Part shown: positions 1 through 54,927 of the stretch, one piece after another
Numbering within the stretch: position 1 is the first letter of the stretch
Layout of the letters: the number at the start of each line of letters is the position of its first letter
Source of the DNA: a virus
Lineage: Duplodnaviria > Caudoviricetes
Reading direction: 5' to 3' (one strand)
IMG/VR virus record: IMGVR_UViG_3300020042_012365
Span: 1 to 54,927 of that record
DNA: 54,927 nucleotides
The notes under the pieces: model-generated
The model's input: the letters and a program-made list of their open reading frames with translations, nothing else
Told to the model about the DNA's origin: nothing
Databases searched by the model: none
Made by a program: the position numbers and the translations under genes

Positions 1-37
1 CAACAACAAAATATAAACAATTAATAGCAAATTCCCT

Positions 38-457
38 ATGAAAACTTTATTAACTTTATTATTTACACTTCCTTTTTTTGTGTTTTCACAAAAATCAGTT
101 ATTGGTAAAACGTACAATCTAAACAGTTTAGAAATTGCTCAGTTTGATTTTTTAGAACCAATGACATACGATGAAGCGGTAAAGGCCTGTTCAAAATTAG
201 GTGATGGATGGAGATTACCAACAAAAGAAGAAATGGAAGAAATTTACGAAAATAAAAGTAAACTAGGTGGTTTTATTTCTCCAGTATTTGTATCAGACAA
301 CTCTGAGTTTTTTATAGATAATAATGTTTATTATTGGAGTAGTAGTTCTTATGGATCTAGTTATGTTTGGGTTATAGGATTTACACATAAATTTGTTGCA
401 ATAACATTAAAAACAGGTTATCTTTACGCTAGAGCTGTTAAAACAATAAAATTATGA
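38..457 (+). CDS. Secreted DUF1566/Lcl C-terminal-like (C-type lectin fold) protein
   Basis: Signal peptide ending FS-Q; motifs A..AC..LGDGWRLPT..E, YYWSS, W...F and terminal ARAVK typical of DUF1566. Confidence 0.7.
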   Translation: MKTLLTLLFTLPFFVFSQKSVIGKTYNLNSLEIAQFDFLEPMTYDEAVKACSKLGDGWRLPTKEEMEEIYENKSKLGGFISPVFVSDNSEFFIDNNVYYWSSSSYGSSYVWVIGFTHKFVAITLKTGYLYARAVKTIKL

Positions 458-786
458 TAGAAGATATAAAAATAATACACCTTAAAAGCAATGCGCAACA
501 ACTTGAAACATGGATTGCCATGTTAAACGGAGAAATTATAGGCCACATCTATATGGAACGTGAAGAAAACAATAAAATCAAATTTCTAGATGCTTGGGTA
601 CACGAAGAACATAGACTTAAAGGTATCTTCAGAAAATTGTGGGATACAAGGTGGGAATATGTTAAAACCCGTTATAGTGGGTATACTGTATATGCTTGGT
701 GTAAACCAGGATCCTTACCATTACTTTTAGAAAAAGGTTTTACTGAAGGTGAAACTTGCACATATGTTGAAAAAATAATAAGTTAA
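454..786 (+). CDS. GNAT-family acetyltransferase
   Basis: V..EHRLKGIFRKL acetyl-CoA motif A, L.KGF near C-terminus, 110 aa. Confidence 0.7.
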   Translation: MIEDIKIIHLKSNAQQLETWIAMLNGEIIGHIYMEREENNKIKFLDAWVHEEHRLKGIFRKLWDTRWEYVKTRYSGYTVYAWCKPGSLPLLLEKGFTEGETCTYVEKIIS

Positions 787-835
787 TATGCTATATAAAT
801 TAAGATACAAATTATTAAAATATATTTTAAGAAAA

Positions 836-865
836 TTTGGATAACCTAAATTTTTTTTGTATATT
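836..865 (+). promoter_or_regulatory. Phage promoter variant (TTTGG...TTTGTATATT)
   Basis: Same geometry as the recurrent TTCGTATATT element, upstream of AAAAGTT-ATG at 891. Confidence 0.55.
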
Positions 866-890
866 GAAGTATAAATTAAAAATAAAAGTT

Positions 891-1139
891 ATGATAAATT
901 CCACAAAATCAAAAATTAAATTCTTATCTTTTCTTAGAAGATATGGAATGCTTTGTAAAAAGTATATTAAAATAACAAAACGTATTAGAATTTCTAAAAC
1001 AGTATTTCCTAATGGAGATGAAATAATACATGATAGGAATGTTAAAGAACCTCCTTTAAATCCCCATTCTTTTGAATCTGAATTACATGTATACAATGAA
1101 TTAAAAAATTCATTTAATGAAAAAATTAAAAAAAAGTAA
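891..1139 (+). CDS. Hypothetical basic protein (start revised to ATG 891)
   Basis: ORF track; ATG preceded by the recurrent AAAAGTT leader and promoter. Confidence 0.55.
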   Translation: MINSTKSKIKFLSFLRRYGMLCKKYIKITKRIRISKTVFPNGDEIIHDRNVKEPPLNPHSFESELHVYNELKNSFNEKIKKK

Positions 1140-1165
1140 ATAAATAAACCCTAAAAATAAAAGTT

Positions 1166-1483
1166 ATGAAAATCACACGTGAAGTTATCCTAAAAACCCT
1201 TAAACCAGCAATGAATGTAGTAATAGTAGTTGCAGTAGGGACCTTAATGTTTCAATTAGGTGGATTGTATCAAAAACATACATCTAGTTCTAAACAAGAA
1301 AACCCATATGCACATGCGTATTCTCCAAAAGAGATATCTATTGCTGTAAATGAAAGTAATGAGTTGATTATGATTGAAAGAGCTACTGGCAAATATATTG
1401 TTTATAGTGATACAATTGGTCAAACAATTTTTGGAATGTACGCTAACCGCATTAGACAAGAAGCAATAAATGTTAGTAAATAA
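1166..1483 (+). CDS. Single-pass membrane protein upstream of transglycosylase
   Basis: Hydrophobic segment VVIVVAVGTLMFQLG; overlaps the SLT gene. Confidence 0.6.
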   Translation: MKITREVILKTLKPAMNVVIVVAVGTLMFQLGGLYQKHTSSSKQENPYAHAYSPKEISIAVNESNELIMIERATGKYIVYSDTIGQTIFGMYANRIRQEAINVSK

Positions 1484-1991
1484 TATTAAAATCGGAATTG
1501 TGGTAGGAGCGGTTGCTTTTACCACTTTTACCGTTACTAAATCGGAAATTGAAGCAACTCAAGAAGTGCGCATTCCTGATAGTATAGACCAAGAAGCTCC
1601 ACCATCATTGCAAATGTACAAGTATATTAAAGCATACGCTGATACATTTAATATTCCATTAAAATATGCATTTGGAATAGCATATGCAGAAACAAGATAT
1701 GAAGGTCCATTTCAATGGAAATACAATCCTGCTCAAATATCTTGTGCCGGAGCTGTAGGACCAATGCAAGTAATGGTTTCCACAGCACGTTATATTAATA
1801 AAGATATGGTATCTAAGGAAAAATTACGTACAGACATTAAATACAACGTTTATACTTCAATGAAACTACTTCGTAAATTATATAATTTAAGAGGTAATTG
1901 GAAGTTAGTATTTGGAGAATATAATACAGGAAGACCTTGTGTAAACGGATACGCAGAAAGAGTATATAACCATAAAATAGATTGGAGATGA
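1470..1991 (+). CDS. Lytic transglycosylase (SLT domain) with N-terminal signal/anchor
   Basis: IAYAET (catalytic Glu), GAVGPMQV, YNTG motifs. Confidence 0.85.
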   Translation: MLVNNIKIGIVVGAVAFTTFTVTKSEIEATQEVRIPDSIDQEAPPSLQMYKYIKAYADTFNIPLKYAFGIAYAETRYEGPFQWKYNPAQISCAGAVGPMQVMVSTARYINKDMVSKEKLRTDIKYNVYTSMKLLRKLYNLRGNWKLVFGEYNTGRPCVNGYAERVYNHKIDWR

Positions 1992-2236
1992 AAGAAGTAA
2001 TTTGTATAAATGATAAAAACCTACCTGGAGGTGCGGTAGTAGTAAAAGGTAGAGAATATACTGTAATAGAGGAATTTTTAAATAACTATGATCAGCGTGT
2101 CTACATTATAGAAGGTATAGTAAATCAAGGTACCACTAAAATGGGATTACGTTGGATTGGATATGATGCATCTCGATTTGTAGAACCTGAAAAATTAATA
2201 ATAGAAAATTATGAACACGCATACGCAGAAAACTAA
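1988..2236 (+). CDS. Hypothetical phage protein
   Basis: ATGA overlap with SLT stop; V.CIND N-terminus. Confidence 0.6.
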   Translation: MKEVICINDKNLPGGAVVVKGREYTVIEEFLNNYDQRVYIIEGIVNQGTTKMGLRWIGYDASRFVEPEKLIIENYEHAYAEN

Positions 2237-2237
2237 T

Positions 2238-3032
2238 ATGAAAAAAATAAAAATATCACACGAGGTACCATTTTGTCTATTGACAAAAAGCAGAGAATTT
2301 AACGATTATGATTATTGTTTACCCCATTTAATGGATGAAAACGAAGAATATCGTGTATTTTTCCTAAATTCAAAAAATGTAGCACGATACATTATAATGG
2401 ACAACTCCCTCCATGAACTTGGAGAAGCATATAATTCAGACCGTTTAATGTATTGGGTAAATAAACTTGAACCAAATGAATTTATTGTACCTGACGTTTG
2501 GGAAGATTATGCTGCTTCAGTTCGCAATGCAAAACAATGGGCTACCGTTAAAATGCCTGCAAATACAACTAAAGTAGCTGTAGTACAAGCAAAATCATTT
2601 TATGAAGCCCTTTTATGTGTTCAAGCATATAAAGATTTAGGTTATAAGAAAATTGCATTCTCATATGGTGCTTCATATTACAATGATATTTGCCCACACC
2701 CAAACAAAGATTTAGGTAAAGCAATTGGTCGTTATATGGTAATTTATGAGTTATATAAACAAAATACTCTAACAAAATTTGATCGTGTGCATTTACTTGG
2801 AACTGCATCCCCAATTGAATTTGGAATGTATAAAAATATTGAATGTATAGAATCAATTGATACTTCAAGTCCAATTATGGCTGCAATTGGTGAAATGCCA
2901 TATACAAAAATGGGATTACATATGAAACCATTGGCTAATATGAATAAACACCAAGATATGAGCATTGATTTTGTCAATGAAGATCTTGTAGAATATAATG
3001 TTGAAATGTTTAGACGAATAAATGGATTCTAA
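2238..3032 (+). CDS. TGT/DpdA-like guanine transglycosylase-fold protein
   Basis: IMDNS, PDV, VHLLG and SIDTS motifs of the TGT TIM-barrel family; just upstream of queC/D/E. Confidence 0.6.
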   Translation: MKKIKISHEVPFCLLTKSREFNDYDYCLPHLMDENEEYRVFFLNSKNVARYIIMDNSLHELGEAYNSDRLMYWVNKLEPNEFIVPDVWEDYAASVRNAKQWATVKMPANTTKVAVVQAKSFYEALLCVQAYKDLGYKKIAFSYGASYYNDICPHPNKDLGKAIGRYMVIYELYKQNTLTKFDRVHLLGTASPIEFGMYKNIECIESIDTSSPIMAAIGEMPYTKMGLHMKPLANMNKHQDMSIDFVNEDLVEYNVEMFRRINGF

Positions 3033-3062
3033 TTTGGAGTCCATATTTTGTTTTCGTATAAT
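3033..3062 (+). promoter_or_regulatory. Phage promoter TTTGG...TTCGTATAAT
   Basis: One-base variant of the recurrent motif. Confidence 0.65.
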
Positions 3063-3079
3063 TAATCAAAATAAAAGTT

Positions 3080-3379
3080 ATGGAATATTTAAGTTTATAT
3101 GATTACCTAGGCAAAGCCGCAGGTGAAAAATTAGGTAAAGAAGTAAAACAAGAAGCCGACAAACAAGAGATTTTAACTCAAACCCGAGAAATAGCTAATC
3201 CAAAATTTTCAGGTACAGTTCTTTTATATCCAAAAGAGTTCCTTGAATTTTACTTTAGAGAACCACAATCAAACCTAATGGATGAATTAGTTGATTTAAA
3301 TCCTCATTATATCGTGGATGAATTACCTAAAGGACATGATTGGACAGGAAATCTTGAAGATGATGATTTACCTTTTTAA
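3080..3379 (+). CDS. Hypothetical phage protein with acidic DDDLPF tail
   Basis: ORF track; SLYDYLG N-terminus, SSB-like C-terminal tail. Confidence 0.65.
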   Translation: MEYLSLYDYLGKAAGEKLGKEVKQEADKQEILTQTREIANPKFSGTVLLYPKEFLEFYFREPQSNLMDELVDLNPHYIVDELPKGHDWTGNLEDDDLPF

Positions 3380-3381
3380 TT

Positions 3382-3555
3382 ATGGATAAAATAACTAAAC
3401 AAGAATTTGAAACGTTTCGTGAAACGTGGAAATCTGAGTGGTACGAACATTGGAGACTCTTGGATATTGACTTTGAAACTTATATGTTAATGAAAGGATT
3501 AACTAAACAAGAATATAAAAATTTAAATAACGACGAATTATGGAAAAACATGTAG
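3382..3555 (+). CDS. Small hypothetical protein (57 aa, MDKITKQEF...), not in ORF track
   Basis: Translated by hand; fills the gap and overlaps the queC start. Confidence 0.55.
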   Translation: MDKITKQEFETFRETWKSEWYEHWRLLDIDFETYMLMKGLTKQEYKNLNNDELWKNM

Positions 3556-4418
3556 TGATTAGCCTTTCAGGTGGAATGGATAGTAGCACTCTTTTACTTA
3601 GATGCTTAAAAGAATATCAAAATGTTGTTTGTATCTCTTTTGACTATGGCCAAAAACATCGAATTGAGCTTGAACGTGCTCAATTATTAGTAGATTATAT
3701 TAATGGACAATTTATTGTAGATAAAGAATCTAAAACAGTAGAATACCCCCATTATATAAAATATCGCCAAATCCAATTAAATGGATTAGCTGATTTATTA
3801 GATTCAGCTTTGGTAACAGGTGGAGCAGAAGTACCTGAAGGACATTATGCTGAAGAAAACATGAAAGCAACAGTTGTTCCAAATAGAAACAAAATATTTG
3901 CTTCAATTACACAAGCAGTTGCACTTTCAGTAGCAAATAAAACAGGTGAGCAATGTGATATTGCAATGGGAATCCACAGCGGAGACCACGCGATCTATTT
4001 GGATTGTAGGCAAGAATTTAGAGACGCTGACGATCATGCTTTCAGAATTGGTAATTGGGGATCTGAAAAAGTAGGTTACTTTACACCATATCTTGAAGGT
4101 GATAAATTTACCATTTTACAAGATGGAGAAGTATTATGTAGTGAATTAGGACTTGATTTTGATGAAGTATATAAACGTACAAACACTTCATATAAACCAA
4201 TTTACCATAACTTTTTATACACAAATGATGAAGATGAAATAGTTGATGGTTCTGATTGGTTTTCTGATTTTAAATCAGCAAGTTCCGTGGAGCGAGTAGA
4301 AGCATTTATTAAATTAGGAAGAAAAGATCCTGTAGAATATGCTGATGAAACAGGTCCTGTAAATTGGGAACACGTAGTAAATGAAGTAACAAAAGTATTA
4401 GAAAACCACAACAATTAA
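3540..4418 (+). CDS. queC: 7-cyano-7-deazaguanine synthase
   Basis: SGGMDS PP-loop, FDYGQKH, VPNRN, GDHAIYLDCR. Confidence 0.9.
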   Translation: MEKHVVISLSGGMDSSTLLLRCLKEYQNVVCISFDYGQKHRIELERAQLLVDYINGQFIVDKESKTVEYPHYIKYRQIQLNGLADLLDSALVTGGAEVPEGHYAEENMKATVVPNRNKIFASITQAVALSVANKTGEQCDIAMGIHSGDHAIYLDCRQEFRDADDHAFRIGNWGSEKVGYFTPYLEGDKFTILQDGEVLCSELGLDFDEVYKRTNTSYKPIYHNFLYTNDEDEIVDGSDWFSDFKSASSVERVEAFIKLGRKDPVEYADETGPVNWEHVVNEVTKVLENHNN

Positions 4419-4421
4419 AAA

Positions 4422-4898
4422 ATGGGAAAATATATTAGCACAAAATTATTTGAAAATTATTCAGTAGCACTTAGACAACATAAAGCATCACATTCACATT
4501 GTGAATTATTACATGGATATGCTTTAAAATTTAAAGTATGGTTTGCATCAAATGAACCAATTGAAGAAAACCAATTAGATGATATGAATTGGATCGTTGA
4601 TTACGGAGGGTTTAAAGATGCACCTAAAGGTAATGGTTTAAAATCTTGGATGAACCATATGTGGGATCATACCTTACTAATTGAAAAAGATGATCCATAT
4701 TTAGATTTCTTTGAATCTGCAGCAATGGAAGGTCTATGTGCACTTCGAGTAATGGATAAAATGGGAGCTGAATCATGTGCAAAACTTGTATTTGATAAAT
4801 TCAATGAAGTTTTATCTAAAACAGATGGTGGGCGATGCAAATGTATTAAAGTAGAATGTTTTGAAAACGACAATAACTCCAGCATATATGAACAATAA
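4422..4898 (+). CDS. queD: 6-carboxy-5,6,7,8-tetrahydropterin synthase
   Basis: HC..LHGY, DYG, WDH and C-terminal E..N motifs. Confidence 0.85.
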   Translation: MGKYISTKLFENYSVALRQHKASHSHCELLHGYALKFKVWFASNEPIEENQLDDMNWIVDYGGFKDAPKGNGLKSWMNHMWDHTLLIEKDDPYLDFFESAAMEGLCALRVMDKMGAESCAKLVFDKFNEVLSKTDGGRCKCIKVECFENDNNSSIYEQ

Positions 4899-4955
4899 TT
4901 ATTATACGACAACCACCACTTTTGGTGACATTAAATTTACATATATTTTAGTAAA

Positions 4956-5204
4956 ATGAAAGAAATACTATATTTTTCAAGTACGTGGTGTGGACCATGT
5001 AAGAATTTTAAACCTATTATGGAAAGCGTAAGCAATTCTATCCCTGTTCAATTTGTAGACGTTGATCAGAATCCAACATTAGCGGCCCAATACAATATTA
5101 GAAGCATACCTACTTTAGTATTTTTAAAGGATGGACAAGAAATTAATAAAAAACCAGGAGTTTTAAGTGAATCACAAGTAAAAGAAATATGGAATCAAAT
5201 TTAG
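4956..5204 (+). CDS. trxA: Thioredoxin
   Basis: WCGPC active site and IPT cis-Pro motif. Confidence 0.9.
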   Translation: MKEILYFSSTWCGPCKNFKPIMESVSNSIPVQFVDVDQNPTLAAQYNIRSIPTLVFLKDGQEINKKPGVLSESQVKEIWNQI

Positions 5205-5971
5205 GAAGAATAGAAGATTATAATAAAACATTACCTGTACTTGAATTGTATAGATGTGTTCAAAGCGAGGGTTCTCGTTTTGGAAGACCTACTATAGCAG
5301 TTCGTACAACAGGTTGTACTCACAGATGTTATTTTAGAGAAGGTGGATGGTGCGACAGCTGGTACACAAGTATACACCCAGAAAAAGGAACATTCAATTT
5401 CAATGATATTATCAAAATATATGATGAAAATCCTCATATAAAAGAAATGATGCTTACCGGAGGAAGTCCGAGTATGCACCCAAAATTAGTAAACGAATTA
5501 ACACATTTCGCAAATGAAAGAGGAATCCTTATTACCATTGAAACTGAAGGTAGCCATTTTGTACCTACAGACTATCCTTTGGGTCTTATATCTCTCAGTC
5601 CAAAGTTTAATAATTCTGTACCCGTACTTGATGCTGTTACGCCTCAAGGAGCGATTGTGGGACAAAAAATGATTGATCAACACAATAAATTTAGATTAAA
5701 TGTTGAGGTAATGAGACAAATGATCGATTTCCATACGGATTATCATTATAAACCAGTTTGGGATGGTACAGAAAAGAATTTAGATGAAATAGAAGCATTT
5801 AGATTATCATTAAATATCCCAAAAGATAAAACATACATTATGCCCGCAGGAGATACTAGAGAAACATTAATTGAAATGTATCCACTTGTATTTGATATGT
5901 GTGCTGAAAAGGGTTACAATATGACAGGAAGAGATCATATTATCGCATTTGATACAAAAAGAGGAGTATAA
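5189..5971 (+). CDS. queE: 7-carboxy-7-deazaguanine synthase (radical SAM)
   Basis: QSEG..G.P...VR..GC, LTGG.P, ETEG, SLSPK motifs. Confidence 0.88.
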   Translation: MESNLGRIEDYNKTLPVLELYRCVQSEGSRFGRPTIAVRTTGCTHRCYFREGGWCDSWYTSIHPEKGTFNFNDIIKIYDENPHIKEMMLTGGSPSMHPKLVNELTHFANERGILITIETEGSHFVPTDYPLGLISLSPKFNNSVPVLDAVTPQGAIVGQKMIDQHNKFRLNVEVMRQMIDFHTDYHYKPVWDGTEKNLDEIEAFRLSLNIPKDKTYIMPAGDTRETLIEMYPLVFDMCAEKGYNMTGRDHIIAFDTKRGV

Positions 5972-5994
5972 TATATTATCTTATATTATTGCTT

Positions 5995-6010
5995 AATATG
6001 TATAATAAAA
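5995..6010 (+). promoter_or_regulatory. Candidate late-type promoter AATATGTATAATAAAA
   Basis: Recurs (as AATATTTATAATAAAA) at 15222 and 26724; directly before the fibre gene. Confidence 0.5.
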
Positions 6011-6015
6011 TTTAA

Positions 6016-9000
6016 ATGGCACTTACATTGAATAAAATAGGCGTAACAACAGGTAATACTGTTGAGGCGTATCATGTAACTCAATCTATTGATGCTTTTA
6101 CAGGAGAAGAAGCATACGATATTACACTTTCAGGTTCACTAACAGTAACAGGAAGTGTTATTGTAACATCAGGTTTAACTGGATCTTTACAAGGTACGGC
6201 TTCATATGCTACAAATGTATTAAGTTCAAGCTTTGCTTCAACTGCATCATTTTTTAGTGGAACGGTTGTAAGTGCTTCATATGCACTAACAGCTTCATTT
6301 GCATTAAATGCTGGAGGAGGAGCAGCTTTTCCATTCACCGGTAGTGCTTTAATTACTGGTTCATTAGGAGTAACGGGTTCATTAAGTAATGGAAATGGAA
6401 ACATTGCTTCTGGAATCTTTTCCCACGCAGAAGGTAGTACTACAACTTCAACCGGCATCTATTCACACGCAGAAGGCAATAGTACAACATCAACCGGAAA
6501 CTATTCACATGCAGAAGGTAATGGAACAACATCAACAGGAATTGCTTCACACGCAGAAGGCGAACTTACAATTTCAACCGGAGATGCTTCACACGCAGAA
6601 GGTGAAACTACAATATCATCAGGAAGTTATTCACACGCAGAAGGAGCTAGTACAATTTCAACAGGAATGGCTTCACACGCAGAAGGAGCTCTTACTGATG
6701 CCATTGGAGACTATTCACACGCAGAAGGTGCTAGTACAACAGCAACCGGATTTGGGTCACACGCAGAAGGACAATCAACTCTATCATTAGGATTATATTC
6801 CCACGCAGAAGGTGAAAGTACAACTGCAACCGGAAATTGGTCACACGCTGAAGGGCTAGGAACTGTAGCATCGGGATCTTACCAACACGTACAAGGACAA
6901 TACAATATATCATCATCCGCTCAAGCTGCATTTATTCATGGTAATGGTACAAGCACATCAGCAAGATCAAATTTAATTTTTGCATCAGGCTCTCAAGTAC
7001 AAGTAACAGGAAGTGTTATTGTAACTAGTGGTTTTACCGGTTCATTGCTAGGAACGGCAACAACAGCATCATCCACTCCAAATGCTATAATAACAGCATC
7101 TGTATCATCAAATACAATCACATTTACTAAAGGTAATGGTACAACATTTCCCATCACTGTTAATACCGGAAGTGGTGGTGGGGGTGGAAGCGCATTTCCA
7201 TTCACAGGATCCGCAGGAATCTCAGGAAGTATTTTAATAAACTCTCAACTAACATTAGGTGTTGGTAGTGGTGCTTTTTTAGGAGGACCAACACATAATG
7301 TTGCTTTAGGTAAAAATAATCTACAATCAAATACTTCAGGAAGCTTTAACGTTGCTTTAGGTTATGGTGCCTTAGCTTCAAATACTACAGGATACAATAA
7401 CGTTGCTTTAGGTCAAGCTTTAGGTTCAAATACAACAGGAAAATATAACGTTGCTTTAGGTGCTGCTTTAGGTTCAAATACAACAGGAAACTATAACGTT
7501 GCTTTAGGTAGAACTGCTTTAAACGCTAATACAACAGGACTATATAACGTTGCTTTAAGTAAACATGCTTTATATTCAAATACAATAGGAACCGCTAACA
7601 TTGCTTTAGGTCTAACTGCTTTATATTCCAATACAACAGGAAACTCTAACGTTGCTTTAGGTGATAGCGCTTTATATTCAAATACTTCAGGAAGTAACAA
7701 CGTTGCTTTAGGTTCAAGTGCTTTACGTTATAATACAACAGGAAATCAAAACGTTGCTTTAGGTACACAAGCTCTACTTTCAAATACTTCCGGAAACAAT
7801 AACGTTGCTTTAGGTCTAAGTGCTTTATATTCAAATACAACAGGACTATATAACGTTGCTTTAGGTTCAAATGCTTTATATTATAATACAACAGGAACCG
7901 CTAACGTTGCTTTAGGTATAAATGCTTTAAATTACAATACAATAGGAACCGCTAACGTTGCTTTAGGTCCAAGTGCTTTACGTTACAATACAACAGGAAA
8001 CTATAACGTTGCTTTAGGTCGAAAGGCTTTATATTCAAATACAACAGGAACCAATAACGTTGCTTTAGGTCTAAGTGCTTTATATTCAAATACAACAGGA
8101 AATCGAAACGTTGCTCAAGGTTATCAAGCTTTATTTTTAAATACAATAGGAAATAATAACATAGCTCAAGGTTATAGAGCATTATATTCAAATACTTCAG
8201 GAAGCTATAACGTTGCTCAAGGTTATAGAGCATTATATTCAAATACAGAAGGAACCGATAACATAGCTCAAGGTTACAAATCATTATATTACAATACAAC
8301 AGGAAATTATAACGTTGCTTTAGGTAGAAATGCTTTACAATCCAATACAACAGGAAACCAAAACGTTGCTTTAGGTAATAGTGCTTTACGTCAAAATACA
8401 ACAGGAACCAATAACGTTGCTTTGGGTATAAATGCTTTAAATTCAAATACTTCAGGAAGTAACAACGTTGCTTTAGGTCAAAGTGCTTTACGTGACAATA
8501 CAACAGGAACCGCTAACGTTGCTTTAGGTCCAAGTGCTTTAACTTCAAATACAACAGGAGGTGAAAATATTGCTTTAGGTCCAAATGCTTTATATTCAAA
8601 TACTTCCGGAACCAATAACGTTGCTTTAGGATCAGGTTCTTTATCTTCAAATACATCAGGATACAATAACGTTGCTTTAGGTTCACTTGCTTTACGTTCA
8701 AATACAACAGGAAATAATAATATAGCTCAAGGTACAAATGCTTTACAACAAAATACAACAGGAAACTATAACGTTGCTTTAGGTCCAAGTGCTTTACAAT
8801 ATAATACAATAGGAAACTATAACGTTGCTTTAGGTAGAAATACTTTAACTTCAAATACAACAGGAAACCATAATGTTGCTCAAGGTTACAAAGCTTTAAA
8901 TTCAAATACAACAGGATACAACAACGTTGCTTTAGGTCCAAGGGCTTTACGATCAAATACAGAAGGAACCGATAACATAGCTCAAGGTTATAGAGCATTA

Positions 9001-11931
9001 TATTCCAATACAATAGGAAGCTATAACGTTGCTCAAGGTTATAGAGCATTATTTTCAAATACTTCAGGAAGTTTTAACGTTGCTTTAGGTAGAGATGCTT
9101 TATATTACAATACAACAGGAAACTCCAACGTTGCTTTAGGCCAAAGTGCTTTACAATCAAATACAACAGGATACAATAACGTTGCTTTAGGTAGACAAGC
9201 TTTACAATACAATACAACAGGAAATTATAACGTTGCTTTAGGTAGAAGGGCTTTATATTCAAATACAACAGGAACCAATAATGTTGCTCAAGGTTACAAA
9301 GCTTTAAATTCAAATACAACAGGACAAAATAACGTTGCTCAAGGTTATAGAGCATTATTTTCAAATACTTCAGGAAGCAACAATATTGCTCAAGGTTACA
9401 AATCATTATATTACAATACAACAGGAAACTATAACGTTGCTTTAGGTAGAAGTGCTTTATATTCAAATACAACAGGAAACAATAACGTTGCTTTAGGTAG
9501 AGAAGCTTTACGTGACAATACAACAGGAAACTATAACGTTGCTTTAGGTCAAAGTTCTTTACGTGACAATACAACAGGAATTAATAACACTGCTTTAGGT
9601 AGAGAAGCTTTACGTTACAATACAATAGGACAAAATAACGTTGCTCAAGGTTATAGAGCATTATTTTCAAATACTTCAGGAAACGCTAACGTTGCTTTAG
9701 GTAGAGAAGCTTTACGTTACAATACAATAGGAAGCTATAACGTTGCTCAAGGTTATAGAGCATTATTTTCAAATACTTCAGGAAGCAATAATGTTGCTTT
9801 AGGTGCAAGTGCTTTACGTTCTAATACAGTAGGAAACTTTAACGTTGCTTTAGGCCCAGGTGCTTTACAATTAAATACAACAGGAACCAAAAACGTTGCT
9901 TTAGGACAATATTCTTTAAATCAAAATACAACAGGAAATAATAATATAGCTCAAGGTTACAAAGCATTATATTCAAATACAACAGGATACAATAACGTTG
10001 CTTTAGGTCCACTTGCTTTACGTAATAATACTTCAGGAAGTAACAACGTTGCTTTAGGTATAAGTGCTTTACAATACAATACAACAGGAAACTTTAACGT
10101 TGCTTTAGGTCCAAATGCTTTACGTTACAATACAATAGGAATTAATAACACTGCTTTAGGATATCGTGCTTTACAATACAATACAACAGGATACAATAAC
10201 ACTGCTTTAGGAGGAAATGCTTTACAATACAATACAACAGGAACCAATAACGTTGCTTTAGGATATCGTGCTTTACGTTACAATACAACAGGAAATAATA
10301 ATATAGCTCAAGGTTACAATGCTTTACGTTACAATACAACAGGACAAAATAACGTTGCTTTAGGTCCAAATGCTTTACGTTACAATACAACAGGATACAA
10401 CAACGTTGCTTTAGGTAACAGTGCTTTACGTGACAATACAACAGCAAACTCTAACGTTGCTTTAGGGTATCGTGCTTTACGTCAAAATACAACAGGAACC
10501 TATAACGTTGCTTTAGGTAGACAAGCTTTATATTATAATACAATAGGAAATAATAATATAGCTCAAGGTTACAATGCTTTACGTTATAATACAACAGGAA
10601 ACTATAACGTTGCTTTAGGTAGCAGTGCTTTATATTCAAATACTTCAGGAAGCAATAATGTTGCTTTAGGTAGAGAAGCTTTATTTTCAAATACAACAGG
10701 AAACTATAACGTTGCTTTAGGTCAAAGTTCTTTACGTGACAATACAACAGGAAACTATAACGTTGCTTTAGGTAGAGAAGCTTTATTTTCAAATACAACA
10801 GGAACCAATAACGTTGCTTTAGGTCTAAGTGCTTTATTATCCAATACAACAGGAAACTATAACGTTGCTTTAGGATCAGGTTCTTTACAATCAAATACAA
10901 CAGGAAACACTAACATTGCTTTAGGTAAAAATGCTTTACATAATAATACAACAGGAAACGCTAACGTTGCTTTAACCCAAACTGCTTTATATAATAATAC
11001 AACAGGATTCAGTAACATTGCTTTAGGTGATAGTGCTTTAAAATACAATACAACAGGATACCTTAACGTTGCTTTAGGTGCAAGTTCTTTACGTAACAAT
11101 ACAACAGGAAAAAGCAACATAGCTCAAGGAGGCAGTGCTTTATTTTACAATACAACAGGAAACTATAACGTTGCTTTAGGTCTAAATGCTTTAAAATCCA
11201 ATACAGAAGGAACCGATAACATAGCCCAAGGTTACAGAGCATTATATTCAAATACAACAGGAAGTCACAACATTGCTTTAGGTAATGGTGCCTTAAATTA
11301 CAATACTTCAGGAAGTTTTAACGTTGCTTTAGGTAAAGGTGCTTTATTTTTAAATACAGAAGGAAACGATAATATTGTTTTAGGTAGAGATGCTTTACGT
11401 TACAGCACTACAGGATTTAATAACGTTGCTTTAGGTCCAAGTTCTTTAGGTTCTAATACAACAGGATTTCAAAACGTTGCTTTAGGTATAAATGCTTTAG
11501 GTTCTAATACAACAGGAGTAAGTAATATTGGAATAGGGGCCGCAGCTTTAGTAAGTACCACAACAGGAACCGGAAATATAGCTCTAGGAAGTGCTTTACG
11601 TTACAATACAACAGGAAATCAAAATTTAGCTTTAGGAAATTTAGCAATGTATTATCATGCTTCAGGAAATAACAACATTGCTATAGGATATAAAGCTTTA
11701 ATGCCCAATACATCAGGAAGTAATAATACAGCAATAGGTATAGATACATTATCAGGTAATTTTTCAACATCTGTAATTCTAGGACGAGGAGCTACAGCAA
11801 CAGCAGATAATCAATTCGTTATAGGTGCTACCTCATATAATGCCGGATCTGTTGCTACAGAATCCAATTCCTCCACTAGAGTATGGAATGTTATAATAAA
11901 TGGAGTTGCTAGAAAAATATTATTAGCCTAA
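6016..11931 (+). CDS. Giant tail fibre/adhesin-like protein with YadA-head-like 14-aa beta-roll repeats
   Basis: SGSL.VTGS repeats, about 11 SHAEG repeats, then roughly 100 NTTG..NVALG..AL.. repeats. Confidence 0.75.
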   Translation: MALTLNKIGVTTGNTVEAYHVTQSIDAFTGEEAYDITLSGSLTVTGSVIVTSGLTGSLQGTASYATNVLSSSFASTASFFSGTVVSASYALTASFALNAGGGAAFPFTGSALITGSLGVTGSLSNGNGNIASGIFSHAEGSTTTSTGIYSHAEGNSTTSTGNYSHAEGNGTTSTGIASHAEGELTISTGDASHAEGETTISSGSYSHAEGASTISTGMASHAEGALTDAIGDYSHAEGASTTATGFGSHAEGQSTLSLGLYSHAEGESTTATGNWSHAEGLGTVASGSYQHVQGQYNISSSAQAAFIHGNGTSTSARSNLIFASGSQVQVTGSVIVTSGFTGSLLGTATTASSTPNAIITASVSSNTITFTKGNGTTFPITVNTGSGGGGGSAFPFTGSAGISGSILINSQLTLGVGSGAFLGGPTHNVALGKNNLQSNTSGSFNVALGYGALASNTTGYNNVALGQALGSNTTGKYNVALGAALGSNTTGNYNVALGRTALNANTTGLYNVALSKHALYSNTIGTANIALGLTALYSNTTGNSNVALGDSALYSNTSGSNNVALGSSALRYNTTGNQNVALGTQALLSNTSGNNNVALGLSALYSNTTGLYNVALGSNALYYNTTGTANVALGINALNYNTIGTANVALGPSALRYNTTGNYNVALGRKALYSNTTGTNNVALGLSALYSNTTGNRNVAQGYQALFLNTIGNNNIAQGYRALYSNTSGSYNVAQGYRALYSNTEGTDNIAQGYKSLYYNTTGNYNVALGRNALQSNTTGNQNVALGNSALRQNTTGTNNVALGINALNSNTSGSNNVALGQSALRDNTTGTANVALGPSALTSNTTGGENIALGPNALYSNTSGTNNVALGSGSLSSNTSGYNNVALGSLALRSNTTGNNNIAQGTNALQQNTTGNYNVALGPSALQYNTIGNYNVALGRNTLTSNTTGNHNVAQGYKALNSNTTGYNNVALGPRALRSNTEGTDNIAQGYRALYSNTIGSYNVAQGYRALFSNTSGSFNVALGRDALYYNTTGNSNVALGQSALQSNTTGYNNVALGRQALQYNTTGNYNVALGRRALYSNTTGTNNVAQGYKALNSNTTGQNNVAQGYRALFSNTSGSNNIAQGYKSLYYNTTGNYNVALGRSALYSNTTGNNNVALGREALRDNTTGNYNVALGQSSLRDNTTGINNTALGREALRYNTIGQNNVAQGYRALFSNTSGNANVALGREALRYNTIGSYNVAQGYRALFSNTSGSNNVALGASALRSNTVGNFNVALGPGALQLNTTGTKNVALGQYSLNQNTTGNNNIAQGYKALYSNTTGYNNVALGPLALRNNTSGSNNVALGISALQYNTTGNFNVALGPNALRYNTIGINNTALGYRALQYNTTGYNNTALGGNALQYNTTGTNNVALGYRALRYNTTGNNNIAQGYNALRYNTTGQNNVALGPNALRYNTTGYNNVALGNSALRDNTTANSNVALGYRALRQNTTGTYNVALGRQALYYNTIGNNNIAQGYNALRYNTTGNYNVALGSSALYSNTSGSNNVALGREALFSNTTGNYNVALGQSSLRDNTTGNYNVALGREALFSNTTGTNNVALGLSALLSNTTGNYNVALGSGSLQSNTTGNTNIALGKNALHNNTTGNANVALTQTALYNNTTGFSNIALGDSALKYNTTGYLNVALGASSLRNNTTGKSNIAQGGSALFYNTTGNYNVALGLNALKSNTEGTDNIAQGYRALYSNTTGSHNIALGNGALNYNTSGSFNVALGKGALFLNTEGNDNIVLGRDALRYSTTGFNNVALGPSSLGSNTTGFQNVALGINALGSNTTGVSNIGIGAAALVSTTTGTGNIALGSALRYNTTGNQNLALGNLAMYYHASGNNNIAIGYKALMPNTSGSNNTAIGIDTLSGNFSTSVILGRGATATADNQFVIGATSYNAGSVATESNSSTRVWNVIINGVARKILLA
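6415..6860 (+). repeat. 42-bp period repeats encoding SHAEG units
   Basis: tcacacgcagaagg recurs every 42 bp. Confidence 0.85.
7294..11740 (+). repeat. 42-bp period coding tandem array (about 100 units)
   Basis: aatacaacagga...aacgttgctttagg repeated throughout; unit count estimated as length/42. Confidence 0.95.
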
Positions 11932-11964
11932 TCTTTAAACTTAAAATAAATAAATAAACAAATA

Positions 11965-11988
11965 AAACAAACAAACAAACAAACAAAC
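11965..11988 (+). repeat. (AAAC)6 microsatellite in translation leader
   Basis: Directly visible just upstream of ATG 11992. Confidence 0.85.
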
Positions 11989-11991
11989 AAA

Positions 11992-12228
11992 ATGGAAACA
12001 AAAACACCAAACCCAACACAATCAATTAGCGCAGCTTTTGATTCAGTAAATTTAATCAACAAACTTATCACTGAAACCGCAGACGATAAGAAAAAAGGAA
12101 ATGTTGAAAGAAATGTTAAACATTTAGAAGTAATGTTAACAAAAGAATTTTTTACAGAAGCTTTAACAGTACAACAAAAATCAGATATTGATGCTTGTAT
12201 TGTAGCTGGAAATGCATATACAGTTTAA
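11992..12228 (+). CDS. Small helical protein following the fibre (possible fibre chaperone)
   Basis: 78 aa; position directly after the fibre gene. Confidence 0.55.
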   Translation: METKTPNPTQSISAAFDSVNLINKLITETADDKKKGNVERNVKHLEVMLTKEFFTEALTVQQKSDIDACIVAGNAYTV

Positions 12229-12243
12229 TATTTGCAAATAAAA

Positions 12244-12273
12244 TTTGGAGACTCAAAAGAGTCTCCATATGTT
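12244..12273 (+). promoter_or_regulatory. Promoter-like TTGGAG-N17-TATGTT with perfect hairpin GGAGACTC-AAAA-GAGTCTCC
   Basis: 8-bp inverted repeat; spacing identical to other promoters; precedes sulfotransferase. Confidence 0.55.
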
Positions 12274-12297
12274 TTAAATATATAAAAGTTATAAAAA

Positions 12298-13113
12298 ATG
12301 ATTAAAAAAGTATTTTACAATTCATCTCTGCCAAGAGCAGGATCAACTTTGCTTCAAAATGTATTGATGCAAAACCCAGAAATTTATTCAACTCCAACTT
12401 CAGGTGTAATCGAATTTCTATTACAAGCCCGTACTTTATATACAACGGGAGATGCTTTTAAAGCACAAGATTCAAAGGATATGGAAAAAGGATTCCAAGG
12501 ATTTTGCAAAGCAGGACTATATGGTTTTTTTGATTCTATAACAGATCGACCATATGTAATTGATAAAAGTAGAGCATGGGTAGGCAATTTTCGCTTTGCC
12601 AACTTTATAGAACCAAATCCTAAAGTAATTGTTATGGTTCGTGATTTGAGAAGTATATTTGCTTCTATGGAAAAAAATTATAGAAAAAACCCCCACAAGG
12701 ATCCACTTATTGTAAACGGAGCACAACTCCAAAACATGACAGCGGATTCACGTTTAAAACATTTTTCTGTTTCCCCACCAATTGGACCATCTCTAGAATG
12801 GTTATATGATGCTATTCAACAAGGATACGATGAGCATTTTCTATTTATTCGCTTTGAGGATTTTACAAAAGACCCAGAAACAGAAATTAAACGTATCTAT
12901 CACTATTTAGATATCCCATATTTCAAACACGATTTTGAAAATATAGAACAACTAACACATGAAAATGATGTTATACATGGTATATTTGGAGACCACGAAA
13001 TACACCCCGTAATCAAACCACTAATAGAAGATTATACTAGTATATTAGGTTTTCAGAATTGTGATATAATCAAGCAAAACTATCAGTGGTTCTTTGACAA
13101 ATTCAATTACTAG
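12298..13113 (+). CDS. PAPS-dependent sulfotransferase
   Basis: SLPRAGSTLL 5-prime-PSB loop, DKSR, MVRD...S 3-prime-PB motif, RFEDF..DP. Confidence 0.85.
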   Translation: MIKKVFYNSSLPRAGSTLLQNVLMQNPEIYSTPTSGVIEFLLQARTLYTTGDAFKAQDSKDMEKGFQGFCKAGLYGFFDSITDRPYVIDKSRAWVGNFRFANFIEPNPKVIVMVRDLRSIFASMEKNYRKNPHKDPLIVNGAQLQNMTADSRLKHFSVSPPIGPSLEWLYDAIQQGYDEHFLFIRFEDFTKDPETEIKRIYHYLDIPYFKHDFENIEQLTHENDVIHGIFGDHEIHPVIKPLIEDYTSILGFQNCDIIKQNYQWFFDKFNY

Positions 13114-13116
13114 AAT

Positions 13117-13545
13117 ATGATATATTGGTTTACAGGACAACCAGGACATGGTAAAACTGTCTTGGCAAAAACATTAAATGAAAAATATTTTAAAAATAAA
13201 GCATTCCATGTTGATGGAGATGATTTGCGGGAAATATTTGATAATAAGGACTATAGCGAAGCGGGTAGAAGAAAAAATATTGAACTGGCACAACATATAT
13301 CCCACTTTTTAAACAATAAAGGAGAAAATGTAATTGTATCTTTAGTTTCCCCATATAAAGATCAACGAGATATGTTCAAAGAAAAAATAGGAGATAATAT
13401 TAAGGAAATCTATGTTCATACCACGGAAATCCGCGGCAGAGAAAATTTTCACGTAGCAGATTATCAACCACCAAGTGAGCGTTTTATAGATGCTAATACT
13501 ACCGATTGCACACCAGAAGAAACATTAAATACAATAAAGTTATGA
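13117..13545 (+). CDS. cysC: Adenylylsulfate (APS) kinase
   Basis: WFTGQPGHGKT P-loop, DGDDLR, DYSEAGR, SLVSPY, YQPP. Confidence 0.85.
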   Translation: MIYWFTGQPGHGKTVLAKTLNEKYFKNKAFHVDGDDLREIFDNKDYSEAGRRKNIELAQHISHFLNNKGENVIVSLVSPYKDQRDMFKEKIGDNIKEIYVHTTEIRGRENFHVADYQPPSERFIDANTTDCTPEETLNTIKL

Positions 13546-13943
13546 GTTGGAGTAAAAAAATACACGTAGAATCATCTATCCCACCACGTGAAGGACAATA
13601 TGCAATGTTTATTGGTAGATGGCAACCTCTACACGTTGGACATAAAGCACTATTTCAAGGTGTATTAGATGAAGGTAAAAACGTTTTAATTTGTATTAGA
13701 GATGGAGCGGTAAATGAGAAAAATCCATTTACACCTCAAGAAGTACTTCTCAATATTGCAAACGAAATGAAAGACCAAGTTGAACAAGGAAGAGTAAAAA
13801 TAATGGTAATACCAGATATATGTTCTGTTGAATTTGGTCGTGGAGTAGGATACGATATAATCGAACACATTCCCCCAACAGAAATTGGAGAAATTTCAGC
13901 AACAAAGGTTAGAGAACAATTAAGAAAAGATGGTAAGTTATAA
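13542..13943 (+). CDS. Small HxGH nucleotidyltransferase (cytidyltransferase-like; candidate ATP sulfurylase)
   Basis: GRWQPLHVGH, NPF, GRGVGY, ISATKVR; ATGA overlap with cysC. Confidence 0.75.
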   Translation: MSWSKKIHVESSIPPREGQYAMFIGRWQPLHVGHKALFQGVLDEGKNVLICIRDGAVNEKNPFTPQEVLLNIANEMKDQVEQGRVKIMVIPDICSVEFGRGVGYDIIEHIPPTEIGEISATKVREQLRKDGKL

Positions 13944-14136
13944 AAGACACATTGCAAAAACTATCAGCTATCGTATTTTAAGTACATTAATTGGATTTAT
14001 TATTATGTTTATTATTAGTGGTTCATTTAAAATAGGAGCAGCATTTGGTATAATAGAATTATTATATAAACCTTTACAATATTATATTCATGAACGAATA
14101 TGGTATAAATGGATTAAATTTGGGTTAAAAAAATAA
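13930..14136 (+). CDS. DUF2061-like small membrane protein
   Basis: R..AKT.SYR...T ... YY.HER.W pattern. Confidence 0.75.
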   Translation: MVSYKRHIAKTISYRILSTLIGFIIMFIISGSFKIGAAFGIIELLYKPLQYYIHERIWYKWIKFGLKK

Positions 14137-14140
14137 AATA

Positions 14141-14170
14141 TTTGGAGGAGCGAAAGCTCTTTCGTATATT
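14141..14170 (+). promoter_or_regulatory. Promoter TTGGAG-N17-TATATT with GAGC-GAAA-GCTC hairpin in spacer
   Basis: Exact TTCGTATATT at 14161. Confidence 0.7.
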
Positions 14171-14187
14171 TTATCAAAATTAAAGTT

Positions 14188-14478
14188 ATGGGAAGAGGAA
14201 GACCTTCGAAAAAAATCGCACCAAAAGTATCATTTGTCCGAACAGGTAGACCTGTATCTGAAAAAATAGTAGTTTGTGTTGTTTATAAAAAACCAACAGG
14301 TAAAAAACACTACCTAAACACATACAAAAACCTTGAACTAGATTCCATTATATCTAACAGAAAACATATACCTGCTATTCCAGATGACTATGAAATCGTT
14401 GATATTGGAGTAGGAAAGTCATATATTGAGAGATATAAAAAACAATATAAAATAGATAAAATAACAATACAAGATTAA
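14188..14478 (+). CDS. Basic protein with AT-hook-like motifs
   Basis: GRGRPSKK and RTGRP. Confidence 0.6.
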   Translation: MGRGRPSKKIAPKVSFVRTGRPVSEKIVVCVVYKKPTGKKHYLNTYKNLELDSIISNRKHIPAIPDDYEIVDIGVGKSYIERYKKQYKIDKITIQD

Positions 14479-14487
14479 TTTAAATAT

Positions 14488-15186
14488 ATGAGTGAAAATA
14501 AACGTAGAAAAAATCACACTGATTTAGAGTGTGTACAAGTAGGTTTTGCAAATGGAGTAGCCCCTGGTTTCCCACTTACAGAACAAGAAAAATGGAAAAT
14601 GGTTAATGAAGCAGAAGAAGCTTATGGTCAATTTTTAACTGCATTAGGTGTAGATTGGAAAAATGATCCAAATTCATCAGAAACACCTCGAAGGATAGCT
14701 AAAAAATATGTATTTGAACAATGGAAAGGACGATATGACTTACCCCCAACAATAACATCATTTCCTAGTGATGGATATGACGGACTTGTTACTGAATGTA
14801 ATATACCATTAACCAGTATGTGTAGCCACCATCACGAAAGTATTCTAGGAAGAGTCCATATTTCATATATACCTGGAGAAGGTGGTAGAGTAATTGGTTT
14901 ATCTAAATTAAATCGCATAGTTGAACATTTTGGTCGTAGAGGAGCAATCCAAGAACAGCTTACAATGGCTATCTATAAAGCTGTAGATAAAGTATGTGAA
15001 GGTAATATTGGAGTTGCTGTGCAAATTGTAGCTTCACACTCCTGTGTATCATGTCGTGGCACAGGTCATCGAGGTGCATCTATGATTACCACTAAACTCT
15101 CAGGAAATTTCTTTGGGTTACCGGTAGTTAGAAATGAATTTTTTGATGCTATTAAAAGTGCTAATGCTCTAAAAGATACCCATTAA
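14488..15186 (+). CDS. folE: GTP cyclohydrolase I
   Basis: TPRRIAK, SMCSHH, GLSKL.R, QEQLT, HSC..CRG. Confidence 0.92.
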   Translation: MSENKRRKNHTDLECVQVGFANGVAPGFPLTEQEKWKMVNEAEEAYGQFLTALGVDWKNDPNSSETPRRIAKKYVFEQWKGRYDLPPTITSFPSDGYDGLVTECNIPLTSMCSHHHESILGRVHISYIPGEGGRVIGLSKLNRIVEHFGRRGAIQEQLTMAIYKAVDKVCEGNIGVAVQIVASHSCVSCRGTGHRGASMITTKLSGNFFGLPVVRNEFFDAIKSANALKDTH

Positions 15187-15245
15187 TTTGTCTTAAAACT
15201 CGTTGAAGGGGAGTAATTCATAATATTTATAATAAAATTAACCTT

Positions 15246-16022
15246 ATGAGTATTGGTATTTACAAAATCACTTCCCCATCAAATAAAGTTTATATAGGTC
15301 AATCTGTTAATATTGAACGAAGATTTAAACATTATAAAAATTTAAAAGAAATAAAGGGACAAAAGAAAATATATTTTTCTATAAAAAAACATGGATATGA
15401 AACTCATTTATTTGAAATACTAGAAGAATGTAGTATAGATGAATTAAATTTTAGAGAAGAATATTGGATTAGTTTATATAATAGTTGTAATAACGGATTA
15501 AACATAAGTGAGGGAGGAGGAAGTTTTGGAAAATTTAATAAAGGTAAAAAAAGACCATCTAAAGTTAAACTTAAAATTTCCCAAACTAAACAAAATAATC
15601 CAAGAAAAACAACAAAAGAAATGATTCAAACATACCGTGATGCTTCCCCAACAAAAAAAGAAATATTCCAATATGATCTAGAAGGCAATTTTATTAAAAA
15701 ATACCCAAGTATAAATGAAGCCTCCAGACAGCTAGAAATTAGAAATGATGGAATCTCAGCATGCCTTAGAGGAAAACAAAAATCAGCATATAGTTTCCAA
15801 TGGTTCTATACTTTTCAAAATTACGTTCATCCAATAACTGAATCATCCAAACCCCCACAATGGAAAGGTAATAGGAATTTAGAATTAGATAAACATATAA
15901 TTGAAATTTTAAAAATGTATGACGAAGGTAAAAATATAACTTATATAGCTAAAAAATTTAATGTTCATCGAGATGCAATAAAACAAAGAATTAATGAAAA
16001 CAAAAACCCTTGGAATTCATAA
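15246..16022 (+). CDS. Free-standing GIY-YIG homing endonuclease with NUMOD-like domains and C-terminal HTH
   Basis: GIYKIT...VYIGQS, R...H, E..WI, GLN...GG; QYDLEG..I..Y.SI.EA NUMOD1-like motif. Confidence 0.88.
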   Translation: MSIGIYKITSPSNKVYIGQSVNIERRFKHYKNLKEIKGQKKIYFSIKKHGYETHLFEILEECSIDELNFREEYWISLYNSCNNGLNISEGGGSFGKFNKGKKRPSKVKLKISQTKQNNPRKTTKEMIQTYRDASPTKKEIFQYDLEGNFIKKYPSINEASRQLEIRNDGISACLRGKQKSAYSFQWFYTFQNYVHPITESSKPPQWKGNRNLELDKHIIEILKMYDEGKNITYIAKKFNVHRDAIKQRINENKNPWNS

Positions 16023-16054
16023 AAAGAAAATGTATATTTTATTAAAAGAAGAAA

Positions 16055-16243
16055 ATGGAAGATTTAAATACCAGATCTAAGGAAGAAATCCTTAAAATAA
16101 TTGATGCTGAATTGGAGGGTAATTTAATGATATTAATTGACCCAAAACATAAAGACAGCTTTAGTCAATCCCGAATTAACGTTTGGAAAGAAACTGTAAG
16201 CGAAAGATTATATATATACCTAATAGAAAATACAAATAAATGA
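16055..16243 (+). CDS. Hypothetical protein
   Basis: ORF track; ATGA overlap with the next gene. Confidence 0.5.
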   Translation: MEDLNTRSKEEILKIIDAELEGNLMILIDPKHKDSFSQSRINVWKETVSERLYIYLIENTNK

Positions 16244-16482
16244 AAATTATGGAAAAATCACAATTACTTTATAAAGCTTTAGAAGCAAAACATAAAGCCC
16301 AGATAGCAGAAGCAGAAGCAACACTATTTATTTACTTTACTAGCTCAGTTGGAATTGGAGAACATCCCCAACATTTAGAAGAAATGGATAAACTTATATC
16401 TCAACTAGCAGATGCTCAAGATAAACTTGAAACTTTAAGAAATTTAAAGTTTTTTAATTCAAACACACAACCCCCATTTTAA
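16240..16482 (+). CDS. Hypothetical phage protein (VGIGEHP motif)
   Basis: Helix-GIGEH-helix pattern. Confidence 0.65.
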   Translation: MKIMEKSQLLYKALEAKHKAQIAEAEATLFIYFTSSVGIGEHPQHLEEMDKLISQLADAQDKLETLRNLKFFNSNTQPPF

Positions 16483-16488
16483 TAAGTT

Positions 16489-17106
16489 ATGACACTACTA
16501 GAACAAAAACAAGAAGAATTAATTGATTTACTACATTCACAAGTAGTAGATCTTACAATGATGTCCAAGATTGAACTTGGAGATGATGTAATCAATGAGC
16601 TGAACAAAATTTCAAACGAAATACAAGACATAAAAGACAACTATGTTCCATTTGTATCAGAAGTGGAAGAATTTAATGCAGTAATGAATAAACCCAATAA
16701 TTATACCCCGAACATACCTGATGAAAAAGAGTGGATGTTTGTCTATAATTTCATTTTAGAAGAATTGGAGGAGTATAAACATGCATGCGAAACAGGAAAC
16801 ATTGTTGAAGTTCTTGATGCTCTATGTGACATTACCTACGTTTCATTGGGTAACGGTGCTATGTTACATGGTCTTAAGGATAAAGTATGGCCGGCATATC
16901 AAGAAGTACAAGCATCGAATCTTAGTAAAGCTTGCACTAGTGAAGAAGAGGCACAAGCAACCGTTAGAGTACGTTCCGAAGAGCAAAAGACACCATGTCA
17001 CTATGAAAAGGTTGGAGAATATTATATCGTCTATAGAAGTTCTGATAGGAAGGTAATGAAAAACATAAATTATTTTAGACCCGATTTATCTCAATTTTTA
17101 AAATAA
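16489..17106 (+). CDS. MazG/PRA-PH-like NTP pyrophosphohydrolase
   Basis: EELEE...EVLDALCD..YV and EV..SN.SK motifs. Confidence 0.75.
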   Translation: MTLLEQKQEELIDLLHSQVVDLTMMSKIELGDDVINELNKISNEIQDIKDNYVPFVSEVEEFNAVMNKPNNYTPNIPDEKEWMFVYNFILEELEEYKHACETGNIVEVLDALCDITYVSLGNGAMLHGLKDKVWPAYQEVQASNLSKACTSEEEAQATVRVRSEEQKTPCHYEKVGEYYIVYRSSDRKVMKNINYFRPDLSQFLK

Positions 17107-17113
17107 TCCATAG

Positions 17114-17147
17114 AAAGCTTGCCTACCGGCAGGCTTTTTTGTATCTT
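17114..17147 (+). terminator. Hairpin plus T-tract overlapping promoter-like TTGCCT-N17-TATCTT
   Basis: AAAGCTTGCC-TAC-CGGCAGGCTTTTTT; homologous elements at 24681 and 28420. Confidence 0.7.
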
Positions 17148-17164
17148 CATACCAAATAAAGTTT

Positions 17165-19894
17165 ATGTATCAAAGTATTTACTACAACAGACTACCAGGA
17201 GAAGATCAATGGTACTACTATCTACGGGACGATAAAAAAGGAATACACAAATTCCAATATTGGCCTACTCTATATAAGTTGGATGAATATGGGGAACATG
17301 AAACACTATTTGGTGAAAAATGTTCTCCAATATCTGGTAAATACGATAGAAAAGATCCTACAATTTATGAAAAGGACATTGACCGTGAACTTGTACTCTT
17401 AAGAGATCTGTATTACAAAACAGATAAAATGCCTGAATACCACAATACCGTTTATTTAGATATTGAAATTGAAATTCTAGGTGCACTTACCCCATTTACC
17501 ATTAGAGAAGCTAATGCAGAAGTTACAGCAATTGCTTTAATTGATGTTTCTACTAAGGAAAAAACATGTTTTATCTTAGATAAAGCAGGTAAAATAGAAG
17601 ACATAAACCAAGATGGTAAAGTAGTTATTTCATGCCCTGATGAGAATACATTGTTACGTAAATTTTTATTGAAATGGGAACAAATTGATCCTACTATTGT
17701 TGCAGGATACAATAGTGATTTCTTTGATATTCCGTATTTGTACTATAGAATACAAAAACGTTTAGGAGATGAAGTAAACCGTTTATCCCCAATTGGAAAA
17801 ATTACAGAAACATTATCCCAACCAAACTCCCCAATTAAAATTGGTTTAGTTAGCAGTTTAGATTATATGTTGTTGCTTCGCAAATATATTGCCAAGGAAG
17901 AACCATCATATAAATTAGGTGATATTGGTACAAAATATGTCAACTTAGGTAAAATTGAATACAACGGTAATCTAGATACTTTATTTAGGGAAGATCCAAT
18001 TAAATTTATAGACTATAACATTCGAGATGTTGAGATTATAGAAGCATTGGAGGAAAAATTAAAGTTCATTGAATTGACTGTTTTGATTTCCCATTTATGT
18101 CACACACCATACGAATCAATTTACTACAATACTATATTAAACGAAGGCGCGATTTTAACGTATTTAAAACGCAAGGGTATAATTGCACCGAATAAGCCAA
18201 CTACCACAAACCCCACCATTAGAGAGCTTGAACTTGGCGATCACGTTATACATCAACGTGGTACCTCAACAATTGAAGGTACTGTATATAGCTTTGAAAA
18301 AGATAATATTGTTGTGAAAACAATGTCGGGAAAATATATCAATCGCTTCCCAAAATCAATCCGTAAAAAAGACAGTTACGCAGGTGGATATTTACTTGAT
18401 CCTATCCCAGGACTATATTCAGATGTAAGTGACTTGGATTTTACCTCACTATATCCCTCTATCATCAAATCCCTAAATTTGGGTGTTGAAACATTGGTAG
18501 GTAGAATTGTTACAAAAAACAATTATGAACAATACAATTCACTTGAGCAGTTAAGAAAACTTGACCCTGAAGAAAAATTACATATACAAAAACTAGTCAA
18601 ACGATCTTATACGTTAAAAGATGCTGAAATATCAGCAGGTGCTCTAATTAAATTAATTGAAGACAATAGCTGGACCATTTCCGCTAGTGGAGCATTTTAT
18701 AGAACCGATCAAAAGAGCATAGCTTGTGAAGTACTAGAGGATTGGTTCGATCAACGAGAACACTATAGAGCACTTAAGAAAACAGCTGGTAAAGCAGAAG
18801 ATTGGGCAAACTATAAACTATATGACTTGTATCAAATGGCATTTAAAATCTTGCAAAACGCTTTATATGGTACATATGCAATTAATTCTTGGCGCTTTAC
18901 AGATGGATTTAAAGTATGCTCAGCAGCTATTACAAATAGTGGACAACGTTTAACTAAGGAATCTATTACATTTGTAAACGATTACATTTCCGAACAGCTG
19001 AACATAGACAATAAAACATTTGTGATCGCTTCAGATACAGATTCCCTTTACATGGAGCTAACTGATTTGCTAAAACATAGGAACCCTGATTTGAATTACG
19101 AAGATCGTGAAGAGAAAATCAAACGTTTACTTATCTTGACCGAGGAACTACAACAAGTAGCAAACGATAATTTAAACAATATATCGCAGGATTTGTTCAA
19201 TATGACCGAAGCACACCATTTTGTGCTCAAACAAGAGGTAATCGCTGAAAAAGCGTATTGGTCTGGGAAACGCCGTTACGCCATGTACATTGTAAATAAA
19301 GAAGGCATATCAATTGAGGAATTAGAGATGAAAGGAATGGACATCATGAAATCTAATTTTCCTCCTCTATTTAGAAACTTTGGAGAAAATTTAATCAAAA
19401 ATATTCTATTTGGTAAACCAAAAATTGAAATAGATAAAGACGTAATGGAATTCAAGAAAATGGTTGGTGAAATTGAGTGGATTAACTTACTGAAACCAAC
19501 AGGATTGAAGAAAATGGGCGAATATATTGAACGTAAACCTATGGCTGGTGATTTATTTTCCAAATTGAAATTGAAATGTCCAATCAACACAAAAGCAGCC
19601 ATAGCTACAAACGATATCCTACGCTATAAAAAACTAACCGTAAAATACCCAGAGTTTACCATTGGAGATAAAATGTATTTAGCTTATTTGAAACCAAACC
19701 CATACCAGTTAACAGTAGTGGGATTGAACGGATACAATGATGCCCCTGAAATTGTAGAACTTGTAGATAAATTTATTGATAGAGATGGTTTATTTGATGG
19801 GATTATGAGAAACAAGTTAGAGGGAGTGTATAGTGATATTGGATGGGACTTTAATTTGAATTCATATAAAACGCAATTTTTTACATTCAACTAG
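17165..19894 (+). CDS. Family B DNA polymerase with 3-5 exonuclease
   Basis: DIE, YN..FFD, YN..D exonuclease motifs; DFTSLYPS, K...NALYG, SDTDS. Confidence 0.95.
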   Translation: MYQSIYYNRLPGEDQWYYYLRDDKKGIHKFQYWPTLYKLDEYGEHETLFGEKCSPISGKYDRKDPTIYEKDIDRELVLLRDLYYKTDKMPEYHNTVYLDIEIEILGALTPFTIREANAEVTAIALIDVSTKEKTCFILDKAGKIEDINQDGKVVISCPDENTLLRKFLLKWEQIDPTIVAGYNSDFFDIPYLYYRIQKRLGDEVNRLSPIGKITETLSQPNSPIKIGLVSSLDYMLLLRKYIAKEEPSYKLGDIGTKYVNLGKIEYNGNLDTLFREDPIKFIDYNIRDVEIIEALEEKLKFIELTVLISHLCHTPYESIYYNTILNEGAILTYLKRKGIIAPNKPTTTNPTIRELELGDHVIHQRGTSTIEGTVYSFEKDNIVVKTMSGKYINRFPKSIRKKDSYAGGYLLDPIPGLYSDVSDLDFTSLYPSIIKSLNLGVETLVGRIVTKNNYEQYNSLEQLRKLDPEEKLHIQKLVKRSYTLKDAEISAGALIKLIEDNSWTISASGAFYRTDQKSIACEVLEDWFDQREHYRALKKTAGKAEDWANYKLYDLYQMAFKILQNALYGTYAINSWRFTDGFKVCSAAITNSGQRLTKESITFVNDYISEQLNIDNKTFVIASDTDSLYMELTDLLKHRNPDLNYEDREEKIKRLLILTEELQQVANDNLNNISQDLFNMTEAHHFVLKQEVIAEKAYWSGKRRYAMYIVNKEGISIEELEMKGMDIMKSNFPPLFRNFGENLIKNILFGKPKIEIDKDVMEFKKMVGEIEWINLLKPTGLKKMGEYIERKPMAGDLFSKLKLKCPINTKAAIATNDILRYKKLTVKYPEFTIGDKMYLAYLKPNPYQLTVVGLNGYNDAPEIVELVDKFIDRDGLFDGIMRNKLEGVYSDIGWDFNLNSYKTQFFTFN

Positions 19895-19926
19895 GATATT
19901 TAAATAATATTTCATACATTTAACAC

Positions 19927-20661
19927 ATGGTAAATAAGTTAATTCTACAATCGGTTATAAACAAATACTACTTGGGCGAAAACGAATCCGTCAAGTGGAA
20001 AATCAAAGACAAAACCTTAACCATTGACTTTATGTCAATTTCCAAAGAGGTAATAGGTAAAATCACTCACAACAATATAGACATTGAAGACAGTGAGCTA
20101 GCCATCTTTGACACTAAAAAACTATTAAACTTGATAGGAATCACTTCCGGTGACTTGCTATTTAATTTAGAAAAAAATAGAAACCTATGCACTAAAATGC
20201 ATTTTGCAGATGCTGATTTTAACTTGACATATGCTTTAGCTGATCCTTTACTTATTGGTAGAGTAGGTGCTGTAGCAGAACCTGAATGGGATGCTGTATT
20301 GCCATTTGAGAAAGAATATGTTGACAATTTAGTTAAAGCAAAATCTGCTTTAGCAGGTATTGGTTTGTTAACTGTTTCCGTTGACAAAGACTTAAACGGA
20401 GATGATATGTGTGTGTTCACTTTTGGAGATGAACAAGGCCATAACAACAAGATCACTTACCAAATGTATGGTAAAATCAAACCCGAGAAAGCTGAAATAC
20501 CATTCAATTCAGATATATTCAAAAACATACTTCAAGCAAATAAAGATTTAGAAAACGGTACTTTATATTTGAGCTACCAGGGCCTAATGAAACTTGAATT
20601 CAAATCAATAGATACTACTAGCGAATATTATATGGTTCGTAAAGAAGAAAGTGCCTTCTAG
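19927..20661 (+). CDS. Sliding clamp (T4 gp45/PCNA-like)
   Basis: 244 aa beta-rich two-domain pattern directly after PolB; clamp loader nearby. Confidence 0.6.
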   Translation: MVNKLILQSVINKYYLGENESVKWKIKDKTLTIDFMSISKEVIGKITHNNIDIEDSELAIFDTKKLLNLIGITSGDLLFNLEKNRNLCTKMHFADADFNLTYALADPLLIGRVGAVAEPEWDAVLPFEKEYVDNLVKAKSALAGIGLLTVSVDKDLNGDDMCVFTFGDEQGHNNKITYQMYGKIKPEKAEIPFNSDIFKNILQANKDLENGTLYLSYQGLMKLEFKSIDTTSEYYMVRKEESAF

Positions 20662-20675
20662 TATGTATAATAGAA

Positions 20676-20705
20676 TTAGGAAATTCAAATAAGTTTTCGT
20701 ATATT
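20676..20705 (+). promoter_or_regulatory. Promoter TTAGG...TTCGTATATT
   Basis: Exact motif at 20696. Confidence 0.7.
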
Positions 20706-20729
20706 ACAGTTATAAATTTAAAATTAGTT

Positions 20730-21082
20730 ATGGAAGAAGTAAAACGACGCGGTCGTCCCGCTAGAGACGAGAATGACACAAAATCCAATTTATGTACAAT
20801 TAAGGACCCAAACATGGATCCCTTTTATATTGTCAAAGACGCAACTAACTTTACAGTAATGGAGCGTTCTACTTCTATGAGAGGATTTGCTGGTAAAAAA
20901 GCAACTGGTAAAGAAGTAGAAAAAATAGTAGGACACTACAGTAATTTTTCAAATGCGTTAAATCGTGTAGCCAAAGAAAAATTTTATCAAAACGAAAATT
21001 CGTACAATACAATCCAAGACTATATTAGTACTTGGAACACAGTCAAAGAAGGAATAGAAACAATGTTAAGCAAAGTAGAATT

Positions 21083-21086
<4 letters not shown>
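20730..21086 (+). CDS. Hypothetical protein with N-terminal AT-hook-like motif
   Basis: KRRGRPAR. Confidence 0.6.
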
Positions 21087-23023
<1,937 letters not shown>

Positions 23024-23024
<1 letters not shown>

Positions 23025-23287
23025 TGAAAATAGAAACCGTAGAATATCACGACTTAATAGCTACTAGAGTACCCCCTGGAGATCAGTGGGTACTAGTAGA
23101 AGATAAAAATAAAGTAATTCACAAGTCCATTACAGATGCTTTAGAAGCATGGTTTGATAAAAACCAAGAGAAAGTAGAATTTCGTTTAGCTCCTTTAGAA
23201 GGCAAATTATATGTCATACGAAGTGAAGAAAAAGAAATAAAACCAGAACCAATTAAACGCTTTAACATTTACGGAGACCCAAATTAA
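23024..23287 (+). CDS. Hypothetical protein
   Basis: TAATG overlap with groEL. Confidence 0.65.
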
Positions 23288-23302
23288 CGGGTCTTTTTTT
23301 TT
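23275..23302 (+). terminator. Intrinsic terminator
   Basis: AGACCC-AAATTAAC-GGGTCT followed by a long T run. Confidence 0.75.
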
Positions 23303-23316
23303 ACATATTTATAACT

Positions 23317-24291
23317 ATGAAACTAACAGATATCCTACGCGAAATTGAAGGTGAAGAAGATGGAATGAACCAATTGAAGGTAAATTACGATCTTGCTGTT
23401 CAACCAACTGATTTAAACGCAGCACTTGATGCTTTAAACGACCCTAAAACTTACGGTATTTACTCACAGAATATGCGTGATCAAAAAGTTATTAATAGAG
23501 GATTTGGACCCTCAATAGATGCACAAAAAAAGAAAGTTGCCACAGGGGATTGGGATTCTCGTTCAGAAGATGAAAAAACATTTAAGTTAAATGATATTAA
23601 AAACAGAGTACCTGAAGCATGGGGTATTGGTGAAAAAGAAGCAGAAGTAGGCTATAAAGAATGGCAAGTAGAAGGAAACGATGGTACTTTAGAAGACTAC
23701 CTAGTTACTCTTTCATTTGAAAAACTTCCAAAAAGTTTATTAGGACCATATTCTAGGAATTATTTTCCTAAGAAAACTGCTGAAAATCAAAGAAAGTATG
23801 GTGGTAAAATGGAACAAGATATTCATTATATAGTAAAAGATGGTAAAATAATATTTCCATCTACACTAGAAAATCCATACAAAACAAAACCATACTTGTC
23901 TAAAGTATTAAAAACAATTATGGACAATGCAGGAGTAGAACATCAATTAGTAGATGTTGAACAAGATGGAGGTGAAGCTTCAATGACTAAAGAAAAAACA
24001 CCACCACTAACTAACACAACTTCAATTTTAACTATTACATTAGACCCAGATAAAATTAAAGGTAAAAAACCTGAATTAAATAATATAATTAAGTTGTTAA
24101 AAAACACATATGATAAAGATTTTAATTATGATGAAGAAAATAGTGTAATTAAAATTACAAATATTAAACCTGAACGAAGAACTGATGTTAGAAGCCAATT
24201 TACTAAATTTTTAAAACAACAATCTCCAATAAAAGAAGATTTTGATTTTGAAAGATATCAAATGTTAAGAAGAGCAGGTATTATAAAATAA
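23317..24291 (+). CDS. Hypothetical protein, putative virion/internal head protein
   Basis: N-term MKLTDILRE, C-term RYQMLRRAGIIK; ATATTTATAA upstream. Confidence 0.6.
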   Translation: MKLTDILREIEGEEDGMNQLKVNYDLAVQPTDLNAALDALNDPKTYGIYSQNMRDQKVINRGFGPSIDAQKKKVATGDWDSRSEDEKTFKLNDIKNRVPEAWGIGEKEAEVGYKEWQVEGNDGTLEDYLVTLSFEKLPKSLLGPYSRNYFPKKTAENQRKYGGKMEQDIHYIVKDGKIIFPSTLENPYKTKPYLSKVLKTIMDNAGVEHQLVDVEQDGGEASMTKEKTPPLTNTTSILTITLDPDKIKGKKPELNNIIKLLKNTYDKDFNYDEENSVIKITNIKPERRTDVRSQFTKFLKQQSPIKEDFDFERYQMLRRAGIIK

Positions 24292-24328
24292 AATAAAATA
24301 AAATAAAATAAAATAAAATAAAATAAAA
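24284..24328 (+). repeat. (TAAAA)9 microsatellite spanning stop codon, spacer and start codon
   Basis: Directly visible. Confidence 0.9.
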
Positions 24329-24660
24329 TGACACAAGAACAATTACGTATGCAAATGTTAGCAGGTATTATTACCGAAGGACAATACAAAGCTAAATTAA
24401 ATGAAAATGAAGAATATGTTCCTTATCAATTTGATGATGAAAAAGGAAAAGAATTATATTTAAAATATGATAAATCTTATGAAAATCCTGCATGGACTAG
24501 AGGAGATTTCGAATATAGTAAAGAAATCGATTTACAAACCCTATTAGACATTACAGGAATGTCTTTAGAAGAACTTAAAAAACTTAACACTTATCGAGAT
24601 GAAGGTTGGACTTTAGATATAGATGAAAAGAATGAAATAGTAACAGAGTTTGTAGACTAA
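24328..24660 (+). CDS. Acidic hypothetical protein with N-terminal RMQMLAGII tag
   Basis: First about 22 aa nearly identical to the 26748 ORF. Confidence 0.65.
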   Translation: MTQEQLRMQMLAGIITEGQYKAKLNENEEYVPYQFDDEKGKELYLKYDKSYENPAWTRGDFEYSKEIDLQTLLDITGMSLEELKKLNTYRDEGWTLDIDEKNEIVTEFVD

Positions 24661-24680
24661 AAAATAAAAATATTTAAAGA

Positions 24681-24714
24681 AAAGCTTGCCTAGTGCAAGC
24701 TTTTTTTGTATAAT
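24681..24714 (+). terminator. Hairpin plus T-tract overlapping promoter-like TTGCCT-N17-TATAAT
   Basis: AAAGCTTGC-CTAGT-GCAAGCTTTTTTT. Confidence 0.75.
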
Positions 24715-24720
24715 ACGGTT

Positions 24721-25629
24721 ATGAAAGAAAATACGTTATATGTAGAACGTTTTCGCCCTACTGAACTGAAATACTATGTTGGTAACGAAAATGTTAAAGA
24801 AACAATCCAAAAGTATCTAGACCAAGGTGACATTCAAAATTTCATCTTTTATGGTCCTGCAGGTACAGGAAAAACTACCCTAGCAAAAATTATCGTTAAA
24901 AATCTAGATTGCGATTATCTTTATATAAACGCATCTGATGAAAACGGAATCGATACTATTCGAGAGAAAGTAAAGGGATTTGCTAGTTCTGCATCTTGGA
25001 AAGGTATTAAAGTAGTAATCCTAGATGAAGCAGATTTTATCACAATCCAGGGACAAGCCGCTTTACGAAACGTAATCGAAACCTTTTCTCGTTCAACACG
25101 ATTTATCTTAACCTGTAACTTTATTGAACGAATTATTGATCCACTTCAATCACGTTGCCAGGTGCTTAAAATTGTACCTCCATCTAAAACAGATGTGTAC
25201 AACCATTTAACTTGGATACTAGCTGACCAGTTATCTATTTCATATGAACCGGAAGATTTAAAAACCCTTATAGTACAATATTATCCGGACATGAGGAAAA
25301 TGTTGAATGTGATTCAAATGTCTGTAAAAGATGATCATATCCAACTTGATAAAACTGTATTAACCTCAAACAACTATATCAAAGAAGTATTGAAGGAACT
25401 AACAGGTAAAAAAAATTGGCTTACCATTAGACAAATCATTGCCGATTCAAATACAAAGGACTTTGAAGAATTGTATCGCAATTTATTTGAATACAGTTCA
25501 AAATATGCTCCTGGAAATGAAGGATCAGTTGCAATTATATTAAACGAACATTTGTACCAAGCAAATTTCCGAATAGATAAAGAAATAAATGTAATGTCAG
25601 CTTTAGCTAAAATAATAGAGGTAATATGA
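24721..25629 (+). CDS. Clamp loader AAA+ subunit (RFC/T4 gp44-like)
   Basis: VERFRP, GPAGTGKT, NASDENGID, DEAD, SRC motifs. Confidence 0.92.
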   Translation: MKENTLYVERFRPTELKYYVGNENVKETIQKYLDQGDIQNFIFYGPAGTGKTTLAKIIVKNLDCDYLYINASDENGIDTIREKVKGFASSASWKGIKVVILDEADFITIQGQAALRNVIETFSRSTRFILTCNFIERIIDPLQSRCQVLKIVPPSKTDVYNHLTWILADQLSISYEPEDLKTLIVQYYPDMRKMLNVIQMSVKDDHIQLDKTVLTSNNYIKEVLKELTGKKNWLTIRQIIADSNTKDFEELYRNLFEYSSKYAPGNEGSVAIILNEHLYQANFRIDKEINVMSALAKIIEVI

Positions 25630-25838
25630 AACACTTTTTGAAATACACACTTTCATGGGTGTCTCAAAATTTAGCAACCCCATTTTGGATGGTAGGTCAT
25701 GTCCATTTAATGACAACAGTTTATGCTGATATTACAGAAATATTAATGTCATTTGGAATGAATTTAATTGTTGCAGCAGGATTCATCATTGATTTTATAA
25801 CATATAGAAAAGAAAAAGTAACCAATAAACCAAAATAA
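25626..25838 (+). CDS. Small membrane protein
   Basis: Hydrophobic segments; overlaps the upstream gene. Confidence 0.5.
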   Translation: MKHFLKYTLSWVSQNLATPFWMVGHVHLMTTVYADITEILMSFGMNLIVAAGFIIDFITYRKEKVTNKPK

Positions 25839-25840
25839 AA

Positions 25841-26086
25841 ATGCAAGAACAACCAAAAATGAACATCGACTTTAAAAACACAACATCGGTAGATGGTTTT
25901 GATGGAGGTAAATTATTCGGACAAGCAGTAGTAATCCGTAAAATTTCTAAATTTATTGCTGGAACAGATGAGGATCAACTTATCCCAATTCCAGTATTTT
26001 ATGATTTAGAAAGCAAGAAAATCTTACCTGATTCTCTCCCTCCAGATCTTCGTGAAGAATACAAAGCGATTACTTTAGATGTCTAA
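25841..26086 (+). CDS. Hypothetical phage protein (degenerate Zn-ribbon-like)
   Basis: F.Q...RKIS....G...IP.PVF pattern. Confidence 0.6.
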   Translation: MQEQPKMNIDFKNTTSVDGFDGGKLFGQAVVIRKISKFIAGTDEDQLIPIPVFYDLESKKILPDSLPPDLREEYKAITLDV

Positions 26087-26510
26087 AAAACAAATCAAGG
26101 ATTTATGGGGGTGGTTAAATGAAATCACCCTCTATAAAACCCCTGTTGAAAACATTTCGGAGGAATCATGGGATAAATGGAACTCTTACGTAGTTAATCG
26201 ATACGTATCGATGGATATACGCTATATTGAATTAGCAAATTATGTTCAAACAATACCCTACGATAACAAACACCAAATATACCAAATTTACCGAGAAATG
26301 ATCCCTAAATCTAAAGTGTTCTTGAAATATCTTAAGTCAAGAACAAAGAAAAAACCTGCTACATTGGTAGAATATGTAGCAAAACATTTTGAATGTGGTT
26401 TAGGTGAAGCCGAAGAATACATTGACATATTACGTGACCATGGTACACGAAGTATCCTTTATAATATGGGTATAGATGAAAAAGAAGTAGAAAAGCTATT
26501 AAAAAAATGA
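26079..26510 (+). CDS. Possible clamp loader small subunit (gp62-like)
   Basis: LN.I...K, Y.VNR..S, AN..Q and Y..IPK pattern; context near the gp44-like gene. Confidence 0.5.
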   Translation: MSKKQIKDLWGWLNEITLYKTPVENISEESWDKWNSYVVNRYVSMDIRYIELANYVQTIPYDNKHQIYQIYREMIPKSKVFLKYLKSRTKKKPATLVEYVAKHFECGLGEAEEYIDILRDHGTRSILYNMGIDEKEVEKLLKK

Positions 26511-26725
26511 ATAGAACAATAAAAAAAACGGATTCCATAGTAGATTCTATTATAGACAAATTTGTTGATAGAGCTACATTTGGAAAACAAAAATATGGAA
26601 CCGATTTAGACCGCAACGACCTAGAATTAGAAGAATGGCTAGAACATAGCATCCAGGAAAAAATGGATGATATACTATATATTCAAAAATCTTTAATTGT
26701 ATTGCGCGAAGCAAAAAATTCATAA
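26507..26725 (+). CDS. Small all-alpha protein (NTP-PPase-like)
   Basis: G.KYG..L.R..L..W..H..E..D..LY. Confidence 0.45.
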   Translation: MNRTIKKTDSIVDSIIDKFVDRATFGKQKYGTDLDRNDLELEEWLEHSIQEKMDDILYIQKSLIVLREAKNS

Positions 26726-26747
26726 TATTTATAATAAAATATACAAC

Positions 26748-27386
26748 ATGACAAACGAAACTTTACGTATGCAAATGCTTTCAGGTATTATCACAGAAGG
26801 CCAATACAAAGCTATAATCAATAAAGAAATCGAAGATGCTGAAAAAGCATCTTTAAACGAATCTATGATCGGAGGAATTGTAGGAATTGGAGCAATTAAC
26901 CAAATCCCACCTCGTGAAAAAACAGATTATGAATTAGCGTTTGAACATTTTTTAGGTGAGCGTTACGAAAACAGAGAACAAGATCCTTATACAATGAATG
27001 AGGAAGAAGAAGAAGAAGAAGATTATGGTACCAATATAGTTACAGGTAAAAAATTACCTAAACCAGATCCAATTGTTGAAGAAGAAGAAGAAGAAGATTA
27101 TGGTACCAATATAGTTACAGGTAAAAAATTACCTAAACCAGATCCAATTGTTGAAGAAGGATTAAATGAAAATGTAGGATCTACTATAGACAAAATGCTT
27201 CAAACATTTGAATTTTCTGAAAAAGGAAATGATGAAATGATTGAATTTGGTAACTATCTTCTTTCACCTGAAGGGCCAAAAAATATTGCTAGGTCTATTA
27301 AGGGCAAACTTAAAGGAGAAGGTGGAGAAAATTACTTTACTAGTAAACCAGAAGAATTAGACGCTTTTTTAAGCAAATTAAAATAA
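26748..27386 (+). CDS. Acidic hypothetical protein with N-terminal RMQMLSGII tag (start revised to 26748)
   Basis: AATATTTATAATAAAA upstream; N-terminus matches the 24328 ORF. Confidence 0.65.
   Translation: MTNETLRMQMLSGIITEGQYKAIINKEIEDAEKASLNESMIGGIVGIGAINQIPPREKTDYELAFEHFLGERYENREQDPYTMNEEEEEEEDYGTNIVTGKKLPKPDPIVEEEEEEDYGTNIVTGKKLPKPDPIVEEGLNENVGSTIDKMLQTFEFSEKGNDEMIEFGNYLLSPEGPKNIARSIKGKLKGEGGENYFTSKPEELDAFLSKLK
27003..27152 (+). repeat. Exact 75-bp in-frame tandem duplication
   Basis: EEEEEEDYGTNIVTGKKLPKPDPIV x2; GAT codons at 27021 and 27096. Confidence 0.95.
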
Positions 27387-27387
27387 T

Positions 27388-27621
27388 ATGAACCCAAGAG
27401 ACATAATTACAGTAGACGTTCCTCTATTTATTCGTTTACTCGAATATGCTAGAGAAGATGCTCAATCAGACATGGATTTACATGATGTAGCCCAAAATAT
27501 TATCTCATTATCTGTTTCAGGTAAAACATTATCAATGGATGATTATAGTACAATAATTGGATCTCAAGAAAATATTGACGAAATTCGAATGCTTCAAGTA
27601 AGAGCAGGAATTATTAAATAA
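27388..27621 (+). CDS. Hypothetical protein with C-terminal RAGIIK tag
   Basis: DVPLFIRLLEYARED core; ends IRMLQVRAGIIK. Confidence 0.65.
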   Translation: MNPRDIITVDVPLFIRLLEYAREDAQSDMDLHDVAQNIISLSVSGKTLSMDDYSTIIGSQENIDEIRMLQVRAGIIK

Positions 27622-27642
27622 AAATTAAACTAAATAAAAATT

Positions 27643-28335
27643 ATGAAAAAATTGTTATTATTATTTGTTACCGCAACTATGTTATTTAGTTGTAATACAA
27701 GTACAAAAACTGAAACAACAGAAGCTATTAAATTTGATACAATTGTAAAAATCCATGATGGAGCTTTTGCTTTTTGTGGAGCATCAGCCGCTCTTCCTAC
27801 AGGAAAAAAGATTGTAGTGCAAGGAGTTGTATATGATGAAGGATGTGCAATATGTCCTGTATTATCAGGCCCATCACTTTCTAGCTTAGCGATGAGAGGT
27901 GTTAGTGGAACATACGGGAAATTTAATGTAAATGATAACTTCCAAACTCCAGATGGAACAACGAATACTGTATGGTCTTTATTTTGGTACTACGATACTA
28001 CAACTACTATTCCACAATTTAATCCTTCAACTAAAGAATGGGAACTAATGACACCTTTTAATAGATCATTTGTAATTAATTTAGATTCTCCAAGTACAAG
28101 CGAAAGTAATATGTTTGCGATGCCAGGAATTATTTTTGATACAACATCTACAGGTATTGTATTAGCAAAAGTTTATGGTCCACTTAATGAGGCCGCAGTT
28201 CCATTACGTAAAGCAATACCTGTTGTAAATGGTATGACTTCGGTAACAGCAGCTAAAGTAGGTTTCCCTTTTCCTGTTGGAACACCAATTCCAGTTGCTG
28301 AATATAGTAAGGAACTCCAAAAAAATAAACACTAA
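27643..28335 (+). CDS. Lipoprotein
   Basis: MKKLLLLFVTATMLFS-C lipobox. Confidence 0.75.
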   Translation: MKKLLLLFVTATMLFSCNTSTKTETTEAIKFDTIVKIHDGAFAFCGASAALPTGKKIVVQGVVYDEGCAICPVLSGPSLSSLAMRGVSGTYGKFNVNDNFQTPDGTTNTVWSLFWYYDTTTTIPQFNPSTKEWELMTPFNRSFVINLDSPSTSESNMFAMPGIIFDTTSTGIVLAKVYGPLNEAAVPLRKAIPVVNGMTSVTAAKVGFPFPVGTPIPVAEYSKELQKNKH

Positions 28336-28343
28336 TTAAAGAA

Positions 28344-28407
28344 ACGGCTTAGGACCGTATAGCTACGGCTATAAAAATTATCCTAGTATCGCTACAGGGA
28401 TATTTTT
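28344..28407 (+). ncRNA. Candidate structured RNA (three adjacent hairpins)
   Basis: ACGG/CCGT; ATAGC-TACG-GCTAT (cUACGg tetraloop); TATCCT..GTA-TCGC-TAC..GGGATA. Confidence 0.45.
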
Positions 28408-28419
28408 GAAAACTAAAAG

Positions 28420-28455
28420 AAAGCTTGCCTATGGCAGGCTTTTTTTGTATGTTTG
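28420..28455 (+). terminator. Hairpin plus T-tract overlapping promoter-like TTGCCT-N17-TATGTTTG
   Basis: AAAGCTTGCC-TAT-GGCAGGCTTTTTTT. Confidence 0.7.
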
Positions 28456-28459
28456 GGTA

Positions 28460-29395
28460 ATGAAAAAGAAGTTACCTTCCCTATTAAAAGAAATTAAAGA
28501 CAAAAAGTTGCCGATAATAGACTATGCAACACAAAAGTCCATTTCATATTCTCAAATGTCTATGTTCAATGAGTGTCCTAAAAAATGGTCACTTCAATAC
28601 AAAGAGGGATATAAACAATTTAGTTCATCCATTCATACTGTTTTTGGAACTGCACTACACGAAGTACTCCAATCATACTTGACTACAATGTATGAAAAAA
28701 GCGGAGCTGAAGCAGATAGACTAAACACATACGAAATGCTTGAAGATGCATTACGTGAAGAATATAAAAAACAATACAAAGCAAACAACAACCAACACTT
28801 TTCAGCTCCCGAGGAACTTAGAGAATTTTTTGAAGATGGTGTAGAGATCATAAGAGAATTTTCAAAAGACAGAAATAAATATTTTTCTAAACGTGGGTGG
28901 CATTTAGTGGGATGTGAGTTACCTCTTATTCTTCACCCCTCTTCAAAATTATATAATGTAATGTTTCAAGGTTACCTTGACATTGTAATGTATCATGAAC
29001 CAACTAATACAATTAAGATCATAGACATTAAAACTAGTAGACAAGGTTGGAGCAAAAAAGAAAAATCAGACGAACAAAAACAATTCCAATTAATTCTATA
29101 TAAAAAATACTTTGCTGAAACCTATAACATCCCTATAGAGAATATAGAGATAGAATTTATGATTGTAAAACGAAAGTTATTTAAAAGCGATAAATTTGTA
29201 ATTAAACGAGTACAATTATTTAAACCTGCATCCGGTAAAGTAAAATTGAACAAAGTATCCAAATCCATAGATGAATTTATAGAAAAAGCATTTGATCAAA
29301 ATGGATACAAAGACGTTGAACACATGCCTACCCCACATAAAAATTGTAATTGGTGTGTATTCAACAAAACTCACTTATGTTCTGCAACTTTCTAG
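28460..29395 (+). CDS. PD-(D/E)xK exonuclease, RecB/Cas4-like (start revised to 28460)
   Basis: ISYSQ...CP, GTALH, E, D, DIKT, Q...Y, CNWC...C. Confidence 0.8.
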   Translation: MKKKLPSLLKEIKDKKLPIIDYATQKSISYSQMSMFNECPKKWSLQYKEGYKQFSSSIHTVFGTALHEVLQSYLTTMYEKSGAEADRLNTYEMLEDALREEYKKQYKANNNQHFSAPEELREFFEDGVEIIREFSKDRNKYFSKRGWHLVGCELPLILHPSSKLYNVMFQGYLDIVMYHEPTNTIKIIDIKTSRQGWSKKEKSDEQKQFQLILYKKYFAETYNIPIENIEIEFMIVKRKLFKSDKFVIKRVQLFKPASGKVKLNKVSKSIDEFIEKAFDQNGYKDVEHMPTPHKNCNWCVFNKTHLCSATF

Positions 29396-29440
29396 AACAT
29401 TCATATATGTATATATGATATAAATAAATAAACATATACC

Positions 29441-29638
29441 ATGAGTGAAAAAAACCAACAATTAACAAGCGTCAAATTAGACAAAGAGCTATTTGAGCAA
29501 TTTAAAATAGAGTGTATTAAACGTAAATTTAGCTTTCAAAAACTATCTGAACGTGCGATCCACCTTTATTTAACAAATGATGATTTCAAAAAACAAATTC
29601 ACAACTATAGTGATTTAAGTTTGGAGGAGCAAGATTAA
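29441..29638 (+). CDS. Ribbon-helix-helix-like DNA-binding protein
   Basis: LTSVKL strand followed by two helices, 65 aa. Confidence 0.55.
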   Translation: MSEKNQQLTSVKLDKELFEQFKIECIKRKFSFQKLSERAIHLYLTNDDFKKQIHNYSDLSLEEQD

Positions 29639-29672
29639 TTTTTTACATTTAATTAAAATCAAATAAAGTTAT

Positions 29673-31112
29673 ATGAATTCAAGTTTTAAGTACCTTCCTC
29701 AAAATGAGAGGAAAAAAATCATGCTAATTTGCGATGACCTTAGAGTACATTCAGGAGTAGCAACAGTAGCAAGAGAGTTAGTATTAAACACAGCTCAACA
29801 TTTCAATTGGGTAAACATTGCAGGAGCAATTAGTCATCCTGAAAAAGGTAAACGTTTTGATATCTCAGCAGATACAAACACAAACACAGGTTTAACAGAT
29901 GCTTCTGTATTTTTATATCCTGTGGATGGATATGGTGATGCTGATTTAATTAGACAATTGATTGATATGGAAAAACCAGATGCAATCATGTTAATCACAG
30001 ATCCAAGATATTTTGAATGGTTGTTTATGATCGAAAATGAAATCCGTAAAACAACCCCAATCATTTACTTGAACATTTGGGATGATTATCCAGCTCCACT
30101 TTACAACAAATCCTATTACGAATCATGTGATGCTTTACTAGCTATCTCAAAACAAACACAATTGATCAATGAATTGGTTTTAGATGAAAAACGAGGTAAA
30201 AAGATTATTGAATATGTTCCCCATGGTTTAAACCACGAACTATATTATCCTATTGAAAAAGAGAATGAATTAAAAGAACTAGCAGATTTTAAATCTAATT
30301 TATTTGGAGGTAAAGAGAAAGACTTTGTTGTATTCTTTAATTCAAGAAACATCAGACGTAAACAAATCCCAGATACAATGTTTGCATTTAAAATTTTCTT
30401 AGATACTTTACCTAAGGAAAAAGCAGAAAAATGTGCTTTACTAATGCATACTGAAATGGTTTCAGATCATGGAACTGATTTAGATGCAGTACGCAAAATG
30501 TTATTTACTGATTATCCAAATGCGGTATATTTTTCTCTTAATAAGTTAGATAATAAACAATTAAATATGATGTATAATATAGCAGATGCTCAAATATTAT
30601 TAACATCAAATGAAGGTTGGGGTCTGTCATTGACAGAAGCTATACTAGCAGGAACAGTTATTATTGGAAACGTAACAGGTGGTATGCAAGATCAAATGGG
30701 ATTTGAAGATGAATTTGGAAATTGGTACACACCAACACCTGAAATTCCTTCAAACCATACAGGAAAATATAAAAACCATGGTTGTTGGGCATTCCCAGTG
30801 TATCCAACTAATCGATCAATACAAGGTTCACCTAAAACTCCATTTATTTGGGATGATAGATGTAATGCTGAAGATGCAGCCGTTCAAATCGGTAAAGTAT
30901 ATGATTTAGATAGAACAATGAGAAAAGAACTTGGTAAAACAGGTAGAAGTTGGGCTGTAGATGAAGTAGGTTTTACCGGAGAATCTATGGGAGCCCGAGC
31001 AATTAATGCGATAGATCAATTATTTAACACGTGGACTCCGCGAGAAAGATATGAGTTAATCAACGTTAATGATGTTAAAGAAAATATAATTAAACACAAA
31101 TTTGTATATTAA
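29673..31112 (+). CDS. GT-B glycosyltransferase (GT4-like)
   Basis: SGVA, PHG, RN..RK, EGWGLSLTEA. Confidence 0.85.
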   Translation: MNSSFKYLPQNERKKIMLICDDLRVHSGVATVARELVLNTAQHFNWVNIAGAISHPEKGKRFDISADTNTNTGLTDASVFLYPVDGYGDADLIRQLIDMEKPDAIMLITDPRYFEWLFMIENEIRKTTPIIYLNIWDDYPAPLYNKSYYESCDALLAISKQTQLINELVLDEKRGKKIIEYVPHGLNHELYYPIEKENELKELADFKSNLFGGKEKDFVVFFNSRNIRRKQIPDTMFAFKIFLDTLPKEKAEKCALLMHTEMVSDHGTDLDAVRKMLFTDYPNAVYFSLNKLDNKQLNMMYNIADAQILLTSNEGWGLSLTEAILAGTVIIGNVTGGMQDQMGFEDEFGNWYTPTPEIPSNHTGKYKNHGCWAFPVYPTNRSIQGSPKTPFIWDDRCNAEDAAVQIGKVYDLDRTMRKELGKTGRSWAVDEVGFTGESMGARAINAIDQLFNTWTPRERYELINVNDVKENIIKHKFVY

Positions 31113-31121
31113 AATAAAGTT

Positions 31122-32414
31122 ATGAGTAAACCAACTTTTGTAATAAGCTGCCCAATTAATACCTACTCAGGATATGGAGCACGCTCTAGAGATATCGTTA
31201 AAGCGATTATTGAATTAGATAAATATGATGTAAAAATCATGCCTCAACGATGGGGTTCAACACCACAAGGATTTATTAAAGATAACCCTGAATGGGAATT
31301 TTTAACAAAACACTTGCTAAATTCACCTCAATTACCATCACAACCAGAAATTTGGATGCAAATTACAGTTCCAAATGAATTCCAACCAGTAGGAAAATAT
31401 AACATTGGATGTACAGCTGGAATTGAAACCACTATTGCCCCTGCAGAATGGATTGAAGGTTGTCAAAGAATGAATTTAATTTTAGGTTCATCTGAACATA
31501 CTATTGATGTTTTAAAGAGTAGTAAATTCGAAAAACGCGATCAACAAACAAACCAAACCGTAGGACATATTGAATGGACAAGAGATAGTGAAGTAATATT
31601 TGAAGGTGCTAATATAGATGTATATAAACCAGTTAAATCAACCTTTGATTTATCTAATATAAAGGAAGAATTTGCTTATTTGTTTGTAGGACATTGGATG
31701 CAAGGACAATTAGGTGAGGATAGAAAAAATGTAGGCTTGTTAATTAAAGCGTTCTTTGAAACGTTTAAAAATAAAAGTAAAAAACCTGCACTTATCTTAA
31801 AAACTTCAACTGTAGGATCTTCTTACATGGATAGAGATGAATTAATTAGACGCATTAAAGCAATTAAAGATACAGTTAAATCAACTAATTTACCAAATGT
31901 ATATTTATTACATGGTGAGTTTACTGATATTGAAATGAATGAAATATATAATCATTCAAAAGTTAAAGCGATGATTAATTTAACTAAAGGAGAAGGATTT
32001 GGCAGACCGTTACTTGAATTCTCACTTGTAAACAAACCAATCATCACTACAAATTGGAGTGGACATATAGATTACTTAAACCCAGAATTCGTTACATTAC
32101 TTCAAGGAACAATGGCAAAAGTACACCCTTCAGCAGCAAACAATATGTTGTTAGCTGACGCAGAATGGTTTAATGTAGATCATGGTCATGTAGGTCATTA
32201 TTTAAAAGATGTATTTGAAAACTATAGAGGATATGCTGAAAATGCTAAGCGTCAAGGTTTTCAAAGCAGAACTAAATTTTCATTTGATGCAATGAAAGAA
32301 AAATTGGATAAAGTATTCACTAAAAGAATACCTGAGTTTCCAAAACAGATTCAATTACAGTTACCTAAATTAAACAAAATTGAATTACCAAAACTTAAAA
32401 AAATAGAAGCATAA
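31122..32414 (+). CDS. GT-B glycosyltransferase (GT4-like)
   Basis: SGYG, RKN, EGFGRPLLE. Confidence 0.85.
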   Translation: MSKPTFVISCPINTYSGYGARSRDIVKAIIELDKYDVKIMPQRWGSTPQGFIKDNPEWEFLTKHLLNSPQLPSQPEIWMQITVPNEFQPVGKYNIGCTAGIETTIAPAEWIEGCQRMNLILGSSEHTIDVLKSSKFEKRDQQTNQTVGHIEWTRDSEVIFEGANIDVYKPVKSTFDLSNIKEEFAYLFVGHWMQGQLGEDRKNVGLLIKAFFETFKNKSKKPALILKTSTVGSSYMDRDELIRRIKAIKDTVKSTNLPNVYLLHGEFTDIEMNEIYNHSKVKAMINLTKGEGFGRPLLEFSLVNKPIITTNWSGHIDYLNPEFVTLLQGTMAKVHPSAANNMLLADAEWFNVDHGHVGHYLKDVFENYRGYAENAKRQGFQSRTKFSFDAMKEKLDKVFTKRIPEFPKQIQLQLPKLNKIELPKLKKIEA

Positions 32415-32878
32415 TGCAAAACGAAGAAATAATTAACTGCCCTAAATCGGGAGGTGATCTTTGTTATAAAACACAAATCACACCTGAAATTGCTACCTAC
32501 CTAAGTTTATCATGTGGATTTTGGACTAATTCATTTATGAAAGAAGACCAAGAATTTTACATGCAACAAATAGAAACTCTACCTGAATTGTATAAAGATT
32601 TAGCTTGGACAGATCCTGAAACAGAATTGATTTGGTTGCCAAATACAATCAACATTGAAGACAAAGGTATGATATTTGCTAATGGATCAAATACCCAAAA
32701 CTGGAGATGGGCAGCAGTTAAATCAATTGAAATCCCTAAAAAAGACAGAAAAAAACACCCAATCCCAGGCAAACCAGGACAATTTATGAAATATAGAATG
32801 GATATGAAAAACATGAAATCGTTTGAAGAGCGTGATTATATAGAAGCTCTTTCATATATTGGAATATTACCTGAATAA
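32414..32878 (+). CDS. Hypothetical protein (Cys-containing N-terminus)
   Basis: ORF track; overlaps the upstream gene. Confidence 0.6.
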   Translation: MQNEEIINCPKSGGDLCYKTQITPEIATYLSLSCGFWTNSFMKEDQEFYMQQIETLPELYKDLAWTDPETELIWLPNTINIEDKGMIFANGSNTQNWRWAAVKSIEIPKKDRKKHPIPGKPGQFMKYRMDMKNMKSFEERDYIEALSYIGILPE

Positions 32879-32884
32879 AATAAT

Positions 32885-33508
32885 ATGAAAATAAGTTATG
32901 CAATTACAGTTTGTAATGAATTTTATGAAATTCAACGTTTAGTACACTTTTTGCTTCGAACTAAACGCCCACAAGACAACATTGTAATTTTATTTGATGA
33001 AGCAAATGGTGACCCTGAAGTTGAAAGCTTCCTACGCTCCCATTCTAAAAATGGAGAGTTTAGTTGGCATAAAGGAAAATTCGAAAGACATTTCGCAGAC
33101 TGGAAAAACAAATTGACCAGTCTGTGCAGTGGTGATTACATTTTCCAAATCGATGCTGATGAAGTACCTAATGAAAATCTAATAGCAGTTTTACCTGATG
33201 TATTAGCGGAAAATGAAGAAATTGATGTTTTCCTTATTCCACGAATAAACACAGTAGAAGGTTTAACTCCCGAACACATTACAAAATGGGGATGGAAAGT
33301 AAATGATGCTGGATGGGTAAATTGGCCCGACATGCAATGGCGTTTATGGAAAAATAAACCAGAAATTCAATGGGTAAACAAAGTACATGAGCGTTTAGAT
33401 GGTTTTAAAACATATACCGCTATGCCTGATGTAGAGTATTTTGCTTTATACCATCCAAAAACAATTCAAAAACAAGAAAAACAAAACAATTATTACGATA
33501 CATTATGA
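32885..33508 (+). CDS. GT2 glycosyltransferase
   Basis: ISYAI...NE, IDADE, VHE. Confidence 0.85.
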   Translation: MKISYAITVCNEFYEIQRLVHFLLRTKRPQDNIVILFDEANGDPEVESFLRSHSKNGEFSWHKGKFERHFADWKNKLTSLCSGDYIFQIDADEVPNENLIAVLPDVLAENEEIDVFLIPRINTVEGLTPEHITKWGWKVNDAGWVNWPDMQWRLWKNKPEIQWVNKVHERLDGFKTYTAMPDVEYFALYHPKTIQKQEKQNNYYDTL

Positions 33509-34131
33509 TAGATAATTATGAAATAACTCAAGATGGGGTTATAAAACAAACTCATATTACCCCATTTAATTATGATATAGATTACTCAGATAGTAGATAT
33601 TCTATTTTTAATGATAGAGGAAATATTTTAAATCTTAGATTAGGATATATTATTGGTTCAATTGGTAAAATACCTACATCATTGATGGATGTTGGGTATG
33701 GTAATGGAGATTTTTTAGATTCTTGTGCAGGATTTATCCCTAAATTATATGGCAATGATATCCACCCAGCATACCCCTTAAACAATGGAATTTCATTTGT
33801 AGATAATATCCTTGAACAAGAAATTGAAGTAATTACATTTTTTGATAGTTTAGAACACTTTACAGATCTTGAATGGGTTAAAGATTTAAAATGTAAATAT
33901 GCTGTTATTAGTTTACCTTGGTGTTATAATGGATTAAATGATGAATGGTTTATGAACTGGAAACATAGAAAACCAGATGAACATCTATATCACTTTAATG
34001 AAGTTAGTTTAAACAATTTTATGACTAGACAAGGATTTGAAATGATTAATCATTGCAATATTGAAGATAAAATTCGCACCGATAAATCTTTATCCCCAAA
34101 TATTTTAACAGCATGTTTTCAAAAAATATGA
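33505..34131 (+). CDS. Class I SAM-dependent methyltransferase
   Basis: MDVGYGNG, FFDSLEH, EHL.HF. Confidence 0.8.
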   Translation: MIDNYEITQDGVIKQTHITPFNYDIDYSDSRYSIFNDRGNILNLRLGYIIGSIGKIPTSLMDVGYGNGDFLDSCAGFIPKLYGNDIHPAYPLNNGISFVDNILEQEIEVITFFDSLEHFTDLEWVKDLKCKYAVISLPWCYNGLNDEWFMNWKHRKPDEHLYHFNEVSLNNFMTRQGFEMINHCNIEDKIRTDKSLSPNILTACFQKI

Positions 34132-35090
34132 GAAAATTAAATTTTTATAGTTTTCATAAAGGTATAGATGAACATCGTTTTGATCATAATAATTCCATAG
34201 CGTTAATAAATGAATTATCTAAACAATTTGAAGTTATTAGGTATGAATTTATAGGGAATGGAGAATTTGAATATAATGGAATCTCCATAAATCATGGTTC
34301 TATTTTAATATTTGAATATGATGATACAAAACAATTTAAAGTATATGATTTTGGAGATCATCCTTATTTAACAGTTAAATTATCATATTTACCTAAATTT
34401 GCCGGTGCTTTAATAGGACAATACAACCCTAAATTTTGGGATAATCTTCACCCTAACCCAAAAACACGCCAAACAATAATACCCTCAATATACCCAGAAT
34501 CTGTATGGGAATTAGGAGTATATAATTTTGATCAAATACAAGAATTTAGACAAAATAATAAGTTAGATAATAGGTTATATTGGAGAGGAAGCTTATATAA
34601 TCAAAATGTTCCTAAAAATTATTTAGGGGTTAGAAAAGCTTTAGAATTACTTCCGGAATATTTAACTCAAGAACAATTTTATTTCGGTAATTCTCCTCTT
34701 CCCTTTAATCAATATGTTCAAGAATCAATTAATTTTAAATTAGCTTTATCTATTGGTGGTGGTGGTGGTGCAATATGTGGAGATTTTTGTTTTAGGGATA
34801 TTGAAATGTTTGGGTTAGGAATTCCTCTATTAAGACCTGAATATATTGTTGAAACTTTAGATCCACTTATTCCAAACTATCATTATATCTCAGTAGAAAC
34901 AGATTTTAAAAACGATTTTAAATATTCAGAACCTAACAAATTATCCCAAAAAATTGCTCAAAAATATTTAGATGTAATCGATAATAATGAACTTTTACAT
35001 TTTATATCAAAAAATGCTAGGAAATGGTATCTAGATAATTTATCTTCCCCAAACATTACAAATAACTTAATCAAATTATTAAATCTATGA
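34128..35090 (+). CDS. Putative glycosyltransferase (GT90/CgeB-like C-terminal half)
   Basis: LYWRG, R..E..G, LIPN.HY, I..NA..W. Confidence 0.5.
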   Translation: MRKLNFYSFHKGIDEHRFDHNNSIALINELSKQFEVIRYEFIGNGEFEYNGISINHGSILIFEYDDTKQFKVYDFGDHPYLTVKLSYLPKFAGALIGQYNPKFWDNLHPNPKTRQTIIPSIYPESVWELGVYNFDQIQEFRQNNKLDNRLYWRGSLYNQNVPKNYLGVRKALELLPEYLTQEQFYFGNSPLPFNQYVQESINFKLALSIGGGGGAICGDFCFRDIEMFGLGIPLLRPEYIVETLDPLIPNYHYISVETDFKNDFKYSEPNKLSQKIAQKYLDVIDNNELLHFISKNARKWYLDNLSSPNITNNLIKLLNL

Positions 35091-35872
35091 GATATATATT
35101 AATAGGAGCTATTAGTGGAAATTACACCACAGATAATTTAACTAACTGGGTTGAAACCAGCAATTACCCGGATATTGAAAGAATATTATTTTATTATAAT
35201 CCAACTAACAATGAAATATTTGATTTTTGTAAACAAAATAATATCTCCATTATCACTCCCGATTTTGATCTTTATGGACAAGACACACCCGAATTTTTAG
35301 CTAATTCAGGTTTATTAACAGTAGAAAATTCTCCATTATTAATCCATCATATTAGATTTTTACATTGGTGGTATTTTTTAAAAGATTTAAGTGATGATGA
35401 TTTAGTTATCTTAACAGATGTGAATGATATTATTTTTAATAGTAATCCATTTATTAAATTATCATCTTTTAATCATGATGGAATAGTAGCATCCTCTGAA
35501 GAAGTTACTCATGATCAAGAAAAATGGAATCTTCAAAATTTTTGGACTACTTTTGGAATAATAACAGAAGATTTTAAAAACAAAAATATATATAATGCAG
35601 GTACAATTTCAGGTACTGCTAAAATAGTATCAGATCTATGTCGGGACATATATTTACTTTCTATTAATAAACCTAGAAACGCTGATCAAGCTGCATATAA
35701 CTATTTAATCCAAACATCCTACAAACCTTATACTAAATTTACCGATATTCATGATAATTGGGGGATACACTTACATGTTGTAAATGTTGGGTTAGTTTTA
35801 TTTGATTTAAACAATATTAAAAATTATACAATAATACATCAATATGATAGAATCCCAAACTTTAAAAGATAA
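35087..35872 (+). CDS. Putative GT-A nucleotide-sugar transferase
   Basis: TDVND, NAG, DQAAYN, HQYDR. Confidence 0.65.
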   Translation: MRYILIGAISGNYTTDNLTNWVETSNYPDIERILFYYNPTNNEIFDFCKQNNISIITPDFDLYGQDTPEFLANSGLLTVENSPLLIHHIRFLHWWYFLKDLSDDDLVILTDVNDIIFNSNPFIKLSSFNHDGIVASSEEVTHDQEKWNLQNFWTTFGIITEDFKNKNIYNAGTISGTAKIVSDLCRDIYLLSINKPRNADQAAYNYLIQTSYKPYTKFTDIHDNWGIHLHVVNVGLVLFDLNNIKNYTIIHQYDRIPNFKR

Positions 35873-36593
35873 ATACTCAATAATAATACCTTATAGAGAT
35901 AGGCAATCTCATTTAGAAGTTTTATTACCTAGATTACAAGAAGTTTTTCAAGATAAAAACTATGAAATTATTATTTCAGAACAAAATGATTTAGATAACT
36001 TTAATTTAGCTAATACTCAAAATATAGCTGCTCAATATTCAACGGGCAATATCATAGTATTACACCAGGTTGACTATTATCCAACAAACGATGTTAGCTA
36101 TGAAATAAAGGATCAACCTGTATTGCCTGCAAAATATGGTATTTTTGTTAATAATGATCTAACTAAACGAGCTTACGAAGATATACCAGGTGGTTATAGA
36201 AAATGGGAAACGGGGATTGATGATAACTTTTATGGAGGTGTAATAATCATGAGGAAAGAACATTGGGATAAAATTAATGGTATTAACCCATTATATAAAG
36301 GTTGGGGTAATGAAGATGAGGATTTAAGAGAACGATTTAAATGGGCCGGTTATACTCCTAAACGAAATAAGATAGGAACATTTTATTGTTTATATCATGA
36401 AGATAATGGAGATATATCAAAAAAATCCCTTGATCAACAACAAGACTTCATAGAAGGAAGAAAAATATATACTAATGCTTTTGAATATAGACATATAGGA
36501 TATAAAAATGTAAAAGCAGATGTTGAAGAATTTAAAACAGGTATAGATAATGTCCGTTGGATTAAAAGTACAAATTATAAAATTATACAATGA
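35844..36593 (+). CDS. GT7-like galactosyltransferase
   Basis: IIPYRDR, FYGG, ING, GWGNED. Confidence 0.8.
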   Translation: MIESQTLKDKYSIIIPYRDRQSHLEVLLPRLQEVFQDKNYEIIISEQNDLDNFNLANTQNIAAQYSTGNIIVLHQVDYYPTNDVSYEIKDQPVLPAKYGIFVNNDLTKRAYEDIPGGYRKWETGIDDNFYGGVIIMRKEHWDKINGINPLYKGWGNEDEDLRERFKWAGYTPKRNKIGTFYCLYHEDNGDISKKSLDQQQDFIEGRKIYTNAFEYRHIGYKNVKADVEEFKTGIDNVRWIKSTNYKIIQ

Positions 36594-36961
36594 AAATAGA
36601 AGTAGCCATTGGTGAGATAGTTGATAAGTTATCTATTTTATTTATTAAAAAACTTAATATACTAGATAATAGTAAACTTAAAAATATTAATAAAGAATAT
36701 GAATATTTAAATAATATTGTATTCAATAAATTAAATATAGAACAACAAGATTTTTATAATTTATTTAGTATCAACGAACAACTTTGGAAAATTGAAGATG
36801 ATATTAGGCTTCAAGAAAACAATAAAACATTTGGCAACGAATTTATTGAATTAGCTAGATTAGTATATGTTACAAATGATAAACGAGCTGAATTAAAAAA
36901 ATATATTAATATTAAATATGGTTCAAAATTTATAGAAGAAAAATCATATGAAAAATATTAA
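36590..36961 (+). CDS. DUF6165-like protein
   Basis: GE.VDKLSIL..K ... LW.IED..R ... AR.VY..ND.R..K..IN...EEKSY. Confidence 0.7.
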   Translation: MKIEVAIGEIVDKLSILFIKKLNILDNSKLKNINKEYEYLNNIVFNKLNIEQQDFYNLFSINEQLWKIEDDIRLQENNKTFGNEFIELARLVYVTNDKRAELKKYINIKYGSKFIEEKSYEKY

Positions 36962-37844
36962 ATGTTTAATAATAACCTGTGGATTTTTTGGGGATATTGC
37001 ATTTGCTAGCTCATTAGCCGAAAAATTATCCCCTGAATATAATCAAATAGATTATTTGATTGGATTTCCTCAAATGCATAGGCTTATTTCTAATAACCCA
37101 TTTATTAATCATGTTTTTCTTTCAGAAACACCTAACCCACACCCTATAAATGGTGCTATAGAATATTCATCATATCATGAAATTATCAAATTAGAACCTC
37201 TTAATTATTTAATCCCACCTTGTGAAGAATACCAGCAATTTGCTAACATAGAAAATCCTTCTCCCGAATATAAAATATATACTCAACCAGAATATGATGA
37301 AATTGCCCAAAATTTACTTAATGATTTAAGAAAAGAACATAATAAACCTGTAATTGGGTTGATGAGTAATTGGGAGTCTAAAACATACATATTTACAAAA
37401 GAACAATATGAACAGGGTATTGACGTACCTAATTTTGGATATGGAGGAAAACATAGAGATATAAATTTTGTAATAAGTGAACTAGAAAAACATTTTACTT
37501 TATATCATTTAGGAACAGGCCCTCTAAACCAAACCCAAACCCACCTTATCCCAGAGGAAGATGTTAAATCTTTATTATTTGAAACATCTATTTTAAAATA
37601 TTGTGATGCATTTGTAGGGACTGATGGAGGTTTAGCTACATTAGCTGCTGGTGTAAATGGAAAAACTATTATAACTGGGGATTTTAATCTTCAATTATAT
37701 GGATGGAATGGAGTTATTAAAAAAATAAAAGATCCTCAATTAGGACCTAATAAATATTTCCCAAAAGAACTTGGACATACGGTTTTAGATCCGTATCTTT
37801 CGGATAAAGAAGTTATAGAACAAATAATAAATCAAATAAAATAA
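36948..37844 (+). CDS. GT9-like glycosyltransferase
   Basis: GFFGD, NPFI..V, FVGTDGG. Confidence 0.6.
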   Translation: MKNIKCLIITCGFFGDIAFASSLAEKLSPEYNQIDYLIGFPQMHRLISNNPFINHVFLSETPNPHPINGAIEYSSYHEIIKLEPLNYLIPPCEEYQQFANIENPSPEYKIYTQPEYDEIAQNLLNDLRKEHNKPVIGLMSNWESKTYIFTKEQYEQGIDVPNFGYGGKHRDINFVISELEKHFTLYHLGTGPLNQTQTHLIPEEDVKSLLFETSILKYCDAFVGTDGGLATLAAGVNGKTIITGDFNLQLYGWNGVIKKIKDPQLGPNKYFPKELGHTVLDPYLSDKEVIEQIINQIK

Positions 37845-37847
37845 AAA

Positions 37848-38756
37848 ATGGAAAAACAAAAAATGAGGATTGCGATTACCGGAGTAAATGGATTTATTGG
37901 ATTAAATCTTAAAAAAGAATTAGAAGATCATGGTCATACTGTTTTTGGGATTGATATCAATGGAGATAATCCCCAAAACTTACTTAATGAAAATGTATTC
38001 AAAAGTTGGATTGATGAAGTTAAACCAGATCTAGTTTATCATTTAGCCGCACAAGTTGGGCGCTTATTTGGAGAACAAGATGTAGTTCATACAGTTAGAC
38101 ATAATGCAGAAATAACTACTATTGTAGCTAAATGGTGTGGAGAATTAAACATCCGATTAGCATATGTTTCAACCTCAGAAGTATATGGTGATCAAGGTGA
38201 AAATAATTGTGATGAATATGGTGAATTAAAATTATCTCATAATTTATATGGTGTAACAAAATATTGGGGTGAACAAGCAGCCCAATTATTTGCTCCTAAT
38301 AATTTGGTTATAGCCCGCCTATCAATGCCATATGGTCCAGGTGTTCCTCCAGGAAAAGGACGTCGTGCTATGGATACAATGTTATGGCAAGCATTTCATG
38401 GTATGCCAATTACGGTTCATGCTGGTGCTGAAAGATCATGGTGTTGGATTGGTGATACTGTCAAAGCATTAAGAATGATAATTGAACATCCTGAATCGGG
38501 AATATATAATGTTGGACGTGATGATGATCCTCGTACAATGCTAGAAATTGCAGAACGTGCCTGTGACTTAGCCGGAGCCTCAAAAGATTTAATCCAAGTA
38601 ATCCCAGCACCAGGAATGCAAACCATCGTTAAACGTTTAACAACTGAGCGTATTAGACAATTAGGATGGGTACCTTCTGTTGAATTAGAAGATGGAATTA
38701 AGGAAGTATTTGAATGGATAAAAAGATTTGATATTAATAGTGTTGAACACCCATAA
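37848..38756 (+). CDS. NAD-dependent epimerase/dehydratase
   Basis: TGVNGFIG, HLAA, STSEVYG, YGVTK. Confidence 0.9.
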   Translation: MEKQKMRIAITGVNGFIGLNLKKELEDHGHTVFGIDINGDNPQNLLNENVFKSWIDEVKPDLVYHLAAQVGRLFGEQDVVHTVRHNAEITTIVAKWCGELNIRLAYVSTSEVYGDQGENNCDEYGELKLSHNLYGVTKYWGEQAAQLFAPNNLVIARLSMPYGPGVPPGKGRRAMDTMLWQAFHGMPITVHAGAERSWCWIGDTVKALRMIIEHPESGIYNVGRDDDPRTMLEIAERACDLAGASKDLIQVIPAPGMQTIVKRLTTERIRQLGWVPSVELEDGIKEVFEWIKRFDINSVEHP

Positions 38757-38767
38757 GAAATAATAAT

Positions 38768-39547
38768 ATGAAAATATCAGTAACAATCCAGTATTTTAAT
38801 AGGAAACCATTATTATTAAATACATTGAATTCAATCCTCCATTCTGAAATAGATCAAAATGATGTAGAGGTAATTATTGTAGATGATGCTAGTGACAAAT
38901 ATCATAATATAGATGATATCCCAAACTTATTCCCGGGATTAAATATAAAAATATTCTCATTTGATAAATACGAAAAATGGTGGGCATGCCCTGTAATTCC
39001 ACTTAATAAAGGAATATCAATGGCCACAGGTGATGTAGTAGTATTATTATGTGCTGAGGTAATGTTTGTTGGAGATATTTTAATGGATATTAAACAACGA
39101 ATTAAACCTAATGACTATTTAGTATATGCAACATTGGCCTTAACCCCATCAGATACATCAACAATACCAAATACAGAATACCAAAATATAATAGACAATA
39201 AATTTTTACCTGTAGCTCCTCCAGGTCATCCTGGGGGATGGTATCAACATAGCATACATAGAAACACATGTTTTAATTTTTGTAGTGCTATGATGCGTGA
39301 TGATTTATTAGATATTGGGGGGTTTGATGAGCGTTTTGGGTGGGGGGTTTCTCATGGAGATGATAATTTCCTTGATAATATTAAGAAAAAAGGAATGAAT
39401 ATTATTTCAATAGATGAACCTATGACATACCACCAATACCATGTCCCAATGATTTTCTCTCCTGTATCAGATCATCTAAAAGATAATGATTTACTTCAAA
39501 TAACAAGACAAGACCCAAGTTATAAAGTAACTAATTCTTTTTTATGA
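38768..39547 (+). CDS. GT2 glycosyltransferase
   Basis: VIIVDDAS, GGFDERF, H..H. Confidence 0.8.
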   Translation: MKISVTIQYFNRKPLLLNTLNSILHSEIDQNDVEVIIVDDASDKYHNIDDIPNLFPGLNIKIFSFDKYEKWWACPVIPLNKGISMATGDVVVLLCAEVMFVGDILMDIKQRIKPNDYLVYATLALTPSDTSTIPNTEYQNIIDNKFLPVAPPGHPGGWYQHSIHRNTCFNFCSAMMRDDLLDIGGFDERFGWGVSHGDDNFLDNIKKKGMNIISIDEPMTYHQYHVPMIFSPVSDHLKDNDLLQITRQDPSYKVTNSFL

Positions 39548-39568
39548 AAATAATAAATCAAATATAAT

Positions 39569-40210
39569 ATGAGACACGCTAGCTTTCTAAATAAAAAAAT
39601 TTATATCCACCCCGAGGGGGATGTAGTATGTGATAATATTCTTAAAAACATCCCTGTAGAAGAACATTTAGTTCATTTTTTTAATGAATTAATAAAACCT
39701 ACAGACATTATTATAGAAGGTGGAGTTTATGTTGGAATACACACGGTAAGATTCTCAGAATTAGCATATGAAGGACACATATATTCCTTTGAAGCTAGTA
39801 AACGTAATTATGATTTAGCATACAATACAATTATTGATAATAATATTAATAATGTAACTTTAGTAAACAAAGCATTATTTTCTGATAATGCGTATATTTA
39901 TTTAGAAGAGAGCTTTACACCCGATCAAGATTCAGTAACTGTTATCCCCACAAATCAAAAAATAGAAGCAGTAACTATTGATAGTTTAGATTTACCTAAA
40001 GTAGATTTTATAAAATTAGATATTGAAGGAGGAGAAGCCGCCGCTTTAGTGGGTGCTATTAATACAATAAAAAAATTCCATCCTATCATTACCTTTGAAT
40101 ATTTAAAACATTTAAATCATAATTCCCCCATTCCATTTTTAATAGAACAGGGTTATGATGTATTTCAAATTGATGATCATTGGGATTATGTTGCTTTACC
40201 TAAAAAATAA
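39569..40210 (+). CDS. FkbM-family methyltransferase
   Basis: EGG.YVG, FEA, IKLDIEG.E. Confidence 0.85.
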   Translation: MRHASFLNKKIYIHPEGDVVCDNILKNIPVEEHLVHFFNELIKPTDIIIEGGVYVGIHTVRFSELAYEGHIYSFEASKRNYDLAYNTIIDNNINNVTLVNKALFSDNAYIYLEESFTPDQDSVTVIPTNQKIEAVTIDSLDLPKVDFIKLDIEGGEAAALVGAINTIKKFHPIITFEYLKHLNHNSPIPFLIEQGYDVFQIDDHWDYVALPKK

Positions 40211-40216
40211 CCCCCT

Positions 40217-40945
40217 ATGAAAATAATATATAGAATATCAGATGCTGGTTACAATAAAATAAAACCTGATTACGTCAACAATGAATCCTGTTTAAAGAAT
40301 TTTTGCAATGTGTTTTATGACCATATCAATGATATTCATATTATAGCAGATAATTGCAGTGAATCTACAATTGATATGATCAATAAATATATTGATCCTA
40401 CAAATATTAAAAAAATATCTATAGGTCATGGTGCAGGAACATTTAATTTAGCGTTAGATAAAGCGCTAAAATGGGAAGATAATGAAATCGTTTATTTTGT
40501 AGAAAACGATTATATTCATTTACAAGGATCTCCTCAAATACTAGAAGAAGGATTTAAACTTGGAGCCCCATATATGACTTTGTATCTTCACCCTGATAAA
40601 TTTATACCACCATCACAAGGTGGAAATCCGGAAGTAGATGAGGATGGTGGATATTTAACTAGAATATATAGAGGTGAAACTCAATTATTTGGAATGTTTA
40701 ATAGTACAACTATGACGTTTGCTGCCAAAGTAAAAACATTAAAAGATGATGAAGATATTTTAAGAAAATGGACTTCTGAAAAACATCCAAATGATTTTCA
40801 AATGTTTTTAGAACTAAGAGAGAAAGGAAATTCTTTATTATGCCCATTAAATTCCTTTAGTACACATGGAGAAACAGCATGGTTATCCCCACTATATAAA
40901 ATAAAACAAGAAAACCTAATTAAAGAATGGGAAACACACTTATGA
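40217..40945 (+). CDS. Putative GT-A glycosyltransferase
   Basis: YFVENDY.H; cluster context. Confidence 0.55.
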   Translation: MKIIYRISDAGYNKIKPDYVNNESCLKNFCNVFYDHINDIHIIADNCSESTIDMINKYIDPTNIKKISIGHGAGTFNLALDKALKWEDNEIVYFVENDYIHLQGSPQILEEGFKLGAPYMTLYLHPDKFIPPSQGGNPEVDEDGGYLTRIYRGETQLFGMFNSTTMTFAAKVKTLKDDEDILRKWTSEKHPNDFQMFLELREKGNSLLCPLNSFSTHGETAWLSPLYKIKQENLIKEWETHL

Positions 40946-41700
40946 TATCAGTAATCATCCCAACATATAAATCCCCAGATGCTTTAGATTTATGTTTACG
41001 TTCTGCAATTGAAGGCCAACAAAATAAAAACCAAATTATAGTTGTAGTTGATGGATTTTATGATTTAAATAAAGAAGTACTAGAAAAATGGGCTGAACAT
41101 ATTGATGTTCTAAACATGGAAGAAAATGTTGGTCTATGTAGAGGTACTAATCTAGGAGTATATAACGCTCAACACGATAAAATATTAATTGTAAACGATG
41201 ATAATGTATTTCCTAGATTTTGGGATACAACATTAGAAGAAGAATGGGAAGAGGGAGCAGTAATTTCCCCAAACCAAATTGAACCATACCCATCAATATT
41301 CAAACAATTCCATATTGAAAATTTAGGAACAGATATAAAAATATTTGACCTAGAAAAATTTTGGTTATTTGATTACCATTATGCTTCGGGTGATAAAAAA
41401 GAAGAATCTGGTTCAACACTTCCTATATTCATGAACAAATATGATTATTTAAGAGTAGGAGGGTGGGATGAAAATTATGAATTAGGAATGGTAGCTGATT
41501 GGGATTTCTTTTTAAAATGTTCTATTTCAGGATTAAAAATGATTAGAACATGGAATTGCCATTTTTATCACTTTGCTTCAATATCAACAAATGGAGAAAA
41601 AAGACAACAAGCAGAACAAAACGGTCACGAATACGCAAAATATAAGTGGGGTAGTTACATTATGCACCACCCGGATACAAACCAAAAATTTATACTTTAA
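40942..41700 (+). CDS. GT2 glycosyltransferase
   Basis: ISVIIPTY, VVVDG, NDD, GGWDE. Confidence 0.85.
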   Translation: MISVIIPTYKSPDALDLCLRSAIEGQQNKNQIIVVVDGFYDLNKEVLEKWAEHIDVLNMEENVGLCRGTNLGVYNAQHDKILIVNDDNVFPRFWDTTLEEEWEEGAVISPNQIEPYPSIFKQFHIENLGTDIKIFDLEKFWLFDYHYASGDKKEESGSTLPIFMNKYDYLRVGGWDENYELGMVADWDFFLKCSISGLKMIRTWNCHFYHFASISTNGEKRQQAEQNGHEYAKYKWGSYIMHHPDTNQKFIL

Positions 41701-42549
41701 ATGGAAAAAATAGGAGTTATAGGACAAGGATTCGTTGGATCAGCAGTGCGTGAAGGAATGAAAAATTATTATGATATTAGAACATTTGATCTTAATGATA
41801 ATTGTAATGAATTATCACTTAATGACCTTATTAATCAAGTAAATGAAACTTTTTTATGTGTCCCCACCCCCATGAGAAAAACAGGAGAATGTGATTTATC
41901 AATTGTAAAAGAATGTCTTAATAAGATTTCGGCTATAGTTGAATATTATCATAAAAATGATTTTATTGTAATTATCAAATCAACAATCCCTCCAGGCACT
42001 ACAGAAAAATTAAACCAAGAATTTAAAAATATTCATATTGCTTTTAACCCAGAATTTTTAACTGAAGCAAATGCTATAGAAGATTATAAAAATCAAAATA
42101 GAATAATTGTAGGAGCAGATAGACCATATTCATCCCGTGTAAAACAAATATTTGCTAAGGCATTTCCTAAAGTACCAATCATTAAAACTTCTTCTACAAT
42201 TGCAGAAACCATTAAATATGTTACCAATACATTTTTATCAATGAAAGTTTCTTATGCTAATGAAGTATACCAATTATGTAATGCTTTAGAAATTGATTAT
42301 GATAAAGTAATTGAATATGCACGATATGATGATCGTTTAGGTAATTCACATTGGTCTGTTCCTGGTCCGGATGGGGATTTTGGTTATGGAGGACATTGTT
42401 TTCCAAAAGATATTGCTGCATTATCATATGTATTGAATGAATTAAACATAGATGCAACTATGCTTAAAGCAACAATATCTAAAAACACAATGGTCCGAAC
42501 CAATAAAGATTGGGAAAAACAAATTGGGCGAGCCGTTTCAAAAGATTAA
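41701..42549 (+). CDS. UDP-glucose/GDP-mannose dehydrogenase family protein (short form)
   Basis: GQGFVG, CVPTP, KSTIPPG, NPEFL, GYGGHCFPKD. Confidence 0.88.
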   Translation: MEKIGVIGQGFVGSAVREGMKNYYDIRTFDLNDNCNELSLNDLINQVNETFLCVPTPMRKTGECDLSIVKECLNKISAIVEYYHKNDFIVIIKSTIPPGTTEKLNQEFKNIHIAFNPEFLTEANAIEDYKNQNRIIVGADRPYSSRVKQIFAKAFPKVPIIKTSSTIAETIKYVTNTFLSMKVSYANEVYQLCNALEIDYDKVIEYARYDDRLGNSHWSVPGPDGDFGYGGHCFPKDIAALSYVLNELNIDATMLKATISKNTMVRTNKDWEKQIGRAVSKD

Positions 42550-42572
42550 TTCTTTATAACACACCACACCTA

Positions 42573-42746
42573 ATGAGACTATATATATACTATAACAAGA
42601 ATGATAAAACTAAGGAACCACAGGGTAAATTAGAGGCAATTAATTTAGAAGATGCCATTTTGATAGCATCACATGTTAAAGATATGAGTATACAAGATTT
42701 TTTAACTGTTTTTAAAGTAGAAGAACGTGAGCGAAGAAAAATTTAA
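42573..42746 (+). CDS. Hypothetical protein (start revised to 42573)
   Basis: First ATG after the upstream stop. Confidence 0.5.
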   Translation: MRLYIYYNKNDKTKEPQGKLEAINLEDAILIASHVKDMSIQDFLTVFKVEERERRKI

Positions 42747-43113
42747 GAACCTATCGGACCTAATGGGGAAGAATGTTAAGGCTACCGAAAGTGAAAAATC
42801 TAAGAAAAAACGTGAAGAAAAATTTTTCGTGGAATTGATGGATATACTTTGCCAAATTGAAGCATATTCCAAAGTAGCGGAGACACTAGGTATAAACCTA
42901 ACAAATTATGAAAACAACCATTTTCAAGCAATTGAAATGTTATTAGAGAAAATATATGGTGAGTTTGCTACAACAGTAACAATATGGTGGATATTTGAAA
43001 GTTTAAAACCAGATGGAGATGTTTATCCATTAATAGATGAAAACGGGGTGAAACACGTAATTAACACACCCTTACAATTATATAAATTTATAAAACAAAA
43101 TGATAGAAAATAG
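42727..43113 (+). CDS. Hypothetical protein
   Basis: GTG start; overlaps neighbours. Confidence 0.6.
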   Translation: MSEEKFKNLSDLMGKNVKATESEKSKKKREEKFFVELMDILCQIEAYSKVAETLGINLTNYENNHFQAIEMLLEKIYGEFATTVTIWWIFESLKPDGDVYPLIDENGVKHVINTPLQLYKFIKQNDRK

Positions 43114-43417
43114 AAAATGCATTAAATGTAGAGAGGACATTAATCCACTACGTTTAAAAGCTTTACCAACAGCAAAAACTTGTGTTGATTGTTCAACAAC
43201 AGGGGCAAAACGAGGAGTACCAATGATGTTTGGTGAAAAAGACCACACGTGGACAGATATGGTAATTATGGATTCGGATGAATTTGATAGATTCGAAAAA
43301 CAACAAAGCCAAGCAGTATCATTTGATATTCTAGATAAAACAGAAATGAATGATGATGATGATGATGAAGTGAGTGAGTGGGATAATACATTATTAGACG
43401 GATTAGAAAACCTATAA
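43100..43417 (+). CDS. DksA/TraR C4 zinc-finger protein with acidic tail
   Basis: CIKC...I...RL.ALP....CVDC. Confidence 0.8.
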   Translation: MIENRKCIKCREDINPLRLKALPTAKTCVDCSTTGAKRGVPMMFGEKDHTWTDMVIMDSDEFDRFEKQQSQAVSFDILDKTEMNDDDDDEVSEWDNTLLDGLENL

Positions 43418-43418
43418 T

Positions 43419-44072
43419 ATGGCACGCGCAAAACCTATATCAAAAGAGGATGTATTGCGAGCAATGAAGCAAACAAGATCTGTAATGTCGGCAGCACGAT
43501 ATTTAAATTGTTCTTATCAACATTTGAAACCGTTTATGAAGGCATATAAAGATGAGGAAACTGGAATGTCCTTGTTTGATTTACATAAAAACCAATGTGG
43601 AAAAGGTATTCCAAAATTTATGAGCAATAGCCCATTTGGAAAAAAAATACCTGCAATTGAGGAAATCGTAAATGGAAACGCGGACCCATCACCATTCACT
43701 CCAGATAAACTGAAGTTTAAAATGGTTGAGGGTGGTTATATGGTTGAGGAATGTTATTGGTGTGGGTTTAATGAGAAAAGGGAAATTGATGGAAAAATAC
43801 CATTAATTATGTTTTTTAAAGATACTAACAAACATAACTTTAAAGACGGAAACGCACAATTATCGTGCTATAACTGCTATTTTATACGTTTAGGAAACGT
43901 TTTCACTGAACGGGATATGGAGTCGTTGGAAGGTCATCAAACCGTTTATAAAACGACAGATGCAATTGATTTTAAATTAGATGATTTTCATATGAAACAA
44001 TTAGATGAATTAGGGTTAAGAGACAAACGAGTAGAAGATGATCCTTATTCTTTAGTTTCAAGGAAGGGATAA
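43419..44072 (+). CDS. HTH plus degenerate HNH-like Zn-binding protein
   Basis: S..SAARYL..SY HTH; CYWC ... N ... CYNC. Confidence 0.6.
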   Translation: MARAKPISKEDVLRAMKQTRSVMSAARYLNCSYQHLKPFMKAYKDEETGMSLFDLHKNQCGKGIPKFMSNSPFGKKIPAIEEIVNGNADPSPFTPDKLKFKMVEGGYMVEECYWCGFNEKREIDGKIPLIMFFKDTNKHNFKDGNAQLSCYNCYFIRLGNVFTERDMESLEGHQTVYKTTDAIDFKLDDFHMKQLDELGLRDKRVEDDPYSLVSRKG

Positions 44073-44086
44073 TATTTATAAGTAAG

Positions 44087-44242
44087 ATGAAGCAGAAGAA
44101 ACATAATAAAATAGTCAAAGACTATGATAAGCAGAAGGAAAAACATCTTGAAAAGTTAGCAACAAAAATGTTGTCTAACGATGAAAAGCTTAGTAAATTG
44201 AAGGGGAAAGATATTAATACTAATTTTTTAAATTTATTTTGA
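44087..44242 (+). CDS. Small basic protein (51 aa, ends NFLNLF), not in ORF track
   Basis: Translated by hand; AATATTTATAA immediately upstream. Confidence 0.6.
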   Translation: MKQKKHNKIVKDYDKQKEKHLEKLATKMLSNDEKLSKLKGKDINTNFLNLF

Positions 44243-44243
44243 C

Positions 44244-44549
44244 ATGGCAACGGAAATTAGTGTATTTGATAGTGATGAATTTGAGGAATTAGTTTCAAAT
44301 CGTGATGTAAGGATTTCCAAAGCATTGGTTGAAACCATCTTGAAGAATCTTAAAGGTAGAAAAAGACATCTACATGCCTTATCTGTTTTAGTAGAACAAG
44401 AACAGACTATTTATGATATAACAGTAGATAGAGAAGAATTTATAACAACACTAAATCAAAATTTACCTGTATTAGAAGAAAATGAAGATTATGAAACATG
44501 TGCTGATATAATTAAGGCCATAAGTTTTTTAAAAGGTACTAAAAAATAA
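44244..44549 (+). CDS. Hypothetical protein with C-terminal UVR-like motif
   Basis: ENEDYETCADI. Confidence 0.55.
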   Translation: MATEISVFDSDEFEELVSNRDVRISKALVETILKNLKGRKRHLHALSVLVEQEQTIYDITVDREEFITTLNQNLPVLEENEDYETCADIIKAISFLKGTKK

Positions 44550-44550
44550 A

Positions 44551-44580
44551 TTTGGCTCCTTAAAAAAGTTTTCGTATATT
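44551..44580 (+). promoter_or_regulatory. Promoter TTTGG...TTCGTATATT
   Basis: Exact motif at 44571. Confidence 0.7.
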
Positions 44581-44596
44581 AAATGAAAAATAGGTT

Positions 44597-45055
44597 ATGT
44601 TAAAGGAATTATATTTAGAGTTTGAAGATGGTCGAAAAGAACGAAATATTATCCACCTTAATCCCGGTGAACAGGTAAAAATATATCCCCAACGAGATAA
44701 AATTGTAATTAGCAATTGTAAATCATTCAAATATCAAGTAGAAAAACATCCATATTTATGTGTCGCTATTGCTAATTTTGGAGGTGAATATAAAATTATG
44801 CCTGCAGGTGTATCTTGTATTCCGGGAACAACATTAAATGATATTGAGGTAATTAACAATCTTATCCCAAAAGAACCAGCAACACCAAGAGAAAAACACA
44901 CCTGGAAATTTAAATCATCAAGTTCCGATAGTACTTATGTTGTAAGGGAAAATTGGGGTAAATTAAGATGTGATTGTATGGGAAGCTGGAGATCAAAAGA
45001 TAGAAAATGTAAACATATAAAAGAAGTAGAACAAGAATTAAATAAACAAAAATGA
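44597..45055 (+). CDS. SWIM zinc-finger protein
   Basis: Y.V...CDC.G......CKH. Confidence 0.7.
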   Translation: MLKELYLEFEDGRKERNIIHLNPGEQVKIYPQRDKIVISNCKSFKYQVEKHPYLCVAIANFGGEYKIMPAGVSCIPGTTLNDIEVINNLIPKEPATPREKHTWKFKSSSSDSTYVVRENWGKLRCDCMGSWRSKDRKCKHIKEVEQELNKQK

Positions 45056-45145
45056 GTAAAAATAGTACAAAACAAAATACAGAACAATTAAAAAGTTGGG
45101 TTAGTTGGGTAAAAACTAAAGTTACCAAGAAAAAATAACCAAAAT

Positions 45146-45217
45146 GGTCCCATCGTCTAACGGTTAGGACATCAGGTTTTCATCCTGGAAATCGGAGTTC
45201 GATTCTCCGTGGGACTA
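45146..45217 (+). tRNA. tRNA-Glu(TTC), no encoded CCA
   Basis: GGTCCCA/TGGGACT acceptor, TCAGG-TTTTCAT-CCTGG anticodon arm, CGGAG-TTCGATT-CTCCG T arm. Confidence 0.9.
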
Positions 45218-45276
45218 CGCAAAAAACATTGGATGGAGTTTCCTTGCCGCAAGGTGGGTTTTATAAGTTCAAATAC

Positions 45277-45350
45277 ACGTCTGTAGCTCCAATTGGTAGA
45301 GCATCGGATTCCAAATCCGAGTGTTAGTGGTTCGAATCCATTCAGGCGTG
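45277..45350 (+). tRNA. tRNA-Trp(CCA), no encoded CCA end
   Basis: ACGTCTG/CAGGCGT acceptor, GCTC/GAGC D stem, TCGGA-TTCCAAA-TCCGA, AGTGG-TTCGAAT-CCATT. Confidence 0.9.
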
Positions 45351-45389
45351 CAAACGTAGGAGTTCTTTGACATATTAAATTTAGAAAAC

Positions 45390-45776
45390 ATGATAGAAAT
45401 AACATCATTTGTTTTAGGTATGCTTACAGTTGGAGTAGCATTAATGCTAATCACTTTAGTTGCAGGTATAGTTAAGATAAATAAACTAGAAAAACAAAAA
45501 AATCACAATGAAAAACAATTTGAACAAGTATATGATAATATGTGTCGCCAAGATAATGAGGTAAGACAGTTACTTGATAGTACAAATCGTGACATCAATA
45601 TGGTTGAAAAAACAATAATGAATCACATACACCAAATAGATGAAATTCATCGAAAGATAGAAGACAATATTCATCGTGATGTTGAAGAAACACGTCGATA
45701 TATTGATTCTAGAATCGATAAGGTAGTAGCATCTGGGGTATTAAAAGAACCCAAACGCCAAATAATAAACGGATAA
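45390..45776 (+). CDS. Membrane-anchored coiled-coil protein
   Basis: N-terminal TM helix followed by heptad-like region ending YIDSRIDK. Confidence 0.7.
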   Translation: MIEITSFVLGMLTVGVALMLITLVAGIVKINKLEKQKNHNEKQFEQVYDNMCRQDNEVRQLLDSTNRDINMVEKTIMNHIHQIDEIHRKIEDNIHRDVEETRRYIDSRIDKVVASGVLKEPKRQIING

Positions 45777-45828
45777 CATTAAATAGTAATTAACCCGTCA
45801 AAACATCCTACGTTTTTTTCTAAAAATA

Positions 45829-45858
45829 TTAGGTTTTCTAAAAAATTTTTCGTATATT
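45829..45858 (+). promoter_or_regulatory. Promoter TTAGG...TTCGTATATT
   Basis: Exact motif at 45849. Confidence 0.7.
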
Positions 45859-45877
45859 TAAGTAAATTAAAAAAGTT

Positions 45878-45964
45878 ATGGAAATTATAAAAAAGAAAGC
45901 AATCCCAATTGTAGTAATAAGCTGGTTCATACTAATTTCAATATTTGCAATTATATACGGCTAA
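45878..45964 (+). CDS. 28-aa membrane peptide
   Basis: AAAAGTT-ATG after promoter; MEIIKKKAIPIVVISWFILISIFAIIYG. Confidence 0.5.
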   Translation: MEIIKKKAIPIVVISWFILISIFAIIYG

Positions 45965-45973
45965 AACAAAAAA

Positions 45974-46690
45974 ATGAAGGTTACACTAATTTCAGACACA
46001 CATACAAAACATAAACAACTGAAGGGTGATTTGCCTGGAGGTGATTTATTGATTCATGCAGGTGATTTTATGAATTCAGGTTATGATAAAACTGAGGCAA
46101 CTGAATTTTTTGAGTGGTTTGATGCAATAGACAACTACGATGACAAAATATTTATCGCAGGTAACCATGATCGAATCATGCAGAATGAACCTGAATGGGC
46201 TCAAGGTATATTAACAGGTTATAAAACAATTGATTATCTACAAGACGAGCAAGTTACATTATACTATGACGGACATAATGGAGATTTCCCAGAAGACAAT
46301 GTTCGCATCTATGGTTCACCTTGGCAACCGGAGTTTTATAATTGGGCATTTAATTTACCTCGTAATGGAGAGAGATTAAAAGCAAAATGGGATGCTATCC
46401 CAACTAACACAGATATTTTAATTACACACGGACCCGCTTTTGGTACATTAGATGATGTTGAAGGTCGTCGAGGACAGCATTTAGGTTGTGAGTTGCTAGC
46501 AGAGCATATCAATACAGTTGCTCGCCCAAAGATTCATGTATGTGGACACATTCATTCAGGACACGGATATTATTTTGATGGGCAAACACATTACTTCAAT
46601 GCTTCAATTTTAAATGAACGATACAATTATACAAATAAGCCATTCAACTTTGAATGGGACCAAGCAACTAATGAAATACAATTTATATGA
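45974..46690 (+). CDS. Calcineurin-like metallophosphoesterase
   Basis: SDTH, HAGD, GNHD, THGP, GHIH. Confidence 0.9.
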   Translation: MKVTLISDTHTKHKQLKGDLPGGDLLIHAGDFMNSGYDKTEATEFFEWFDAIDNYDDKIFIAGNHDRIMQNEPEWAQGILTGYKTIDYLQDEQVTLYYDGHNGDFPEDNVRIYGSPWQPEFYNWAFNLPRNGERLKAKWDAIPTNTDILITHGPAFGTLDDVEGRRGQHLGCELLAEHINTVARPKIHVCGHIHSGHGYYFDGQTHYFNASILNERYNYTNKPFNFEWDQATNEIQFI

Positions 46691-46950
46691 AAACATTTAA
46701 AGATTTAGAATTTATTGAACTTGATCAATACATGAATGGAGTTGCTGCTCGAATCATGTTTAAAAACGGATACGGTGTATCTGTTGTGTGTCATTCATTT
46801 TCATATGGTGGTAAAAATGGATTATATGAATTAGCAGTACTTAATACTGATGGAGAAATTACATACGACACTGATGTTACCAATGATGTTATAGGTCATT
46901 TAACCCCTGAAAAAGTAACTGAAACAATGGCATTTATACAAGTACTATGA
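46687..46950 (+). CDS. Hypothetical phage protein
   Basis: F.NGYG.SV...SYGG..GLYELAV pattern. Confidence 0.65.
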   Translation: MKTFKDLEFIELDQYMNGVAARIMFKNGYGVSVVCHSFSYGGKNGLYELAVLNTDGEITYDTDVTNDVIGHLTPEKVTETMAFIQVL

Positions 46951-47141
46951 AACAAAAAGTATTAATTAAATTAGCCGGTTCAGATATATACAATAAACAT
47001 ATTAAAATAAATCCTGCTAAATTAACTAATATTATGAAATTCCCTAAAGAAGTGTTTGCTGACATAGATGGAATTCGTATAGTAATATTAAGAGAAGAAT
47101 ATGAAGAACTAATTAAAAAACATGAAAGAACTAAAATTTAG
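46947..47141 (+). CDS. Hypothetical protein
   Basis: ORF in overlapping chain. Confidence 0.5.
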   Translation: MKQKVLIKLAGSDIYNKHIKINPAKLTNIMKFPKEVFADIDGIRIVILREEYEELIKKHERTKI

Positions 47142-47316
47142 TAAAACAAAATTAAATCTTTGGACAGTGCTTCCAAATGGGAAATATAAATTGGTTAAAA
47201 TACCAATGAAATACAAGGCAAAATACCTTGAACGTTTTTCAACACTTATAGTACATCCAACCGAAGTTATAGAAACTTGGTTATATAAACAAAAACAAAT
47301 ATATTACGCAAAATGA
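47122..47316 (+). CDS. Hypothetical protein
   Basis: ORF in overlapping chain. Confidence 0.5.
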   Translation: MKELKFSKTKLNLWTVLPNGKYKLVKIPMKYKAKYLERFSTLIVHPTEVIETWLYKQKQIYYAK

Positions 47317-47552
47317 GTAAAATAACAATTGAATTTAACGGAGAGGATGCAGCTGATGATGCTAGAACAGCATTGGATGGATACAAATGGAAAGCAGCTA
47401 TGTGGGATCTAGACCAAGAACTTAGAGCATGCATCAAATATGGATCTTTCGAAGGAAGAGAAGCTACAGCTGCTGAAGCAGATGTGGCAGATGCATTAAG
47501 AGACTCTATTAGACGAATATTAAACGAATGGAAATTAAACATAGAAGACTAA
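47313..47552 (+). CDS. Hypothetical protein
   Basis: ORF in overlapping chain. Confidence 0.6.
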   Translation: MSKITIEFNGEDAADDARTALDGYKWKAAMWDLDQELRACIKYGSFEGREATAAEADVADALRDSIRRILNEWKLNIED

Positions 47553-47553
47553 C

Positions 47554-47949
47554 ATGAACCATCCACAACAAGATAAAACCCCAGTAACATTAGATGCTAA
47601 TAGTAATCTAAATATGGATCAACTCGAAGCTCTAGCAGGATTAATAACCCAAGGTAAACCTAATTGGAAACTTGTTAAGACTCAAGATCTTCTTTATCCT
47701 AATAGGAAGGGAGATAGCCTGACTAAACATTCAGTTGACATACTTTGGATTGAATGGAATGAAAATGGAACTTTCAAAGCAAAGCATGAAAACTTTGCTA
47801 TAGGTCGTTCATTATTGATGTCGCCATTTAATGAATTCTTTACTTGGCAAACAACACCAATTACAAAGATAATTGCAGCAACTGCAGATTTATCTTATAT
47901 TAAGTTTGAAACCGAAAACAGTGAATACATGTTAACTAAAATAATATAA
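47554..47949 (+). CDS. Hypothetical protein
   Basis: ORF track; FTWQTT...F.T.NS.Y. Confidence 0.6.
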   Translation: MNHPQQDKTPVTLDANSNLNMDQLEALAGLITQGKPNWKLVKTQDLLYPNRKGDSLTKHSVDILWIEWNENGTFKAKHENFAIGRSLLMSPFNEFFTWQTTPITKIIAATADLSYIKFETENSEYMLTKII

Positions 47950-47950
47950 A

Positions 47951-48097
47951 ATGAAAAATCAAATTTGGAATAATATAATTCATATTTTAGCGGGTATAAC
48001 GTTAGGATATTGTTTATTTGCATGTAAGTCATCTAAAGCTGGATGTGATGCATATACACAAAAAACTGAAATCAATGAAAATAGATCAAGTAAATAA
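47951..48097 (+). CDS. Small lipoprotein-like peptide (48 aa), not in ORF track
   Basis: Hydrophobic stretch ending LFA-C, then CDAY. Confidence 0.5.
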   Translation: MKNQIWNNIIHILAGITLGYCLFACKSSKAGCDAYTQKTEINENRSSK

Positions 48098-48108
48098 ATT
48101 ACCATAAC

Positions 48109-48348
48109 ATGAAACATTGGTATAAACATAACAATCAACATTATATTGTACACCGAGATATTTTAATATCATCATTCACTAATAAAGAAGGAATTATCAA
48201 TTTAGAAGGTGTTAAATTATGGAGAGATGGATTATCATTTGTTGATCATGTGTTAAGAACAGATACACATTTTTTATTCGTAGAAACTATACAAGATGCA
48301 GAAATTATTGAAGAAAATCAAGAAATGGTGGAAGAGGCACATAGCTGA
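48109..48348 (+). CDS. Hypothetical protein
   Basis: ORF track. Confidence 0.55.
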   Translation: MKHWYKHNNQHYIVHRDILISSFTNKEGIINLEGVKLWRDGLSFVDHVLRTDTHFLFVETIQDAEIIEENQEMVEEAHS

Positions 48349-48397
48349 TAATTGCCCAGAACATTTAAATGATATATTTTAAAAACAAAAATAACAT

Positions 48398-48655
48398 ATG
48401 ATATCACCTCAATCGATTCGAAAAGGAATCACAATTAAATTTGACAATGTAGTTGTTGATAAAGCAATTATAATCAAAGCAAGTGAAGAATGGAAAGAAA
48501 ACCATGAAACACTATTCAAAAAGTTATTAAAACAAGGTGGATCATTTAAAATCAATGGAATATTGGTTGATGTTAAACCAGCAGACAAAAACCTAACATC
48601 CCGAGGTGAAATGGATGGAGGTATTCAAAAAGTAGACCCTCTTGCAAGATTCTAA
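48398..48655 (+). CDS. Hypothetical protein
   Basis: ORF track. Confidence 0.55.
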   Translation: MISPQSIRKGITIKFDNVVVDKAIIIKASEEWKENHETLFKKLLKQGGSFKINGILVDVKPADKNLTSRGEMDGGIQKVDPLARF

Positions 48656-48688
48656 GGAATAGGATTCCCAAAATATTTTTCGTATATT
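48654..48688 (+). promoter_or_regulatory. Promoter AAGGAATA...TTCGTATATT
   Basis: Exact motif at 48679. Confidence 0.7.
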
Positions 48689-48706
48689 CCCTGAAAATAA
48701 AGGAAA

Positions 48707-48913
48707 ATGGAAATTTTATGTGGAAAAAATAAAACAATACCAGAACCAACATTCATAGTACTGAATGAGATGGCTCAGGTATTTTGTGGTTTACAAGGTG
48801 GTTATCCACAATTTAGTGATTTTTTTGATGATGCTAAACCATTAGTAAACGATGAACAAGTAAAGATGATTCAAAAAGGGACTTCGTTTAAATTAGAAAA
48901 ATGTTTTCCATAA
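48707..48913 (+). CDS. Hypothetical protein
   Basis: Follows promoter. Confidence 0.55.
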   Translation: MEILCGKNKTIPEPTFIVLNEMAQVFCGLQGGYPQFSDFFDDAKPLVNDEQVKMIQKGTSFKLEKCFP

Positions 48914-48947
48914 GGGAATAAGAAATCAAAGAAAGAATTCGTATATT
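48912..48947 (+). promoter_or_regulatory. Promoter AAGGGAATA...TTCGTATATT
   Basis: Exact motif at 48938. Confidence 0.7.
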
Positions 48948-48967
48948 ATAGTATAAATTAAGAAAAT

Positions 48968-49273
48968 ATGAAAAAAATAATATTATCGTTATCGTGTTTT
49001 ATTTCACTTAATGCTATTTCTCAATCGTATAAAATAGTACAAAATGAAGTAACAGCTAAGTACAGAATTTATATTACAAAAAATAAATCTGAAGCAAACA
49101 TATTAGGGTATCAAGTTAATTCATATGTTGAAGTACTTAAACCTGGATTAATTTATTTTGCTCCTATGTATTTTAATAAGGCAACACCTGTCTATAAGGT
49201 AAATAGTGTTGATAAAGCGGATTTGGTTATATTTTGGGTAAGTAAAAAAGAAGATGCTAAATGGATTAAATGA
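48968..49273 (+). CDS. Secreted protein with short internal repeats
   Basis: Signal peptide ending AIS-Q; repeated A...I..V...S.A units. Confidence 0.6.
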   Translation: MKKIILSLSCFISLNAISQSYKIVQNEVTAKYRIYITKNKSEANILGYQVNSYVEVLKPGLIYFAPMYFNKATPVYKVNSVDKADLVIFWVSKKEDAKWIK

Positions 49274-49307
49274 AGGAATAAGAGATTAAAAAAAGAGTTC
49301 GTATATT
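49273..49307 (+). promoter_or_regulatory. Promoter AAGGAATA...TTCGTATATT
   Basis: Exact motif at 49298. Confidence 0.7.
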
Positions 49308-49344
49308 ATAGTATAAATAAATAATTAAAAAAAGGAAAAAAGTT

Positions 49345-50151
49345 ATGAAAATTCAAAAAAGAGAAGTAAAAATGGAACGTAGAGGCCGCCCAAAAAAACA
49401 AGTTGAAATTGTATCATTCAATTCAGCAAACGTAAAATTATTTAGAGGAAGTGATTTATCATTTAATGATTCATTGTTTGTTCCTTTAAAAACGAATACT
49501 GAAATAGATTTAATACTATCTACAGATGGAGGACTAATGCCAGGTATAAGCATGATGATTGCAGGAGGACCAGGCTCAGGTAAATCAACGTTAGTATTAG
49601 ATATGTTATCTAAATTTACAATGCAAGGTTTAAAATGTTTGTTAGTACAAGGTGAAATGGATCAAATAGGCCATTACAAATATTGTCGAAGAATGCCTTC
49701 ATTTGGTTGTATTCAAACATTGTTTTTAAAAGATCATATGGATGATATCAAAGAAACAGTTGAACATGTATTTAATTTAGGATACGATGTAATAGGAATT
49801 GATTCAATTGCAGAGATTTTAGATATGTATAAAGATCAAAACGGAGGAACATCAAAACAAGCCGAATCGTGGTTTTTGAAGTTACAAGATGAAACGAAAA
49901 AAGGTAATAACGCACAAGGATATTATACATCATTCATTAATATTCAACAAATGACTAAATCTGATGAATTTGCAGGATCAAACCGATTGAAACACATGAT
50001 GGAAGCATTTTGTAAAGTTGAACGAAGTAAAGATGGTTTAGAGCGAACATTACATTTTGAAAAAAATAGAGATTGCGATAAGGACTTTAAAATATTCTTT
50101 TCAATTTATAAAGACGGAGTACATTATGCATTTAATCAAAATGAAGAATAA
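49345..50151 (+). CDS. RecA-superfamily (RadA/Sms-like) ATPase with N-terminal AT-hook-like motif
   Basis: GGPGSGKS, GEM, IDSI, QMTK...FAG...LKH, KNR; RRGRPKK. Confidence 0.75.
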   Translation: MKIQKREVKMERRGRPKKQVEIVSFNSANVKLFRGSDLSFNDSLFVPLKTNTEIDLILSTDGGLMPGISMMIAGGPGSGKSTLVLDMLSKFTMQGLKCLLVQGEMDQIGHYKYCRRMPSFGCIQTLFLKDHMDDIKETVEHVFNLGYDVIGIDSIAEILDMYKDQNGGTSKQAESWFLKLQDETKKGNNAQGYYTSFINIQQMTKSDEFAGSNRLKHMMEAFCKVERSKDGLERTLHFEKNRDCDKDFKIFFSIYKDGVHYAFNQNEE

Positions 50152-50153
50152 TA

Positions 50154-50188
50154 AAGGAATAGGGAGAGCAATTTCCCTTTCGTATATT
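50154..50188 (+). promoter_or_regulatory. Promoter AAGGAATA...TTCGTATATT with AGGGA/TCCCT inverted repeat
   Basis: Exact motif at 50179. Confidence 0.7.
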
Positions 50189-50212
50189 TAATCAAATTAA
50201 AGAGGGAAAACT

Positions 50213-50332
50213 ATGAGCTGTTCAGGAGGAAAATCAACTAAAAAAGGTCGTTACAGTAAAACAGATAATTTAAAAAAACCAACGGAATATACTGTTGATA
50301 AAAAAGGAAATGTTAAACCAAAATATAAATAA
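50213..50332 (+). CDS. 39-aa basic peptide, not in ORF track
   Basis: MSCSGGKSTKKGRY... directly after the promoter. Confidence 0.45.
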   Translation: MSCSGGKSTKKGRYSKTDNLKKPTEYTVDKKGNVKPKYK

Positions 50333-50340
50333 TAAAAACT

Positions 50341-51087
50341 ATGAAAAACAAATTTATTCAAGTCAATAATGACTTAACTAAAGCGATTGCATTTGCTAAT
50401 TCGCTAGACAACAACAACATAATTAACGTTCAAAAAATTAAACAAAAGGAATTTTATATTCCTACGTTAGATGTAATTACAAAACTACAAGATGAAGGAT
50501 GGCATTTAAAAGGAGTTGCTGAACAACGAGGTAAAAATCGTAAAATATCAAGCAACTATATTCAAATGCAACATCCCGATTTTGCAGTACAAAATAAACA
50601 CGGTAAAAACGAAGCGTTTACTTCAATTACATTATCAAATAGTAGTAACGGAGCTCAACCATTACAAATGAGTTTAGGTATGTTCCGTCAAATATGTAGT
50701 AATGGAGCAGTTACATTTGATCAACATGCTGAATCGCAAAATATTAAACATACTGAAATTAATTATAGAGATTTAGATCGTTTTGTTAATACAATGAATA
50801 ATAAAGCAAGTAAATTGTTAACTGAAGTAAATGAAATGAAACATAGAGGATTATCAATTGAAGATATAAGAAAGTTAGCTCGCGAAGCAGCTAGTTTAAG
50901 ATATAATAATTTAGATGAAATAAATATTGATGATTTATTTGCAGTTAATAGAGTAGAGGATGAAAGCAATGATTTATGGACTGTATTTAATAGAATTCAG
51001 GAAAATCTAACGCATGATATTACAAACATGAAGGAAGATATCAGATTGAATCAACAACTATTTGCATTAGCAGGAACATTTTCTTAA
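50341..51087 (+). CDS. DUF932-family protein
   Basis: IPT..VI..L...GW, L.NS.NG, G.FR..C.NG, H, DLW.VFN..QE. Confidence 0.75.
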   Translation: MKNKFIQVNNDLTKAIAFANSLDNNNIINVQKIKQKEFYIPTLDVITKLQDEGWHLKGVAEQRGKNRKISSNYIQMQHPDFAVQNKHGKNEAFTSITLSNSSNGAQPLQMSLGMFRQICSNGAVTFDQHAESQNIKHTEINYRDLDRFVNTMNNKASKLLTEVNEMKHRGLSIEDIRKLAREAASLRYNNLDEINIDDLFAVNRVEDESNDLWTVFNRIQENLTHDITNMKEDIRLNQQLFALAGTFS

Positions 51088-51120
51088 GGAATATTTTAAG
51101 TAAGAAAGTTTTCGTATATT
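51086..51120 (+). promoter_or_regulatory. Promoter AAGGAATA...TTCGTATATT
   Basis: Exact motif at 51111. Confidence 0.7.
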
Positions 51121-51141
51121 AAATTATATAAAAAGAGAAAT

Positions 51142-51327
51142 ATGAAATTGCATCCACTTATACAAGAAAGTCGGTTACCACAATACACTAAAGAAATCCT
51201 CCAAGAAATATTGGAGGAGGATTTCAATAGTGATTTTGATTTATTTTTAAAGGACATGGAAAAACATGCCGTTGAAGAAGAAGAATATGAATTAGCAGGA
51301 GAAATTAGAGATTACTTAAAAAAATAA
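51142..51327 (+). CDS. Small UVR-domain protein
   Basis: AVEEEEYELAGEIRD. Confidence 0.65.
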   Translation: MKLHPLIQESRLPQYTKEILQEILEEDFNSDFDLFLKDMEKHAVEEEEYELAGEIRDYLKK

Positions 51328-51329
51328 AA

Positions 51330-51593
51330 ATGACAGAAAGAGAAATACAATTACTCGGTTTTGAACGAGAAGATATGAATGATGGAGATTATTCTGGGTA
51401 TTATTATGCCTATAGAATAGCAAATGGATTTGAATTCCTATCAAATGCAAACGATGAAATAGGAGAAGGTGAACAATGGTTTGTTGAATTCTTCAATTCA
51501 GACCCACAAATCTTATTTTATGAATTTGGTGAAGTGCAAGCATTGATTAATTTGATTGAAAAAAGAGTAGTAAAAAGGGAAGAGAAAGTATAA
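51330..51593 (+). CDS. Hypothetical protein
   Basis: ORF track. Confidence 0.6.
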   Translation: MTEREIQLLGFEREDMNDGDYSGYYYAYRIANGFEFLSNANDEIGEGEQWFVEFFNSDPQILFYEFGEVQALINLIEKRVVKREEKV

Positions 51594-51600
51594 AATATCT

Positions 51601-51610
51601 TTCGTATATT
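51601..51610 (+). promoter_or_regulatory. Promoter core TTCGTATATT
   Basis: Exact motif. Confidence 0.7.
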
Positions 51611-51638
51611 GAAGTAAATAAAAGAAAAAATAAAAGTT

Positions 51639-51974
51639 ATGGCTAAGAAAGAGAAAAATGTGATTGAAAGAAAGTTTATGAATATCAAAACGAAGTTCAA
51701 AGAGGGTGATTATGATATAGTGGAAATGGATGGTTTAACTAGTGATTTGATCGCCCATTTATCTCAACTAACATTAAACGGGGTAACTGATGTTGAAGGT
51801 ATACCAATTGATCTATACAAAGATAGAACATGGTGGATTGTAGAAAACATTGGACTATTACCTGAATATAGAGGGCCTAAGGATGAAGATGAAGAGGGTG
51901 AAATTGTAGATGATTACTACTCAGATGATGATGATGTAGAAGTTGAAATAGATGATAGTAAATTTTATCAATAA
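51639..51974 (+). CDS. Hypothetical protein with acidic C-terminus
   Basis: AAAAGTT-ATG start. Confidence 0.6.
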   Translation: MAKKEKNVIERKFMNIKTKFKEGDYDIVEMDGLTSDLIAHLSQLTLNGVTDVEGIPIDLYKDRTWWIVENIGLLPEYRGPKDEDEEGEIVDDYYSDDDDVEVEIDDSKFYQ

Positions 51975-52324
51975 TGGTTAATGTAAGTAATATAGTAATA
52001 GGAATATTTTTTGGAATTTTAGCTCAAGTAGCTACATTCTACCAATTACAAGGTCCTATGAAATATGAATGGTTTAAAAATCATTATTGGCTAACAGTAA
52101 TGATGGGAATACCTATTTCAATGTTATTTATGTTTTCAGTAAAAAATATGATTATAGCGTTTGATGGGCAAATGTGGCCATCGCGTTTAATTGGATTTGG
52201 AATTGGAGCTATGGTATTTACTTATATGAGTTGGTCATTATTTAATGAACCATTAACATTAAAAACATTAATTTGTTTAATATTAGCATTTGGAATATTA
52301 ATAGTGCAACTATTTTTAAAATAA
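51974..52324 (+). CDS. Four-TM membrane protein (EamA/SMR-like)
   Basis: Four hydrophobic segments, F.EPLT.K motif. Confidence 0.6.
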   Translation: MVNVSNIVIGIFFGILAQVATFYQLQGPMKYEWFKNHYWLTVMMGIPISMLFMFSVKNMIIAFDGQMWPSRLIGFGIGAMVFTYMSWSLFNEPLTLKTLICLILAFGILIVQLFLK

Positions 52325-52351
52325 ATAAAATAAAAGAAAAAATTAAAAAAA

Positions 52352-52381
52352 TTAGGAGACCTGAAAAAGTTTTCGTATATT
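52352..52381 (+). promoter_or_regulatory. Promoter TTAGG...TTCGTATATT
   Basis: Exact motif at 52372. Confidence 0.7.
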
Positions 52382-52432
52382 ATAGTATAAGAAAAAGGAT
52401 AAATAAATTATTAATTAAAAAAAAGAAAAGTT

Positions 52433-53245
52433 ATGTTAGATTTAAGCAATCAAGAGTTTTTAAGTACAGGAGAAATTAAGCAACGCGCTTCATCAATCTT
52501 CTCAACAACTGCAGCACCTACGGTGTCTGACAAGTTCACGCACATTCCAACGTTTAAAGTAATTGAGGATATGGCAAAATTAGGATGGAATGTAGTAGAT
52601 GCCAAGGAAGTTAAGGCACGTAAAGAGGGAACACGTGGTTTCCAAAAACACCTAGTAGTATTTCGTAGCAACGATGTAGTAATTAATGGAGCAGACGGAG
52701 ATACAGTGTTTCCACAAATCCTATTAACAAATTCCAATGACGGAAAAAATGCATTTACATTTACTGCCGGTTTATTTAGAATGGTATGTGAAAATGGATT
52801 AGTTATTTCAACTGAACAGTTCAATGATGTGAAAATGCGTCACATGGGATACACGTTTGAGGAATTGCAAGGACAAATCAAAGAGATGGTTGAATTGTTA
52901 CCATTAACTGTTGAGTCAATGAATAAAATGAAAGAAATTCAATTAAGCGAAGATCAAACAAAAGCATTAGCTAAAAAAGCATTATCAACACGTTTCACAG
53001 ATGAACAAGTTGAAGCATTTAAAATTGATATTGATAAATTGCTAGAGCCAACACGACCTGAAGATAAAGGAAGTGATTTATGGTCAGTATTCAACGTAAT
53101 ACAAGAAAAAATATTAGATGGTGATTTCACATATGTAACAGGTGCTAAATCAAGAAAAGCACGTAAAGTGAAGAATTTCAAACAAGACATGGAAATTAAC
53201 CAAAAATTATTTGCAATGGCCGCTGAATATACAGTTGCGGCATAA
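52433..53245 (+). CDS. DUF932-family protein (paralogue of 50341)
   Basis: HIPT..VI, QKH...FR, NSNDG, GLFRMVCENG, DLWSVFNVIQE. Confidence 0.8.
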   Translation: MLDLSNQEFLSTGEIKQRASSIFSTTAAPTVSDKFTHIPTFKVIEDMAKLGWNVVDAKEVKARKEGTRGFQKHLVVFRSNDVVINGADGDTVFPQILLTNSNDGKNAFTFTAGLFRMVCENGLVISTEQFNDVKMRHMGYTFEELQGQIKEMVELLPLTVESMNKMKEIQLSEDQTKALAKKALSTRFTDEQVEAFKIDIDKLLEPTRPEDKGSDLWSVFNVIQEKILDGDFTYVTGAKSRKARKVKNFKQDMEINQKLFAMAAEYTVAA

Positions 53246-53336
53246 GCAACAAAAAAGTAGATGACCATGAAATGAAACCAAATAAACTAAAAGCGCCCAC
53301 AGTGGTACATGGATCAGGCGCTTTATCTACTCCGGC

Positions 53337-53410
53337 AGTCAGGTGTACTTAATTGGTAAAAGTACCTAACGATTAATTAGGAGATGCAGGTTCGATTCCT
53401 GTCCTGACTA
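53337..53410 (+). tRNA. Atypical tRNA-like RNA (loop CGATTAA, nominal anticodon ATT)
   Basis: AGTCAGG/CCTGACT acceptor, TACT/AGTA D stem with TGG, CCTAA/TTAGG, GCAGG-TTCGATT-CCTGT. Confidence 0.65.
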
Positions 53411-53438
53411 CACAACTGCTTCATAACCAGTTCTTTTA

Positions 53439-53469
53439 CCCCACCTGATGTAATGTTGGGTGGGTTTTT
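53439..53469 (+). terminator. Intrinsic terminator
   Basis: CCCACC...GGTGGG followed by TTTTT. Confidence 0.65.
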
Positions 53470-53475
53470 CAAATA

Positions 53476-53510
53476 AAGGAATAGTTAAAGCAAAAGAAAT
53501 TTCGTATATT
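53476..53510 (+). promoter_or_regulatory. Promoter AAGGAATA...TTCGTATATT
   Basis: Exact motif at 53501. Confidence 0.7.
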
Positions 53511-53541
53511 GTAGTATAAATAAGAAAATAAAAAGGAAGTT

Positions 53542-54291
53542 ATGAAAGAAACAGAAAACATTAAAGACCCAAATCAATTAGACCTATTCGCAGGTATAGT
53601 ATTAACTACAGCACAACAAAAACAAGTTGATCACTATATTGATTCAGTAGACAAAAGTACTAATTATCAAAGAAACAATGTACAACAGATTGAACAATTA
53701 CTTATTGAAACAGGCTTCAAAGGAGGAATTGATTTTGAAAACACATTCAAATCATCTTTAGAAACAAGAACTGTCAGCATTGGATGGGGAAATGATAAGT
53801 TTGAAACAGAAATTACAACTTTCTTTAGTTCAGGTGATATTAATTTGTTAGGGTTATGTTTTAACACATATGATAAAAAGATAGAAAAAAGGAAATTTGG
53901 TGTAGATATAAGTAATGGTAAATTACAATCATCAACAACTATTCAAGGCCAATACCGTTTCATTAAACCTAAAACATTACTTGAAAAACTAAAATTATCA
54001 AATGAAAGAGCAAAACAACAATTAGAAGACTATAAAAAGGAAAAAAGCTTAAAACTAAGCGTAGTTGAAAAATATACAAAACTATATCCAAACTCTACAG
54101 TAACTGTTAAAGATGATTGGTCAAAATATAGTGGTAGATTTGAAGTGATTGAAGTTAAATTTGAATCAGGTAGTTTTATTCAGTTTCGATTAGATACTTA
54201 CAAAAATGTAGAATTTCTACATAAGAAACATGATGAGGTATATGATCGATTAAATTCAGATGAATTATTAGAAAAATTTTCGAAACAGTAA
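53542..54291 (+). CDS. Hypothetical protein with N-terminal QLDLF motif
   Basis: ORF track; QLDLF matches the bacterial beta-clamp-binding consensus QL[SD]LF. Confidence 0.65.
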   Translation: MKETENIKDPNQLDLFAGIVLTTAQQKQVDHYIDSVDKSTNYQRNNVQQIEQLLIETGFKGGIDFENTFKSSLETRTVSIGWGNDKFETEITTFFSSGDINLLGLCFNTYDKKIEKRKFGVDISNGKLQSSTTIQGQYRFIKPKTLLEKLKLSNERAKQQLEDYKKEKSLKLSVVEKYTKLYPNSTVTVKDDWSKYSGRFEVIEVKFESGSFIQFRLDTYKNVEFLHKKHDEVYDRLNSDELLEKFSKQ

Positions 54292-54293
54292 AA

Positions 54294-54328
54294 AAGGAAG
54301 TCCTTAAGTAAAAGGGCTTTCGTATATT
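54294..54328 (+). promoter_or_regulatory. Promoter AAGGAA...TTCGTATATT
   Basis: Exact motif at 54319. Confidence 0.7.
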
Positions 54329-54352
54329 GTAGTATAAATAAAAAAAGAAGTT

Positions 54353-54547
54353 ATGAAAGAAAATAGATTATCAAACAACAATTATGGAGTATTTTGTATT
54401 GCCGCTCAATTAGAACAAAACAATAGAGAATTAGATGTTTTGTGGGACAAAGCACTTAAACTGTATGATGAATTTCGAAATAGTAAATTCAATAATCCCA
54501 AAGAATCGGAATTAGAATGTATCAATGAATTTCTAAATAAAAAATAA
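54353..54547 (+). CDS. Hypothetical protein
   Basis: GAAGTT-ATG start after the promoter. Confidence 0.55.
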   Translation: MKENRLSNNNYGVFCIAAQLEQNNRELDVLWDKALKLYDEFRNSKFNNPKESELECINEFLNKK

Positions 54548-54661
54548 AATGGAGGAAATAAAAGAATATCTAAAAGAATTAACAGATGAAGGTATAATTC
54601 ACTCTGATGTAAGGGATAATATTATTTTTTTAATAAAAACACATATCCTAAAGGAAAAGTT

Positions 54662-54835
54662 ATGACAGAATTTAAAGAAAACAACCCAGAACAATTAAAA
54701 GCATTTTTAGAAAAGTTAAATCATTTAGTAGATGAATTCCACCCAAACATTTATTTGTTAAAGGGTGTATTTAGAGGAGTTCAAACCATTGAAATTGCTA
54801 TTTTAGATGAATTAAATAAGGACAAAGAAATTTAA
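54662..54835 (+). CDS. Hypothetical protein (57 aa), not in ORF track
   Basis: AAAAGTT-ATG start; translated by hand. Confidence 0.5.
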   Translation: MTEFKENNPEQLKAFLEKLNHLVDEFHPNIYLLKGVFRGVQTIEIAILDELNKDKEI

Positions 54836-54842
54836 AAAAGAT

Positions 54843-54852
54843 TTCGTATATT
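54843..54852 (+). promoter_or_regulatory. Promoter core TTCGTATATT
   Basis: Exact motif; precedes an ORF starting at 54877 that runs off the window. Confidence 0.7.
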
Positions 54853-54927
54853 AATCGTATAAAAAGAAAAAAAGTTATGAAAAAAAAGAATTTATTTCAA
54901 GCAGTAAAAACGTTTGTCAATAACACA

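Follow-up and report, generated by a model that had tools for sequence, protein, structure and literature searches.

The locus described here raises the question of how a virus that encodes an APS kinase and a sulfotransferase would obtain the APS on which the kinase acts. Known sulfate-activating enzymes are of two types, Sat and CysDN. No match to the models for Sat (PF01747) or CysD/CysH (PF01507) was found in the window, by which we mean the whole stretch of viral DNA that was analyzed, a record of 54,927 bases that represents about 34% of the genome according to CheckV. An earlier note on this DNA had likewise seen neither Sat nor CysD, and had proposed that a small HxGH nucleotidyltransferase (NT) encoded next to the kinase is an unrecognized mini ATP sulfurylase. 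The features of the region are as follows.

6016-11931: fibre-like ORF, 1971 aa
11992-12228, plus strand: p78, a conserved 78-aa ORF located 5′ of the sulfotransferase gene
12246-12267, plus strand: terminator-like hairpin 5′ of the module; 9-bp stem with 5 G-C pairs, 4-nt loop, T-rich tail
12298-13113, plus strand: sulfotransferase (ST) gene, 271 aa; PF13469, PF00685
13117-13545, plus strand: shortened APS kinase (APSK), 142 aa; PF01583
13542-13943, plus strand: HxGH nucleotidyltransferase (NT), candidate minimal ATP sulfurylase, 133 aa; PF01467
13930-14136, plus strand: DUF2061 small membrane protein, 68 aa; PF09834
14143-14164, plus strand: terminator-like hairpin at the end of the module; 9-bp stem with 4 G-C pairs, 4-nt loop, T-rich tail

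A coupled block of four genes

The four-gene block is real, lies on a single strand and is translationally coupled: the ST and kinase genes are separated by 3 bases, the kinase and NT genes overlap by 4 bases, and the NT and DUF2061 genes overlap by 14 bases. This agrees with the tight operon described in the earlier note, and the identities given there to the four products also held at the level of Pfam families, each model scoring above its cut-off. Two other details of that description had to be corrected. A promoter-like element was said to precede the block; sigma-70-like matches in 11700-14700 showed no excess (20 vs. 16.4 ± 2.9 in shuffled sequences), and the element at 12246-12267 is a terminator-like hairpin. 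The block also does not follow the fibre gene directly, since p78 intervenes between the fibre-like ORF and ST. The closing hairpin starts 7 bases past the DUF2061 stop codon. No Pfam, NCBIfam or PHROG match was obtained for p78, and of 80 related viral loci 12 encode a homologue, which is located between ST and APSK in 10 cases and upstream of ST, as in the window, in the other 2. A DNA search with the four-gene block against phage records gave no match, and the DNA polymerase of the window phage shares at most 31% identity with that of any isolate. The window phage additionally carries a glycosyltransferase block.

The ST sequence scored well above the cut-offs of both sulfotransferase models (PF13469, 1.4e-17, 65.1 bits vs. 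27; PF00685, 7e-12, 45.7 bits vs. 22). It also matched phrog_27463 at 1.8e-38 and gave a weak NoeE-like match (1.1e-4). Its PRAGST motif near the N-terminus and its RDLRSIFAS motif presumably correspond, by resemblance, to the 5′-PSB and 3′-PB PAPS-binding motifs. The 142-aa kinase matched PF01583 (1.7e-17, 64.3 bits vs. a cut-off of 21.1) over profile positions 4-110 of 152, so that positions 111-152, which form the lid, remained unmatched, and its TIGR00455 score of 67.1 bits is under the equivalog cut-off of 138.7. Among solved structures the best match was to the APS kinase 8a8h (6.3e-12), and an alignment to 5cb6 was also obtained. Across 22 relatives the motifs GQPxxGK, DGDxxR, GRxxN, SP and RGRE are invariant; work on human PAPSS describes the DGD motif as essential (PMC11697783). 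The DUF2061 protein matched PF09834 at 1.3e-16 (61.2 bits vs. a cut-off of 23.1). Fusion of DUF2061 to NT occurs once (P0192), and in the best 120 of 169 longer DUF2061 forms only the DUF2061 domain was recognized, with no fused enzyme.

Sequence and fold of the nucleotidyltransferase

The NT start codon was placed at the ATG shared with homologues such as P0001, which gives a protein of 133 aa. With its HVGH motif NT passes the gathering score of PF01467 (22.9 vs. 21 bits), and against the Sat model PF01747 it scored 13 bits (E = 0.07), under the cut-off of 24.3. The best NCBIfam match was the NadM NMN adenylyltransferase model NF002243 (5.2e-10, 39.2 bits vs. a cut-off of 127), and TIGR01527 gave 33.8 bits with a cut-off of 181.2. 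The sequence match to 1ej2 (3.1e-5) ends at residue 93. Both GRxQPxHxGH and ISxTxxR motifs are present, in their NadM form (GRWQPLHVGH and ISATKVR). Residues R26, H31, H34, G99, R100, G103, S119 and R124 are invariant in 56 relatives. Among the invariant arginines R53, located where NadM has a glycine, and R100 are specific to the family, and of 19 cellular copies examined for R100, 18 retain it.

The AF2 model of NT (pLDDT 92) is a single domain with a Rossmann-like fold, in which residues 92-105 form only a loop. Top Foldseek matches were of the NMNAT type with TM scores of about 0.6, and Z scores of 8-10 were obtained to NMNAT, PPAT and NadR. In the VIA-align comparison Z was 10.1 with 1f9a, 10.0 with PPAT and 7.7 with the Thermus ATP sulfurylase 1v47, to which 114 residues aligned at 20% identity. 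Neither Foldseek nor VIA-align thus favored ATP sulfurylase over NMNAT or PPAT. An hhalign comparison of NT with 26 Sat catalytic domains, run locally with permissive settings (mact 0.05), reached a probability of 76.7% (E = 2e-5) and paired GRGVG with GRDHAGVG, ISAT with ISGT, and H31-V-G-H34 with HRAH; the global run gave a probability of only 24%, and the NT profile against a single Sat sequence aligned in the ISxT region only (46%). The QxRN loop of Sat is not present as such in NT, which has GRWQP instead and a gap at that point in the profile alignment. In PMC3779200 the QxRN(P) loop is described as binding sulfate and the α-phosphate. The N-terminal PUA-like domain and the GxxKxxD mobile loop of Sat have no counterpart in NT either.

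NT is therefore not a member of the Sat family, and by both sequence and fold its nearest relatives are archaeal NMN adenylyltransferases. The kinship to Sat drawn in the earlier note stands at the level of the HxxH/HxGH superfamily; within it, NT is closer to NadM-type enzymes than to Sat. The major difference from NadM lies in the segment of 40-50 residues that leads from PDI to ISxT, which in NT is a 27-residue loop carrying GRGVGY. We take the middle helix-strand-helix segment of NadM, which NT lacks, to be the NMN site. With this segment shortened to a loop, NT seems to have room for no more than a small second substrate.

Genomic partners in viruses and cells

The arrangement found in the window recurs in related viruses. 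Of 80 such loci, 78 have the APSK gene immediately 5′ of NT, and in the other two the contig ends less than 320 bases upstream. DUF2061 is located downstream of NT in 75 loci and a sulfotransferase of the window type upstream in 60. All four genes occur together in 59 of the 80, always on one strand. Such conservation of gene order across related contigs goes beyond chance.

The link to the kinase is also visible as gene fusion. Among 44 cluster representatives of at least 190 aa, 17 are APSK-NT fusions and 11 are NT-APSK fusions, showing that fusion arose in each order. Co-occurrence with cysC, for which the earlier note had proposed a check, was thus found in nearly all viral loci and as fusion in 28 of the 44 long representatives. 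Several fusions contain a full-length canonical APS kinase (L094, 2e-55; L096, 1.7e-44; L135, 8.4e-51; also P0211), and phrog_10255 represents the fused APSK/NT form. NT forms that reach about 320 aa (P0122-P0138) were considered as a new type of fusion and rejected, the extra N-terminus being, by eye, an HNH homing-endonuclease-like ORF run into NT. The predicted complex of APSK and NT scored 0.00 against a mark of 0.32, a result that we weighed neither way.

In cellular genomes, too, NT is linked to sulfotransferases, and these differ in family between phyla that are only distantly related. In one genome of the Marinimicrobia NT lies behind a canonical CysC (202-aa frame, 225.7 bits), with a PF19798 sulfotransferase gene (9.8e-51) about 2 kb away, and in Omnitrophota an NT-APSK fusion is immediately preceded by a pair of PF13469 genes. 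APSK-NT fusions were also seen in Xylella, Stenotrophomonas and related phages, where a sulfotransferase of the window type was not found. A search with a 12-row NT alignment placed the closest cellular copies (64%) on Crocinitomicaceae MAG contigs, which may themselves be viral. DUF2061 was detected in one of five NT-bearing cellular genomes. NT was present in 3 of 151 Marinimicrobia genomes, too few for a phyletic test.

Further cellular evidence came from SAR11. These bacteria lack sat and cysDN and keep aprBA, cysC and cysQ according to PMC5069961 and PMC3448164. In our survey of 121 Pelagibacterales genomes of at least 80% completeness, the number of positive genomes was 99 for NT, 100 for AprA and 5 for Sat. 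Both NT and AprA were present in 96 genomes, NT only in 3, AprA only in 4 and neither in 18 (Fisher 7e-15, with relatedness of the genomes ignored). This co-distribution may partly reflect clade structure. In a complete Pelagibacter genome NT is accompanied by AprA, a sulfotransferase and two APS-kinase-like genes, and neither Sat nor CysD was found. NT is located within 1.5 kb of aprA in 21 SAR11 genomes, and three of these loci were read through. In G352 the order is NT-aprM-aprB-aprA-ORF116-TauE on one strand with no kinase adjoining NT, whereas in G264 and G294 a kinase-NT pair is convergent on aprMBA-ORF116. For Allochromatium vinosum, PMC3779200 reports sat immediately 5′ of aprMBA and co-transcribed with it. 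In SAR11 a HIT-family gene was also seen between SulP and DUF2061. NadD-type matches were obtained in five of five SAR11 genomes whether or not NT was present, and NT is missing from 22 of the 121. NT therefore does not serve SAR11 as its enzyme for NAD or CoA.

Some genomes with NT also encode the known enzymes. Four Sat-bearing SAR11 genomes also have NT. When 10 genomes with NT, drawn from several phyla, were searched, one gave a match to Sat, three had a convincing CysD and six showed neither, the non-SAR11 genomes examined being mostly incomplete MAGs or SAGs. Scalindua (G004) encodes CysD and CysNC in addition to NT, and in an NT-bearing Omnitrophota genome (G158) Sat occurs together with a CysD-like gene. 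In the Acidobacteriota locus L135 cysDN-like genes adjoin the NT-APSK fusion, whose loop reads GHDVGY rather than GRGVGY; this single case may represent decay of NT.

Proposed function and comparison with known systems

Since APS is the metabolite common to the kinase, sulfotransferase and APS reductase partners, NT is most likely a minimal ATP sulfurylase, a prediction drawn from genome context. NT would be a single-domain HxGH adenylyltransferase of NadM-like descent that converts ATP and sulfate to APS and PPi in a reversible reaction. The shortened kinase, which belongs to the APS kinase family, would phosphorylate the 3′-OH of APS to give PAPS and so pull the unfavorable adenylylation of sulfate, as in animal PAPS synthase. 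ST would then transfer sulfate from PAPS to an acceptor, perhaps a glycan in view of the glycosyltransferase block. The two-helix DUF2061 protein might tether the enzymes to the membrane or help in the supply of sulfate. The best explanation of the whole block is probably that it encodes a self-contained sulfation cassette. In cells the NT family would serve where APS is made or consumed without Sat or CysDN, and in SAR11 its partner would be APS reductase, with APS and PPi converted to ATP and sulfate. Counted against a role as ATP sulfurylase were, above all, the coexistence with Sat or CysDN in some genomes, and further the sequence and fold, which are nearest to NMNAT, the low score with the Sat model, the lack of QxRN, and the APSK-NT fusions of Xylella, Stenotrophomonas and their phages, for which no window-type sulfotransferase was found.

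The genomic context fixes APS as the metabolite and does not fix the reaction. NT could instead perform another adenylyl transfer on APS or PAPS in an accessory role, e.g., conversion of APS and phosphate to ADP and sulfate, or salvage or editing of APS, PAPS or PAP. We consider this unlikely. It would fit the occurrence of NT alongside CysDN or Sat in 3 of the 10 genomes and next to the cysDN-like genes of L135, and the HIT-family gene in SAR11 indicates that other APS-handling chemistries are possible. However, the phage cassette would then be left without a source of APS, yet it is kept as a unit in 59 of 80 loci; 6 of the 10 NT genomes have no detected Sat or CysD, and NT 5′ of aprMBA occupies the position of sat. 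Moreover, HxGH enzymes use an NTP as substrate with PPi as the leaving group.

It is very improbable that NT plays a non-catalytic or regulatory part, aiding the assembly or allostery of APS kinase in a manner similar to the inactive ATP-sulfurylase-like domain of the APS kinase from Thiobacillus denitrificans. That solved precedent (3cr8) was among the fold matches of NT, fusion by itself does not prove catalysis, and the loop of L135 is altered to GHD. Against this, H31, H34, S119, R124, R26 and R100 are invariant in the 56 diverse relatives, R100 also being kept in nearly all cellular copies, and in SAR11 G352 NT is found beside aprMBA with no kinase adjoining.

We give hardly any weight to NT being an NMN or NaMN adenylyltransferase for NAD salvage whose adjacency to sulfation genes is incidental. 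The best family, sequence and fold matches are to NadM, NadR and archaeal NMNAT, NAD salvage genes are known in phages, and NadM-type matches occur in Roseobacter phages. The NMNAT scores, however, are far under their cut-offs (39 vs. 127 and 33.8 vs. 181 bits), the alignments end at residue 93 with the NMN-binding segment absent, and fusion or adjacency to APS kinase is near universal. In SAR11, NadD occurs with or without NT, and the presence of NT tracks AprA. An equally slim chance remains for the kinase and NT making a different 3′-phospho-adenylylated compound for use by the ST-like protein, in the manner of PPAT and dephospho-CoA kinase: CoA and PAPS are made by parallel chemistry, PPAT is level with NMNAT as a fold match, some sources label homologues phosphopantetheine adenylyltransferase, and the phage kinase scores under the CysC equivalog cut-off, but this kinase retains the APS-kinase signature DGDxxR, GRxxN and SP, many fusions contain a full canonical APS kinase, and the partners are sulfotransferases, APS reductase and the TauE sulfite exporter.

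The proposal of a mini ATP sulfurylase is thus supported by the linkage to cysC, to sulfotransferases and to the APS reductase of SAR11, and as a genomic prediction it most likely extends past the window phage to a widespread family. On balance we favor a broader view in which NT represents, next to Sat and CysDN, a third and minimal type of ATP sulfurylase, built as a single domain of about 130 aa and descended from NadM-like enzymes. In most SAR11 cells it would stand in for the missing Sat, completing with AprMBA the path from sulfite through APS to sulfate and ATP and also supplying APS kinase. In phages it would travel with the shortened kinase, ST and DUF2061 as a portable cassette that is independent of sulfate assimilation by the host. 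A search of main article texts yielded no prior account of an NT/APSK fusion, a phage set of ST and APSK, a role of DUF2061 or a non-canonical ATP sulfurylase. The pelagimyophage paper PMC7029224 does not mention sulfotransferase, adenylylsulfate, cytidyl, PAPS or cysC.

If correct, the existence of a third and very small sulfate-activating type would alter the way in which sulfur metabolism is deduced from genome sequences. A reassessment would be due for genomes currently taken to be incapable of producing or using APS, including those of SAR11, among the most abundant bacteria of the sea. The oxidation of sulfite via APS to sulfate has been described as needing sat (PMC5864207); the APS reductase of SAR11 would gain its missing partner and sulfite oxidation an ATP-yielding end. 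A virus could carry a complete sulfation pathway, which would suggest that sulfated glycans, or sulfated products of another kind, play a part during infection. An ATP sulfurylase of 130 aa with an APS kinase of 140 aa would furthermore be a compact PAPS-regeneration module for enzymatic sulfation.

NT shares with Sat enzymes such as those of A. vinosum and Thermus (1v47) the HxxH/HxGH superfamily, the Rossmann-like fold and the HxGH and ISxTxxR motifs. A correspondence between its Gly-Arg loop and the GRD loop is possible, as placed by the permissive alignment. Fusions to APS kinase are also known for Sat enzymes (2gks, 1x6v), and NT upstream of aprMBA in SAR11 G352 mirrors sat in Allochromatium. 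Unlike Sat, which has about 390 aa, NT has 133 aa and is devoid of the PUA-like domain, the QxRN loop and the GxxKxxD mobile loop. With NadM and archaeal NMNAT (TIGR01527, NF002243; 1f9a, 1ej2) NT has GRxQPxHxGH, NPFT and ISxTxxR in common, and some members of the family retain NadM-like C-terminal helices. In contrast to NadM, the segment from strand 3 to ISxT is about half as long and carries a family-specific invariant GRxVG(Y/W), and the genomic partners are APS enzymes instead of NAD enzymes.

In animal PAPS synthase the APS kinase is N-terminal to the ATP sulfurylase, and the DGD and HNGH motifs are stated to be essential in PMC11697783. The phage system resembles this enzyme in its predicted two-step activation by a kinase and an HxGH adenylyltransferase, and the kinase likewise comes first in the phage operon, as it does in the 17 APSK-NT fusions. 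It differs in that NT belongs to another, much smaller family, that the phage genes are separate with a 4-base overlap, and that the fusion order is reversed in 11 cases. As with NodP/NodQ/NodH and CysDN-CysC, a dedicated supply of PAPS appears to be encoded next to a sulfotransferase, and a DUF2061 gene is reported with nodH, nodP and nodQ at the Mesorhizobium nod locus in bioRxiv 10.1101/2022.04.26.489235. The ATP sulfurylase of NodP/NodQ and CysDN, by contrast, is of the GTPase-coupled CysD/CysN type, the fold of which is unrelated to that of NT.

The four-gene block and its surroundings

The earlier note had described a coupled set of sulfotransferase, APS kinase, HxGH nucleotidyltransferase (NT) and DUF2061 genes. 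All four were found, with intergenic spacings of +3, −4 and −14 bases, in a record in which nearly all long ORFs lie on the + strand:

6016-11931, + strand: fibre-like ORF, 1971 aa, repeat-rich
11992-12228, + strand: 78-aa ORF between the fibre-like ORF and the sulfotransferase gene
12246-12267 and 14143-14164: terminator-like hairpins flanking the block
12298-13113, + strand: sulfotransferase (PF13469, 1.4e-17; PF00685, 7e-12)
13117-13545, + strand: APS-kinase-like protein, 142 aa (PF01583, 1.7e-17)
13542-13943, + strand: HxGH nucleotidyltransferase NT, 133 aa (PF01467, 1e-4)
13930-14136, + strand: DUF2061 protein, 68 aa (PF09834, 1.3e-16)

The promoter-like element previously placed at 12244 is the first of these hairpins, since promoter-like matches (20 observed versus 16.4 ± 2.9 in shuffled sequence) are no commoner than in shuffles. 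The fibre-like ORF consists of numerous short NTTGxxNVALGxxAL-type repeats, which give rise to spurious long ORFs on the opposite strand. Models for Sat and CysD/CysH gave no match across the 54,927 bases of the record, about 34% of a genome according to CheckV.

The P-loop, DGDxxR, GRxxN and SP signatures, invariant across 22 relatives, are all present in the kinase, and it aligns to solved APS kinases (8a8h, 6.3e-12). It is without most of the lid (profile positions 4-110 of 152 matched) and scores below the CysC equivalog cut-off. In human PAPS synthase the DGD aspartates are described as essential to APS kinase activity (PMC11697783).

Other features of the window are:

3540-4418: QueC-like gene (3.9e-36)
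5189-5971: QueE-like gene (1.7e-45)
14488-15186: GTP cyclohydrolase I, FolE (1.9e-39), just after the sulfation block
15246-16022: GIY-YIG-like ORF downstream of FolE, judged by eye
21381-23024: phage GroEL-like chaperonin (phrog_5725, 1.7e-144)
29673-42549: run of glycosyltransferase (GT2, GT7-like, phrog_2170), methyltransferase (FkbM, Methyltransf_23), DUF6165 and nucleotide-sugar epimerase genes
45146-45351: tRNA-Glu(TTC) and tRNA-Trp(CCA)
53337-53411: tRNA-Asn with the unusual anticodon ATT (ARAGORN)

The QueC-like, QueE-like and FolE genes suggest 7-deazaguanine synthesis, which probably serves DNA modification. Nothing in the analysis pointed to DNA as the sulfation target. The block at 29673-42549 is a possible source of the sulfate acceptor; its genes for glycosyltransferases, methyltransferases and sugar epimerases make a glycan a reasonable guess for that acceptor. 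That the DUF2061 protein is a membrane tether or a sulfate-supply helper is a guess. A DUF2061-NT fusion occurs once (P0192), DUF2061 adjoins a SulP sulfate permease (1.4e-54) and a HIT protein at one of two SAR11 (Pelagibacterales) sites, and a Mesorhizobium nod locus with nodH, nodP and nodQ is described as containing a DUF2061 gene (bioRxiv 10.1101/2022.04.26.489235). The gene was found in only one of five NT-bearing cellular genomes, and published data on Caulobacter and Shewanella list DUF2061 genes as iron- or Fur-responsive (PMC3751524, PMC12442407).

Linkage of NT to APS kinase and APS reductase

NT belongs to a very common family: at E ≤ 0.001, matches were obtained to 5,461 proteins close to it in length and to 1,085 clusters at 50% identity. 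Across 80 related viral loci, with NT 61-79% identical, an APS kinase gene lies directly upstream of NT in 78, the other two being cut by contig ends. DUF2061 follows NT in 75 and a window-type sulfotransferase lies upstream in 60; the complete four-gene set is present in 59, on one strand throughout. Because spacing and inserted genes vary among these loci, descent of an unchanging block does not by itself account for the gene order. The association with cysC, which the earlier note had proposed as a check, is thus borne out, also by fusions in both orders. Cluster representatives of 190 aa or longer number 44: 17 APSK-NT fusions, 11 NT-APSK fusions, one NT-DUF2061 fusion, one tandem NT, and 14 that showed no partner like the window's. 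In relatives P0121-P0138 NT is preceded by an inserted ORF, HNH-endonuclease-like as judged by eye, that runs on into NT, so that the apparent protein is about 320 aa long.

The fused form is also phrog_10255 ('kinase'), found in phages of Xylella, Stenotrophomonas, Xanthomonas and Clavibacter. Several cellular fusions contain a full canonical APS kinase (2e-55, 1.7e-44 and 8.4e-51; also P0211), and a Marinimicrobia genome encodes a canonical CysC (225.7 bits) followed by NT. Sulfotransferase genes recur nearby: two PF13469 genes directly precede an NT-APSK fusion in an Omnitrophota MAG, and a PF19798 gene (9.8e-51) stands some 2 kb away from the kinase-NT pair of a Marinimicrobia SAG, with ORFs of 236-237 aa in the same place at four more loci, alike by size and position only. 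In Xylella phage Sano (L001, intervals 797-1474 and 4587-5324) the fused kinase-NT gene stands within an early-gene block, together with an annotated cysteine dioxygenase gene and a MazG-like one; its surroundings have no annotated sulfotransferase gene.

About sixty of the best 80 cellular NT loci belong to Pelagibacteraceae. Among 121 sampled SAR11 genomes with a completeness of 80% or more, NT was found in 99, Sat in 5 and AprA in 100. NT and AprA occurred together in 96 genomes (95 without the unpublished genome G322) and were both absent from 18; three had NT without AprA (G329, G348, G349) and four AprA without NT (G321, G337, G356, G359), giving a Fisher probability of 7e-15, uncorrected for relatedness. 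NT was found in 92 of the 96 AprA-positive genomes that have no Sat. By match coordinates, 21 genomes have NT within 1.5 kb of aprA, and three of them (G352, G264, G294) were read gene by gene, with aprM and aprB named from position and sequence character only. The G352 locus carries, on one strand, NT, an ORF for a 263-aa membrane protein where aprM would stand, a Cys-rich ORF of 156 aa where aprB would, then aprA, an ORF of 116 aa and a gene for a TauE/SafE sulfite exporter (7.5e-47), with no kinase gene adjacent to NT; in G264 and G294 a kinase-NT pair converges on aprM-aprB-aprA-ORF116. The 116-aa ORF, without a Pfam match, is conserved directly after aprA in all three genomes (L193 4519-4869, L194 7743-8093, L195 2263-2613).

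Published work describes SAR11 as lacking sat and cysDN while keeping aprBA, cysC and cysQ (PMC5069961), with sat in only one strain (PMC3448164). The ATP gain from sulfite via AprBA depends on the sat step (PMC5864207). The aprMBA genes of Allochromatium vinosum are described as immediately preceded by, and co-transcribed with, sat (PMC3779200).

NT as a candidate ATP sulfurylase

In HxGH enzymes an NTP donates the nucleotidyl group and PPi is released, which is the chemistry of ATP sulfurylase. APS is the sole metabolite common to the partners of NT: it is the substrate of APS kinase, the product or substrate of APS reductase and the source of the PAPS that sulfotransferases need. ATP sulfurylase is the single APS enzyme missing from these genomes and from the record of this phage. 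From the shared metabolite, the missing enzyme and the matching chemistry we consider it likely that NT is a minimal ATP sulfurylase, one that would run forwards in the cassette of the phage and, alongside AprMBA in SAR11, probably backwards.

Sat and CysD were looked for in ten NT-bearing genomes. Sat was found in one (Omnitrophota G158) and convincing CysD-like genes in three (Scalindua G004, Omnitrophota G158, Acidobacteriota G160), with a fragmentary CysD-like match at a contig end in G157. Neither was found in the rest of the ten. One of these is a 5.7-Mb Planctomycetota MAG; for comparison, Sat was found in 35 of 81 sampled Planctomycetota. Another is a complete Pelagibacter genome, in which AprA, a sulfotransferase and two APS-kinase-like genes are nonetheless present. 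The majority of the ten are incomplete genomes, which makes each single absence weak. The second, fuller kinase-like gene of the complete Pelagibacter genome G001 (L166 4068-4562, 82.4 bits, profile positions 3-151) lies away from the NT pair, among nucleotidyltransferase-like and methyltransferase-like ORFs.

Several observations count against this assignment. G004 and G158 have an intact NT alongside canonical enzymes, four Sat-bearing SAR11 genomes retain NT, and Sano-type phages with the fusion have no sulfotransferase like the window's. In G160, cysDN-like genes adjoin the NT-APSK fusion, so a second ATP sulfurylase would be redundant there; its NT reads GHDVGY instead of GRGVGY, the only such copy among 19 checked, and in this one case the change would be consistent with a redundant domain decaying. 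The closest relatives of NT make NAD, and on a rival reading NT would itself be a NAD-making enzyme. This explanation is weak, as NadD-type matches were present in all five SAR11 genomes checked (three with NT, two without) and 22 of the 121 genomes lack NT, in step with AprA.

In the main texts of freely available papers that were searched, we found no prior description of the family as ATP sulfurylase or of its link to aprMBA. One viral sulfur-gene survey reports cysC in a few viral genomes and no viral sulfate adenylyltransferase (bioRxiv 10.1101/2020.08.24.253096).

Comparison with NMN adenylyltransferases and Sat

The best named relatives of NT are NadM-type NMN adenylyltransferases (NMNATs; NF002243, 5.2e-10, 39 bits versus a cut-off of 127; structure 1ej2, 3.1e-5), with NMNAT alignments stopping at residue 93. 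The Sat Pfam model scored 13 bits (cut-off 24.3). An AlphaFold model built with 56 relatives had a pLDDT of 92. Foldseek ranked an archaeal NMNAT first (TM about 0.6), and VIA-align gave Z scores of 10.1 for NMNAT 1f9a, 10.0 for PPAT, 9.4 and 9.2 for NadM, and 7.7 for Thermus ATP sulfurylase 1v47 (114 residues, 20% identity). With matches of this kind, the predicted fold settles the superfamily and not the substrate.

The motifs of NT are GRWQPLHVGH, IRD...KNPFT, PDI.SV.FGRGVGY and ISATKVR, and R26, H31, H34, G99, R100, G103, S119 and R124 are invariant in the 56 relatives. A permissive local profile-profile alignment with 26 Sat catalytic domains (probability 76.7%, E 2e-5) paired HxGH with HRAH, GRGVG with the GRDHAGVG loop and ISAT with ISGT; a global run reached only 24%, so we treat the pairing as a hint. 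The GRD loop of Allochromatium Sat is described as contacting the ribose, with sulfate bound by the backbone NH of that loop's Ala and otherwise by a QxRN loop (PMC3779200). NT differs from Sat in being without the QxRN loop. It also differs from NadM: where the latter has a helix-strand-helix segment, the NT model predicts a 14-residue loop (92-105) carrying the family-specific GRGVGY.

What the first reader, a model, noticed from the sequence alone, without database searches (positions are those of the whole stretch)
23317..27621. Movable ...AGII peptide tag on four dissimilar proteins: candidate capsid-targeting signal
Seen: N-terminal LRMQMLAGIITEGQYKA (24328) and LRMQMLSGIITEGQYKA (26748), and C-terminal RYQMLRRAGIIK (ends 24291) and RMLQVRAGIIK (ends 27621). 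The protein bodies look unrelated. The N-terminal tags are conserved as protein despite synonymous DNA changes. Tags are separated from bodies by LNE/IKE/IDE, and both gene pairs follow an ATATTTATAA motif. Known: T4 internal proteins use a short capsid-targeting sequence that the prohead protease removes at (I/L)xE. Inference: a modular packaging-signal system that loads varied cargo into the head for injection and works at either terminus.
Basis: partly seen in the sequence, partly recalled or inferred. Interest (0 to 1): 0.8.

Follow-up and report, generated by a model that had tools for sequence, protein, structure and literature searches.

The report
Scaffold-derived capsid-loading tag in phages
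Four unrelated proteins of this phage carry a short end-peptide that matches the tail of the head-scaffolding protein in related phages, so it most likely acts as an address label that loads varied proteins into the phage head.

Summary
The motif ML..[AS]GII occurs four times in the six-frame translation, always at a protein end (two N-terminal, two C-terminal). Randomised sequence gives a mean of 0.03 occurrences.

It belongs to a very large family:
- The 26-aa N-tag MTQEQLRMQMLAGIITEGQYKAKLNE heads 766 + 126 protein clusters in public data.
- 239 sampled proteins have 77 BLAST-unrelated bodies.
- Invariant residues show free synonymous codon variation, so selection acts on the protein.

New finding: in relatives that hold the head module, the gene between the T4-type prohead protease and the gp23-like capsid protein ends in the same motif (…FLRMQKLAGII*). 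This holds in two uncultured contigs, the cultured Flavobacterium phage immuto, Microcystis phage Mel-JY01, and 120 of the 120 listed database homologues. T4 gp22 lacks it.

A protease-type [ILVM]-x-E site lies just after the tag core in 28 of 41 tags of a wider variant (RMQELAG), against an 11% background.

Best reading (about 0.6): the tags copy the scaffold's C-terminal docking peptide. They carry varied cargo into the prohead, and the protease then removes them. This is a scaffold-derived analogue of the T4 capsid-targeting sequence that works at either terminus.

Packaging, cleavage and the binding partner are not shown. The window is about 34% of a genome and lacks the head genes.

The parts
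23305..23314 (+). Promoter-like ATATTTATAA box, 3 nt upstream of the 324-aa gene
   Evidence: Exact match. The same box, TAATAT[TG]TATAATAAAAT, precedes 37 of 53 N-tag genes in relatives. Its timing class is unknown.
23317..24291 (+). 324-aa gene of unknown function that carries the C-terminal tag (candidate conserved head cargo)
   Evidence: ORF. 13 homologues down to 27% identity all keep AGIIK. No Pfam, PHROG or fold match.
24250..24288 (+). C-terminal tag ERYQMLRRAGIIK (residues 312-324). I-K-E lies 4 residues upstream.
   Evidence: The AF2 model gives a helix at 311-319 after a low-confidence linker at 301-309.
24283..24329 (+). (ATAAA) x 9.4 perfect repeat that fills the spacer between the C-tag gene's stop and the N-tag gene's start
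   Evidence: Tandem Repeats Finder; sequence.
24328..24660 (+). 110-aa gene: N-terminal tag plus an acidic body of unknown function
   Evidence: ORF. The body has 13 close homologues. No family.
24328..24405 (+). 26-aa N-terminal tag MTQEQLRMQMLAGIITEGQYKAKLNE. Candidate protease sites are I-T-E17 and L-N-E26.
   Evidence: Conservation profile over 117 proteins, codon table, and 766 + 126 database clusters.
26725..26734 (+). Promoter-like ATATTTATAA box, 14 nt upstream of the second N-tag gene
26748..27386 (+). 212-aa gene: N-terminal tag (S variant) plus a body that holds a perfect 75-bp tandem duplication
   Evidence: Body family also seen in L003, L005, L022 and L037.
26748..26825 (+). N-terminal tag MTNETLRMQMLSGIITEGQYKAIINK. 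S-L-N-E follows at 26850-26861.
27388..27621 (+). 77-aa gene that carries the C-terminal tag. It is conserved in relatives, and its body domain also occurs untagged in a megaphage protein.
   Evidence: 17 distinct homologues in loci. Untagged copy of the domain.
27580..27618 (+). C-terminal tag EIRMLQVRAGIIK (residues 65-77), preceded by I-D-E
21032..23024 (+). Context only: GroES-like gene (21032-21388) and GroEL gene (21381-23024) just upstream
   Evidence: Cpn10 E = 2e-19. GroEL DNA matches.
24706..26510 (+). Context only: clamp-loader large subunit (24706-25629) and small subunit (26079-26510) between the two tagged gene pairs
   Evidence: phrog_168, phrog_225.

Best explanation
The tag is a portable copy of the docking peptide at the C-terminal end of the phage's head-scaffolding protein. 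Its core is [E]-x3-[ML]-x2-[LR]-A-G-I-I; more broadly it is R-M-Q/K-x-L-A-G-[ILV].

Proposed mechanism:
1. During prohead assembly the scaffold tail binds a partner inside the shell. The partner is most likely the gp23-like major capsid protein, otherwise another core component.
2. Any protein that carries the same peptide at its N-terminus, at its C-terminus or internally is drawn into the prohead core.
3. The T4-type prohead protease then cuts at the flanking hydrophobic-x-Glu sites. This frees the cargo body inside the head, possibly for co-injection with the DNA.

Shown here:
- The motif, its terminal placement and its spread over many unrelated bodies.
- Selection at the protein level.
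- Its presence at the scaffold C-terminus.
- The protease gene in relatives.
- Enrichment of h-x-E beside the core.

Inferred: binding, packaging, cleavage and injection.
For: 1. Modularity. The N-tag region matches 766 clusters with E <= 0.01 among 827 candidates of 60-193 aa, and 126 among 153 candidates of 194-2000 aa. 239 tagged proteins fall into 77 BLAST-unrelated body clusters.

2. Conservation. It is near-absolute through L-N-E (E in 115 of 117) and then collapses. Codons vary freely at invariant residues.

3. Scaffold link. The ORF between the Peptidase_S77 protease and the gp23-like capsid gene ends:
- ...NDAFLRMQKLAGII* in G003
- ...NEAFLRMQKLAGII* in G001
- ...SRWQKLAGIIK* in the cultured Flavobacterium phage immuto
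- ...ERMKKLAGIVK* in Microcystis phage Mel-JY01
All 120 listed database homologues end in RMQKLAG[IL]I(K). In a separate scan for RMQELAG, 7 of the 12 C-terminal hits are scaffold-like ORFs followed by a gp23-like gene.

4. Protease. PF03420 is present in G001 and G003, confirmed as phrog_207 for the G003 copy (L052), and is annotated in immuto. The capsid-protein alignment keeps an L-L-x-E61 site.

5. Flanking sites. [ILVM]-x-E lies within 8 aa after AG in 28 of 41 distinct N-terminal RMQELAG proteins, against 11.3% of background windows. It lies within 8 aa before the core in 16 of 21. Every C-tag found in the related loci has such a site within 14 aa upstream.

6. Genome counts for the pattern R-M-Q/K-x-L-A: G001 5, G003 2 and immuto 3, all on the coding strand with 0 hits in the control pattern. 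T4, whose gp22 lacks the motif, has 0.

7. AGIIK is invariant in 13 of 13 members of the 324-aa family, down to 27% identity.

8. Precedent in T4: unrelated internal proteins share only a targeting sequence that places them in the scaffolding core (PMC3012670, passages read). How core localisation works is called 'mysterious' (PMC9958956, passages read).
Against: - No virion proteomics or expression data exist for any tagged protein.
- The window is about 34% complete by CheckV and holds no head genes, so its own scaffold was not seen.
- The scaffold call rests on gene position, composition and neighbours. PHROGs gives it no family, and tblastn against GenBank phages did not link it to T4 gp22.
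- The tagged genes lie among replication genes. The promoter-like box in front of them also precedes a homing-endonuclease gene and a PhoH-like gene (the PhoH name is my reading of its N-terminus; no family search was run). It is absent in front of the scaffold and capsid genes. Late expression is therefore not shown.
- One tagged protein is a P-loop kinase-like enzyme, which is not an obvious head cargo.
- The conserved TEGQYKAKLNE half of the N-tag is unexplained.
- In the 212-aa protein the junction is INK, not LNE.
- Glu-rich proteins carry h-x-E often, so single sites mean little.
Confidence: 0.6

Rival explanations
1. The peptide docks its bearers onto a hub that is not part of the head. 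Candidates are a chaperone (phage or host GroEL, by likeness to the GroES mobile loop, or DnaK) or a replisome component. The scaffold would use the same hub for folding or delivery.
For: GroES and GroEL genes lie just upstream of the first tagged pair, and GroEL is also present in G001 and immuto. The tagged genes are interleaved with clamp-loader genes. A-G-I-I-T loosely resembles the G-G-I-V-L type mobile loop (recalled). A P-loop kinase-like protein carries the tag.
Against: The complete Mel-JY01 genome and the LR756508 record have the scaffold motif but no Cpn60 gene. The phage's own GroES loop reads YGSIFIPD, not the tag. A chaperone or replisome hub does not explain why the motif sits at the very end of the scaffold, or why h-x-E sites flank it.
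Confidence: 0.13
2. The peptide is an assembly or self-association element. Tagged proteins would be regulators or competitors of the scaffold-capsid interaction (timing, size control, inhibition of premature assembly), not cargo that is kept and injected.
For: It is the same motif as the scaffold tail. The two C-tag families are conserved, core-like genes present in many relatives. T4 also has small conserved core proteins (PMC9958956 passages).
Against: 77 unrelated, mostly orphan bodies and several different tagged genes per genome fit a varied cargo set better than a regulatory role. Regulators would not need flanking protease sites.
Confidence: 0.12
3. The conserved 5' segment (promoter-like box plus leader codons) is mainly a recombination handle of a gene-cassette system in hyperplastic regions, and the peptide itself has no targeting role.
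For: The box precedes 37 of 53 N-tag genes, and 11 of 53 directly follow a C-tag gene. In-frame fusions and double-tag proteins exist (P0150, P0151, P0133), which shows recombination at the tags.
Against: Invariant amino acids with freely varying codons show selection on the peptide. The motif also occurs at C-termini and on the scaffold, where no cassette logic applies.
Confidence: 0.05

Closest known systems
Capsid-targeting sequence (CTS) of phage T4 internal proteins IPII and IPIII
   Same: A short terminal peptide shared by otherwise unrelated proteins of a T4-type phage. It sends them into the scaffolding core and is removed by the gp21-type protease at (L/I)-x-E. Cargo genes are diverse and variable (PMC3012670 and PMC9958956, passages read). 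T4 IPII and IPIII both start MKTYQEFIAE.
   Different: No sequence likeness. The tag is 26 aa (core about 13) against about 10. It also occurs at C-termini and internally. It is visibly a copy of the scaffold's own C-terminal tail. The cargo repertoire is far larger (77 body clusters in 239 sampled proteins). T4 gp22 does not end in this motif.
Scaffold C-terminal shell-binding tails (P22 gp8; herpesvirus scaffold tail cut at the maturation site) and engineered P22 scaffold-fusion cargo
   Same: The C-terminal end of a scaffolding protein docks on the capsid protein. In herpesviruses the maturation protease cuts it off. Fusing that part to foreign proteins loads them into capsids.
   Different: Here the borrowing appears to be natural and widespread, uses a peptide of only about 13 aa, and also works from the N-terminus. 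Binding to the capsid protein is not shown.
Encapsulin cargo-loading peptides
   Same: Short terminal peptides that direct diverse cargo to the inside of an HK97-fold shell (search listing and abstract starts only; details recalled).
   Different: This is a DNA-packaging phage head with a separate scaffold and protease. The peptide is probably removed after loading, and its sequence is unrelated.
Propeptide-bearing head and ejection proteins of giant phages (SPN3US and phiKZ-like)
   Same: Many head-internal proteins are processed by the prohead protease at a short motif ending in Glu (abstract starts only; motif recalled).
   Different: As far as I recall, no shared portable address peptide copied from the scaffold tail has been described there.

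Membership tests
T4-type capsid-targeting sequence system | One short terminal peptide shared by otherwise unrelated proteins of the phage | tested here: met
   Four proteins in the window. 77 unrelated body clusters among 239 tagged proteins.
T4-type capsid-targeting sequence system | The phage encodes a gp21-type prohead protease (Peptidase_S77) | tested here: met
   PF03420 over cut-off in 2 of 5 tag-bearing records (G001, G003; the other three are 35-43% complete fragments). phrog_207. Annotated in immuto. Not testable in the window itself, which lacks the head module.
T4-type capsid-targeting sequence system | A hydrophobic-x-Glu site at the tag-body junction | tested here: met
   L-N-E ends the N-tag (L 111, N 112, E 115 of 117). 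28 of 41 against 11% background. 16 of 21 upstream. Exception: the 212-aa protein has INK at that place.
T4-type capsid-targeting sequence system | The tag is actually cleaved in proheads and the bodies are found in virions and injected | not testable with these tools
   No proteomics found for immuto or Mel-JY01.
T4-type capsid-targeting sequence system | Sequence homology to the T4 CTS (MKTYQEFIAE) | tested here: not met
   T4 IPII and IPIII N-termini compared with the tag consensus. The pattern R-M-Q/K-x-L-A is absent from T4.
Scaffold C-terminal docking tail borrowed by cargo | The motif is at the extreme C-terminus of the scaffolding protein | tested here: met
   120 of 120 listed homologues. 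7 scaffold-like ORFs in the RMQELAG scan.
Scaffold C-terminal docking tail borrowed by cargo | That ORF really is the scaffold (a gp22 equivalent) | tested here: inconclusive
   Its position between protease and gp23-like capsid gene, its strongly acidic helical sequence and its conserved N-terminus all fit. PHROGs gives no family, and no tblastn link to T4 gp22 was found.
Scaffold C-terminal docking tail borrowed by cargo | The tail binds the major capsid protein or another core component | not testable with these tools
GroES mobile-loop type chaperonin-binding peptide | Co-occurrence with a phage chaperonin, and likeness to the phage's own GroES loop | tested here: not met
   No Cpn60 in complete Mel-JY01 or in LR756508 despite the scaffold motif. 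The phage GroES loop is YGSIFIPD.

The most novel reading that the evidence does not exclude
An abundant clade of aquatic T4-like phages uses a natural, portable address label copied from the scaffold's capsid-docking tail. The label loads hundreds of unrelated orphan proteins into the head, from either terminus, for delivery into the host with the DNA. That would be a large unexplored reservoir of injected host-takeover or anti-defence effectors. It may also reflect a general rule, 'targeting sequence = mimic of a scaffold terminus': T4's own CTS (MKTYQEFIAEA) resembles the N-terminus of its scaffold gp22 (MLKEQLIAEA).
Probability: 0.4. Interest if true: 0.85.

Novelty: new variant of a known kind. 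Interest (0 to 1): 0.75.

Why it matters
A recent T4 review calls the way proteins are localised to the prohead core 'mysterious' (PMC9958956, passages read). Here the targeting peptide and the scaffold tail are visibly the same sequence. That gives a concrete hypothesis: cargo gets in by imitating the scaffold's docking peptide. A cultured system exists to test it, Flavobacterium phage immuto, which has two N-tagged genes and a tagged scaffold.

If the hypothesis holds, three things follow:
- Hundreds of orphan phage proteins gain a location and a likely role as packaged, possibly injected, proteins.
- A simple sequence rule becomes available to find such cargo in metagenomes.
- A short natural tag, usable at either terminus, becomes available for loading proteins into large phage capsids.

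Tried and rejected
- Complex prediction of the G001 capsid protein (alignment A3) with the first 45 aa of N-tagged proteins (alignment A2) gave 'no answer' (score 0.01, controls not run). It says nothing either way.
- Pfam and PHROGs on the four window proteins found no family.
- tblastn of the 110-aa protein against GenBank phages found only three weak matches (E 0.8 to 5), none covering the tag core. Short tags are below BLAST's reach there, and immuto's tags were found only by DNA pattern.
- The AF2 model of the 324-aa protein is moderate (mean pLDDT 71.6). Foldseek against viral and PDB libraries gave nothing at E <= 0.001. The protein atlas gave no usable hit.
- Cargo function: 77 body representatives gave only 11 Pfam families, each in a single member. 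PHROG hits were scattered, also one member each.
- ATATTTATAA with one mismatch is not enriched in the window (31 found, 43 expected).
- A clamp-binding (PIP-box-like) reading was dropped because the spacing of Q and the hydrophobic residues does not fit (recalled consensus).
- Secretion signal and RiPP leader were dropped. The peptide is not hydrophobic enough, and the bodies are folded proteins of 60-350 aa.
- A T4 late-promoter reading of the upstream box was dropped. TATAAATA appears only on the opposite strand, and the box also precedes non-structural genes.
- Literature: the strings LAGIITE, QKLAGII, RAGIIK and MLAGII gave one irrelevant paper. There is no paper on Mel-JY01. The immuto papers listed concern deazaguanines and polymerase swapping (listing only).
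- Supplementary files were not consulted.

Full report
**The window**

The window is the whole record held for this genome: 54,927 bp, about 34% complete by CheckV. All genes are on the + strand and GC is about 31%.

It is a fragment of a large T4-like phage related to Flavobacterium phage vB_FspM_immuto. Genes identified include:
- a QueC-like gene, a DNA polymerase, a PD-(D/E)XK exonuclease, glycosyltransferases and a 1971-aa repeat-rich virion protein;
- GroES and GroEL;
- both clamp-loader subunits.

The order of the shared genes (QueC, polymerase, GroES/GroEL, nuclease, glycosyltransferase) resembles immuto. No head-module gene lies in the window.

**The observation**

- ML.{0,3}[AS]GI occurs four times in six frames, and only there.
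- 300 Markov randomisations gave a mean of 0.033 and never more than one.
- A looser expression finds no fifth tag in the window.
- None of the four bodies has a Pfam or PHROG family.

**How far the tag reaches**

- A scan of viral contigs with the 110-aa protein returned 50 loci. In nearly all of them only residues 1 to about 28 match, at 72-96% identity, in front of different bodies. Often there are two or three such genes per 12-kb locus.
- In the 5.8-billion-protein collection the tag region matches 766 clusters of 60-193 aa and 126 clusters of 194-2000 aa.
- Anchored on AGII, 117 proteins are almost invariant from M1 to E26 (L, G, I, T, E, Y in 117 of 117; the E of L-N-E in 115 of 117). 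Directly afterwards no residue dominates.
- 239 tagged proteins form 77 clusters with no BLAST similarity between them.
- Nearly all bodies are orphans. One is a P-loop kinase-like protein.
- In 53 distinct genes the invariant residues use several synonymous codons, so the constraint is on the peptide and not on the DNA.

**C-terminal and internal forms**

- In the related loci, ORFs ending in [AS]G[ILV][ILV]K fall into just two body families plus the scaffold. These are the homologues of the window's 324-aa protein and of its 77-aa protein.
- In the 324-aa family AGIIK is invariant in 13 of 13 sequences, down to 27% identity.
- The AF2 model places the tag as a short helix (311-319) behind a flexible linker, followed by AGIIK.
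- N- and C-tags align on a shared core: E at -8, M/L at -4, A-G-I-I at 0 to +3.
- Internal tags exist in what look like fusions of an upstream domain, a tag and a body (P0150, P0151, P0156). One protein has two tags (P0133).
- 11 of 53 N-tag genes start right after the stop codon of a C-tag gene, as in the window.

**The new link: the scaffold**

Two tag-bearing contigs that reach the head module encode a T4-type prohead protease (PF03420). The next ORF is strongly acidic and helical, and it is followed directly by a gp23-like capsid gene. That ORF ends ...NDAFLRMQKLAGII* in G003 and ...NEAFLRMQKLAGII* in G001.

The same position carries the same kind of ending elsewhere:
- In cultured phage immuto (gp067, annotated 'DNA polymerase phi-like protein') it ends ...SRWQKLAGIIK*.
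- In Microcystis phage Mel-JY01 it ends ...ERMKKLAGIVK*.
- A 484-kb uncultured phage has ...SRMQKLADIS*.
- At least 7,990 database clusters match this scaffold's C-terminal domain, and all 120 listed end in RMQKLAG[IL]I(K).
- T4 gp22 ends ...VYAKVASRF* and lacks the motif.

Immuto also has two N-tagged genes: gp230, starting MKKQILSEQFKRMQFLAGIITESE, and one starting at 111675.

G001 has the scaffold tail, three N-tags and both C-tag families. Two of its tags are variants, RMQELAGL and RMKKLAGL*.

The pattern R-M-Q/K-x-L-A gives 5, 2 and 3 coding-strand hits in G001, G003 and immuto, with no control hits. It gives none in T4 or in a 735-kb megaphage.

**A wider family**

- 46 lie within 20 aa of the first Met of small ORFs.
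- 12 lie at the extreme C-terminus.
- 21 lie elsewhere.

Of the 12 C-terminal cases, 7 are scaffold-like. They have the same conserved N-terminus, ...LLKEAIADA..ETAIANAK, and are followed by a gp23-like gene. Two belong to the 77-aa family.

**Protease sites**

- [ILVM]-x-E lies within 8 aa after A-G in 28 of 41 distinct N-terminal RMQELAG proteins. The background is 11.3% of 8-aa windows in the same proteins.
- It lies within 8 aa before the core in 16 of 21.
- In the window's tags the candidate sites are I-T-E17 and L-N-E26 (N-tags), and I-K-E and I-D-E (C-tags).
- The capsid-protein alignment keeps an L-L-x-E61 site where T4 gp23 is cut (the T4 position is recalled).

**Interpretation**

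The simplest account is that the tag imitates the scaffold's terminal docking peptide and so takes its bearer into the prohead core, after which the protease trims it. This is the logic of the T4 capsid-targeting sequence (PMC3012670 and PMC9958956, passages read). The difference is an unrelated, longer peptide that is usable at either terminus and whose origin is visible.

The binding partner is unknown. By analogy with other scaffolds (recalled), the capsid protein is the first candidate.

**Points against, or still open**

- There are no data on virion content or expression.
- The window's own scaffold is unseen.
- The scaffold assignment rests on position and composition.
- The upstream box TAATAT[TG]TATAATAAAAT precedes 37 of 53 N-tag genes. 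It also precedes a homing-endonuclease gene and a gene whose N-terminus reads as PhoH-like (my reading, no family search), and it is missing before the scaffold and capsid genes. Timing is therefore unknown.
- The second half of the N-tag has no assigned role.

**Rivals**

- A chaperonin or replisome hub is weakened by Mel-JY01 and LR756508, which keep the scaffold motif without a Cpn60 gene.
- A pure recombination-cassette reading is contradicted by the codon data.

**Novelty**

Searches for the motif strings and for related concepts found no description of this tag. I rate it a new variant of a known kind (capsid-targeting peptides), of high interest because it makes core targeting testable in a cultured phage.

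Noticed in passing
window 24283-24329: A perfect (ATAAA) x 9.4 repeat fills the whole spacer between the stop of the C-tag gene and the start of the N-tag gene. It is a likely slippage-prone tract.
   Followed up: partly
window 27003-27159: A perfect 75-bp tandem duplication (2.1 copies) inside the 212-aa N-tagged gene. It repeats EEEEEEDYGTNIVTGKKLPKPDPIV, and its perfect identity suggests a recent event.
   Followed up: partly
window 27643-28335: A 230-aa ORF directly after the C-tag gene starts with a lipoprotein-type signal (MKKLLLLFVTATMLFSC). It has no Pfam or PHROG family.
   Followed up: no
T4 record NC_000866: L058 8118-8927 and L188 517-1516: T4 IPII and IPIII start MKTYQEFIAEA, and the T4 scaffold gp22 starts MLKEQLIAEA. 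The classical T4 targeting sequence may also imitate a scaffold terminus. The match is short and could be chance.
   Followed up: partly
L056 2592-3833 (NC_055915 gp067): The immuto gene annotated 'DNA polymerase phi-like protein' sits between the prohead protease and the major capsid protein, is highly acidic, and ends in the tag motif. It is most likely the scaffolding protein.
   Followed up: yes
L001 784-1665 (LR756501): The body domain of the 77-aa protein (DVPLFIR.LEYA.EDA.TDMDLH...) forms the C-terminus of a 293-aa megaphage protein that lacks the tag.
   Followed up: partly
database proteins P0150, P0151, P0156, P0133: In-frame fusions carry the tag internally between two domains, and one protein carries two tags. 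This points to recombination between tag-coding segments.
   Followed up: partly
window 15223-16022: A GIY-YIG homing-endonuclease gene is preceded by the same TAATATTTATAATAAAAT box as the tagged genes.
   Followed up: no
window 6016-11931: A 1971-aa repeat-rich ORF matches virion structural and tail-spike PHROGs in 14-17 stretches, and is preceded by TAATATGTATAATAAAAT.
   Followed up: no
window 3540-4418 and 14488-15186: QueC-like and GTP-cyclohydrolase genes suggest 7-deazaguanine modification of the DNA, as annotated in immuto.
   Followed up: no
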